Below are positions 1 through 37,668 of a DNA stretch of 37,668 nucleotides, in pieces (the first letter of the stretch is position 1; each line of letters begins with the position of its first letter). This stretch comes from Myxococcota bacterium (GTDB taxonomy: Bacteria; Myxococcota; XYA12-FULL-58-9; JALHOP01): NCBI GenBank assembly GCA_041288095.1, contig JBGGMJ010000100.1:1-37668 (forward strand). Direction: 5' to 3'. A program made the position numbers and the translations under genes. The notes beneath the pieces were generated by a model. It had not been told where the DNA came from. It saw only the letters and a program-made list of their open reading frames with translations, and did not search any database.

Positions 1-114
1 TGCTCGACCGTCGTTACAGCAACGTGTCGCAACAAAGCTCGGGGGATGCTTTGGTGCGGACGCCGCAGAATCCCCGCCTCATTTTCGCCGGTATCGAGGT
101 TGCTTACTGACCGA

Positions 115-159
115 CCGTGACGCTGGTGCTTGCGAGGCCGTGACGCTGGCGCTTGCGAG
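115..159. repeat. Two-copy tandem direct repeat (22 bp unit, period 23)
   Basis: ccgtgacgctggtgcttgcgag (115-136) and ccgtgacgctggcgcttgcgag (138-159) differ at one position. Confidence 0.9.
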
Positions 160-224
160 CCGTTTTAGCGTCTGCCGTTTGGGGCCTCGGTGGATCTGCT
201 CCCAGGGGGTTGAGGAGACCCGGG
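152..224. repeat. Left arm (core) of long inverted repeat
   Basis: 152-224 equals the reverse complement of 725-797 at 71/73 positions. Weaker patchy similarity extends inward to ~355/605 and outward to ~127/820. Confidence 0.95.
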
Positions 225-297
225 CGCCTTCGCCAGCTTTGGGGTTTAAGGGTTCTGCGTGAGCCGTGAGGTTGTGCTGCGCTGCCGGGAGCTCCAG

Positions 298-495
298 CTA
301 TATCGGTGTGGCCGCTTTAGCGGAATGCGCGTCAACGCGCATTCTGCTGTGTCGCACGAGGTCGCGCAAGCGCATGAGCTCGTCGTAGGTCTCGGCGTCG
401 ATGGTGAGCTTCAGCTTGTAGTGGCCGGCGTCGAGGGGCTCGGGTTGGGGCGCGCGCGGAAGAGGAGGGAGCTCGAGCCGCGGAGCGCGCGAACG
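298..495 (-). pseudogene. Start-less gene remnant resembling the linker region of myxobacterial/acidobacterial HNH endonuclease-domain proteins
   Basis: Open frame between two TAG stops reads ...PRAPQPEPLDAGHYKLKLTIDAETYDELMRLRDLVRHS.... From memory this resembles the EPLxxxxYKLxFTxxxExxxxLxRxxDLLRH segment of that family. No start codon lies upstream of the motif and no HNH motif is present. Confidence 0.5.
323..344. repeat. Perfect palindrome / REP-like hairpin
   Basis: gaatgcgcgt-ca-acgcgcattc (10 bp arms). A related imperfect copy aaaatgcgcgtcaacacgcgtttt lies at ~614-637. Confidence 0.8.
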
Positions 496-724
496 CTATT
501 ACGAGCGGACATCTGTAACTGCTTATGCCCCGTGACATCTCGAAAAGCTGCCGACACACAAAGTGAAACAAAAGCGGAAGCCGCCGTCGTTTTTTTTACA
601 CACCCGCGCACGCAAAATGCGCGTCAACACGCGTTTTCCGAGCGGCCGCTATAGCGACAGCCCCCATTGCGAAGCACAACCTCCGGCCCCGCGCAGCAAG
701 CAGGCGCCAAGGTAACCACCCGCC

Positions 725-797
725 CCCGGGTCTCCTCCACCCCCTGGGAGCAGATCCACCGAGGCCCCAAACAGCAGACGCTAAAACGGCTCGCAAG
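725..797. repeat. Right arm (core) of long inverted repeat
   Basis: Reverse complement of 152-224 with 2 mismatches. Confidence 0.95.
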
Positions 798-820
798 TGA
801 TGCACAACGGCTCACAACAC

Positions 821-1519
821 CTAGCGGTGCACCGCGTAGATACGCCGCACGTAAACAGCCACCGGGTGCTCGCGCCACCGCTCGAACAGCGGCCGCAACA
901 CCGGCGGAACGACGACGCTCGCGTAGATGGCGCAGCGCTCTGGAAGCACCAGCAGCGAGAGCAAGCTCGCCACGGTGAGGTCAGCGCGGCCGAAGCAGCC
1001 GCCGACCAGGTAGTCTCTGCCCGCGATGCGGCCCGCGAGCCAGGTCAGCTCGCCGGCGATTCGCTGCTCGAGGGCGGCGATGTGGACGAGCTGCGTTCGC
1101 ATGGCGCGGATCATGAGGCGACGCGTGATCGGCCAGGCTGCACGTCCCGCGAGGCCGGCGGCGCCTCGGACCCGCGAGAAGAGCAGCTCGGCGGCGTGCC
1201 CGGGCGTCTCGTTCAAGAGCCCGGCGTAGACCATGCGACGGCCCGCGACCGCGAGGTTCTTGGCGACCCGGTCCTCGAGCTCGGGGTCACCGCCGTCGAG
1301 CCCAGCCCAGTCGAGGATGGCGCCGCTACCTTGAACGATGTCGCTTCTGGTCCGCAGAAACGGCACCTCGCTCCTCGCCCCCATGCCGCGGGCTTGCACG
1401 ACGTGGGGGCCGGGTGCGAGCGCGACCTCGTCGAACGGGATGCCGCGATGTTGCAGCGCCCAGCGGGCCCGCTCGCAGAAGTGCGATGGTGAAAAGACGT
1501 AGAGGCGCGGGCGCTTCAG
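821..1519 (-). CDS. Glutathione S-transferase family protein
   Basis: The frame of ORF 821..1399 stays open upstream and reads LKRPRLYVFSPSHFCERARWALQHRGIPFDEV...SEVPFL...IVQGSGAILDW (GST N-domain: SxxCExxRWxL, cis-Pro VP, xS). The C-domain has YLVGGCFGRADLTVASLL. Probable start is CTG at 1519, overlapping the gdh stop. Confidence 0.85.
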   Translation of the reverse strand: MKRPRLYVFSPSHFCERARWALQHRGIPFDEVALAPGPHVVQARGMGARSEVPFLRTRSDIVQGSGAILDWAGLDGGDPELEDRVAKNLAVAGRRMVYAGLLNETPGHAAELLFSRVRGAAGLAGRAAWPITRRLMIRAMRTQLVHIAALEQRIAGELTWLAGRIAGRDYLVGGCFGRADLTVASLLSLLVLPERCAIYASVVVPPVLRPLFERWREHPVAVYVRRIYAVHR

Positions 1520-4500
1520 CTGACCGTTCGCTCGATGCGGTCCGCCGCCATGACCAAGCCGGCAAGGCCGGTGGTCGCGTTCGCCAGAGGCGCGAGCTCG
1601 CGCTTCACGCTCTCTTGCATGCGCGTCGCGGTCTCGCTGGCGAGCCCGCCATTCTGCATGACGTTCGCGGTCATCTGCGCCCAGTGCTTGCGCAAGCGGT
1701 CACGCAGCGCGAAGTGCGCCGGGGAGTCGACCTCTTCGGTTTGTCCGGCGACCTGAGCCTGCTGCTTCGAGAGCGCAGCGAGACCAGTGGCCGAGCCCAG
1801 GGTGAAATACGCCTTGGCCACATCGCCGAGCGGCTGCTCACCGCGGCTCGCGAGCTGCGCGATCCAAGCGATGTCCATCGCCGACTCGACCAAGACGAGG
1901 CTGGCGACGCTCGCCGCGAGCTCGTCGCCGGCACCCGCGCCCGCATAGTCCGCTTTGGCGGCATTGGCTGGAGCCATGTCCTCCGGAGGCATGACCTCGG
2001 AGGCGCGCGTCAGCAATGCTTGGATCGATGGGCCCAGGGGCTCAGCGAGGGAGATCTCGCGGCGCAACAACCAGCTCGCGACCTTCTCCACCGCGTCCTC
2101 GATGGCGAGGCGCATGCGGTACTCGGCGTCGGTCGAGACCTTGCTCTCGACGGCGGCAACCTGCCGCTTGAGCGCTATGGCGTTCACGAGCTTCGAGGCT
2201 TTTGAGTAGCTCACGAGGATGTCCGAAGCGCCACGGCCCGTGCGTAGCGTGGTCTCCGCGAGCCAGCTCGCGCCGGCGTCACCGACGACACCGTTCACCA
2301 GGATGGTGCGCGCGATGTTGATGCCGAGCGGGTGCTCACGCACCGCTTGAGCCAGCTTCTCGACGATCACCGGCGGGAAGTACGCGGCGAGCTCGCCCGA
2401 GAGCTGGTCGAGGAGCAGACGGCTCTCTTTCGCGAGCTCGTTGCGCATGTCCTGCTTCGCGAGCTGCAGCATGACGGAGAGCTCGGGCCGGGTCATGCCT
2501 TCGTTGCGCTGCTGGCGCTGCGCGAAGATACGCTCGCCGGGCAAGTGCATGTCACGGCGCTTGAAGGGGATGCGGTCCGAGAGGAACGCTACCGCGCGCT
2601 GGAAGCGGTTGATGTTCTGCTTGCTGCGGATCTCGTCGAGCGAAATACCGCGGCTCTGCACCCAGTTGTTGTGGAGCACCGCGAGATCGACTTCGACGCG
2701 CACGCGCTCCATCAGCTCGTCGCGCGCTTCGCGGGTCATGCTGCTCGCCGCGATCATGCGCTCGAAGAGAATCTTGAGGTTGACCTCATGGTCGGAGAGG
2801 TCGACGCCGGCGGAGTTGTCGATGGCGTCCGTGTTCAGACGCACGCCGCGGCTCGCGAGCTCGATGCGACCTTCCTGGGTGATGCCCAGGTTGCCGCCTT
2901 CCGAGACCACGCGGGCGCGGATCTCGGTGGCGTCGACGCGCACCACGTCGTTGGTCGCGTCGCCGACATCGATATGCGTCTCGTGACTCGCCTTGATGTA
3001 GTTGCCGATGCCGCCGTTCCACCAAAGGTCGACCGGCGCGCGCAGGATGGCTTGCACGACTTCGTTACCGGACAACGCCTCGGCGCTGACGCCGAGCGCC
3101 GTGCGGATTTCGGGCGACAAGGCGATCGACTTGGCGCGACGAGGAAAGACGCCGCCGCCAGGGCTTATCATGTTCGCCGGATAGTCTTCCCAGCTCGAGC
3201 CCGGGGTCTCGAAGAGCTTCTTGCGGATGCTGAACGACGCTTCTGGATCGGGATTCGGATCGAGGAAGATATTGCGGTGGTCGAACGCCGCGACGAGCTG
3301 GATCTTCCGCGAGAGCAACATGCCGTTGCCGAAGACGTCGCCGCTCATGTCGCCGATGCCGACGACACGGATACGGTCGGCTTCGGGGTTGATGTTCATC
3401 TCCTTGAAGTGGCGCTTCACGCACTCCCAGGCGCCGCGGGCAGTGATGCCTTCCTTCTTGTGGTCGTAGCCCTTCGAGCCGCCCGACGCGAACGCGTCGC
3501 CGAGCCAGAAGCCGCGCTCCAACGCAATCGAGTTCGCGGTGTCGGAGAGGTGCGCGGTGCCTTTGTCCGCCGCGACGACCAAGTAGTGATCCTTGTCCTC
3601 GTAGCAGAGCACGCGCGGCGGCGTGATCTTGTCGTTGCCGACCAGGTTGTCGGTAACGTCGAGGAGACCACCGATGAAGATCTTGTAGAGCTCGTCGGCT
3701 GCCTTGCGACGTTCGGCGGCGCCCTGCGGCGGGTCCTTCAAGATGAAGGCGCCCTTCGCGCCTCGCGGCACGATGAGGACGTTCTTCAAGTTCTGCGTCG
3801 CCATCAGGCCGAGGACTTCGGTGCGATAGTCGTTACGGCGGTCGCTCCAGCGGATACCACCGCGCGCGACCGCGCCCATGCGCAAGTGGAGGCCGGCGAC
3901 TAGCGGATGATGCACGAGAATCTCGCGGTACGGCCGCGGCTCGGGCATACGCGTCACCTTCTCGGGGATGAACTTCAGGACGATGTGGTGCTCGCGCGCT
4001 TCGTCGCGGCGATAGAAGTTCGTGCGCACAGTGGCGTCGATGAGGTTCGCGAAGGTGCGGAGGACCTGGTCGCTGGTGAGGTCGGAGACGCCTTCGAGCA
4101 AGATGTCGACGCTGCGGCGCGCGCGCGCCAACACCTCTAGGCGCTTCTCGTCGACGGTGGTCGGCGACAAGCCTTCGAAGTCCGGATCGAACTTGGCGCG
4201 GAAGAGCTCGGAGAGCGCCTTCACGACGTCGGGGTGGCGCAGCAGAATGTCGCGGATCGCGGTTTCACCGTGCGCAAGGCCGATCTGCTTGGCGTAGTGC
4301 GAATACGCGCGGATGAGCGCCGTCGTGCTGTAGGTGATGTCCGCACGCAATAGCAGACGGTTGAGCTGGTCGTTGTCCATGGCCCCGGTGACCACGGCCT
4401 TGATGGCGGAGCGCAAGCGGTTGCGGCGCTGCACCAGGTCATTCTCGGCGCCGGTGCCCTGACCGGTCGGCTGCGGCGCGTCGGCCCAGCGGATGCGAAA

Positions 4501-6339
4501 GGTCGAAATGATGCGCTCTTTTTTTCCCGGCGCGCGTACCGTCGTGGGGAACTGGTCGATGACGATCAACCCGAAGTTGTCGAGGATCGGCATGATGTTC
4601 GAGAGGAACAGGCTCTGCGACTCGTAGAGACGCAGGCGCGTGATGCTCGCCTGCTCGTCGACGTTTTCGCGATAGATGTCGCAGTCGAACGGGTTCTGCT
4701 CGGAGAGCGCCTCGATCAGCTCGATGTCGCTGACGGCGCGCGAGATGCTCGTCTCTTCCTGATACCGCGGGGAGAAGGCGTTGGCGTAGAGCTCATGGAG
4801 CCGGCGCGCGTCGGAGACGCCGTGGCGCTTGCGCAGCTCGTCGTAGAGACGGTCCGCCCACGGGCTCGCCATCTGCTCGATCTCGGCGCGCAGCGTCGCC
4901 TCTTCGGCTTCGGACAGCGCCTGCACGCCCGAGAGATAGAAGTGGAAGCTCACCGCCTCGCCGTCGCCCGCGTAGACACCGTCGTCGACCGCGGACGCCT
5001 TGAAGCGCTCTTTCAAGAGCTGCTTGATGTGCGCGCGGAGCTCATCGTCGTAGTGCGTGCGCGGCAGCGCCACGAATGCGAACACCGTGCTCTGTGTGGC
5101 GTCGGCGGTGAAGTGGACGGAGATGCGCCGCTCGTTCTCGGCGCTCATGATGCGGTCGACGAGGGCGCGGATGTCGTCGATCGACAGACCGAAGATGTAC
5201 TCGAGCGGGAGTGCGTTGAAGGCGTTGCGGGCCGAGCGATAGAGATGCGAGCCGCGTTGAGCGCCCAATAGCGTGTAGAGCTCGGTCACCTTGCGATCGA
5301 GGCGCGGGATGTCGGTGCGCGCGACGGCAAGGCCCTGGAAGCTGAAGAGGCCTTCGACCACGATCACGCCCGTCGCCTGATGACGGTCGTCGAACGCTTG
5401 TAGAACGACGTGGTTCAGTCGGCCGGCGCGGTAGACCCACGACTCGGATCCGCTTTTGCGGAGGTTCAAATAGGGCGTGTCGCCGCCGAGGGCGCGCTTG
5501 TCGCCGTCCTCGATCTTGAGGCCGCGCCAATCGTCGAAACGGCCGTTGCCGTAAGCTTCTTCCTTCGCGGCGCTACCATTCGGCTGATCGGCGCCGCGGG
5601 GCACGAAGCGGGTACCGACGATGACGAAGTGCTCGTCGAGCATCCAGCGCAACATGCGCGCGTCTTCCTCGAGCTTCGCGCGCATCTCGCTCTTGTCGCG
5701 AGCCAGCGCTTCGAAGCGACCGGCGGTGGTCTCGAGCACGCCCCGCATCGCCTGGAAGTCGCTGATGCAGACTTGCAGCGCGGAGAGCCGGCCGTTGACG
5801 TAGCTCTCGATCTCGTCGCGACGCTTCAACAGATCGTCGGCCTCGATCTCGACCCAAATGATCGATTCGACCGGCGCGCCGGCGATGCCGACTCCGTCCA
5901 CCGCGCCCTGTTCGTCACGGCGGATGGGCACGACGGTGTTGATGGTACGGTAAGTGCGCAGGCCCAGGTGATCGATGGCCAGGCGCGTGGTGCTGTAGGT
6001 GAACTGCATGTCGGGCATGCAGACGATGAGGACGCCACGGCGCTGGCTCGATTGATCGGGCTGCGTGACGCGAACACGGATCTCGTCGCGCTTGCGTTGA
6101 CTGATGCCGTGGAAGAGGTGCTCGAGATCGGGGAGCAGCTCGGCGGGCGGATGACGCTCGAGGTAACGCGCGTCGATCGAGCGCGACACGAAGCGGGCGA
6201 AGACGCGGAAGAGATCTTCGTGGCGACCGATGAGGTGCGGCTCGTAGATGTCGATGGCCGAGATCAGAGTCTCGACGCGATCGGCGGAGCGGGGTTTGGC
6301 GGGTGTCGTGCTGCTATTCGGGGTGGTGGTCGAGCTCAT
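1516..6339 (-). CDS. gdhB: NAD-specific glutamate dehydrogenase, large (~180 kDa) bacterial type
   Basis: 1607 aa with hallmark motifs GLHLRMGAVARGGIRWSDR, KNVLIVPRGAKGAF, YLVVAADKGTA, FASGGSKGYDHKKEGITARGAW, GIGDMSGDVFGNGML, EGGNLG and DNSAGVDLSDHEVNLKI. Confidence 0.97.
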   Translation of the reverse strand: MSSTTTPNSSTTPAKPRSADRVETLISAIDIYEPHLIGRHEDLFRVFARFVSRSIDARYLERHPPAELLPDLEHLFHGISQRKRDEIRVRVTQPDQSSQRRGVLIVCMPDMQFTYSTTRLAIDHLGLRTYRTINTVVPIRRDEQGAVDGVGIAGAPVESIIWVEIEADDLLKRRDEIESYVNGRLSALQVCISDFQAMRGVLETTAGRFEALARDKSEMRAKLEEDARMLRWMLDEHFVIVGTRFVPRGADQPNGSAAKEEAYGNGRFDDWRGLKIEDGDKRALGGDTPYLNLRKSGSESWVYRAGRLNHVVLQAFDDRHQATGVIVVEGLFSFQGLAVARTDIPRLDRKVTELYTLLGAQRGSHLYRSARNAFNALPLEYIFGLSIDDIRALVDRIMSAENERRISVHFTADATQSTVFAFVALPRTHYDDELRAHIKQLLKERFKASAVDDGVYAGDGEAVSFHFYLSGVQALSEAEEATLRAEIEQMASPWADRLYDELRKRHGVSDARRLHELYANAFSPRYQEETSISRAVSDIELIEALSEQNPFDCDIYRENVDEQASITRLRLYESQSLFLSNIMPILDNFGLIVIDQFPTTVRAPGKKERIISTFRIRWADAPQPTGQGTGAENDLVQRRNRLRSAIKAVVTGAMDNDQLNRLLLRADITYSTTALIRAYSHYAKQIGLAHGETAIRDILLRHPDVVKALSELFRAKFDPDFEGLSPTTVDEKRLEVLARARRSVDILLEGVSDLTSDQVLRTFANLIDATVRTNFYRRDEAREHHIVLKFIPEKVTRMPEPRPYREILVHHPLVAGLHLRMGAVARGGIRWSDRRNDYRTEVLGLMATQNLKNVLIVPRGAKGAFILKDPPQGAAERRKAADELYKIFIGGLLDVTDNLVGNDKITPPRVLCYEDKDHYLVVAADKGTAHLSDTANSIALERGFWLGDAFASGGSKGYDHKKEGITARGAWECVKRHFKEMNINPEADRIRVVGIGDMSGDVFGNGMLLSRKIQLVAAFDHRNIFLDPNPDPEASFSIRKKLFETPGSSWEDYPANMISPGGGVFPRRAKSIALSPEIRTALGVSAEALSGNEVVQAILRAPVDLWWNGGIGNYIKASHETHIDVGDATNDVVRVDATEIRARVVSEGGNLGITQEGRIELASRGVRLNTDAIDNSAGVDLSDHEVNLKILFERMIAASSMTREARDELMERVRVEVDLAVLHNNWVQSRGISLDEIRSKQNINRFQRAVAFLSDRIPFKRRDMHLPGERIFAQRQQRNEGMTRPELSVMLQLAKQDMRNELAKESRLLLDQLSGELAAYFPPVIVEKLAQAVREHPLGINIARTILVNGVVGDAGASWLAETTLRTGRGASDILVSYSKASKLVNAIALKRQVAAVESKVSTDAEYRMRLAIEDAVEKVASWLLRREISLAEPLGPSIQALLTRASEVMPPEDMAPANAAKADYAGAGAGDELAASVASLVLVESAMDIAWIAQLASRGEQPLGDVAKAYFTLGSATGLAALSKQQAQVAGQTEEVDSPAHFALRDRLRKHWAQMTANVMQNGGLASETATRMQESVKRELAPLANATTGLAGLVMAADRIERTVS

Positions 6340-6447
6340 GCGGCGCGGTTCCCTTTGAAACGTGCGCGCCGTCTACCACGACGGGTGCCGGGCCGTAAGT
6401 GCGGCTAGAGTGCCCTCAAAGAGCGCTTTCGGCGCACTGCGTCACAC

Positions 6448-8007
6448 TCAACCGAGACGCACCCACGCGCTGGGCTCGAGCTTCGAGAGCTCGCCGCCGA
6501 GGAGGCTCTGAACCGCCGCGGAGAGAGCAGCCCAGACCGGCTCGTCGCTCGCCCAGAGGACGGTGGTTGGGGCGTCATCGACTGTGTCGACCGCCACGGC
6601 GATGCGGGCCGCGAGGGGAAAGAGGGCGCGGTCGATCGCCGCGGCGTCCATGGTGACCGAGGCGCCGGCGATGCTCACCTCGAAGTCGCTGTCTTCGGCG
6701 TTGCGAGCCAGCTCGACTTGCTTCGCGAGGGCTTGGCGCAGTGATGGATCGTCGTCGACGTCGATGCCGTGATCCTTGAGCAGGGTCCGCGCGGTCGCTG
6801 CCTGCACCGCCGCGTCCGCGTCCCAGATACCGCAATCGCCCGCCGCGACGTAAGCATCGCGTCTCCCATCGCGGACACGTCCGACACGCGTCTCCACGCC
6901 GCTCACGGCGATGACGACCGCGTTGTCTTGGCTGACGCGCGCGGCCAGCGCCACGATGTCGTCCACGAACTCGAGGCTGTCGTTGCGGTCGAAAGCGGCG
7001 CGTAGCTCGGCGTCGATCGCGGCCGAACGGCTCGCCGGCAAGATGACGCGAAAGACCGGGGCTCTTCCGATGTGGTCGGCGTACGCTTGCAAGGTGTGGC
7101 GCGCCGCGGCCGCGGCAATCTCCGTCAACGCCACCGGCGTGCCCTGAACGGCGAGGGCAGGGCGACCGTTGTCGTCGGCGACCAGCGTGAGGCCGAGCTT
7201 GTTCGCGAAGAGCTGGACCCGCGCGCTTCGCCGGGTGTCCGCCCAAGCAAACAGGCCGGGCACGGCGAGCCCGTCGCCACCGATGGCGAGAGTGCTGTCG
7301 GTCATGCCGAGCGTCAGCGCCAGCTTGCGCTCGTCGAAACGGTCGGTCGGTCTGCCTTCGTTCGGCATCGACAGGGTGGCGAGAATGCTCGGGCCCGCGA
7401 GGTCGAAGATGACGTGAGGCGCCGCCTTCGCCTGGGCCTTCGGACGCGAGATCTCGACCGCCGGCTCGTCGAGCGTCAGCGGTAGGTCGAGCTCGAGGAG
7501 TGGCTCGCTCGCGGGCTTGTCGATTGCCTCCGCGAGGCCGGCGAGCAGCGATTCTTCTTCGTCGGCGCCGAGCTCGGCCAGTACCGTCTTGTTCGCTCTA
7601 GCGGACGCTTTGGGCTTCGCAGGCGCCGCGACCGACTTACGCGGCGCGCGCTCGCCCTCGCCGCGCGTCTTGACGATGTGGGTGACGAGATCCTCCGATT
7701 GCGGATCGAGGTCGACGAACTCGATGCCCATGCCCGGCGGCGAGTCCGGCTCCTTGGCGTCGGCGGCGCCCCGTGCCCAGCGGACGACGCCGGTGCCGCG
7801 GAAGATGCGGCTGTCGTCCTTGAGTCGGTACTCGAAGCGGACGCGGCTCCCGACCGGCGCCGGGTCGCGGGCGCGAATGAACAAACCCGTTCGCGAGACG
7901 TTGATCGAGAAACGCTCCACGAAGGTGTCGCGGTCGGGGTACTGGAGCTGCACCTTCAGCGTCACATCGACGCGTTGGTTACCCCGTTTTTGCGCGGAGT
8001 CGGTCAC
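6448..8007 (-). CDS. TIGR02266-type PilZ domain protein fused to a degenerate Hsp70/DnaK-like nucleotide-binding domain
   Basis: N-terminus has RGNQR, NVSRTGLFI, GVVRW and PPGMGIEF (PilZ). C-terminal part has DnaK-like remnants: VIFDLAG, LTEIAA...YADHIG...VILPA, KDHGIDVDDDPSLRQALAKQVELAR. Confidence 0.8.
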   Translation of the reverse strand: MTDSAQKRGNQRVDVTLKVQLQYPDRDTFVERFSINVSRTGLFIRARDPAPVGSRVRFEYRLKDDSRIFRGTGVVRWARGAADAKEPDSPPGMGIEFVDLDPQSEDLVTHIVKTRGEGERAPRKSVAAPAKPKASARANKTVLAELGADEEESLLAGLAEAIDKPASEPLLELDLPLTLDEPAVEISRPKAQAKAAPHVIFDLAGPSILATLSMPNEGRPTDRFDERKLALTLGMTDSTLAIGGDGLAVPGLFAWADTRRSARVQLFANKLGLTLVADDNGRPALAVQGTPVALTEIAAAAARHTLQAYADHIGRAPVFRVILPASRSAAIDAELRAAFDRNDSLEFVDDIVALAARVSQDNAVVIAVSGVETRVGRVRDGRRDAYVAAGDCGIWDADAAVQAATARTLLKDHGIDVDDDPSLRQALAKQVELARNAEDSDFEVSIAGASVTMDAAAIDRALFPLAARIAVAVDTVDDAPTTVLWASDEPVWAALSAAVQSLLGGELSKLEPSAWVRLG

Positions 8008-8021
8008 GTGTTTCTAGAGTG

Positions 8022-8693
8022 TCAGTCGACGAGCTTGTAGTCGAGCTGAACTTCCTTCTTCTTGCGAAGAACTTTCACCTTCGTTTGACCACCGCGCGCC
8101 GCGTGTAGGGCGCTCGATACGTCCGCGGCCGAGGCCACGGGATGGTCGTCGATGGCGACGACGACATCCGCGTTTTGCAGGCCTAGCTGGGCCGCTACGG
8201 ATTTGGGTTTGATCAACCGGATGACGACGCCGCCGGGCGCGGCCGCGAGCTTCGGCGCTCGGCCGGGGATCTGCAGGGCGGCGAGCTCACGCGCGAGCCA
8301 AGCGCGCTGCACGACGTAGCTGTCGCCGTTGATGCTCACCCCACCGGGGTCGACGCCGAGCGCCGCGTCGGCCGCGGACCAGGCGATGGCATCGACGTCG
8401 CGACCAGCGGACGAAGGCCGAGGAGCCGCGGCGGGCGCGGCCGTAACGGCAGATGCGGCGGCCGGCTCGGCGGAGCGACTCGCCTGGCCGTTTGCGAGCT
8501 CGCGCTGCAGCACCGAGAGCTGGTCTTCGATGCCCTTCAAGCGGTCGGCATCCGCCGGAGCCGCCGCGCCGCCACCACCGCCTCGCGACAGCTGAGCCAT
8601 CCGCGCTTCGAGGTTCGCGACGCGCGCTTCGGAGGCGCCACTGCAGGCGGCGCCGCACGCCGCGAGAAACACCGCTAAGAGAGCTCTACGCAT
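8022..8693 (-). CDS. Putative lipoprotein with C-terminal PDZ domain (GspC-PDZ-like)
   Basis: Signal/lipobox-like MRRALLAVFLAACGAAC, then a coiled coil and Ala/Pro linker, then GVVIRLIKPKSVAAQLGLQNADVVVAIDDHPV...VKVLRKKKEVQLDY. Confidence 0.8.
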   Translation of the reverse strand: MRRALLAVFLAACGAACSGASEARVANLEARMAQLSRGGGGGAAAPADADRLKGIEDQLSVLQRELANGQASRSAEPAAASAVTAAPAAAPRPSSAGRDVDAIAWSAADAALGVDPGGVSINGDSYVVQRAWLARELAALQIPGRAPKLAAAPGGVVIRLIKPKSVAAQLGLQNADVVVAIDDHPVASAADVSSALHAARGGQTKVKVLRKKKEVQLDYKLVD

Positions 8694-8763
8694 GCCGGAA
8701 TCGTACGCGGGCACGCTGGGTAGGTGCAAAAAACGTGGCGACAGCGTCGCGGCGCGTGTCCGA

Positions 8764-11682
8764 CTAGCCGCCCTCGACGAGCTGCGTCAGCCGCTCGTAG
8801 ACCGCGCCCAGCTTGCTCGGGTCGCTGCCACCGGCTTGCGCGAGCTCGGGCTTACCGCCACCGCGGCCGCCGACCAGCGGTGCCAGCTCGGCGATGAGCT
8901 TGCCCGCCTGGAAGCGGCTCGTTAGGTCCTTGGTGACCGCGATGAGCAACGCCGCTTTGCCGTCGGCCTCGGCGCCCAAGCAGACGATGCCGCTCGGCAC
9001 CTTGCTGCGCAGGTCGTCAGCGAGATCACGCAAGCCCTTGGCGTCGACGTTGCCGACGCTCGTGGCGAGCACGCGCACGCCGCCAATGTCCCGCGCCAAG
9101 GAGAGCAAGTCGCCGCTCTGCGACTTGAGCTGCGTGCGCTTGAGCTCGGCCAAGCGTTTGTCGTTGTCGCGCGCCGCTTGCGACATGTCGGAGAACGCCT
9201 TGGCGATGCCGCCGCTGTCGATGGCGGCGATGTTCTTCAACACCGCGTCAGTGTCGTTGTTGCGGGCATTGGCGAGCTGCACCAGGGCACGCCACAGGTC
9301 GCGCAGATCGCGCGCTTCGGCGAGCCCAATGGTCTTGGGGAGGGCGGGGGCCCGAACCGCGCTGGTGTCGATGCGCACCGGCGCGCCGCCGGCCGCCTCG
9401 ACGTCGCGCGCGAGATCGGTGGCCGAACGCACGGCCTTGGCGATGGCCAAGAGAATCGGCTCGTCCTCATCCGCTTTGGCGGGCACTCGCCCACCGAGGA
9501 TATCGGCCGCCGTGACCAAGCGCCGATGTGTCTTGGCGGCGGTCGCGAGCGCCGCCGCGCCGCTCTCGGCCTCGATACGGCGCACGCCGCTCGCCACGGC
9601 TTCTTCGCCGGTGACCAGGACCAACCCGAGCTCGCCGGTGCGTGACGCATGGGTGCCACCGCAGAACTCGACCGACTTGCCCATGGTGACGACGCGCACG
9701 ACGTCGCCGTACTTTTCGCCGAAGAGCATCATGGCGCCCTTGGTACGTGCCTCTTCGAACGGTAGCACTTCGGTGACCACTGGGTAGTCAGCTTTGACAC
9801 GGGCGTTGGCGTCGTCTTCGACGATGCGCAGCTGCGCCGCGGTCGGAGCCTCGAAGTGCGAGTAGTCGAAGCGCAGGTGCGTGTCGTCGACGAGCGAGCC
9901 CGCTTGCTTGACGTGATCGCCGAGGATGTCGCGCAGGGCGCCGTGCAGGAGGTGCGTCGCCGAGTGATGGGCGCGGATCTCCTTGCGGCGTGTCGCGTCA
10001 TAGCCCGCGAACACCGTGTCGCCGACCGACAGCTTGCCGGAGGTGAGGTTGGCCATGGAGACGAACAGACCGTCCGCCGGCTTTTGCGTGTCGAGCACAC
10101 TGGCGCGCGACCCGCCTGGACCCTCGATGCGGCCGGTGTCACCGACCTGGCCGCCGGATTCACCGTAGAACGGCGTCGGCGAGATGACGATCTCGAAATC
10201 GCCCGCCGAAACGGACTGCACTTCCTTGCCGTTCTGCACCAGCGCCTTGATGGTGGCTTGATGGCGTGGCGCGTCCTCGACCGCGTAGCCGACGAAATCG
10301 GTCGGACCGAGCCTCTGGCGCAGCTCCTTGTAGATGCCGGCGACGCCGGCCACGCCGAGATCACCGGCACGCGAGCGCTCTTGTTGCTCGCCCATCGCTT
10401 TTTCGAAGCCGGCGACGTCGACGGTCAAGCCACGCTCCCCCGCGATGACCTCGGTGAGGTCACGCGGGAAGCCGTAGGTGTCGTAGAGCTTGAAGACCGC
10501 GTCGCCCGGCAGCACCTGCTTGCCGCCGGCGCGCGTCGTCTCCATTGCGTCCTCGAGGAGCTTCAAGCCGGTGTCGAGCGTACGGCGGAAGCTGCGCTCT
10601 TCGAGGTCGGCGACCTTGCCGATCAAGGTCCGCGCGCTGACGAGCTCGGGATACGCCTCGCCCATCACCTCGACGACCTTGTCGCACGCCTTCTCGAAGA
10701 AGACGTCGCCGAAGCCGAGACGCTTTCCATGACGGATGGCCCGCCGCATGATGCGCCGCATGACGTAGCCACGGCCTTCGTTCGAGGGCTGCACGCCATC
10801 GGCCACCAAGAACGCGGTAGCGCGCGCGTGGTCGGCGATGACGCGCATCGAGACGTCGTCCTCGGAGTCGCTCTTGCCGTAGGCCTTGCCCACGCCCTGC
10901 GAGACATTCTCGAGGATCGGCATGAACAAGTCGGTGTGGTAGTTCGAGTCCACGCCCTGGAGCAGTCGGCAGAGCCGTTCGAGGCCCATGCCGGTGTCGA
11001 CCGACGGCTTGGGCAACGGAGTCAGAACTCCGTTTTGGCGGTCGAACTGCATGAAGACGTTGTTCCAGAACTCGATGATGCGGCCGTTGTCGAAGTCCTC
11101 GGGCTTGACCGGGCCCGAGCCGGTGTCGAAGTAGATCTCGGTGCACGGACCGCAGGGTCCGCTATCGCCCATCGCCCAGAAATTGTCTTCGCCCATGGCG
11201 ACGATGCGCTCGTCGGTGAGACCGGAGATCTTCTTCCACAGAGTGCGCGCCTCGTCGTCGGCGGGGATGCCGGGGGCGCCTTTGTAGATCGTCACCCAGA
11301 TGCGCGACTTGTCGAGGCCGAGCTCCTTGAACGAGAGGTTCCAAGCCAGCTCGATCGCTTGCTCCTTGAAATAGTCGCCGAAGGAGAAGTTGCCGAGCAT
11401 CTCGAAGAAGGTGTGATGGCGCGTCGTGCGGCCGACGGCTTCGAGGTCGTTGTGCTTGCCGGAGACGCGCATGCACTTCTGGGTGGTGGCGGCGCGTGAG
11501 TAGGCGCGCTTGTCCTGGCCGGTGAACACGTCCTTGAACTGGACCATGCCGGCGTTGGTGAACATGAGCGTGGCGTCGCCTTGCGGGACGAGCGGCGACG
11601 ACTTGACCACCTGGTGGCCGTGCTTTGCGAAGTAGTCGAGGAAGCCACGGCGAACCGCGGCCGCTTTCATCGAGGTAGCCAT
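8764..11682 (-). CDS. alaS: Alanine--tRNA ligase (with ~100 aa extra segment before C-Ala domain)
   Basis: FTNAGMVQFK, HHTFFEMLGNFSFGDYFK, GPCGPCTEI, DTGMGLER, TPFYGESGGQVGD, editing motifs HSATH and CGGTH, C-terminal GRGGGKPELAQAGG. ATG at 11682 overlaps the upstream TGA. Confidence 0.98.
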   Translation of the reverse strand: MATSMKAAAVRRGFLDYFAKHGHQVVKSSPLVPQGDATLMFTNAGMVQFKDVFTGQDKRAYSRAATTQKCMRVSGKHNDLEAVGRTTRHHTFFEMLGNFSFGDYFKEQAIELAWNLSFKELGLDKSRIWVTIYKGAPGIPADDEARTLWKKISGLTDERIVAMGEDNFWAMGDSGPCGPCTEIYFDTGSGPVKPEDFDNGRIIEFWNNVFMQFDRQNGVLTPLPKPSVDTGMGLERLCRLLQGVDSNYHTDLFMPILENVSQGVGKAYGKSDSEDDVSMRVIADHARATAFLVADGVQPSNEGRGYVMRRIMRRAIRHGKRLGFGDVFFEKACDKVVEVMGEAYPELVSARTLIGKVADLEERSFRRTLDTGLKLLEDAMETTRAGGKQVLPGDAVFKLYDTYGFPRDLTEVIAGERGLTVDVAGFEKAMGEQQERSRAGDLGVAGVAGIYKELRQRLGPTDFVGYAVEDAPRHQATIKALVQNGKEVQSVSAGDFEIVISPTPFYGESGGQVGDTGRIEGPGGSRASVLDTQKPADGLFVSMANLTSGKLSVGDTVFAGYDATRRKEIRAHHSATHLLHGALRDILGDHVKQAGSLVDDTHLRFDYSHFEAPTAAQLRIVEDDANARVKADYPVVTEVLPFEEARTKGAMMLFGEKYGDVVRVVTMGKSVEFCGGTHASRTGELGLVLVTGEEAVASGVRRIEAESGAAALATAAKTHRRLVTAADILGGRVPAKADEDEPILLAIAKAVRSATDLARDVEAAGGAPVRIDTSAVRAPALPKTIGLAEARDLRDLWRALVQLANARNNDTDAVLKNIAAIDSGGIAKAFSDMSQAARDNDKRLAELKRTQLKSQSGDLLSLARDIGGVRVLATSVGNVDAKGLRDLADDLRSKVPSGIVCLGAEADGKAALLIAVTKDLTSRFQAGKLIAELAPLVGGRGGGKPELAQAGGSDPSKLGAVYERLTQLVEGG

Positions 11683-11864
11683 CACTTGTCGATCTTGTCC
11701 TTGGGGACGTTGTAGTAATGGCCGTCGGCGGCGCGCACCAGGATGCTGTTGCCCCACTCCTGCACGATCTTCACCTCGTCGCCCGGTTTGAAGCTGGTCT
11801 GCTCGACCTCGGCGTCTTTGGTGGTTTGGAACTTGAGGGTAACGGCCTCTTTCATTTTCGCCAT
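11682..11864 (-). CDS. Small 60-aa hypothetical protein, SH3-like beta-barrel pattern
   Basis: MAKMKEAVTLKF...SFKPGDEVKIVQEWGNSILVRAADGHYYNVPKDKIDK. Genome-like codon usage, and the stop overlaps the alaS start (TGATG). Confidence 0.8.
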   Translation of the reverse strand: MAKMKEAVTLKFQTTKDAEVEQTSFKPGDEVKIVQEWGNSILVRAADGHYYNVPKDKIDK

Positions 11865-11934
11865 GGGGTTGGCTTCATGCCACGGCGCGTAGCCGACTCG
11901 CAACGCATCTCCAGGCCCGGTAAACTCTCGTTTC

Positions 11935-12471
11935 ATGCCTCAACGCCCCCACCTCCTCGCCGTCGTGCTGCTGTTGCTCGCGGGGCCCGCCCAGGCGACG
12001 GTTCTAGCGGACTGGACCCTCGAGGAGCGCATCGCCCATAGCGATAGCGTCGTCGCCGGCACGATCACCGCGCAGCGGGTCACGAGGGTCGGGGACGACA
12101 TCGTCACCGAGAGTACGGTGGTGGTTAGCCGCACCTTGTTCGGCCCCGAGCGGCGCGAGCTCACCGTGAGCCAGCTCGGCGGCACCATCGGGGAGACCAC
12201 ATTACACGTCGAAGGCAGCGCTCACTTCGAAGTCGGCGACGAGGTGGTGCTCATCGTCAAGCGCGACGCCCGCGGCCGCGACCAGCTGGTCGGCATGAGC
12301 CTCGGTGCTTTCCTCGTCAAAGGCAGGCTGGCGCGGCAATCCATTCGCGTGCCGCTCATGGGCAGCGACGGCCGCCTGCGGAAGGCCCCAGGAGAGCAGG
12401 TCGTCGATATGGAGCGTATCCGAGCCGCGGCAGCGGACGTGCGCCGGACACTCGACCGGACGGTGCGGTGA
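11935..12471 (+). CDS. Secreted hypothetical protein, matrixin-associated (OB/NTR-like beta-rich domain)
   Basis: Signal peptide ending AQA-T, then LEERIAHSDSVVAGTITAQ...V.QLGGTIG...VEGSAHFEVGDEVVLIV. Its stop overlaps the metalloprotease start (GTGA). Confidence 0.8.
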   Translation: MPQRPHLLAVVLLLLAGPAQATVLADWTLEERIAHSDSVVAGTITAQRVTRVGDDIVTESTVVVSRTLFGPERRELTVSQLGGTIGETTLHVEGSAHFEVGDEVVLIVKRDARGRDQLVGMSLGAFLVKGRLARQSIRVPLMGSDGRLRKAPGEQVVDMERIRAAAADVRRTLDRTVR

Positions 12472-13853
12472 AAGCGCTCTTTCTCATCGCGCCGCTGCTG
12501 TGCGGATTCACCACCATGCGGGTTGGTACCACCGGCGGCTCGGTCAAATGGGCCGGCGCCAGCGTCGTTTTTTACGTCGATGCGAGTGGTATCAACAGCA
12601 TGCCCGGCGACTCGGACATCGCGGCTGCCTTCCAAGCCATGGAGGCTTGGAGCACCGTGCCGTGCTCGAGCTTCCGCTTCGTCAACGGTGGCACCACGAC
12701 GGGCGACCCCGGACAGACGATTCGCTTCGTGCACAGCGCGGGCAGTTGGCCTTCCGCCGGCGGCGTCGTTGCCTACACCGCGTTCGAGAATAGCGGCGCC
12801 GACATCACCAGGGCGGACATCTTCGTCAACGACTTCGAGTTCACCTGGTCGCGGGCCGGCGATCTGCGCTCCTACGATCTACAGTCCGTTTTAACGCACG
12901 AGCTCGGCCACGCCCTGGGTTTGCAGCACAGCGCTGACCCGACCAACAGCATGTATTGGCGCGGCACCAAGGGGAGCACGTTCTTTCGAACGCTCTCCGC
13001 TGACGACAAAGCGGGTCTTTGTTACCTCTATCCCGTGAGCTCGGGGCCGTGTGACGGTAACGAGGACTGTCCGATCTTGAGCAACGGTGATGACGCGGGC
13101 GTGTCCACTGTCTGCTCCGGCGGGTCATGTAGCGCGGGCACGCGTGGTTATGGCGAGGATTGCTTGGGCAACGCGGGCTGTGCCAGCGCTGTCTGCGCGC
13201 GCTTCGATGGCGCCGACGCGACCGTGCAGGTTGCCCCCGGCTTGTGCAGCCAGGCGAGTTGTCCCTGCCCCAATGGAGACGCCTGTGCCGGCGGCGTCTG
13301 CGCTCCGCGCGGCGCTGCGTGCAACTCCGCGACCTGTGAAGCGGCAACCACTACGAACCTGAACGACTACTGCATGGTTGGCCTGGACGGGACCTTCGAA
13401 TGCATCGACGTTTGCGTCGCGAGCAGCTGCGGCCCATCACCGGCCGAGTGCTTCCAGCCGGTAGACGTCGGTGACCCGGGTCGTTGCCGCACACCCGGTC
13501 CCAAGCCGGTTGGCGACCCGTGCACCGCGCCCAGCGAATGCGCGACCTACATCTGCGGCGTCGGCCTCGACGGCGTTTCCACGTGCGCCGCGCCCGACGA
13601 AGTCGTCGATCCCCCAGACCCACCTCCGGACACAGGGGGCCAACCCGACGGCGGTGACCCGAGCGGTGGCGACACCGGCGGCGATGGAATCGTCCAACCC
13701 GCTGATTCCGACGACACCGATCCTTCAGATCCTGGCAATTCCGTCGATGGGGGTTGCGCCGCCTCCAGTCCGAGCTTTGCATTGATGATGGGGGCGATTG
13801 TGGTCGTACTTTTCGCAGTCCAACGGACCCGGATTGTACGTAGAATCTCCTAG
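12468..13853 (+). CDS. Matrixin (M10-like) zinc metalloprotease with Cys-rich repeats and MYXO-CTERM-like anchor
   Basis: HELGHALGLQH zinc motif, Met-turn NSMY and LSADDKAGL..LY. Then a Cys-rich region, a Pro/Asp/Gly linker and a GGC + hydrophobic helix + Arg-rich C-terminus. Confidence 0.92.
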   Translation: MKALFLIAPLLCGFTTMRVGTTGGSVKWAGASVVFYVDASGINSMPGDSDIAAAFQAMEAWSTVPCSSFRFVNGGTTTGDPGQTIRFVHSAGSWPSAGGVVAYTAFENSGADITRADIFVNDFEFTWSRAGDLRSYDLQSVLTHELGHALGLQHSADPTNSMYWRGTKGSTFFRTLSADDKAGLCYLYPVSSGPCDGNEDCPILSNGDDAGVSTVCSGGSCSAGTRGYGEDCLGNAGCASAVCARFDGADATVQVAPGLCSQASCPCPNGDACAGGVCAPRGAACNSATCEAATTTNLNDYCMVGLDGTFECIDVCVASSCGPSPAECFQPVDVGDPGRCRTPGPKPVGDPCTAPSECATYICGVGLDGVSTCAAPDEVVDPPDPPPDTGGQPDGGDPSGGDTGGDGIVQPADSDDTDPSDPGNSVDGGCAASSPSFALMMGAIVVVLFAVQRTRIVRRIS

Positions 13854-13872
13854 GGACGTTCGAGCTGTACCA

Positions 13873-14454
13873 ATGACCAAACCCAAGGGCCCTTCATTCG
13901 TCGAGCGCGTCCGAGAAGACGCGAGTCGCTACTTGCAGGAGCTGCTCGTCGAGAACGAGCGCCTGCGCGCCGATTTCGTCACCGTCCAGGAGGAGATCAG
14001 CGGCCTCGCGAACCTGTTCGTCGCGGTCTCGAGCGTCACCGGCACGCGCGACCGGGCCAGGATCGTGTCGGCGATCGAAGAGGTCGTGGTGAACATCGTC
14101 GGCTCGGAAGAGGTCGCCATCTTCGCGCTCGACGGCAAGAGCCTGACCCTCGTCTCGTCGGTCGGCGTCCCGGCGGACGAGTTCAAGCGCGTGGAGCTAG
14201 GGAGCGGGGTCATCGGCCAGGTCGCTCAATCCGGCGAAGCTTACATCCCGCTCGAAGACGACGTCCCGCGCGAGAGCTGTGCCGGGCATCCCGTGAACGC
14301 ATGCGTGCCGCTCACGGTGGATGGCGTGGTCACCGGTGTCATCGCGGTCTTCCGCCTCCTGCAGCAGAAACCCCGCCTCACCGAGAGCGACGTCGAGCTG
14401 CTGCGCTTGCTCGGGACGCATGGCGGCGCTTCGCTCGCCTGCGCCCGGAGCTGA
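13873..14454 (+). CDS. Stand-alone GAF domain protein with N-terminal coiled coil
   Basis: LANLFVA...IEEVVVNIVGSE..AIF...GSGVIGQVAQSGE...ACVPLTVDGVVTGVIAVF...SDVELLRLLG. ATG 13873 was chosen because the longer start overlaps the upstream gene. Confidence 0.88.
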   Translation: MTKPKGPSFVERVREDASRYLQELLVENERLRADFVTVQEEISGLANLFVAVSSVTGTRDRARIVSAIEEVVVNIVGSEEVAIFALDGKSLTLVSSVGVPADEFKRVELGSGVIGQVAQSGEAYIPLEDDVPRESCAGHPVNACVPLTVDGVVTGVIAVFRLLQQKPRLTESDVELLRLLGTHGGASLACARS

Positions 14455-14463
14455 GCGCGGCGC

Positions 14464-14760
14464 TCAGGACGCTTTCGCGGCCTTCTTCTTGTGCTCCATC
14501 TGATCGAGCCGCTTGGCGATCGTCTTCAGCTTGGCGTTCAGCTCGGCGACATCCTTGGTCGTCACGATCTGGAGGGAGGCGAGGATGCGGCCGACGACAT
14601 CTTCTACGCGGCGCTCGACCTCGTCGCGCTTGTCATGGATGAAGCTGGTGGCGCTACGGACCAGGCCCGCTTCGGTATCGAGCAGTGCCTTGGCCTGCTT
14701 CTGAACCTGCTGCAACCACTCCTCGGCACGCTCACGCGCGGCGTTCGCTGTCAGAGCCAT
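14464..14760 (-). CDS. Phasin-like / polyhydroxyalkanoate granule-associated small helical protein
   Basis: VERRVEDVVGRILASLQIVTTKDVAELNAKLKTIAKRL resembles PhaF/PhaI-type phasins. GGGAGG Shine-Dalgarno lies 7 nt before the ATG. Confidence 0.65.
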   Translation of the reverse strand: MALTANAARERAEEWLQQVQKQAKALLDTEAGLVRSATSFIHDKRDEVERRVEDVVGRILASLQIVTTKDVAELNAKLKTIAKRLDQMEHKKKAAKAS

Positions 14761-14810
14761 CGGATAGCCTCCCTGTTCACTCGGTTTGAGCTTGTCCAAC
14801 CACGCCCAAA

Positions 14811-14827
14811 CTAACGCGATGCGTTAG
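14811..14827. promoter_or_regulatory. 7-3-7 palindrome in divergent intergenic region, possible operator
   Basis: ctaacgc-gat-gcgttag, about 50 bp upstream of the phasin-like start. Confidence 0.35.
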
Positions 14828-14946
14828 GGAAAGAAAGGGGGCACGTGCGCGATCTGAGGGGGCTGATTACTATTCGAACCCGAGCGATCGTTGAGTGGGT
14901 AAGTAGGTGCATGTGGGTGTGGCTTTGCCCTTCCCACTGGTGGGTG

Positions 14947-15155
14947 GGGCGTATATGGAGGCGCCCGGTCGGTGACGAAGCAACTTTGGCCCTGGCTCTG
15001 CCGAGAACAAAGTCGTCACTGATAATGGGCGGGGTTCTGCCCATCCTTGAGAAGCGCAGGCTGTCCGATAGCGTCCAACGCTCAAGCCTGCGGGAAACGG
15101 TGCTCGAGAGAAGGTCTAAACGAGCTCCGTACGGCGCAGCCGCTACCGGATGCGC
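14947..15155 (+). ncRNA. Candidate structured RNA / 5' leader (six consecutive stem-loops), family not recognised
   Basis: Stems: 14947-14952/14961-14966; 14968-14978/15013-15023; 15025-15032/15037-15044; 15055-15062/15085-15092; 15097-15106/15121-15130; 15134-15138/15151-15155. G-U pairs form on the + strand. Confidence 0.45.
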
Positions 15156-15236
15156 AAAGTAACCAAGGCTGTTCGAAGTGATGCGCGCTCCATGGTGTGC
15201 ATAGGCGTAGCACTCGAATCGTCCATAGGTGGTAGA

Positions 15237-16421
15237 ATGAAGAATGAAGTCACACATGCCCCTGCATCGCAGAAGCGTTCGGCCCAGGCCGACCGCGACG
15301 GCGCTGCACGGAGCCTGCGCCGCCAAGGGCGTGACCTTCATTCCAGCCCCTATGCGACCCCTGCCTGGGGTAACAACGCAACGCTTCGCGATACCGTCGT
15401 AGAAGCCCGTAATCTCACGCACGACACCCTGCTGGACCTCCAGCCGCTCATGCCGATGGCCGCCGATGACGACGTCACCGAGCTCGATATGCCGGTGCTC
15501 GCACGACCCGCCACGCGCCAGCCCAAAGACAAAAAGCGCATGACGGCCAAGAAGTTACGGGCCGCTCCGGCGCTCGAGCACACGCCGCGCCGCATCAAAG
15601 CGCACACCGTCGCAAACCCGGTGCTGAACGGTGTTGCCCGGGAGCGCTTCGCCAAGGCCCAGACGGTCACCGCCATGGCCAAGGCACCGGAGCTCTCGCT
15701 CCTCCAAGGCCTTTTCTCGGTGAAGACGCTTGGCCGCCTCGCGGTGGCTGCCGTCGCGTTGGTCGTGGCGTTGCACCCGACGACCCGCGCCGTTGCCGAG
15801 AACGTGGTCAGCTCTCTGAGCGAAGACGCGTCGATGGTCGCTCTGAGCGATCCGCGCGACCCCAAGGAGTTCGTCTCCGACCTCGCGATCGTCATGCCGC
15901 GGCCGACCATCGTGTTGACGCGCCAGGACGCGGTGGCCCAGGAGCTCCTCAAGTTCTCGCGCACCATGTCGACGCAAGACGTCCTGCGTACGGCCCAGGC
16001 CATCAGCGAAGAGGCCGAGCGCCTGGGTTACGACCCGCTTCTCTTGCTCGCGCTCATCCACATCGAGTCGTTCTACGACCACCTTGCTTTGTCGCCAGTG
16101 GGCGCCGAGGGCCTGATGCAGCTCATGCCGCCCACCGCCGAGTGGATGGCCGGCCGTCTGCAACTGCGCTGGGACCAGGGTCACACGTTCGACCCGGTGC
16201 TCAACGTTCGCCTGGGCAGTCAGTACCTGGCCTACCTGCACCGCGAGTTCGGCCGCATGGATTATGCGCTTACAGCGTACAACCGGGGCCCACACGCCAC
16301 CCGGTACCTGGTCGACCGTTTTGGCCGCTTGCCGCCGCCGATCTACGAGTTCTATGCCGGCAAGGTCCTCGGCTACTACGAGAAGCTGAAGGCGATGTAC
16401 GGCAAGTTGCCGATGGGATGA
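15237..16421 (+). CDS. Lytic transglycosylase (SLT domain) with long N-terminal region and TM anchor
   Basis: LALIHIESFY (catalytic Glu), SPVGAEGLMQLMPPTA, DPVLNVRLGSQYL and ALTAYNRGP. TM segment LAVAAVALVVAL. Start uncertain: ATG 15237 follows AGGTGG, but the ORF is open from 15150. Confidence 0.9.
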   Translation: MKNEVTHAPASQKRSAQADRDGAARSLRRQGRDLHSSPYATPAWGNNATLRDTVVEARNLTHDTLLDLQPLMPMAADDDVTELDMPVLARPATRQPKDKKRMTAKKLRAAPALEHTPRRIKAHTVANPVLNGVARERFAKAQTVTAMAKAPELSLLQGLFSVKTLGRLAVAAVALVVALHPTTRAVAENVVSSLSEDASMVALSDPRDPKEFVSDLAIVMPRPTIVLTRQDAVAQELLKFSRTMSTQDVLRTAQAISEEAERLGYDPLLLLALIHIESFYDHLALSPVGAEGLMQLMPPTAEWMAGRLQLRWDQGHTFDPVLNVRLGSQYLAYLHREFGRMDYALTAYNRGPHATRYLVDRFGRLPPPIYEFYAGKVLGYYEKLKAMYGKLPMG

Positions 16422-16434
16422 TATCCTTCGGTTT

Positions 16435-19400
16435 GTGAAGGCCTACGCGAGCTTTCGAGAGCGCGCCCTCCACGAGAGCCAGCGCTACGGGGACGATCCC
16501 TACGTGTTTTTGCGCGAGCTCGTGCAAAACGCTCGGGACGCCGGCGCACGCCTCGTTCGGGTCAACGTGTCGGTCGAGGCCGGGCGCGCTCGCATCGTCT
16601 TCGAGGACGATGGCAGCGGCATGACCTTCAAGCACGCGAAGGGCTACCTCTTCCGGCTGTACGCCAGCAGCAAAGAGAACCAGGCTGATGCCGTCGGTCA
16701 CTTCGGCGTCGGCTTCTGGTCGGTGCTGCGCTGGACACCCGAGAGCTTGCGCATCGAGTCGCGCACTGGTGACTCCGAGGGAGCTACCGACGCCTGGGGT
16801 GTCGAGCTCGATGCGTCGCTCTCGAAGGTCACCGACGTGCGCTGCGCTTTGTCGTCCGGCGGGACGCGCATCGTCATGGAGCGCGCCACCCGGGACGACG
16901 ATCTCGTAAACCTCGCGCGGACGGTGCGCGAGCGCCTGGCGTACTACTGCCGCTACGTGCGGGTGCGCGGCGGCAAGGAACGCCTGCACCTCTGGTGCAA
17001 CGGCGAGCGTGTCGATCGCGAGCTCGACGTCGCGTCCGTCATGGAAGACAGCGGCAGCGAGGCCACGCTGGCGATGAGCTTCTCGAGCGCGGGTGCCGCC
17101 GGCATCGTTGCGCTCGCCGCGACGCCGAAGGTGCAGCTCTACGCACGCGGTCTCTTGGTGAGCGAAGCCACCGTGCTCGATGAGCTCGACGGTGCCGCTA
17201 GCGGCCGGCGTGACGGCTTCGGGACCAGCGGCCTCGCGCCGGTGGTCGTCCTCAACTCCGATCGGCTCGACGTCGTGTTGTCGCGACGCAAGGCACGCGA
17301 CAGTCGCGAGCTACGGCGTCTCATGCGCTTGGCGCGCGCGCGGCTCGATCGCTTGGTGAGCCATGCCGTCGACGGAGTCGTCGAGCGTAGCTTCCTCGAC
17401 AAGACGAGCGATGCCATCGCCGAGGGTGTGCGTGCCCTGGGTGGCGGTCTCGCCGTCGCGGTGCTCGCGGTTTGGCTTCTGGTCATTGCCGCCGGCGCCC
17501 TCGCGGCGCTCTTGTTGTGGCGCGGGCCGCAAGGTGGGGCAGGGGAGCGGCCGGTCATGACCGTCGTGCGTGGACCGACAGCGGCCGCCGCCGACGGCTA
17601 TCGCGGCGAGGCAGCTCCAGTGGTCGGTTCGAGCGACGTCGCCGCGCTCACCGGGGGCTCGCGTCCCGTCGGCAACATCGTTGGCTATGGCGGAGCGATC
17701 GTCGACGTCCCCGACACCTACGGGCCGACGTGGAGCTTCGGCTATCGCGGACCGTCGCGCGTCTTCTTCAAGGCCCTGACTCTCGACCGCTACGAGTCGG
17801 GGCACGGCTTCGTGCGGCGTGAGCTGCCGATTACCGGCCCCTATCAAGGCGTTGCCTGTGGCCGTGGCGCGCGCACCTGCATCGACGTCGTCACGCAAGT
17901 CGTCGCCAACGACACACCGTTCGTGCTGCCCGTGCCCACGGGCCATGGCGTGGTCGATCACAGCGTCACCATCGACGGCGCGCCGCAGGAGCTGTCCACC
18001 AACGCGGTTGGCGAGGCGCTCCTGCGTCTCGAGTCTGGGCGGCGCGGCACCCTGCGCTACCAGGTCGCGCCCGCGGCCGCTGCGGCGGAAAGCCCACCCT
18101 TGCCCGCGCCGCTCACTTTGGGAGAGCCCTGGGACAGCTTGCTCGCGCGCGCCGTGAAGCTGCCCGTACATCGCCGCGTGGAGATGGTGACGAGCACCGT
18201 CCGCGATACCATCCGCTATGACGTAACGCCGGTGACCGCCGCGATGTTCGCTCATGCGCACGGGGAATGGCATGCGCGCGTCATCGCCGTGGGCGCGGGT
18301 GACTGCGACGTCAAGAACGGCTTGAACGCATTGTTGCTCCGCCAGCTCGGCGTCGATGCGCGCCTCGCCATCGGCATCGCCGGCGAAGACGGCGCGGCGA
18401 GGCCTAGCCTGCACGCCTGGACCGAGTATCTTGCCGGTGGGCGCTGGCACGTGATCGATGCAACCGGCCAGCCCGCGGCCTTCGATGTCGCGGCGGAGCG
18501 CGCGAAGGAGCTCGCCATGCGCCGCGCGGGCGGCGACCCGGCCGTGGTCGCCGTGGGAGTCCCGAGCGCGGCTGATGCTCCGTCGCGCCGCAAAGGCGAG
18601 ACGCGGCACGAGCGCCGGACGGTCGTCTCCCCCGACGCGTCGTCGCGTGCCGAGCCGCCACCGACTCTGCCAGTCGCCGAGGCCATCAGCGCGCCGCAAC
18701 CGAGTCTTGCGATGTCTCCAGCCGCCACCGCGGCGCCTCCAGCCGAGCCACGGAGCCGCTGGCTCGCGCGCCTCGACGCATGGTTCGATCGCATCTATGC
18801 CGTCACCGAGACCGTCCCGCGGCGCGCCTCATGGGCCGCGATCGCCGCCATCGGCTTGCTCGCGAGCGTCATGGTCATCGCGCGCAGTCGCGTGCGTGAG
18901 CGCCTGGTGAACGACGGTCCGCGCGACTCGCGTCGCGAAGCCCTCGCCAAGATGGTTCACGATATGCTGACGCAGCCGCACGCTTGGCGTGGTGTCGGCA
19001 GAGCCTGGCACCAACGCCTGCTGCCGGTGTTGTCGGGCCGGCCGATGAGTCTCGAGGAAGCGCTGCGGCGCGCCCGCGACAATGTCCTGTTCGTGTCGCG
19101 GTCGCGCTCCAAGCTCGCCGACGCGGCGGCGCGCTGCGGGACACCGGTGCTCGACGCCGCCGACCCGTTCTTCGGCAAGGTCGTCGTGCCGCTGTTGCGG
19201 ACAGTCGATCTCGACAACATCGAGCCGCTCCTCGGCATGCCTGACACGCCGACGTCCCCGCACCGGGGTCTGACCCGCGCCAACGCGGTGCTCGCCGAGG
19301 CGAAGGCGGACGTGTGCTTCGTTTTGGCGGAGGCGCTGCACGATGCACCCCTGCGGGATGTCGACCTGACGCGGGTCCGTCTGCCCAAGGGCATCAGGGC

Positions 19401-19605
19401 GCCGCGTCGCTTCATCGCCGTCTCCCCCAGTCACCGCGAGGTCCGCGCCCGCCTCGAGAAGCTCGAGCGGGATCCCGAGCGCGGCGTGTTCATCTGGCTC
19501 GACTGGTCGGTCGAGCGCAGCGAGCTCCTCGCCGATCACACGAGCCGTGTACGTGAGTGCGCGGCCACCTATGCCGTCGACGTGCTCGGGGCTGGGGAAC
19601 GATGA
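16435..19605 (+). CDS. Hsp90/HtpG-like GHKL ATPase fused with membrane-flanked transglutaminase-like (Cys-His-Asp) domain
   Basis: GHKL motifs FLRELVQNARDAGA, EDDGSGM, SSK, GHFGVGFWS and GGTRI. TM ~17440-17520. TGase motifs GDCD, LLRQLGVDARLAIG, HAWTEY and WHVIDAT. Second TM ~18826-18882, followed by ~240 aa C-terminal region. Confidence 0.88.
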   Translation: MKAYASFRERALHESQRYGDDPYVFLRELVQNARDAGARLVRVNVSVEAGRARIVFEDDGSGMTFKHAKGYLFRLYASSKENQADAVGHFGVGFWSVLRWTPESLRIESRTGDSEGATDAWGVELDASLSKVTDVRCALSSGGTRIVMERATRDDDLVNLARTVRERLAYYCRYVRVRGGKERLHLWCNGERVDRELDVASVMEDSGSEATLAMSFSSAGAAGIVALAATPKVQLYARGLLVSEATVLDELDGAASGRRDGFGTSGLAPVVVLNSDRLDVVLSRRKARDSRELRRLMRLARARLDRLVSHAVDGVVERSFLDKTSDAIAEGVRALGGGLAVAVLAVWLLVIAAGALAALLLWRGPQGGAGERPVMTVVRGPTAAAADGYRGEAAPVVGSSDVAALTGGSRPVGNIVGYGGAIVDVPDTYGPTWSFGYRGPSRVFFKALTLDRYESGHGFVRRELPITGPYQGVACGRGARTCIDVVTQVVANDTPFVLPVPTGHGVVDHSVTIDGAPQELSTNAVGEALLRLESGRRGTLRYQVAPAAAAAESPPLPAPLTLGEPWDSLLARAVKLPVHRRVEMVTSTVRDTIRYDVTPVTAAMFAHAHGEWHARVIAVGAGDCDVKNGLNALLLRQLGVDARLAIGIAGEDGAARPSLHAWTEYLAGGRWHVIDATGQPAAFDVAAERAKELAMRRAGGDPAVVAVGVPSAADAPSRRKGETRHERRTVVSPDASSRAEPPPTLPVAEAISAPQPSLAMSPAATAAPPAEPRSRWLARLDAWFDRIYAVTETVPRRASWAAIAAIGLLASVMVIARSRVRERLVNDGPRDSRREALAKMVHDMLTQPHAWRGVGRAWHQRLLPVLSGRPMSLEEALRRARDNVLFVSRSRSKLADAAARCGTPVLDAADPFFGKVVVPLLRTVDLDNIEPLLGMPDTPTSPHRGLTRANAVLAEAKADVCFVLAEALHDAPLRDVDLTRVRLPKGIRAPRRFIAVSPSHREVRARLEKLERDPERGVFIWLDWSVERSELLADHTSRVRECAATYAVDVLGAGER

Positions 19606-21158
19606 CGACGCGCGACGCCAGGGAGCTGCTCTCGATCGACGTCACCGCCGAGATCAAGAAGCTCGGTACGCAGCAGCTGGCGACGCCGGTCGATGTCGTT
19701 GCCGCGGCGGCACGCATGACCATCGAGTGCGGGGCGCACGCTGTCGACGTGGTCACCCTGCGCTCCGGCACCAAGATCACGGCGCGTGGTGCGCGGATGC
19801 CGCTCGATGTGCATGCGCAGCTCGCGTGCATCCTCGATGCATCAGGGAGCAGCGACACTCGCCACGCGGCCCTGGTCGCCTGGGAGAACGACCGCCGTCT
19901 CGAGTGGCTCGCGGTCGTCTGCGCCGGTGACGTCGAGCTGCGTACGCAGTCCGAGGAAGGCACCGACGTGCTCGAGGTGCGTGACGCCGCCGGCCGCCAT
20001 CGCCGAACGAACGAGACCGGCGAGCCGCAAATGGTCATCGTCTTGCGCCGCACCCGCACCGGCGGCGATCTCGAACAGCTCACCCGCGTGTTCGCGTTCG
20101 CGCGCTTGCCGGTGACGGTCGACGGCCATCGGGTGAGCTTCGGGCTCGAGCTGCCCGAGGCGCTCATCGCCGTACCCATCGCGGGCGCGAGCTTCAACGG
20201 CGCCGTCGGTTTGCCGCGCGAGCCGAGCTTCGCCCGCACGACGCTGGTGCGCTCCGAGGTGGTGGACCGCGACGTGGTGACGAGCCCACTGCGCGGCCGC
20301 GTGCATGTCGCGGTGGTGAGTGCTCGCTCGCGCCTCCCCGACACCGCGGTCATCGAGCGCACGGTGATCGCGGCGCGTGATCAGCTCTACGACGAGCTCA
20401 AGGCGCGTTACGCGAAGCTCACCGGCGACGAGCGGGCAGCCGCCGCCGAGCTGCTCTTTCGCACCTGCGAAGAGCGCGGCGACACGGGCTTCCTCGATGA
20501 CGCGCGCATCATCGCGACGACGCGTGGCGACTTCGTGACCTTGACGACTCTGCGTGGCATGGCACGCGACGGCGTCTTGCTCGCGGCGGAGCCCGATCAG
20601 GTCGTCGACTCCGATCTCCGTGACATCGGGTTGCCGGTCTTGAGCCCTCGTGAGCGGGCCTTCATCACTCGCTTCGTCGGCCTGCGCTGCGTGACACCGA
20701 CCTATCGCAGCGCCGACGCACCGCTGCGCCGCCTGCGCCGCTGGTTGCGCGACGGTCTGCATGCGGCGAGCAAGAGCTTGGCGCAACGCGGCTTCGGGCT
20801 CGGCGAAGGCGCGGTGCTCGACGACGACGAGTTGCGTCCCGAGGAGCGTGTTTTCATGCTGGCGCTCACGGACCTCGTGGGGACCGGCCGCTTCCGTGTC
20901 CCAGGGACCTCGGTGGGTGAACGCGTGCAGATCCTGGCGACGTCGCGCGGGCGCTTGCCCGCGGCGGTGCGCCGTCGCCGCGACCGCTGCGTCGTCGCCG
21001 TGCCGCTGCGCAGCCTCCGTGGCGCGCGCTTGGTGCGGATGGTGGCTCGTGACCCCGCCACGTTGATCATCGCCACGACGTTGGTGTTCGGCGGTCAGGA
21101 TGGCTATGGCCGCGATCGCGGACGCGCTCGCGCCGCGCTCGTCAAGAACACACCCTAG
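19602..21158 (+). CDS. Degenerate (probably ATPase-dead) GHKL/Hsp90-like protein
   Basis: ATGA overlap with the upstream gene. N-terminus LSIDVTAEIKKLGTQQLATPVDVVAAAARMTIECGAHAVDV aligns by eye with the GHKL motif I region but lacks E/N. FARLPVTVDGHRV parallels LHLWCNGERV of the partner. Confidence 0.65.
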   Translation: MTTRDARELLSIDVTAEIKKLGTQQLATPVDVVAAAARMTIECGAHAVDVVTLRSGTKITARGARMPLDVHAQLACILDASGSSDTRHAALVAWENDRRLEWLAVVCAGDVELRTQSEEGTDVLEVRDAAGRHRRTNETGEPQMVIVLRRTRTGGDLEQLTRVFAFARLPVTVDGHRVSFGLELPEALIAVPIAGASFNGAVGLPREPSFARTTLVRSEVVDRDVVTSPLRGRVHVAVVSARSRLPDTAVIERTVIAARDQLYDELKARYAKLTGDERAAAAELLFRTCEERGDTGFLDDARIIATTRGDFVTLTTLRGMARDGVLLAAEPDQVVDSDLRDIGLPVLSPRERAFITRFVGLRCVTPTYRSADAPLRRLRRWLRDGLHAASKSLAQRGFGLGEGAVLDDDELRPEERVFMLALTDLVGTGRFRVPGTSVGERVQILATSRGRLPAAVRRRRDRCVVAVPLRSLRGARLVRMVARDPATLIIATTLVFGGQDGYGRDRGRARAALVKNTP

Positions 21159-21607
21159 GACCCCGGCTTCACGCTGCTCGCGGCGACCGCGTAGCCACCG
21201 CGCGACGCATGTTTCTCGACCTGCGCCAGCACCTCGCGCTCGCGCATGTAGACGTAGCCGGTGCACACCTGAGTTTCGTGCTCCCAGGCGCCGCCCTTGT
21301 CGAACTGCGCTTCGAGGGTGCGCACGACCGCGACTTCGTAGTCGGTAATAGCGAACACCCAGCGCTCGCGCATGGCAACGCCCATGCTCTCGTCGGCGCG
21401 GCTCACTGCCTCGATGCGATCCTTGGTCCGGGCGACCACGGTCCAGCCTTCATGGCGCACCAGCTGCTCGACGGCGGCGGTGAGATCGGCCCCGACTTGC
21501 GGGAGTGTGAGTGTGGGCGAAACGTACTGTTTGGCGCCGTCGAATTGGCCAGTGGTGGCGCAGGCGGCGGAGCTCAGAATGATGACGGCGGTAAGCAGGT
21601 GGCGCAT
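21155..21607 (-). CDS. Hypothetical lipoprotein
   Basis: MRHLLTAVIILSSAAC lipobox-like signal; 150 aa; convergent stop overlap (CTAG) with the neighbouring gene. Confidence 0.75.
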   Translation of the reverse strand: MRHLLTAVIILSSAACATTGQFDGAKQYVSPTLTLPQVGADLTAAVEQLVRHEGWTVVARTKDRIEAVSRADESMGVAMRERWVFAITDYEVAVVRTLEAQFDKGGAWEHETQVCTGYVYMREREVLAQVEKHASRGGYAVAASSVKPGS

Positions 21608-21798
21608 AGGTTCAAGCCCTTCGCCACCAGGTATTTCAACGGTCGTGCCGCCGCCGTTTTCGCTCTAGCGGGCTATTCGAGGCCGATCAGAGCCGTACGC
21701 GCGCGGGTTCGAGTGACCCAGAGGCGCGAGCCGCCAGCACTGGTCCGCAATAGAACACGAGAGAATTTTCGCCTCAGTTTTTGCCGGGCCGCGCGACG

Positions 21799-22722
21799 TC
21801 AGTCTTTTCCGAACTTGTCGAACGCCTCTTCGAAGCCGGGGTTGAGCTCGTCGAATTTGCGCTCGCCGATGGCTTCGCTCGCCAAGGTCATGTTGAAGCC
21901 ACCGATGGTCGTGGTCCCGATGGGGTCACCGGGCATGGCGAAGACACGGACGACATCGGTCTTCTTCTCACTGAAGCCGGCGGTGCTGGTGTAGTGCGCG
22001 ATGACCGCGACGTGCATGCCGGTGCGTGAGTGGAATGCTTCGACCTCGGCGGTGATGGCGCGGCCAGGAGTCGCGGCAACCCGCATGGCACCCAGCCATA
22101 CGTTACGCTGGTCATAGAGGCGAACCACCGGCGTCATGCCCAAGGCGCCGCCGGTCTCGCCACGAATGAGGATGCGCGTCTTGTTCGACTCGGCGCGCAC
22201 CTTGTCGCCCGGGTCGATGGCCATGCGGATGTTGCTCTTCTCCATGTTGAGCCGGTGGCTCGCGAGCTCAGAGCGGCTGGCGAGGACGTTCCAGGCCTCG
22301 GTCGGTCGGGCAGCCTGCCATTCGGGAGCGCTGGACGGGGCGCCGTGGCGGAAGGTCTCGACTACGCGATCGGACGTGGTGTCGAGGAGGCGGATGACCT
22401 CGTAGCTGGTGCCGCGGCCGGCGCGGATCTCGCGAACGGTCACCTGAACGGCGGCGATGGCCTCGTTGCGCGAGAAGCCGAGGAGCTTGGCGGCCTCCTC
22501 GCGGTAGGCCGGTCCTTCCCCTGGCTGATCGGCTGGATGCTCAGGTAGCTCGCCCTTGGGGCTCGCAAACCGCATCTTATGACGGTTTGCCGAGGGCTTG
22601 GCCGCGGTGGGCTTGGGCTTGCCGCCAACGTGCTCGACCCAGAGCGTAGGTGTAGGTTTAGCACCCACCAGGGCGGGTGTTGCAACGATGATAAGAGCTA
22701 GGAGGCGTGCGCGGGCGCACAT
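21799..22722 (-). CDS. Secreted hypothetical protein
   Basis: 307 aa ORF with a signal-peptide-like N-terminus (RARLLALIIVATPALVGA) and genome-like codon usage. No family recognised. Confidence 0.7.
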   Translation of the reverse strand: MCARARLLALIIVATPALVGAKPTPTLWVEHVGGKPKPTAAKPSANRHKMRFASPKGELPEHPADQPGEGPAYREEAAKLLGFSRNEAIAAVQVTVREIRAGRGTSYEVIRLLDTTSDRVVETFRHGAPSSAPEWQAARPTEAWNVLASRSELASHRLNMEKSNIRMAIDPGDKVRAESNKTRILIRGETGGALGMTPVVRLYDQRNVWLGAMRVAATPGRAITAEVEAFHSRTGMHVAVIAHYTSTAGFSEKKTDVVRVFAMPGDPIGTTTIGGFNMTLASEAIGERKFDELNPGFEEAFDKFGKD

Positions 22723-22793
22723 AAATTACCCCATTATCGACTTACAGATATTGTCGGTCGCAGGGAGGCGATGGTTGCGTCCGTCGCGCAAAT

Positions 22794-24746
22794 TTGGCTC
22801 TGGAGAGCCCGGGTGACGGTCAGGTCGTGAATGCCGTGACCACGATGGAGAAACTCAGGCGCCTGGCCAAGAGAGCCGGCGACGGCGTGGCCATGCCTCG
22901 CGTGGGCTTCGTATTGCTGGGCATCATCGCGGTGTCGGGATGGCTGGCGGTCATTGGGTTCTCGCTCGAGCCGTACCCTTGGTTCCGCCCCTGGACCATG
23001 ACCTGGGAGCTCGCCGCCTGTTTCTGCCTCGGCGCGCTCGCCAGGACCCTGGCGTTCCGCGTTTTCCGCGCCGTCCGCATCGCCCTCGACTCCGCCTTCT
23101 ATGTTGCCGTCACCTTCATCTGGGGCGCGGTGCCGGCGGCGTGGCTCATCCTCTTGATCATCACCGCCGACGCCGCGGTCCGTGTGCTTCGCGGGCACGC
23201 CGGGGTAACCGGGGGCAGGCGTCGGTTGTGGTTCTCGCTGCTTGAGCTCGCGCAGACCGGAGCGTTACCCGCTCTCGTGCTCCTGCTCCTGTCGGCGGCC
23301 TTCGGCATCGACGAGTCTCAGCCGTACACCGACCGCGCCCTCATTGTCTGGCTGCCGATCTTCTCGCTCGCCTTTCTCGTGGTGCACTACTTCTTGGCGG
23401 GCGGCGCGCACTGGTTTCAAGGAGCGCGCTCGGCCAAGCTCTTTCGCGGCTTCTTCTTTCGCGTTGTCATCGCCGAGCTGACCCTGGTGCCGCTGTCGCT
23501 CGCCATGGTGCTCGACTACCTGCACCACGGGATGTTCTTCTTCCTGTTGCTCGGTTGCACCGCGCTGCTCTTCAACTGGATCTTCCGGCGCGCCGTCATC
23601 ACCAGCGAGAAGCTCGATGAGCGCGCCTCCGAGCTCGCGACCATCAACAACGTCGGCCGCATCCTCTCGTCGAGCCTCGAGCGGCGCACCTTGATCATGA
23701 ACATCGCGAGCGAGACCGTGCGTCTCGTCGGCAGCGCCTCGCGGTTCGTGCTCGGTGCCTACGATTCGCGCCACGAGAACATCGTCGTCGACGTTTTTCT
23801 GCGCGGAGAGGCGCTCGCGGTGGAGCGTCGTGCACAGCGCGGCCGGGCCCGCGTCGAGCCGGTGCAGCGCGGCATCGTCCCGCGTGGCCACGGCCTCACC
23901 GGCTGGGTCATGCAGAACCGCCGCCCGCTGCTTTTGTCGAACGTGCCGGAGATCGGCGCGAGCTACGTCACCGACGCGGCGGAGCTGCCGCCCTGCGCCT
24001 CATGGCTAGGCGTGCCGCTCACCATCTACGACGAGGTTTTCGGCGTCATGGCGGTCGAGAGCGATGCGCCGAACGCTTACACGGGAGATCACTTACGCAC
24101 GCTGATGATCATCGCCGACCACGCGGCGGTCGCGCTCGAGAACGCACGCCTCTACGAGCTCGCCACGGTCGACGGTCTCACGGGGTTGTACGTGCGCCGC
24201 TACTTCGACCAACGCTTGAACGAAGAATGGCGCCGCGGCACGCGCTACGGGCAGGAATTCTCGATCGGCATTCTCGACCTCGATCATTTCAAGAGGCTCA
24301 ACGACACGTACGGCCATCAAGCCGGTGATCAGGTGTTGCGCGGCGCGGCCACGGTGCTGCGCGACAACATGCGCGGCGCCGACATCGCCGGCCGCTATGG
24401 CGGAGAAGAGTTCGCGTTCATCTTGCCGCGCACGACGATCGCGGAGGCCAAGCACATGGCCGACCGTATCCGCGGCGACATCGAGGCAATGCGCGTCGTG
24501 GTCAATGGCGAGCGTCTGCACGTGACCTGCTCCATCGGGGTCGCGGGCTATCCTGAGTGCGGCGCTCCGGACTCGACCTCATTGCTCGCTTTCGCGGACC
24601 AGGCGCTCTACGACGCCAAATCCCAGGGCCGTAATCGCGTTCTCGCCGCGCCGCACACCGAAATCATGCCGCCGCGGGGTGTGACCACAGAGGAGCGCTT
24701 GCGCAGCGAAGCGGTGACCCAGGAGATCCTGAAGCCGGTTCAGTAG
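22794..24746 (+). CDS. Membrane-bound sensor diguanylate cyclase (multi-TM + GAF + GGDEF)
   Basis: About 7-8 hydrophobic segments, a GAF domain (GLTGWV...SWLGVPL..GVMAV), DGLTGL, DLDHFKRLNDTYGHQAGD, I-site RGAD and RYGGEEF. Start uncertain (possibly ATG 22845). Confidence 0.95.
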   Translation: MALESPGDGQVVNAVTTMEKLRRLAKRAGDGVAMPRVGFVLLGIIAVSGWLAVIGFSLEPYPWFRPWTMTWELAACFCLGALARTLAFRVFRAVRIALDSAFYVAVTFIWGAVPAAWLILLIITADAAVRVLRGHAGVTGGRRRLWFSLLELAQTGALPALVLLLLSAAFGIDESQPYTDRALIVWLPIFSLAFLVVHYFLAGGAHWFQGARSAKLFRGFFFRVVIAELTLVPLSLAMVLDYLHHGMFFFLLLGCTALLFNWIFRRAVITSEKLDERASELATINNVGRILSSSLERRTLIMNIASETVRLVGSASRFVLGAYDSRHENIVVDVFLRGEALAVERRAQRGRARVEPVQRGIVPRGHGLTGWVMQNRRPLLLSNVPEIGASYVTDAAELPPCASWLGVPLTIYDEVFGVMAVESDAPNAYTGDHLRTLMIIADHAAVALENARLYELATVDGLTGLYVRRYFDQRLNEEWRRGTRYGQEFSIGILDLDHFKRLNDTYGHQAGDQVLRGAATVLRDNMRGADIAGRYGGEEFAFILPRTTIAEAKHMADRIRGDIEAMRVVVNGERLHVTCSIGVAGYPECGAPDSTSLLAFADQALYDAKSQGRNRVLAAPHTEIMPPRGVTTEERLRSEAVTQEILKPVQ

Positions 24747-25213
24747 GGCGTTCCATCCTTGCGCATGAAGCGCAGAGCGCCCCGTTCATCACGCGCGAGG
24801 CGCAGGTCGACGTCGGGATATTCGGCGCCGTCATTGGGGTCGCGATTGCTGATTTCGAGATAGCGCGCGGGCGTGTCGCCGCGGTTGATCAGCTGATGCG
24901 CATCGCGTTTGCCCGCGGGGAAGCCGGCCACGTCGCCCGCCCGCAGGGTTTGCTCGCCGCCCTCGGTTCGTAGGACGACCTCGCCCTCGACGACATAGAC
25001 GAGCTCGTCCTCGCGCGAATGGTAGTGGCGCATGGACGACTCCTTACCGGGCATCAGAGTCGTTAGATTGACGCCTATCTTGGTGAGCCCGAGAGGGTCG
25101 CCAAGCGCCCGCTTTTCACGCGGCAGCACCCGTGAGCGGAAGGGCTCGGGATACGCGGACGCGTTGCGTGGCTCGAGGGTCGTCGGATCCAGGGCAGGCG
25201 GTTCGAGGCGCAT
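24740..25213 (-). CDS. Cupin domain protein
   Basis: LGDPLGLTKIGVNLTTLMPG.ESSMRHYHSREDELVYVVEGE...AGFPAG..DAHQLIN..YPDVDL (cupin motifs 1 and 2). Confidence 0.92.
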   Translation of the reverse strand: MRLEPPALDPTTLEPRNASAYPEPFRSRVLPREKRALGDPLGLTKIGVNLTTLMPGKESSMRHYHSREDELVYVVEGEVVLRTEGGEQTLRAGDVAGFPAGKRDAHQLINRGDTPARYLEISNRDPNDGAEYPDVDLRLARDERGALRFMRKDGTPY

Positions 25214-25288
25214 GCGGGGTGCTTAACATGCCGGCCGGCACCGTGTATTGCGCCGTTGCCGCCCGTGCTCCACATTGCCGAAGCTTCG

Positions 25289-27964
25289 ATGAGCGATAGT
25301 AAGAAAGACACCCCCCGAGAGCCCGAGGTCACCGCCAAGCCGACCTCGATGGTCCGGCTCGCCGATCAGCCGCCACCCGTCCTGCCGGTCATCGTGCTCG
25401 ACGACCTGGTGCCGTTCCCCGGTCCCGTCGTGCCCGTGGTGCTCGACGATCCCATGCGCCGCGATGCGGTGCTGCATGCCAAGTCGAACGCCGGGTTCTT
25501 CTTCTTGGTCAACCGCCGCCGCATCGGCGACGGCGCCCGCAACACGGTGCCTCAGGTCGTGCTGTCGGACACGCGCATGTCGAGCGACGGCCGCCCCGAG
25601 CTCACCACCGCCGACACGCAGCAGATGCTCGACGCCGCCGATGCCCTCGACGAGGACGTGACGCCGGAGATCGAGGAGGCTTCGCTCCCCAAGCGCGAGC
25701 CGGAGATCGCTCGCAAGCTGCGCGTTGGTGACCTCGCGCCGGTCGGCATCGTCGCGCGCGTGCTGCGTGTCTTCAAGCTGCCGGACGATCGCACCTCCGC
25801 GCTCGTGCACTTGATGAAGCGCGCGCAACCCGAGAGCATTCTGCGGACCGAGCCGTTCCCGATCTTGCGCGTCACCTATCCGATCGAGATCGTCGTCGCC
25901 GACGAGCAGTTCCAAGCTCTGTCGCGCCAGCTCAAGATCCAGCTGCAGGCCTTTTTCGAGGCGCACACCCAGGCGTCCGACGAGCTCAAGCAAGCGGTCT
26001 TGTCGATCGACGACGCAAGCTCGTTGACCGACTTCGTCGCCCAACATTTGGCGCGCGACATCGGCGAGCGCTTGCAGTTCCTTACGGAGCTCGATCTCAC
26101 CAAACGCCTGCACAAGGCGCTGGAAGTCACGGTGCGCGAGCTCGACTTGCTCAACGTCGGCAATCGCATCTCGCAGGAGATCCGCGAAAAGGTCGAGAAG
26201 ACGCAGCGCGAGTTCTTGCTACGCGAGCAGCTCAAGGCCATCCGCACCGAGCTCGGCGAGGAAAAAGACGTCGGGGTCGCCACCGTCGACGAGCTGCGCA
26301 AGAAGCTCGACGCCGCCGGCCTGTCCGCTGAAGCGAAAGCGCGCGCCGACGACGAGATGAAGCGGCTCGCGAGCATCCCGACCGAATCGCCCGAGCACAA
26401 CGTCGTCCGCTCTTACCTCGAGATCATCGCGGGGCTTCCCTGGTCGAAGATAAGCACCGACTCCCGCGACATCAGGCGGGCCCGCGAAATCCTCGACGAA
26501 GATCACTACGGGCTCCAAGAGGTGAAGGACCGCATCATCGAGTTCCTCGCGGTGCGCCAGCTCAAGCCCGACTCGCGTGGCACCATGCTGTGTTTCGCGG
26601 GCCCTCCAGGCGTCGGCAAGACTTCGCTAGGTCAGAGCATCGCGCGCTCTCTCGGCCGCCAGTTCTTTCGCTTCAGCGTCGGTGGCATGCGCGACGAAGC
26701 CGAGATCAAGGGTCACAGGCGCACGTACATCGGCGCCATGCCCGGCCGTATCCTGCAGGGGCTCAAGCAGGTCGCCACCAAGAACCCAGTCTTCATGCTC
26801 GACGAGATCGACAAGATGGGCCACGACTGGCGCGGCGACCCGTCGAGCGCCATGCTCGAGGTGCTCGATCCGGCGCAGAACGGCGCCTTCCTCGATCACT
26901 ATCTCGACCTGCCGTTCGATCTCTCGAGCGTCATGTTCATCGCCACCGCGAACGTGAAGAGCGAGATCCCTGGACCGTTGCTCGACCGCATGGAGGTGAT
27001 CGATCTCCCGGGCTACATCCCCACCGAAAAGCTCGAGATCGGCATGCGCTATCTCGTGCCGCGCCAGCGCAAGGACCACGGCATTCCGGCGCAGCAGCTG
27101 CGCATCGGCAAGAGCGCCGTCCAGCGCATCATCAGCGAATACACCTACGAAGCGGGCGTCCGCGAGCTCGAGCGCCAGATCGGCAAGATCTGCCGCAAGC
27201 GGGCCACGCAGATCGTCCAGAAGAAGAACAGCTCCGGCGTGTCCGTTTCAGCGGAGGACGTGCCCACCTGGCTGGGTCCGCCGAAGCTCCACGACGAGCG
27301 GCTTACCAAGGGACCCGTCCCAGGTGTCGTGCTCGGGCTCGCTTGGACGCAGACCGGCGGCGACGTGCTCTTCATCGAAGCCGCGATGATGGAAGGGAAG
27401 GGCACGGTCAGCGTTACCGGCCAGCTGGGCGAGGTGATGAACGAATCCGCGAGGCTCGCAGTTTCGTACGTGCGCAGTCACGCCAAAGAGCTCGGCATCG
27501 ACATCGAGCTCTTCAAGAAGCGCGACATCCACATCCACTTCCCGGCGGGCGCCGTGAAGAAAGACGGTCCGTCGGCGGGTATCACCGTGACCACCGCGGT
27601 GGTTTCGCTGCTCAGCGGCAGGACCATCCGGCCACGGCTGGCGATGACCGGCGAGATGACGCTGCGTGGAGAGGTGCTGCCGGTCGGCGGCATCCGCGAG
27701 AAGGTCGTGGCGGCGCGGCGCTTCGGCGTGCGCACCGTGGTGCTGCCGGAGCGCAACAAGGCCGACGTCGAGGAGATCCCGATCGAGGTCCGCGACAAGG
27801 TCGAGTACATCTACGCGTCGCGCTACGAGCAGGTGCTCGCGGCGGTGTTCGCGAAGGCACTGGGCCCGGCGGCGAAAAAAAGCGCGGCGGCGAAGAAAAA
27901 CCGTGCCATGCCCCGTACGCTAAAGCGTTCCTCCACGCGAGCCGAGGGGCGGCGCAGAAGGTGA
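25289..27964 (+). CDS. lon: ATP-dependent protease La (Lon)
   Basis: LDEDHYGL, Walker [22 protein letters not shown], Walker B MLDEIDK, catalytic KDGPSAG and GGIREK. Confidence 0.98.
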
Positions 27965-27965
27965 C

Positions 27966-29249
27966 ATGAGCGAGATCCTCCACGCCGTCAAAGGCATGAA
28001 CGACGTGCTCCCCGAATCGAGCGAGTCGTTCCTCTCCACCGCCGTCTGGGACAAGGTGATTGATACCGCCCGCCGTGTCATCGAGGGCTACGGCTACCGT
28101 CAGGTACTCATCCCCATCGTCGAGGAGACGGCGCTTTTCGCGCGCGGCATCGGCGAGGGCACCGACATCGTTTCGAAGGAGATGTACACGTTCAGCGATC
28201 GCGGCGAGCGGTCGCTCACCCTGCGCCCCGAGGGCACCGCCGGCTGCGTGCGCGCGTTCATCGAGCACGGTTTCGCCAAGACCGACCCGGTGCAGAAGTG
28301 GTGGTACGTCGGCCCGATGTTCCGCGCCGAGCGCCCTCAGAAAGGGCGGTACCGGCAGTTCTATCAAATCGGCGCCGAGCTCTATGGCTCCGCGGACCCC
28401 GCCGCCGACGCGGAGATCATCGTCATGATGTGGCGCATCTGTCAGGCGCTCGGCATCCAGGGGGTGACGCCGCGGGTGAACACGCTCGGCGACACCGAGA
28501 GTCGCGACCGCTATCGCGAAGTGCTGCGCGGCTACATGCGCGCCAACAGTGACAAGCTCTGCGACGCGTGCAAGGCGCGCATCGACACCAACCCGCTGCG
28601 CTTCCTCGACTGCAAGAATCCGTCGTGCAAGGAGCTCGCTCGCAAGGCCCCCGACATCATGGAGTCGCTCTCGGCCAAGTCGCGCGAGCACTTCGAGAAA
28701 GTCACCACCTATCTCCGCGATTGCGGACTCGAGTACGTGCGTGATCCCGCCCTGGTCCGCGGCCTCGACTACTACAGCGAGACCACCTTCGAGCTGACGA
28801 CGAGCGCATTGGGTGCCCAGGATGCTGTGGGTGGAGGTGGGCGATACGACGGTCTCATCGAGGAGCTCGGCGGCGCACCCACATCGGCGATCGGTTTCGC
28901 CATGGGGGTCGAGCGCCTGGCGTTGTTGGTGACGGCGACTCAGCAAGTGGCGTCAGGGCCGCACCTGTTCATCGCGCCGATGGCCGGCGCCGAGTCGTTC
29001 GCGCTCCAGCTCGCGGATGCGGTGCGGGGAGGTGGACCGTACCGGGTGGAGGTCGACGTCACCGGTCGCAAGCTCAAGGGGCAGATGCGCCGCGCCGACA
29101 AAGTGGGTGCACGTTTCGCCCTGGTCCTGGGGGAAGACGAGATCGCGCGCCGCCATGGGAATCTGAAGGACCTCAGGGTATCCTCCAGCAGTGATGTCGC
29201 GTTGACCGGTGACGCGATCTGCGCTGCACTGGCGAAGCTCATCGCTTGA
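27966..29249 (+). CDS. hisS: Histidine--tRNA ligase
   Basis: KGMND, TDIVSKEMYTF, LRPEGTA, FRAERPQKGRYRQFYQ, LVRGLDYY, GGGRYDGL and GFAMGVERL. Confidence 0.98.
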   Translation: MSEILHAVKGMNDVLPESSESFLSTAVWDKVIDTARRVIEGYGYRQVLIPIVEETALFARGIGEGTDIVSKEMYTFSDRGERSLTLRPEGTAGCVRAFIEHGFAKTDPVQKWWYVGPMFRAERPQKGRYRQFYQIGAELYGSADPAADAEIIVMMWRICQALGIQGVTPRVNTLGDTESRDRYREVLRGYMRANSDKLCDACKARIDTNPLRFLDCKNPSCKELARKAPDIMESLSAKSREHFEKVTTYLRDCGLEYVRDPALVRGLDYYSETTFELTTSALGAQDAVGGGGRYDGLIEELGGAPTSAIGFAMGVERLALLVTATQQVASGPHLFIAPMAGAESFALQLADAVRGGGPYRVEVDVTGRKLKGQMRRADKVGARFALVLGEDEIARRHGNLKDLRVSSSSDVALTGDAICAALAKLIA

Positions 29250-29265
29250 TCCCGTAAAGGTGCCC

Positions 29266-30171
29266 ATGATCTCCCCCTCCCGTCTCCTGGTTCTCGCGTG
29301 TGCCCTCACCATGGTGCCGGCATACGCCGCCGCCGCCCCCAAGCCGACCAAGGCTGCCGGTAAGGACTCGGCCGCTAAAGCGGACGCGGCCAAGGCAGCC
29401 GAGAAGGCGCCCGAGACTCCCCCGCCCGCGCCCGCCCCGGAGCAGCCGGTGCTCTCGACCGCGGGCTCTCGCGAGAAGTTCGATGTCGGTGAAGCCGCGC
29501 CGACCTTCGCGCTGCGCGCCGTGAACCCCGAGGTCATCGGCGAGAATCTCGTCGCCGTCGATCGCTACTTCGGCGCCGACGCCAAGCAGCCCAAGAAAGC
29601 GGTCTTGATTTCGTTCTTCGCGACCTGGTGCGAGCCCTGCAAAAAGGAGATGCCGTTCCTTGCGGCGCTCTACGACACCTACAAGGACAAGGGTGTGATG
29701 GTCCTCTCGGTGTCCATCGACCGCGAAGCCGAGCAGATCGATGTCATCAAGTCGCTCGCGACCAACGCCAACGCGAAATATCCGGTGCTCTCCGACCGGT
29801 TCAACATCGTGGCCAAGCGTTACATGGTGGCGAAGCTGCCGCTGGTCTACGTCATGAGCCCGGACGGCAAGGTCGCGTTCTCGCGTGTCGGCTTCACCGA
29901 GGACACGCCGCGCGCGCTGGCCGACGAAGTCCGCAAGCTCATCGGCGAATCGGGTGCTCCGATGCCCGACACGCTGACGCGCTTCCTGGGCGGCGTGCCC
30001 GCGGTGGCGGACGCGGGTAAGACGGACCCGACCGTGGCGACCGCTACCGTGAACAAAACGACGACCGTGTCGGGCTCGACCACCACGGCGAACGACCCAG
30101 TGAAAACCGATGGCAGCGATGGCGCAACCAAGGGCAAGAAGACCAAGGCGAAGAAGGGGAAGCGCAAGTAG
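29266..30171 (+). CDS. TlpA/ResA-like thioredoxin-fold disulfide reductase (exported)
   Basis: Signal peptide, then VLISFFATWCEPCKKEMPFL, LPLVYV..PDGKV; low-complexity Lys-rich tail. Confidence 0.92.
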   Translation: MISPSRLLVLACALTMVPAYAAAAPKPTKAAGKDSAAKADAAKAAEKAPETPPPAPAPEQPVLSTAGSREKFDVGEAAPTFALRAVNPEVIGENLVAVDRYFGADAKQPKKAVLISFFATWCEPCKKEMPFLAALYDTYKDKGVMVLSVSIDREAEQIDVIKSLATNANAKYPVLSDRFNIVAKRYMVAKLPLVYVMSPDGKVAFSRVGFTEDTPRALADEVRKLIGESGAPMPDTLTRFLGGVPAVADAGKTDPTVATATVNKTTTVSGSTTTANDPVKTDGSDGATKGKKTKAKKGKRK

Positions 30172-31492
30172 CTTCCTCGTCGCGGGCGTAGCGACGATCG
30201 GTGCCTTGGCGTTGACGCGTGTTGCCCACGCGGCGGATACGAGTGTGCCTATCGCCGAGCGCATCGCGGCCTTGCTCGGCGACTTGCTCTCCGGCGAAAA
30301 GAGTGGGCTCGCTATAGCGGTCGCATGGGTCGGCGGCGTGCTCACCGCGTTCACGCCCTGCGTTTACCCGCTCTACCCGATCACCGTCCGCTACTTCGCG
30401 GGCGGCAAACCAGAACAGAGCTCGACCGGCAAGGTCGTGAGCTACGCCGCGGTCTACGTGCTCGGTATGACCTTGTTGTACGCCGCGTTGGGCACCTCGT
30501 TCGCGGCACTCGGCGTGGTCTTTGGCCGGGCTCTCGGCTCGCCGTGGGTGACCGGCACCATGGCGCTGGTGTCGTTCGCCATGGCGGTCTCACTCCTCGG
30601 CGCCTTCAACATTCAGCTGCCGTCGTCGGTAGCGAGCAAGCTCGGGCTTTTGGGGAGCCGCACCTATCACGGCGCGCTCGCCATGGGGCTCGTCTCGGGC
30701 CTCATTGCGGCGCCGTGCACGGGCCCGGTGCTCGCGGTCATCCTCACGCTGATCGCCAAGAACGGCGCCATCGGCTTCGGCTTCGCGCTCATGGTCGCGT
30801 TTGGCTTCGGCGTCGGTACGCCGCTCTTGGTCATTGCCGCTTCGGCGCATCACCTCTCTCGCTTGCCGAAGAGCGGCCCGTGGATGACCGCGATCAAAGC
30901 GGCGCTCGCGAGCGCCATGATTCTGGTCGCGGCGTATTTCGGCGCGCTCGCTTCGAGGGACGTGGCTCACGTGCTCGCCATGTTGCCCGCGTGGAGCGGC
31001 CAGGTCGCTGGTGGCTTGGGCATCGTGCTCTTCGTGCTGCTCGTCATGCGCAAGATCCCGGAGTCGGCGGGGCAGGTGGGGGCCGTCGCTGGCCTCTCGC
31101 TCGGCTTGATCACCGCGGCGCTCGGTGGCGGGCACGCCGCGACCGCCATCGTCTGGACGAGCTCGCACGAGGACGCCATCAGCCGCGCGCGCGAGGGCGG
31201 CAAAGCAGTGATGATCGACTTCACCGCCGAGTGGTGCACCGGTTGCAAGGAGCTCGACGCCCAGACGTTCCCGGATCCGCGGATTGCCGCCGAGGCCGAG
31301 CGCTTCGTCGCCGCCAAGCTCGATGCAACGGAGCCCGATGCCGCCATGAACGATCTCTTCGCCCGCTACGGCATCCTGGGCCTGCCGACCGTCATCTTCA
31401 TCGACTCGACCGGCAAGGTGCTCGAAACGCCGCGTGTGACCGGGTTTACGCCCCCGGATCGCTTCCTTGCCCTCATGCAGCAGGTGCGCTGA
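30110..31492 (+). CDS. dsbD: DsbD/CcdA-type thiol:disulfide interchange membrane protein with C-terminal thioredoxin
   Basis: GVLTAFTPCVYPLYPIT, AAPCTGP, LPKSGPWM, DFTAEWCTGCK and GILGLPT. Start uncertain (overlaps the upstream gene end), and no obvious DsbD-alpha domain. Confidence 0.9.
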   Translation: MAAMAQPRARRPRRRRGSASSFLVAGVATIGALALTRVAHAADTSVPIAERIAALLGDLLSGEKSGLAIAVAWVGGVLTAFTPCVYPLYPITVRYFAGGKPEQSSTGKVVSYAAVYVLGMTLLYAALGTSFAALGVVFGRALGSPWVTGTMALVSFAMAVSLLGAFNIQLPSSVASKLGLLGSRTYHGALAMGLVSGLIAAPCTGPVLAVILTLIAKNGAIGFGFALMVAFGFGVGTPLLVIAASAHHLSRLPKSGPWMTAIKAALASAMILVAAYFGALASRDVAHVLAMLPAWSGQVAGGLGIVLFVLLVMRKIPESAGQVGAVAGLSLGLITAALGGGHAATAIVWTSSHEDAISRAREGGKAVMIDFTAEWCTGCKELDAQTFPDPRIAAEAERFVAAKLDATEPDAAMNDLFARYGILGLPTVIFIDSTGKVLETPRVTGFTPPDRFLALMQQVR

Positions 31493-31594
31493 CGCATTGC
31501 GCCAGGTGTCGGCTGCCCCCGGTACAGGCCTAAGGTCGCGTAGGCGCTAGCAACTTGGTCTTCTGGCTGCCGACAAGATCGAACCGGCACACTG

Positions 31595-33022
31595 ATGACC
31601 TTTTCACCCACGCCAGCTGTCCAGCTGCGGACGGATAGGCCTACCCTCATTTCGGGGCCTGGGCCGGGATCCGTCGTGCGGCAGCACACGCTGCAGCCGG
31701 ACGAGACCTTGCGTCAGGTCGCGCAGCGCTATGGCGTCAGTGGGGCCGCGCTCCTGGCCGCGAACCCGCAGCTCGATTTCCAGAACGGGCTCTATGCGGG
31801 CATCACCATCAACATCCCGGCGCCAACCATCGCGCCGGTACCGGCGACGCGTCTGTCGCCGCGCTCGTTCGACGTTCCCGAATCCGCTTACGCTCCGAAC
31901 CCCGGGGTGCCGGCCGCGCCCGGGGCTTTGGCCCCTCCGGCCGCGCCTGGAGTGCAGCTCGGTCGCAGCCCACCGCGCACCTTCTTCGGCGATCCCAACA
32001 CCCGGGCGTTGCCACCGCAGCCCATGACCTGGCCACACCCCGAGCGACCGCTGCAGCTCGGCGCGCGCAATCCCGAGGTCGAGATCATCCAGCGCGCCTT
32101 GTGCCGCATCGGTTACGTGCTCCGTGTCGACGGCGAGTTTGGCGGCGCGACCGACGCGGCGATTCGTCACTTCCAGCAGCTCATGGGCCTTCCGGCCAAC
32201 GGGACGATGACGCCGCAGACCTGGTCGCGCTTGCGCAGCGCCATGGAAGCGATCCGCCAGCCGCAGCAAGTGCTGGTGAGCGCGAGCCGCGACGCGTTTA
32301 CGACCACGGACGAACGTAACGCCTACGACATCTTGCTCGCGCTTGCCTACGACGAACCCGGCAGCAACCAATCGTCCGACATGGGCATGCGCGAGCTCCT
32401 GCGCGTCATGCGTATCCAGGTCGGCACTCCGGTGAACATCACGCCCGAGCTGGTCACCGCGTTCGCGCGGCGGGCCATCGAGGTCGGCCTGCCACTGAAC
32501 GCGCAGGCCCTCGCGCCGCTCGACCCGATGCGCCTCGACACCTCGAGCGACCGCTTGAACTACAATCAGGCGCGCGCCGTGAGCGAGCTGTTCATCCGCA
32601 TGCTGCGCGGCTCACGCATCAACGACACCACCTACGACCGGCTCATCATCAGATACGCGCGCCAGTACAACCTGGAGCCGGAGCTGGTGAAGGCCTTCAT
32701 GGCCATCGAGTCGGACTTCAGTCCGAATCTGACCTCGAGCGCCGGCGCTCGGGGGCTCATGCAGGTCATGCCCGACACCGCGTCCTTCGTTGGCATGACG
32801 AGCACCACTGATCCCGAGCAGAACATCCATGCCGGCGTTCGCTACCTCGCCTATCTCTCGGAGCGCTTCGGAGGCGACCTCGTCTACATGGCCGCGGGTT
32901 ACAACTCGGGACCGAACCGCGTGGCGCGCAATGGTGGCGTGCCGCCCATCCAGGAAACCTACGACTACGTGCGACGATTCTTGGCGCACTATTCCTACTA
33001 TCGGCAACGCCCGGTGCGATGA
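31595..33022 (+). CDS. LysM + peptidoglycan-binding + lytic transglycosylase (SLT) protein
   Basis: LysM HTLQPDETLRQVAQRYGVS..LLAANP..I.IP; PG_binding_1 VEIIQRAL..IGY..VDGEFGGATDAAIRHFQ..MGL; SLT IESDF..SSAGARGLMQVMP..YNSGP..ETYDYV. Confidence 0.93.
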   Translation: MTFSPTPAVQLRTDRPTLISGPGPGSVVRQHTLQPDETLRQVAQRYGVSGAALLAANPQLDFQNGLYAGITINIPAPTIAPVPATRLSPRSFDVPESAYAPNPGVPAAPGALAPPAAPGVQLGRSPPRTFFGDPNTRALPPQPMTWPHPERPLQLGARNPEVEIIQRALCRIGYVLRVDGEFGGATDAAIRHFQQLMGLPANGTMTPQTWSRLRSAMEAIRQPQQVLVSASRDAFTTTDERNAYDILLALAYDEPGSNQSSDMGMRELLRVMRIQVGTPVNITPELVTAFARRAIEVGLPLNAQALAPLDPMRLDTSSDRLNYNQARAVSELFIRMLRGSRINDTTYDRLIIRYARQYNLEPELVKAFMAIESDFSPNLTSSAGARGLMQVMPDTASFVGMTSTTDPEQNIHAGVRYLAYLSERFGGDLVYMAAGYNSGPNRVARNGGVPPIQETYDYVRRFLAHYSYYRQRPVR

Positions 33023-33023
33023 G

Positions 33024-33093
33024 CCCGCGCCGGTTCTTTGACTGACGATTGGCTTTTTGCCTTCGGTCCGTTTTCGCGGTCAAAGCGCGCGGG
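33024..33093 (+). other. Long imperfect intergenic hairpin
   Basis: cccgcgc (33024-30) pairs with gcgcggg (33087-93); ctttgactg (33036-44) pairs with cggtcaaag (33077-85); inner ggc-ttttt-gcc. Confidence 0.5.
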
Positions 33094-33158
33094 AAAATTG
33101 CGGAGTCACCGACCTCGTTGTTGAATAGGCCTACACAGCACCACAGCGAGGGAGTCGA

Positions 33159-33332
33159 ATGGCCAAGTCGTCGAGCTTCACCACCTATCAGCAGTTCCAC
33201 AACGAGATGCTCCGCACCAAGGCGGGCCCGTTGGTTTCGGCGGTCGAGGATATGGCCGACGAGATGTTCCAGCTCGACTTCGAGGCCGAGTTCGAGAGCA
33301 TGTGGGATAGCGCCGACGGGGATGACGACTAG
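33159..33332 (+). CDS. Small acidic 57-aa protein (absent from ORF track)
   Basis: GAGGGAG SD, then ATG 33159: MAKSSSFTTYQQFHNEMLRTKAGPLVSAVEDMADEMFQLDFEAEFESMWDSADGDDD*. Strong GC3 bias. Confidence 0.8.
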   Translation: MAKSSSFTTYQQFHNEMLRTKAGPLVSAVEDMADEMFQLDFEAEFESMWDSADGDDD

Positions 33333-33371
33333 GTTTCGGCCGGTCTGGCTTGTGATATACCCAGAGCACCC

Positions 33372-34253
33372 ATGACAGACATCTGGAGCGGCGTCAGCGT
33401 CAACCTGAGCTCGACGTCGAGTGGCGGTGAGTGGCTATACCGGGTCGGCCAAGAGGTTCGCGGGCCGGTCGCTTTCGAATCGGTGGTAAGCAAGCTGCTC
33501 GGCGGCGAGCTTACTCCCAAAACCCAGGTGGCCCGCGAGGGCGGTGACTGGCACCCCATCGCGCAAGTCGCGGCGTTCGAGCCGCACGTGCTCATCTATC
33601 AGAAGCAAGCGAGCAAGAAGGCTCGCAAGGTCGCCCGCACCATCGCCCTCATCTTGGGCGTCATCGTCCTCATCGCGGCGGGCATCGCCGGCTACTGGCT
33701 TTGGATCGAAAACGAGCACAAGAAGGTGCTCGCCGAAGTGGGGCGCCTGCGCTCGGAGACCGACCTCGAACGCCAGCGCCGCATCCTCGAGTCCGGCTCG
33801 AAGATGGGTCTCGTCGCGCTGGTGTCTCTCGGCACCGAGTCCGACGTCAAAATCAAAGGCGCCGCCAAGAAGCCAGGCACCACGAGCACCAAGCACAAGG
33901 GCACCACGAGCGGCACGCCGGGTACCTCCTCGGGGCCGAGCGAAGATGAAATGGTGCTCTCGTGCAAGCTGTCGCAGAACGACATCTTCGGCACGCTCAA
34001 GAAGCACCTCGCGAAGATCAACGTGTGCGTCGAGGACGAAAAGGGCCGCGATGCGGCGAATCTACCGTCGCAGCTCGAGCTCGAGTTCGTCGTGAAGCCA
34101 ACGGGTAAGGTCGTCGACTTCCACATCAACGACCGCCACTACCGCACCGGTCCGATGAACAACTGCATGATCAAGGCGTTCAACACGATCAGCTTCCCGG
34201 AGACCGACGGCACCACGTGCCCGGTCACGATTCCGATCAAGATCGGCGGGTAG
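33372..34253 (+). CDS. GYF_2 (DUF4339) + TM + AgmX/PglI-like (TonB_C-like) C-terminal domain protein
   Basis: WLYRVGQEVRGPV....L..GELTPKTQVAREGGDWHPI (GYF_2); single TM; C-terminal I...L..INVC...LEFVVKPTGKV...NCM......FP...VTIPI. Confidence 0.82.
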   Translation: MTDIWSGVSVNLSSTSSGGEWLYRVGQEVRGPVAFESVVSKLLGGELTPKTQVAREGGDWHPIAQVAAFEPHVLIYQKQASKKARKVARTIALILGVIVLIAAGIAGYWLWIENEHKKVLAEVGRLRSETDLERQRRILESGSKMGLVALVSLGTESDVKIKGAAKKPGTTSTKHKGTTSGTPGTSSGPSEDEMVLSCKLSQNDIFGTLKKHLAKINVCVEDEKGRDAANLPSQLELEFVVKPTGKVVDFHINDRHYRTGPMNNCMIKAFNTISFPETDGTTCPVTIPIKIGG

Positions 34254-34544
34254 TTAGCGCTTGCGGCTATCGACCTCGAGTACCAGGTCGCCATCGCGGA
34301 CATAACCGAGCTCGTCGCGAATCACCCGTTCCTGCACGTCCGGACGACTGCGCATCGCCGCGACTTCGGCGCGTAGTTGCTGGACGTGCTGTTCGCGCGC
34401 GGCGTTGGTCTCGGTGAGCTGCACGAGGTCGGCGCGTACACGTGCGCGTTTTCGCCAGCCGTCGGACGACAAGAGCGTGTGCGCGATGAGGAAGAACGCG
34501 AACAGCAGGAGCCCCGCGGCGATCAGCAGACGGCGAGCGGTCAT
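34254..34544 (-). CDS. ftsB: Septum formation initiator FtsB/DivIC family
   Basis: TM helix, DGW, coiled coil, then ERVIRDELGYVRDGDLV. Confidence 0.85.
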   Translation of the reverse strand: MTARRLLIAAGLLLFAFFLIAHTLLSSDGWRKRARVRADLVQLTETNAAREQHVQQLRAEVAAMRSRPDVQERVIRDELGYVRDGDLVLEVDSRKR

Positions 34545-34554
34545 GGCCGCGAAG

Positions 34555-34746
34555 TTACCGATTGGCGCGCGACCCGGCAAGGAAAGGACGATCTTTGCGG
34601 CCAATCTGCACGAGGTCGCTCTGGGGAGGGCCGCAGGCGCCGCACGCTTTGGCGCACGCTTTTCCGCGCTGATAGACGTGGCGGACGAGCGCGGCGGCGA
34701 GGGCAAGGGCCACGCCCACGATCGTCATGTCGAGCCACGTTGCCAT
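34555..34746 (-). CDS. FeoB-associated Cys-rich small membrane protein
   Basis: MATWLDMTIVGVALALAAALVRHVYQRGKACAKACGACG: TM plus CxxxCxxC, starting 2 bp after the feoB stop. Confidence 0.8.
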   Translation of the reverse strand: MATWLDMTIVGVALALAAALVRHVYQRGKACAKACGACGPPQSDLVQIGRKDRPFLAGSRANR

Positions 34747-34748
34747 GG

Positions 34749-36806
34749 TCAGAACCCCAACGCGCGTCCGCCTTGGTAGACGAGCAAGCTCGCGAGGTAC
34801 GCGAGGCAGTTCATATAGACTAGCTGCGCAATCGGCCATCGCCAGCTGTTCGTCTCTCGCTTTACGGTAGCGACCGTGGAGAGGCACTGCATGGCCAGTA
34901 CGAAGAAGACCATGAGGCTCACACCAACGAGTGGGGTGAAGCGGGGCTTACCCGTGGCGGGGTCGACATCGGCGAGCAACGCGGCACGCAGGGCAGGGGA
35001 ATCCGGCTCGACGTCGGCGTCGAGCGCGTAGACCTGGCCGAGAGTGCTCACCAGCACCTCGCGCGCCGCGAACGAAGCCACGAGCCCGATGCCGATCCGC
35101 CAATCGAAGCCGAGAGGCGCGATGACGGGCTCGATGGCGTGGCCGATCTGACCGCCGAAGGAATGCTCGAGCTTATCGGCGTCGCTTTCGCCGCCGTGCG
35201 CCGGGAAGGTCAGCAGGGCCCAGAGGATGACGCTGAGCGCGAGGATCACCATGCCGGTCTGCATGACGAAGACGCGGCAGCGCTCGAGGACCAGGCGTGC
35301 GACCGCTTTGGCGGACGGGAGCTTGTAGGTCGGCAGCTCCATGATGAAGGGTGGCGGTGGGGCCTTCAGGGCCGTGCGCTTGAGCACGAAGGCGGTAGCG
35401 AGGCCGGCGATGAAGCCGAGCAGATACATGGCGGCCATGACGAGCCCGCCGATGGAAATGACGCCGAAGACCTTGGGCGTCGCCGAAAATACCGCGGCGA
35501 TGACGAGCACGTAGATCGGCAACCGTGCCGAGCAACTCATGAACGGCGTCACCATGATGGTGACCAGCCGGTCGCGTCGGGACTCGATGGTTCGAGCGGC
35601 CATGATGGCCGGGACCGCACAGGCAAAGCCGCTCATCAGCGGCACGAAGGCTTTGCCGTGGAGGCCAACGCGTCGCATCATGCGGTCGAGCAGAAACGCT
35701 GCGCGCGCCATGTAGCCGCTCTCTTCGAGCAGGGTCAGCAGCAAGAAGAGGAAAGCGATCTGTGGCACGAAGACGAGGACGCTGCCGACGCCCGCGAGCA
35801 CTCCGTTGACGAGCAGCGAGCGCGTAAGGCTCTCCGGAATGACCTCGTTGAGCCGGTCCGCCAAAGCGCCCACCAGCCACTCGACGCCGTCCATGAACGG
35901 CTGCGCCCAGAAGAAGATGGTCTGGAACACCAGCACCATGGTGAGCGCGAAGACGACGAAGCCCCAGACCGGGTGGAGCAAGACCTTGTCGAGCCGCGCG
36001 GTGATTCGGTCTTCGGTGACTTGCCGCGTGTCCAGGACGCCGTCGATGAGCTGGTCGATGACTTGATATCGCGCCTCGATGACCCGTCGCGAGAAGGAAC
36101 CGGGGTTGTCGGCGTCGAGGTTGCGACGCGCCTCGGTGACGCGTCTCTCGAGAGCGTCGTTCTCGACGAAATGGAGATCGTGCAGGTTCGAGGTGAGCAA
36201 CCACGTGACGTCGCCGGCTGGACGCTGCAGGTCGCCGGTCAGCGCCGCGATGGTGATGCCGTCGGCTTCCGGGAGCCGCAACGGGAAACGCTGGGCTCTA
36301 GTGGGCTCCGCGAGGCGGCTGGCGATTGTCTGCAACAGCGTTTCGATGCCGCGACCATGGCGGGCCGACAGCGGCACGACCGGCACGCCGAGTCGCCGCG
36401 ACAGCTCGATGTGATCGATCTTGAGCCCGCGCTTTTCGGCGACGTCGATCATGTTGAGCGCGACGACGACCGGCACCTCGAGCTCGATGAGCTGGAGCAC
36501 GAGGTAGAGGGCGCGTGGCAGGTTCGTGGCATCGGCGACGCACACCACTAGCTTCGGACGCTCGCCGGTGAGGCGGCCGGTGAGCACGTGATGCGCGATT
36601 TCTTCTTCAGCGGACCGCGCGACGAGGCTGTAGCAGCCCGGGAGATCGATGAGCTGCGCGGTCTCTCCTGAAGGGAGCTTCAGGGCGGCAATCTTTCGCT
36701 CGACGGTGACGCCTGGATAGTTGCCAACCTTGGCGCGCGCCCCGGTGACGGCGTTGAAGAGGGTGCTCTTACCCGCGTTGGGATTTCCGGCGACGGCGAT
36801 CTGCAT
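34749..36806 (-). CDS. feoB: Ferrous iron transporter B
   Basis: GNPNAGKS, VGNYPGVTVE, DLPG, NMID, LEESGYMARAAF, GFACAVPAIM, MSCSARLP and FIMELPTY. Confidence 0.98.
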   Translation of the reverse strand: MQIAVAGNPNAGKSTLFNAVTGARAKVGNYPGVTVERKIAALKLPSGETAQLIDLPGCYSLVARSAEEEIAHHVLTGRLTGERPKLVVCVADATNLPRALYLVLQLIELEVPVVVALNMIDVAEKRGLKIDHIELSRRLGVPVVPLSARHGRGIETLLQTIASRLAEPTRAQRFPLRLPEADGITIAALTGDLQRPAGDVTWLLTSNLHDLHFVENDALERRVTEARRNLDADNPGSFSRRVIEARYQVIDQLIDGVLDTRQVTEDRITARLDKVLLHPVWGFVVFALTMVLVFQTIFFWAQPFMDGVEWLVGALADRLNEVIPESLTRSLLVNGVLAGVGSVLVFVPQIAFLFLLLTLLEESGYMARAAFLLDRMMRRVGLHGKAFVPLMSGFACAVPAIMAARTIESRRDRLVTIMVTPFMSCSARLPIYVLVIAAVFSATPKVFGVISIGGLVMAAMYLLGFIAGLATAFVLKRTALKAPPPPFIMELPTYKLPSAKAVARLVLERCRVFVMQTGMVILALSVILWALLTFPAHGGESDADKLEHSFGGQIGHAIEPVIAPLGFDWRIGIGLVASFAAREVLVSTLGQVYALDADVEPDSPALRAALLADVDPATGKPRFTPLVGVSLMVFFVLAMQCLSTVATVKRETNSWRWPIAQLVYMNCLAYLASLLVYQGGRALGF

Positions 36807-37069
36807 CAGCGCCTGACGCGAATGAGCCGCGCTTGGGCTTTTCGCAGGGTCAGCATGTAGCCGCGCAGGTTCACTTGCAGCGGATCTCCCAGGAAGCCAC
36901 GGCGCACGACCGTGACCCGGGTGCCGCGCGTCATCCCCATCTCCATGAGCCGCTCACCCACCTCACCGGGCACATCGACCGCTATGACGGACGCACTCGC
37001 GCCCGGCTCGAGCGCCGCAAGCGTCGACTCCGCCGCGTCCGGCGCCGCCGAGAGGGGGAAGGGGGTCAT
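36806..37069 (-). CDS. feoA: Ferrous iron transport protein A
   Basis: RLMEMGMTRGTRVTVVRRGFLGDPLQVNLRGYMLTLRKAQA; TGATG overlap with feoB. Confidence 0.95.
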   Translation of the reverse strand: MTPFPLSAAPDAAESTLAALEPGASASVIAVDVPGEVGERLMEMGMTRGTRVTVVRRGFLGDPLQVNLRGYMLTLRKAQARLIRVRR

Positions 37070-37073
37070 TTAA

Positions 37074-37105
37074 GACTGATAATCAGTCGCAACAACGGAT
37101 GTCAA
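37074..37105 (-). promoter_or_regulatory. feoA promoter with Fur-box-like operator
   Basis: TTGACA on the - strand at 37105-37100. Palindrome gactgat-a-atcagtc (37074-37088) overlaps tgataat-c-agtcgca (37077-37091), which matches the Fur 7-1-7 consensus TGATAAT-N-ATTATCA at 11/14. Confidence 0.7.
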
Positions 37106-37184
37106 TTTGCCGCGGGGGAGGCGGGTCAGATGCCGAGCACCCGGTCGAGGCGCGCGTGGCGAATTTGTCGCCGCGTGGAGCATC

Positions 37185-37646
37185 CTACTCGAGAGACACT
37201 TCCTCGACCGTTCCGGTGAACTCACCGTAGAGCGTACGGCCATTCACGAAGCCGACGTTGAACGAGCCGCTGACGTTACCGCCGGCCTGGAACTCGAAAT
37301 CGCCGAACTCGAGCTCACCGCTCTGCACCTCGGGAAAGTCACCCCCGCTCGGCGCCTCACGCTGCACGACGACGCGGTCCTTGAAGAGCTGGCCGTCGAT
37401 CTTGCTGTCCTTGCCGAGCCCTCGCAGATTCTCGGTGTCGAGCACCATCTTCGCGACCTTGGTCAGCGTCGGTCCGCTCTGCTTGATGTATTCGACGATC
37501 AAGCTCACGTCCTGCTTGCGGACATTCACCGTGTCGAACTCCAGCGAGAACGACGAGCTGATCGACCCCTCGAGCCGATTCTCGAACGAGCTGCATCCCG
37601 CCAGCGCAACCACCGCTAAAACAGACAACAACCGAACCTGAGGCAT
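37185..37646 (-). CDS. Hypothetical lipoprotein
   Basis: Lipobox LAVVALAGC; beta-rich mature part. Start lies close to the window edge. Confidence 0.78.
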   Translation of the reverse strand: MPQVRLLSVLAVVALAGCSSFENRLEGSISSSFSLEFDTVNVRKQDVSLIVEYIKQSGPTLTKVAKMVLDTENLRGLGKDSKIDGQLFKDRVVVQREAPSGGDFPEVQSGELEFGDFEFQAGGNVSGSFNVGFVNGRTLYGEFTGTVEEVSLE

Positions 37647-37668
37647 CAGAAGTTTCCGTAGGCGACCA

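Follow-up and report, generated by a model that had tools for sequence, protein, structure and literature searches.

Genes B and C of the Myxococcota DNA analysed here (the window, a single stretch of 37,668 nucleotides) are strictly linked and translationally coupled, and this gene pair is the conserved unit of a large, chromosomal family present in Myxococcota and Acidobacteriota. The best explanation of the pair, to which we give about an even chance, is that it encodes an asymmetric clamp through which ATP in the cytoplasm would be linked to a transglutaminase or peptidase tethered in the periplasm.

Results

Three genes on one strand

Gene A (15237..16421, plus strand, 394 aa) has an ATG start with GGTGG before the start codon; a longer ORF begins at 15150. 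Gene B (16435..19605, plus strand), defined by its ORF and translation, encodes 1056 aa from a GTG start, and gene C (19602..21158, plus strand) encodes 518 aa from an ATG start. These ORF coordinates bear out the layout first described for the region: three genes on the same strand, with 13 nt between A and B (16422-16434) and an ATGA shared by the stop of B and the start of C (19602-19605). All three are real genes, as indicated by their low dN/dS values against the loci L001-L003, which are 0.09-0.10 for A, 0.08-0.19 for B, and 0.055-0.15 for C. Promoter and terminator scans of the window gave nothing above chance (4 terminator-like sites against 3.5 expected), and no Rfam families or tRNAs were found in it.

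The product of gene A is predicted to be a membrane-anchored SLT lytic transglycosylase, with an SLT domain at aa 255-356 (E 1.2e-21, 76.8 bits against a Pfam cut-off of 21.3), a hydrophobic segment at aa 158-187 by hydropathy, and no Pfam match in its cytoplasmic tail. It falls far below every cut-off of the NCBIfam equivalogs Slt70, MltC, MltF, EmtA, and BB0259, and thus no named orthologue can be assigned to it. A second SLT gene is present elsewhere in the window.

B joins an Hsp90-like ATPase to a TgpA-like enzyme

The original prediction held that B is a GHKL–transglutaminase fusion in which an Hsp90-like cytoplasmic ATPase is joined to a TgpA-type periplasmic transglutaminase, and each element of this description finds support. 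On a single 1056-aa chain Pfam finds HATPase_c_3 (aa 26-115, E 3.8e-11) and, further along, Transglut_core (aa 580-676, E 1.5e-8), and NCBIfam recognizes the sacsin-type N-terminal ATP-binding domain NF047352 at aa 25-102 (55.4 bits, cut-off 50). In profile comparisons the N-domain matches those of HtpG and Hsp90 (E 2.8e-9) and the extracytoplasmic region matches the TgpA periplasmic domain 6g49 (E 1.9e-7). Pfam finds nothing in the linker/beta region, the mid domain, or the C-terminal domain. Hydropathy, homology, and a weak positive-inside bias together predict that the GHKL ATPase is cytoplasmic and that the transglutaminase, flanked by two membrane segments, is periplasmic. On the plus strand, the predicted order is a cytoplasmic part made up of the Bergerat ATPase domain, a second, transducer-like domain, and pre-membrane helices (aa 1-335, 16435..17439); a first transmembrane segment, TM1 (aa ~336-362, 17440..17520; Kyte-Doolittle peak 2.8 over aa 328-365); the extracytoplasmic region (aa 366-796, 17530..18822); a second transmembrane segment, TM2 (aa ~798-816, 18826..18882; hydropathy peak 2.16 over aa 797-820); and a cytoplasmic domain at the C-terminus (aa 821-1056, 18895..19602), to which the C-terminal half of C is homologous. 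The outside region would itself comprise a variable linker (aa 366-430), a beta-rich domain (431-575), the transglutaminase core (576-680), and a variable, Pro/Ala-rich linker at its end (681-796).

Conservation, counted over the 67 B sequences of alignment A4, points to two intact active sites. All motifs of an active GHKL ATPase are present, namely motif I (E-x3-N-x2-D), motif II (D-x-G-x-G), and the Gly-rich G2 box, and residues E28, N32, D35, D58, G60, G62, G88, G91, and G93 are invariant (67/67). Equally invariant is the Cys-His-Asp triad, formed by C624 (18304-18306), H660 (18412-18414), and D675 (18457-18459), all on the plus strand. The outside enzyme would be a transglutaminase or a peptidase, two chemistries, cross-linking and peptide cleavage, that are inseparable by sequence. 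Exactly two hydrophobic segments are seen in 51 of the 67 proteins. A conserved cysteine pair, Cys475 (56/67) and Cys482 (55/67), is confined to the outside region. The linkers range from 37 to 102 aa (median 52) and from 31 to 200 aa (median 79), with P/A/S/G/T/E making up 54% of the first and 67% of the second.

C is a degenerate, Hsp90-like paralogue of B

The C protein matches no family in Pfam, NCBIfam, or PADLOC, and a hydropathy scan found no hydrophobic segment in it. The best Foldseek matches of its AF2 model (pLDDT 83), however, are full-length Hsc82, TRAP1, Hsp90, and HtpG (E down to 2.4e-13), with 620-680 aligned columns, TM scores of 0.40-0.45, and an rmsd of 14-17 A against full-length Hsp90-family chains. 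By hhalign, C aa 20-291 correspond to B aa 13-334 (97.9%, E 4e-13, 263 columns) and C aa 268-516 to B aa 819-1046 (91.6%, E 8e-7, 212 columns), such that the matching parts stand in the same order in both proteins. A second comparison of the C-terminal halves gave 82.5% (E 1e-5), and homology between these halves is thus predicted with moderate probability (82.5-91.6%). All-against-all clustering put B and C into one cluster and does not tell the two families apart. These alignments and the structural model indicate that C is a soluble paralogue of both cytoplasmic parts of B, with a predicted full-length Hsp90-like fold; B would then be an Hsp90-like protein interrupted by a transmembrane segment, a TgpA-like domain, and a second transmembrane segment.

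Profile comparison, fold, and motif counts also confirm the label of "dead GHKL" that C had been given. Among 27 C sequences, the Mg-binding Asn (N32-equivalent) and the D35-equivalent are each found in none, the D58-equivalent in 7, and the G62-equivalent in 3; a single member touches HATPase_c (E 0.0047), and the C profile matches MutL N-domains weakly (E 0.015). C is therefore a predicted pseudo-ATPase, which has lost its nucleotide-binding residues and retained purifying selection. Its conserved positions are mostly N-terminal, with M1, D13, and K20 invariant and A90 and E95 nearly so.

The B-C pair across 80 loci

We examined 80 related loci, in 69 of which B is complete and in 11 of which it is cut by a contig end, and mapped their C genes with the profile of C alignment A2. 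A separate C gene lies directly downstream of B, on the same strand, in 68 of the 69 loci with complete B (E <= 2e-45), and the remaining locus, L025, carries a single B-C ORF of 1503 aa, a fusion. Among these 68 loci, the stop of B and the start of C share 4 nt in 42, 8 nt in 4, and 1 nt in 2. Each other neighbour family is limited to 13 of the 80 loci or fewer, and the neighbours are heterogeneous on both the upstream and the downstream side. When relatives of C in longer, fused proteins were sought, only one irrelevant 1813-aa protein came up (6% coverage), an absence that is weak evidence. The C family numbers 427 representatives at 50% identity (E <= 1e-30) and the B architecture is found in one Atlas cluster of 108 members, while a word-index search, with 29 and 10 matches, undercounts the two families. 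Cultured hosts include Enhygromyxa salina (L043), Paraliomyxa miuraensis (L055), and the Nannocystaceae strain ST9 (L044). The groups of the B tree largely follow taxon, and searches of 72,556 plasmids and 50,697 phages gave no match.

Discussion

GHKL ATPases, Hsp90 among them, function as dimers; in GyrB and Topo VI-B, the ATP state is relayed by a long helix that follows the transducer domain. We propose that B and C pair as an asymmetric heterodimeric clamp in the style of Hsp90, whose single working ATP site would lie on the inner face of the membrane. B would supply the Hsp90/HtpG-like GHKL ATPase, whose ATP-binding and hydrolysis motifs are all intact; following the second domain, its chain would cross the membrane as a single helix, present outside a TgpA-like domain with an intact Cys-His-Asp triad on two long, flexible linkers, and re-enter through a second helix to complete the Hsp90-like body in the cytoplasm. 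ATP or client binding by the clamp would be coupled to the outside through a helical hairpin converted into the two membrane helices, a continuity suggested by the alignments and the C model. This coupling would determine whether the tethered enzyme is active, exposed, or suitably positioned, and the enzyme would in turn cross-link or cleave envelope proteins. The poor conservation and low complexity of the B linkers argue against a rigid mechanical coupling between the membrane helices and the catalytic domain.

The role of C in this scheme can be read differently. Since Hsp90-family proteins are homodimers, B might be a homodimeric, membrane-anchored Hsp90-like chaperone or enzyme and C a separate regulator, decoy, or adaptor that, for example, keeps B monomeric or delivers clients to it. 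Four of the 68 C proteins lack their last ~80-120 residues, that is, their C-terminal helices, while B is unchanged there; a matching loss of the two C-termini was looked for and none was found, which favours a non-clamp partner and speaks against the clamp. The N-terminal bias of the conserved positions of C, which do not run along a whole dimer face, points the same way, and the single fusion among 69 loci likewise tells against the heterodimer. We nevertheless consider the homodimer rather unlikely, because C appears to retain the whole Hsp90-like fold, collinear with both cytoplasmic parts of B, and because strict linkage, translational coupling, and the one fusion fit a stoichiometric partner. 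It is also conceivable that signals run from the outside in: the periplasmic domain would sense or capture a ligand in the envelope, and the Hsp90-like pair of ATPases would pass this on to cytoplasmic clients. A two-helix hairpin could carry signals in either direction, and PilZ and GGDEF genes are present in the window. Genes related to c-di-GMP or cNMP also lie near a few loci (GGDEF 2, PilZ 2, and cNMP-binding 1 among 61 downstream ORFs); these, however, are few and not conserved, flexible linkers would hinder transfer in this direction too, and a triad invariant in 67/67 proteins suits an enzyme better than a sensor, all of which makes this alternative very unlikely.

The pair might also belong to something larger. 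The original prediction counted the lytic transglycosylase as a component of the system, to be dropped in favour of a two-gene module if its gene lacked synteny in other genomes. A and B are co-oriented across a short gap, terminator-like sites do not exceed chance, SLT is still found upstream of B at 37-45% B identity (L004, L013, L015), and both the SLT domain and the outside domain of B would act in the periplasm. A same-strand SLT gene lies upstream of B, however, in only 6 of the 80 loci (5 adjacent, 1 ~2.2 kb away), is the immediate upstream ORF in 5 of 71, and, counting any SLT-like ORF in the flanks, SLT is seen in 8 of 80. The six loci with the upstream gene all belong to the window's own sub-lineage and cluster in one part of the B tree (2 changes), where collinearity extends to AlaRS, the M10 peptidase, GAF, GGDEF, and Lon, so that the A-B adjacency is explained by inherited gene order; moreover, the second SLT gene of the window lies away from B-C. 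The survey thus leaves the two-gene module, with gene A a lineage-specific neighbour and at most an add-on of the window's own sub-lineage, and a joint action of the transglycosylase with B and C, even in that lineage alone, is quite unlikely. A defence role had been raised as well, and B-C could in principle serve in anti-phage defence or another conflict, as a relative of the Tiamat-type GHKL systems that uses the transglutaminase-like peptidase as its effector. B aa 6-99 are matched by PADLOC TmtA models (best E 4.2e-15), and the pair is a self-contained unit in varying neighbourhoods. The match, however, is limited to the GHKL N-terminus (91 of 1486 profile positions, 59-149), PADLOC gives none for C, and the catalytic domain of B is predicted to face the periplasm. 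Context lends no support either: the neighbours in the window are housekeeping genes (AlaRS, HisRS, Lon, GDH, FeoB), no defence-type domains were found among the neighbour ORFs scanned, many of which have no Pfam match, and the plasmid and phage searches and the largely taxon-following B tree likewise count against it. We regard this role as highly improbable.

The asymmetric B-C clamp that we favour shares features with several known systems. In the description given in PMC3507681, TgpA (PA2873) of Pseudomonas aeruginosa is encoded by an essential gene co-transcribed with PA2875 and PA2874, and has in vitro transglutaminase activity in its periplasmic part. It has six predicted helices, five of them in the N-terminal DUF3488, and no ATPase domain. 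Like TgpA, B is by its predicted topology an inner-membrane protein with a large periplasmic domain bearing the Transglut_core triad; unlike TgpA, it has one helix on each side of that domain, an Hsp90-like ATPase on the same chain, and a pseudo-ATPase partner, and Pfam finds no DUF3488 in B, where a single hydrophobic segment precedes the outside domain. B also lacks neighbours of the PA2875/PA2874 type, which we take to be MoxR- and DUF58-type genes: as had been claimed, no AAA+/MoxR or DUF58 domain occurs in the window ORFs, or in the 71 upstream or 61 downstream ORFs. The clamp may, as first proposed, stand in for a MoxR/vWA module and govern the enzyme outside. With the Hsp90 family (HtpG, Hsc82, TRAP1, Grp94), the likeness lies in the profile match and complete motifs of the B N-domain and in the alignment of the C model with full-length chains. 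Members of that family fold into N, M, and C domains and dimerize through the last of these. B differs in that two membrane helices and an enzyme outside the cytoplasm split its chain and in having a paralogue with a dead ATP site as its partner; it has no Pfam match to HSP90 (PF00183) and scores below the cut-offs of the HSP90/HtpG models (NF003555, 30.4 bits against 371; PRK14083, 37.3 against 455). We know of no membrane-spanning member of the Hsp90 family, and none was found in the literature searched.

MutL-alpha type pairs are paralogous GHKL subunits with unequal ATP sites, as B and C appear to be, and C weakly matches MutL N-domains; in contrast to MutL-alpha, Topo VI-B, and GyrB, B-C has no DNA-handling domains and would act instead through a hairpin in the membrane and an enzyme in the periplasm. 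In the LapD–LapG system, a cysteine protease of the transglutaminase-like superfamily, located in the periplasm, is controlled across the inner membrane by the state of a nucleotide in the cytoplasm, with LapD, a c-di-GMP receptor, sequestering a separate soluble protease, whereas B carries ATPase and enzyme on one chain; the two are likened by description and not by sequence. A LapG-type protease is cited in PMC10318531. B passes NF047352 and matches TmtA N-termini, but its similarity to sacsin and TmtA ends with the Bergerat fold. Tiamat is reported, in a preprint (10.64898/2026.09.30.754977), to be an ATPase-DNase, and B has no DNase-type region. The transglutaminase-like peptidases treated in PMC3710099 and PMC7159879 are in other architectures and do not bear on B-C, and no published description of the B-C architecture was found in the literature searched.

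Work on Hsp90-type ATPases has treated them as soluble clamps, and the control of TgpA and other transglutaminase-like enzymes of the periplasm is, to our knowledge, not understood. It is possible, though doubtful, that B-C is the first Hsp90-family machine found to work across a membrane, in which an active/pseudo-ATPase heterodimer moves a two-helix hairpin, derived from the helical hairpin after the transducer-like domain, and thereby switches a periplasmic enzyme on or off. If this is true, then Myxococcota and Acidobacteriota would have the covalent remodelling of their envelope proteins governed by the energy or client state of the cytoplasm. In any case B-C, with its obligatory inactive paralogue, offers a ready-made system for learning how a GHKL clamp comes to be connected with a membrane and with an extracytoplasmic enzyme, a route to the targets of TgpA-like enzymes, and a natural case of asymmetric, one-site Hsp90-like function. 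Two families that had no annotation thereby receive a name and a role open to testing.

Results

The DNA is chromosomal and of high GC content (63–72%), and the three genes lie on its plus strand: the SLT gene A (15237–16421), with an ATG start preceded by GGTGG and a longer ORF beginning at 15150; the GHKL-transglutaminase gene B (16435–19605), with a GTG start; and the degenerate GHKL paralogue gene C (19602–21158). As originally predicted, the genes are co-oriented, with 13 nt between A and B and an ATGA overlap between B and C. Comparison with the three closest genomes indicates purifying selection on all three, with dN/dS values of 0.09–0.10 for A, 0.08–0.19 for B, and 0.055–0.15 for C. 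The other genes of the window have housekeeping or signalling functions (NAD-GDH, PilZ, PDZ, AlaRS, M10, GAF, GGDEF-GAF, cupin, Lon, HisRS, thioredoxin/DsbD, a second SLT, and FeoB).

The combination of a GHKL ATPase and a transglutaminase domain on the B chain was confirmed. B matches HATPase_c_3 (E 3.8e-11), the sacsin-type N-terminal ATP-binding domain (55.4 bits against a cut-off of 50), and Transglut_core (E 1.5e-8). In an alignment of 67 B proteins, comprising that of the window and those of 66 related loci, the GHKL residues E28, N32, D35, D58, G60, G62, G88, G91, and G93 and the transglutaminase triad C624, H660, and D675 are all invariant. By profile comparison, the N-terminal domain is closest to the N-domains of HtpG, Hsp90, Grp94, and TRAP1 (best E 2.8e-9), with weaker scores for MORC2 and MutL. 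Hydropathy places two membrane segments at aa ~336–362 and ~798–816, and 51 of 67 family members show exactly two such hydrophobic stretches; the predicted topology puts the ATPase on the cytoplasmic side and the enzyme on the periplasmic side. For the part between the helices, the best profile match is the periplasmic domain of Pseudomonas aeruginosa TgpA (6g49, E 1.9e-7), and a conserved Cys pair lies in it (Cys475 in 56/67 and Cys482 in 55/67). Two linkers of low conservation, 37–102 and 31–200 aa long, tie this outside domain to the helices; P/A/S/G/T/E residues make up 54% and 67% of them, respectively.

C has no match in Pfam, NCBIfam, or PADLOC. Profile–profile comparison, however, aligns C aa 20–291 with B aa 13–334 (97.9%, E 4e-13; 98.3% in another run) and C aa 268–516 with B aa 819–1046 (91.6%, E 8e-7; 82.5% in another run), in the same order as the two cytoplasmic parts of B. 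An AlphaFold model of C, built on a 27-sequence alignment (pLDDT 83), finds as its best PDB matches the full-length chains of Hsc82, TRAP1, Hsp90, Grp94, and HtpG, with E values down to 2.4e-13 and TM scores of 0.40–0.45 over 620–680 columns. At positions aligned with the catalytic motifs of B, most key residues are lost across the C family: the Mg-binding Asn and the D35 equivalent are each retained in 0 of 27 proteins, the second motif-II Gly in 3, and the adenine-contacting Asp in 7. The description of C as a dead GHKL protein thus holds. Because C is Hsp90-like, motif-poor, and collinear with the cytoplasmic parts of B, B is best described as a C-like, Hsp90-like protein split by an insert consisting of the first membrane helix, the TgpA-like domain, and the second membrane helix. 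In the structural model, the insertion point is predicted to coincide with a helical hairpin of C (helices 248–272 and 275–292). The C family is large, with 427 representatives at E ≤ 1e-30, 881 at ≤ 1e-10, and 1810 at ≤ 0.001 among 1.84 billion, and the best 150 matches are all of 378–574 aa. The C proteins of four loci (L011, L012, L023, and L063) end at profile position 395–439 of 516, so that the last ~80–120 residues are absent; there is no matching truncation of the C-terminal domain of B at these four loci.

One genome per GTDB species was scanned with GHKL-motif patterns, followed by tblastn against B. Among the matches listed, 367 stretches were confirmed by tblastn, a number that is an upper bound for the B family because the search patterns were GHKL motifs, and the best 80 of the 367 loci were kept. 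By record label these comprise 57 Myxococcota, 12 Acidobacteriota, 2 "Bdellovibrionota," 2 "Pseudomonadota," 1 Fermentibacterota, and 6 unlabelled loci. Carriers in culture include Enhygromyxa salina DSM 15201 and Paraliomyxa miuraensis SMH-27-4. A contig end truncates B in 11 of the 80. In 68 of the other 69, a separate C homologue lies directly downstream of B on the same strand (clean C profile, E ≤ 2e-45), with a stop–start overlap of 4 nt at 42 of these 68 loci, 8 nt at four, and 1 nt at two; the remaining locus, L025, has a single 1503-aa B–C ORF. No neighbour family besides B and C occurs in more than 13 of the 80 loci. The conserved unit is B plus C.

The L025 ORF (7977–12488), the sole fusion seen, is uninterrupted, with the C profile at aa 972–1500 (E 1e-148), a Pro/Arg-rich stretch linking its two parts, and only one hydrophobic segment above threshold; either a genuine fusion or an error in MAG assembly could explain it. 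At L031 (7989–10100) the B ORF stops early, at 703 aa, and C begins 754 nt later, probably reflecting a frameshift or pseudogene, or an assembly error. The records of L001 and L004 are labelled "uncultured Bdellovibrionales"; in the tree, however, the B genes of both fall within the Myxococcota rows, and the surrounding gene order matches that of the window and that of a Myxococcota MAG, and these bin labels look unreliable.

The original prediction had joined A to B and C in a three-gene envelope-remodelling system. A does encode an SLT domain (E 1.2e-21), preceded by a single hydrophobic segment (aa 158–187), but the gene is not syntenic in other genomes at large, and the three-gene system is not borne out. 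Only 6 of 80 loci have a same-strand SLT gene upstream of B, five of them (L001–L004 and L015) right next to it and the sixth (L013) at a distance of 2.2 kb. With a sensitive search, no more than 8 of 80 loci showed any SLT-like ORF in their flanks, and SLT is the first ORF upstream of B in 5 of 71. In a FastTree built from the B N-terminal region, the SLT-linked rows fall together in one part (2 changes; none of 500 shuffles gave as few), and the genomes concerned also share with the window the collinear order of AlaRS, the M10 peptidase, GAF, GGDEF, and Lon. A second lytic transglycosylase gene (31595–33022, plus strand; LysM, PG_binding_1, and SLT) lies 10 kb downstream, so SLT genes are not rare in this genome.

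Upstream of A, a 447-nt region (14790–15236, plus strand; counterparts L001:6366–6805 and L002:6354–6802) separates the SLT start from a divergent small gene. It is 85–87% identical among the three closest genomes, with 6–11 indel columns that are not in threes, compared with only 56–72% at third codon positions of A, B, and C. Its nhmmer matches are confined to these three genomes, and it matches no Rfam family; its MFE z-score is −1.94, and compensatory changes affect 4 of 129 predicted pairs in three sequences only. The region could represent a conserved leader, a small RNA, or densely packed regulatory DNA. The divergent conserved ORF (14464–14799, minus strand) matches Pfam Phasin (31.7 bits against a cut-off of 28.8, E 1.8e-7) and in L001 has a 67-column alignment gap.

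Other than SLT, the immediate upstream ORF encodes IgGFc_binding in 11 of 71 loci, ABC-F in 3, and Kelch in 2, and is otherwise always different; the ORFs downstream of the pair are equally mixed. The IgGFc_binding gene, on the same strand as B (L020, L028, L029, L030, L034, L043, L045, L051, L077, L078, and L079) and with products of 530–760 aa, is a second lineage-specific neighbour, its product possibly secreted. Its loci are labelled Nannocystaceae, Polyangia, or unclassified Myxococcales (including Enhygromyxa), and the family was also recovered as a BLAST cluster of 13 loci. Cyclic-nucleotide signalling genes surround the module in the window: a PilZ protein (6448–8007, minus strand), a GAF protein (13798–14454, plus strand), and a GAF-GGDEF cyclase (22794–24746, plus strand). 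Elsewhere, of 61 downstream ORFs, 2 encode GGDEF, 2 PilZ, and 1 a cNMP-binding protein, too few for an association.

Discussion

Collectively, these comparisons make it very probable that the B architecture and its two-gene unit with C are both real. B resembles the outside part of TgpA but lacks DUF3488 and the TgpA operon partners, and B and C resemble Hsp90 inside, yet both fail the HSP90/HtpG family models. Database names of relatives are "hypothetical protein," "ATP-binding protein," and "transglutaminase domain-containing protein," and no description of the GHKL/Hsp90-like plus transglutaminase architecture was found in the non-subscription full-text literature searched. The original prediction had also allowed for a defence role. 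PADLOC does report similarity of B to Tiamat TmtA, but it is limited to the Bergerat fold (B aa 6–99), and tblastn searches of 72,556 plasmids and 50,697 phages with B gave no match. Given also the housekeeping and signalling context, a defence role is unlikely.

According to PMC3507681, TgpA shows cross-linking (transglutaminase) activity in vitro; for the B enzyme, cross-linking and cleavage are not distinguishable from sequence. The single B chain carries both intact ATPase motifs and an intact triad, which the membrane separates in the predicted topology, and its obligatory companion C is a pseudo-ATPase paralogue that is translationally coupled to it and maintained by selection. Hsp90 and other GHKL ATPases are dimeric clamps, in which the helix after the transducer domain relays nucleotide state. 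On this basis, B and C may pair into an asymmetric clamp with one working site, and coupling would run through the hairpin, which is proposed to have given rise to the two membrane helices of B. Formation of a B–C heterodimer is somewhat favoured by our analysis, whereas ATP control of the periplasmic activity is a more tentative proposal. Because two flexible linkers hold the outside domain, tight mechanical coupling is disfavoured; what the putative clamp controls may instead be the exposure, reach, or partner binding of the tethered enzyme rather than the geometry of its active site.

Follow-up and report, generated by a model that had tools for sequence, protein, structure and literature searches.

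A split Hsp90-like ATPase with a predicted periplasmic transglutaminase-like domain, conserved together with an Hsp90-like partner gene

To our knowledge, every Hsp90 described so far is a soluble chaperone that forms homodimers. In its passages on bacterial paralogues, PMC3708813 describes only three: hsp90A, hsp90B, and hsp90C. The domain layout that PMC3507681 gives for TgpA consists of an N-terminal module of five transmembrane (TM) helices, DUF3488, together with the enzyme, and includes no GHKL or Hsp90-like parts; the same source reports transglutaminase activity in vitro for the periplasmic domain. In the LapD-LapG system, as outlined in PMC4359373 and PMC3032545, a nucleotide-binding module in the cytoplasm exerts control, through the inner membrane, over a protease in the periplasm.

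Here we describe a locus in a window of 37,668 nucleotides, the whole stretch of DNA analysed, from a Myxococcota bacterium (contig JBGGMJ010000100.1; Table 1). The product of its main gene is, on good support, a very divergent Hsp90 relative interrupted by two TM helices and a predicted periplasmic enzyme. Literature searches retrieved no description of this split-Hsp90/transglutaminase and partner arrangement, and database labels for both gene families are just 'ATP-binding protein' or 'hypothetical protein'.

Table 1. Features of the locus, in positions of the window
Feature	Position	Strand	Residues	Basis or detail
SLT lytic transglycosylase, membrane-anchored	15150..16421	+		Pfam SLT, E 1.4e-21; 13 nt upstream of main gene
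Main gene, split Hsp90-like ATPase with TM-transglutaminase-TM insert	16435..19605	+	1056 aa	ORF
Bergerat-fold (GHKL) ATP-binding domain, Hsp90 type	16492..16959	+	about 20-175	HATPase_c_3
Middle-domain-like segment	16960..17433	+	176-333	R284 (codon 17284-17286) in LSR motif
TM helix 1 (TM1)	17434..17520	+	334-362	hydropathy
Predicted periplasmic domain	17521..18825	+	363-797	Pfam Transglut_core
TgpA-like transglutaminase core	18172..18462	+	580-676	triad C624/H660/D675
TM helix 2 (TM2)	18826..18882	+	798-816	hydropathy
C-terminal part, predicted cytoplasmic	18898..19602	+	822-1056	AF2 model and Foldseek
Partner gene, unsplit compact Hsp90-like paralogue	19602..21158	+	518 aa	AF2 and Foldseek

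Domains of the main protein

The main gene opens with a GTG codon. Its single reading frame contains two Pfam domains, both above cut-off: HATPase_c_3 (residues 26-115, E 3.8e-11, 43.6 bits against 25) and Transglut_core (residues 580-676, E 1.5e-8, 35.3 bits against 23). An initial annotation, made from the sequence, had likewise seen a GHKL ATPase and a transglutaminase in one ORF, and each motif that it named was located by script where it had been placed: RELVQN (16513), DDGSGM (16606), and GHFGVG (16696); QLYARGLLV (17134), LDVVLSRR (17266), and FFKALTLDRY (17764); and, in the C-terminal part, LLPVLSGRPMSLEE (19018) and RRFIAVSPSHREV (19405). The triad codons lie at 18304 (C624), 18412 (H660), and 18457 (D675).

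Residue conservation was counted over 68 genomic copies, all full-length and drawn from independent assemblies. The nucleotide-binding motifs of the Hsp90-type Bergerat fold are all present: the catalytic Glu (E28), the Mg-binding Asn (N32), the adenine-binding Asp (D58), and the Gly-rich motifs (GxG 60-62 and GxxGxG 88-93). Residues E28, N32, D58, G60, G62, G88, G91, and G93 are each kept in 68/68 homologues, as is R284 of the middle-domain-like segment, and as are C624, H660, and D675. Because ATP-site residues, R284, and triad each stand at 68/68, the motif set lies far beyond chance.

Compared with PDB sequences, the N-terminal profile gave 180 matches, of which the best 60 all belong to the Hsp90 family; HtpG (2ior) matched at E 6.2e-12. 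Aligned by hhalign to Escherichia coli HtpG, the N-terminal part scored a probability of 98.2% (E 4e-14). These comparisons place the domain closer to Hsp90s, among characterised relatives, than to other GHKL classes. The original label, Hsp90/HtpG-like, is supported with one refinement: the protein is a very divergent member of the Hsp90 kind and no HtpG orthologue, since it fails the curated HtpG and HSP90 models. The NCBIfam HtpG model, with a cut-off of 371, scored 30.4 bits; the HSP90-family equivalog PRK14083, with a cut-off of 455, scored 37.3 bits. Pfam HSP90 (PF00183) has no match in the main protein at E <= 1.

The last helix of the middle-domain-like segment continues into TM1. When the mid-region profile was compared with HtpG, the sole local alignment paired R284 with HtpG R336 (NVSRE), which we take to be the catalytic-loop arginine of the middle domain, at a marginal E of 0.065 (Z=1). 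Altogether three collinear motif alignments link the main protein to HtpG, with E values (0.065, 0.064, and 0.12; Z=1) that are all marginal, and the mid-region profile alone has no match among PDB sequences, Hsp90 included. A middle-domain fold for this half of the protein would rest on its homology to the partner, described below.

Membrane helices were scored across the 68 full-length homologues by a Kyte-Doolittle 19-residue window of at least 1.6. TM1 exceeds this threshold in 68/68 and TM2 in 64/68, the remaining four lying at 1.05-1.55. Mean K+R is 3.13 before TM1 and 1.37 after it, and 1.76 before TM2 and 3.91 after it; in 64/68 homologues this bias assigns both terminal parts to the inner side of the membrane and the transglutaminase loop to the outer side. 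The topology predicted from hydropathy and charge bias is N-in, loop-out, C-in, and it agrees with the cytoplasmic Hsp90-like halves and periplasmic enzyme first proposed.

The periplasmic profile has one match only among PDB sequences: Pseudomonas aeruginosa TgpA (6g49, E 2.7e-8). A pair of loop cysteines is also frequent, C475 being kept in 57/68 homologues and C482 in 56/68. The evidence supports a transglutaminase-fold Cys-His-Asp domain, a putative transamidase or protease.

The C-terminal part has no significant sequence-level match among PDB sequences or to HtpG. An AF2 model of the last 235 residues, built from 68 sequences (pLDDT 91.6, pTM 0.85), drew 32 Foldseek matches in the PDB at E <= 1e-3, and all 35 rows listed are Hsp90, GRP94, TRAP1, or HtpG. 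The best match is 3q6m_C (E 8.9e-5, prob 0.99, TMq 0.25); TM-scores against Hsp90 structures are low, 0.24-0.32, with rmsd 13-15 A. At the level of the predicted fold, this supports a resemblance to the small middle subdomain and C-terminal dimerization domain of Hsp90, and an Hsp90-like region after TM2, earlier suspected from motifs, is thus borne out by Hsp90-family matches with TM-scores of 0.24-0.32.

The partner and the conserved gene pair

The downstream Hsp90-like gene (19602-21158) was absent from the initial annotation. Its ATG overlaps the main-gene stop (ATGA). The partner protein has no Pfam or NCBIfam match. Its AF2 model (pLDDT 87.7) matches full-length Hsp90 in Foldseek (6xlg_A, E 3.8e-14, TMq 0.44, 653 columns), and all the rows listed are Hsp90 family, with TM-scores of at most 0.44. 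The low TM-scores of both partner and C-terminal part mean either that the domains are arranged unlike those of solved Hsp90s or that the models are off.

Homology to the main protein extends over both of its halves: hhalign joins main-protein residues 20-245 to the partner family (probability 98.3%, E 2.2e-14), and the C-terminal part, collinearly, to partner residues 283-517 (probability 34%, E 4e-4). This supports the partner as a paralogue of the main protein. In the alignment, main-protein residues 305-828 take the place of partner residues 262-283, which fall between model helices 248-272 and 275-292. The interruption between the main-protein halves thus amounts to about 525 residues, including the two TM helices. 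With the insert at the turn of the connector helices in this partner alignment, those helices would be prolonged into the membrane, with the enzyme capping them at the end predicted to be periplasmic.

The ATP site of the partner was placed through the alignment of its N-terminal part to the main protein. Both the Mg-binding Asn and the glycine loop are missing. The five commonest residues at the Asn position, among 63 partners, are R (32), L (6), M (5), A (5), and F (3); Asn can account for at most 3/63, since F, fifth commonest, has 3. At the glycine-loop position the partner has a conserved stretch of its own: R87, H88, A90, and E95, kept in 54-61/63.

A model of the complex of main protein and partner reached ipSAE 0.82, and the best of 3 controls 0.00; the ipSAE mark, in a benchmark, was reached by 116/157 solved complexes and by 2/215 mismatched pairs. 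The runs had at least 91% of contacts in common, with partner pLDDT at least 71. The modelled interface is formed by C-terminal helices (main protein 1005-1052, partner 473-518), through which the two proteins are predicted to heterodimerize. The score may, however, stem from likeness to solved Hsp90 C-terminal dimers, and homodimers may also form.

Relatives of the main gene are numerous. Searches by tblastn confirmed 367 genomic relatives, in Myxococcota and Acidobacteriota, and a profile search with the main protein returned 707 clusters at E <= 1e-30. Of the 150 representatives listed, 138 align without a break, beginning at profile position <=27 and extending to >=947; both PF13589 and PF01841 occur in 27/29 k-mer homologues. 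Cultured organisms are represented among the full-length copies: Enhygromyxa salina, Paraliomyxa miuraensis, and Nannocystaceae ST9. An early worry that the fusion was a one-off chimera or misassembly is answered by these 367 relatives and 707 clusters, which establish a conserved architecture.

The partner lies downstream of the main gene in 69/69 loci with at least 1200 nt of room, and the 4-nt start/stop overlap recurs in 51/70. (At one locus, L025, the main-gene and partner profiles both fall on a single ORF (5977-10488), and a second ORF (8300-8851) resembles part of the main gene; this looks like an assembly frameshift.) The SLT gene stands upstream solely in the nearest relatives (L001-L004, L013, and L015), and the upstream genes differ across 57 other loci examined; it is context, outside the conserved module. 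Genes neighbouring the main gene are housekeeping genes. No third conserved gene or clue to the substrate was found in the neighbourhoods of the loci examined.

Candidate modes of action

On our reading, the locus is a module of two genes, both for very divergent proteins of the Hsp90 family. Gene 1, the main gene, encodes in order an intact ATP domain, the first part of the middle domain, the TM-enzyme-TM segment, and the rest of the Hsp90 body; by the partner alignment, a TgpA-like domain of about 435 residues, with its TM helices, replaces some 20 residues in the helical connector of the middle domain, at the turn between its two long helices. Gene 2, translationally coupled to gene 1, encodes a compact unsplit paralogue from which the Mg-binding Asn and the glycine-rich loop have been lost. 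The two proteins would form a heterodimer through their C-terminal helices, in the manner of Hsp90 protomers. ATP binding and hydrolysis at the single competent site would produce an Hsp90-like clamp motion; this would shift both TM helices, and thereby gate or position the periplasmic cysteine enzyme. In this way envelope substrates would come under inside-out control, their cross-linking, deamidation, or cleavage taking place where ATP is lacking.

We favour, with moderate confidence, an Hsp90-type clamp that is heterodimeric and embedded in the membrane, and that links ATP turnover in the cytoplasm to the cysteine enzyme in the periplasm. Domain homologies, conservation, and pairing of the genes are observed; topology and heterodimer are predicted; coupling, with its direction and substrate, is inferred. 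That the clamp is a transmembrane mechanotransducer, in which one ATP site and a pseudo-ATPase paralogue move the helices and so power or gate a periplasmic transamidase or protease, is a more tentative proposal that may well prove wrong.

Coupling itself could be absent. The Hsp90-like parts might be a tethered chaperone, or a scaffold for dimerization or anchoring, with the enzyme constitutive. TgpA-type enzymes function without an Hsp90-like part (the isolated TgpA periplasmic domain is active in vitro, by the account in PMC3507681), and the predicted interface in C-terminal helices suits pure dimerization. We judge this unlikely: ATP-site residues and R284 at 68/68 argue against a mere scaffold, the insertion lies within the Hsp90 body and not at a terminus, and the pseudo-ATPase partner is always kept.

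Signal flow might also run from the outside in, the periplasmic domain binding, or being acylated by, an envelope substrate, the TM hairpin relaying this state, and the cytoplasmic clamp holding or releasing a client. Such a sensor would have an anatomy identical to that of our best reading, with a helix running directly into the membrane and conserved ATP-site residues in the cytoplasm; the partner surface motif R87 H88 A90 E95 could serve as its client or effector site. However, an invariant triad (68/68) points to a working enzyme over a mere ligand sensor, and no conserved output gene was seen among the neighbours examined, so that we regard a sensor as quite improbable.

A third alternative concerns the ATPase itself, which might belong to another GHKL type (MutL/MORC/paraMORC, a sacsin/Tiamat-like defence ATPase, or a histidine kinase) and have become joined to a membrane enzyme. 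The best above-threshold NCBIfam model for the N-terminal domain is in fact the sacsin N-terminal ATP-binding-like one (P_loop_sacsin, 55.4 bits over a cut-off of 50), some family fragments are named 'sacsin N-terminal ATP-binding-like domain-containing protein' at NCBI, MutL models match weakly (about 29 bits), and PADLOC TmtA (Tiamat) matches residues 6-99 at E 4.3e-15. Yet the sacsin, MutL, and TmtA matches span just the Bergerat fold, whereas the best 60 of the 180 PDB sequence matches are all Hsp90 family and both Foldseek searches list Hsp90 chains alone, middle and C-terminal domains included; the partner has no PADLOC match, and the neighbours are housekeeping genes. This alternative has very little probability left. 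Its individual candidates were rejected as follows: for MutL/MORC, the best MutL model reaches 29.4 bits against a cut-off of 180, with no MutL/MORC chain among the fold matches listed; for a histidine kinase, HATPase_c scores 22.1, under its cut-off of 26.4, and the four Pfam families reported include no phospho-acceptor domain; for Tiamat TmtA, residues 6-99 match just positions 59-149 of a 1486-position model. That faulty assembly or annotation had linked an ATPase gene to a transglutaminase gene found no support, the nearest case being the apparent frameshift at L025; this idea can be dismissed given uninterrupted architecture in 68 full-length copies from independent assemblies, cultured species included.

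Comparison with known systems

A split-Hsp90 family with a periplasmic enzyme on a membrane hairpin would widen the known uses of the Hsp90 ATPase cycle, as would obligatory pairing with an ATP-site-degenerate paralogue. The mechanotransducer, if real, would be the first Hsp90-family member integral to a membrane, and also the first Hsp90 machinery to act on an enzyme inserted into its own polypeptide. The family would add a route for cytoplasmic ATP energy to the periplasm, beside ABC-type and LapD-type systems, and offer a natural asymmetric Hsp90 dimer, with one active site, for mechanistic study. It also opens the poorly understood TgpA-type transglutaminases, together with two barely annotated gene families, to functional study.

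Likeness to the sacsin repeat region (NCBIfam NF047352) and Tiamat TmtA is confined to about 80-95 residues of the Bergerat fold. TgpA (PA2873 of P. aeruginosa, 6g49) is closer in layout: both proteins hold a periplasmic transglutaminase-fold Cys-His-Asp domain between TM helices. In the main protein, however, the module is reduced to one flanking helix per side and embedded in an ATPase; DUF3488 has no Pfam match there, and a single TM helix lies on each side. The operon partners of TgpA are PA2875 and PA2874, genes for a MoxR-type ATPase and a DUF58 protein. LapD-LapG offers a works-like analogy only, to the inside-out control proposed here. LapG has a transglutaminase-like cysteine protease fold, but it is a separate, soluble, sequestered protease, its receptor is unrelated (c-di-GMP, HAMP/GGDEF/EAL), and the system involves no ATP hydrolysis.

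The closest comparison is with the Hsp90 family itself (HtpG, hsp90A/B/C, TRAP1, GRP94). Shared features include the Hsp90-type Bergerat site with all its nucleotide-binding motifs, and a small middle subdomain and C-terminal domain alike at the fold level. An invariant Arg in an LSR motif aligns marginally to HtpG R336 (E 0.065 at Z=1), and dimerization through C-terminal helices is predicted. With its insert set aside, the main protein is about 100 residues shorter than HtpG. Where Hsp90 is a continuous soluble chain, the main protein is interrupted by TM-enzyme-TM, and where Hsp90 is a homodimer, an obligatory ATP-site-degenerate paralogue would presumably take the second place.

Architecture and inheritance of the gene pair

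The window encodes two divergent Hsp90-like paralogues, one of which (gene 1, product P0001) is split by a TgpA-like membrane module; the other, the partner, is unsplit. A scripted check located every motif named in the initial annotation at the coordinates given there, and its central observation, an Hsp90-like ATPase interrupted by a TM-transglutaminase-TM insert, is confirmed. The window has a high GC content (0.63-0.72) and carries chromosomal genes for housekeeping and signalling: NAD-glutamate dehydrogenase, AlaRS, Lon, HisRS, PilZ, GGDEF, and FeoB.

Features of the gene pair and its surroundings
Feature	Position	Strand	Remarks
Membrane-anchored SLT lytic transglycosylase	15150-16421	+	13 nt before gene 1
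Gene 1	16435-19605	+	GTG start; ORF of 1056 aa
HATPase_c_3	gene 1 residues 26-115		Pfam, E 3.8e-11, above gathering score
TM1	gene 1 residues 334-362		Hydrophobic segment
Transglut_core	gene 1 residues 580-676		Pfam, E 1.5e-8, above gathering score
TM2	gene 1 residues 798-816		Hydrophobic segment
Partner	19602-21158	+	ATG overlaps gene 1 stop (ATGA)
ORF after the pair	21209-21994	+	No Pfam match
ORF after the pair	21799-22722	-	No Pfam match
Second lytic transglycosylase	31595-33022	+	LysM + PG_binding_1 + SLT; 12 kb downstream

Relatives of gene 1 are numerous. A k-mer search recovered 29 proteins, 27 with both Pfam domains and two truncated. Searching 1.84 billion representatives with a profile yielded 12,442 proteins at E <= 0.001 (1,639 at <= 1e-10; 707 at <= 1e-30), and 138 of the 150 representatives listed match in a single stretch from profile position 27 or earlier to 947 or later. 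In contigs drawn from one genome per species, tblastn confirmed 367 stretches, and 80 loci were retained. Myxococcota lineages contribute most of these, including the cultured Enhygromyxa salina (three loci), Paraliomyxa miuraensis, and Nannocystaceae ST9; twelve come from Acidobacteriota lineages and one from Fermentibacteria. Conservation was counted over 68 full-length copies, with truncated copies excluded and one anomalous locus (L025) set aside. All 68 keep each of E28, N32, D35, D58, G60, G62, K80, G88, G91, G93, R284, and the C624, H660, and D675 triad; the loop residues C475 and C482 are kept in 57 and 56, respectively. Conservation of the architecture across the family rules out a one-off chimera or misassembly, which the initial annotation had raised as a concern.

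Gene 1 and the partner are strictly co-inherited and translationally coupled. A profile of close partner homologues (A2) finds the partner downstream in 64 of the 69 sources with at least 1200 nt of room, and a broader profile (A5, 63 sequences) adds the other five. In 51 of 70 loci the partner start and the gene 1 stop share 4 nt (27 ATGA, 22 GTGA, 2 TTGA); 18 others mostly have the partner within 16 nt, and L025 has both genes in one ORF. There, a 1503-aa ORF (5977-10488) matches the main-gene and partner profiles, and a separate ORF (8300-8851) matches part of the main gene; a frameshift in this MAG, not a true fusion, is the probable cause.

Hsp90 likeness of the two proteins

The N-terminal part of gene 1 is, by its sequence profile, of the Hsp90 type. 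That profile (A4, residues 4-326) matches 180 PDB sequences at E <= 0.01, and the best 60 are all HtpG, Hsp83/86, TRAP1, GRP94, or Hsp90 alpha/beta; HtpG 2ior scores E 6.2e-12, and TRAP1 chains match across profile positions 19-291. Direct comparison with the E. coli HtpG N domain gives 98.2% (hhalign, E 4e-14). The middle segment (A7, residues 172-330) alone retrieved nothing relevant from PDB sequences. A single local alignment places its 'LLNSDxLEVxLSR' on HtpG 324-336 'LIDSSDLPLNVSR' and the invariant R284 on HtpG R336, which we take to be the catalytic-loop arginine; this alignment is marginal (E 0.065 at Z=1). A defence-system reading of gene 1 was rejected because the PADLOC match is local to GHKL.

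The Hsp90-like C-terminal part proposed in the initial annotation is borne out at the level of the fold; sequence profiles show no match. An AlphaFold2 model of residues 822-1056, based on an alignment from 68 loci (A3), has pLDDT 91.6 and pTM 0.85. A Foldseek search of the PDB gave 445 matches with E <= 10, of which 32 have E <= 0.001, and the 35 rows listed down to rank 50 all belong to Hsp90 family chains with middle and C-terminal domains: human MC-HSP90 at the top (3q6m_C, E 8.9e-5, prob 0.99), then Hsc82, GRP94, TRAP1, and HtpG. TM-scores are just 0.24-0.32, with rmsd of 13-15 Å. Profile A3 found only the chance-level 1wdv among PDB sequences (E 0.46), and hhalign against HtpG was not significant (prob 0.1%), although its top stretch set the previously annotated SPSHREV on HtpG NPDHVLV; the best HMM alignment joins A3 positions 112-131 to HtpG 503-528 (E 0.12). 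We read this as remote but true Hsp90 homology, with subdomains that the model arranges differently.

The partner matched nothing in Pfam, NCBIfam, or PADLOC, and its profile has no significant match to HtpG (hhalign, 0.5%). Its AlphaFold2 model (pLDDT 87.7) aligns with full-length Hsp90 (6xlg_A, E 3.8e-14, 653 columns, TMq 0.44), and every row listed among 461 matches at E <= 0.001 is Hsp90 family. Structure searching of the ESM Atlas retrieved HtpG and 'Hsp90xo' clusters (TM 0.43-0.45), along with Myxococcota clusters of 475-549 aa with HATPase_c_3/SACS (TM 0.58/0.63). Two collinear profile-profile alignments relate the paralogues: P0001 20-245 to partner 27-227 (98.3%, E 2.2e-14), and P0001 829-1035 to partner 283-517 (34%, E 4e-4). 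Deeper alignments were required for this, since a shallow-profile comparison reached only 28%; BLASTP between the two proteins was not significant (best E 3.2).

The partner is an unsplit Hsp90-like paralogue without key ATP-site motifs. Among 63 sequences, the catalytic-Glu position holds Glu in 46 and Ala in 12, including the window's copy; the adenine-binding Asp is present in 25. The Mg-binding Asn position is most commonly R (32), L (6), M (5), A (5), or F (3), so Asn occurs there at most three times. The gene 1 glycine-rich loop is replaced, in the profile-profile alignment, by nearly invariant R87, H88, A90, and E95 (54-61 of 63). With its ATP site thus degenerate, the partner looks like a pseudo-ATPase.

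A search for shorter relatives gave 41 proteins, eight of at least 400 aa. Seven of these carry the gene 1 architecture in truncated form; the eighth, P0221, is a genuine unsplit relative, a compact protein of 511 aa with intact ATP motifs. It matches A4 (E 2.6e-32), A5 (93.6%), and, weakly and collinearly, A3 (17.9%, E 1.4e-3), and may resemble an ancestral form that gave rise to both genes of the pair. Its C-terminal stretch 'LINRDHPTV' is reminiscent of the Hsp90 'NPDH' motif.

The membrane module, its predicted topology and possible coupling

Combined profile alignments set P0001 ~305-828 against partner ~262-283, which the partner model shows as a turn between helices 248-272 and 275-292, after the beta-rich large middle subdomain. 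The pre-turn helix of gene 1 continues straight into TM1, and about 10 residues past TM2 the C-terminal model begins its first helix. The membrane hairpin thus prolongs a hairpin of cytoplasmic helices and carries the enzyme at its tip.

Kyte-Doolittle values reach at least 1.6 for TM1 in 68 of 68 copies and for TM2 in 64. Mean K+R content of the 15-residue flanks is 3.13 before and 1.37 after TM1, and 1.76 before and 3.91 after TM2; the predicted cytoplasmic flanks are richer in 64 of 68, with two ties. Hydropathy and charge bias predict an N-in, loop-out, C-in topology, in agreement with the earlier proposal of cytoplasmic Hsp90-like halves and a periplasmic enzyme, so the ATP-dependent parts would be cytoplasmic. 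The conserved loop cysteines fit an oxidising compartment. C475 and C482 (window 17857-17880), upstream of the transglutaminase core, may form a disulfide.

Gene 1, through its C-terminal part (A3), is predicted to form a heterodimer with partner residues 276-518 (A5): ipSAE is 0.82, against 0.00 for the best of three controls. Of 157 solved complexes 116 attain the tool's mark, as do 2 of 215 mismatched pairs. Runs share at least 91% of contacts, with partner pLDDT of at least 71. The predicted interface lies in the final helices of each chain (P0001 1005-1052; partner 473-518), corresponding to the site where Hsp90 itself dimerises. Structures of Hsp90 C-terminal dimers have been solved, so resemblance to them may account for the high score. 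Homodimers would also be compatible with the prediction.

Together, these features suggest inside-out control: ATP would drive clamp motions in the single competent protomer, and the TM hairpin would carry them to the periplasmic Cys-His-Asp enzyme. Outside-in sensing would use the same predicted hairpin in the opposite direction and would also fit the conserved ATP site, but has to accommodate a catalytic triad kept in every full-length copy. Modules without coupling would be consistent with the in vitro activity of the periplasmic domain of TgpA, and must be set against the strict conservation of the ATP-site residues and R284 and against an insert that lies inside the Hsp90 body. The weakest of these alternatives, a non-Hsp90 GHKL ATPase, draws on the top NCBIfam model, the sacsin N-terminal ATP-binding-like domain (55.4 bits, cut-off 50; next HSP90-family 37.3, HtpG 30.4, and MutL 29.4, all far under cut-offs), and is opposed by the Hsp90 proteins that fill the best 60 A4 matches. 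In the ESM Atlas, residues 1-330 matched only generic HATPase_c_3 clusters.

Neighbourhood and known systems

Neighbours were surveyed with phmmer, using those of the window as queries, and with Pfam, applied to the longest ORF upstream in 57 of the 78 loci that have one. Upstream genes vary, and neither a third gene common to the whole family nor a substrate clue emerged. The SLT transglycosylase lies upstream in the closest relatives only (L001-L004, L013, L015), and may mark a clade-specific link to peptidoglycan remodelling. In 7 of 57 loci, mostly Nannocystaceae or Enhygromyxa, the longest upstream ORF encodes an IgGFc_binding protein; this may reflect synteny within a lineage and not a functional link. 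The two ORFs after the pair are conserved in closest relatives only (L001/L002 and L002-L004); they overlap, so at most one is likely real over its whole length. The second lytic transglycosylase adjoins two genes, one DsbD-like and one thioredoxin-like (29209-31492), in an ordinary envelope gene cluster.

Databases label gene 1 relatives 'ATP-binding protein', 'transglutaminase domain-containing protein', or 'sacsin N-terminal ATP-binding-like domain-containing protein', and the partner 'hypothetical protein'. The initial annotation knew no description of this architecture, and a search of the openly available full-text literature likewise found no account of a transmembrane transglutaminase insert in an Hsp90-like or GHKL protein, nor any paper naming 'HATPase_c_3' and 'Transglut_core' together. 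The passages of PMC3708813 cited here recognise hsp90A, B, and C as the only bacterial classes; those of PMC3710099 mention GHKL and transglutaminase-like domains solely in unrelated architectures. The periplasmic loop has one relative among PDB sequences, Pseudomonas aeruginosa TgpA (6g49, E 2.7e-8), over just positions 140-301 of its profile (A6). TgpA resides in the inner membrane; TM helices flank its periplasmic domain (aa 180-544), which acts in vitro as a transglutaminase that does not depend on Ca (PMC3507681). We rate the architecture and the pairing as undescribed, and the folds, Hsp90 and TgpA alike, as known.
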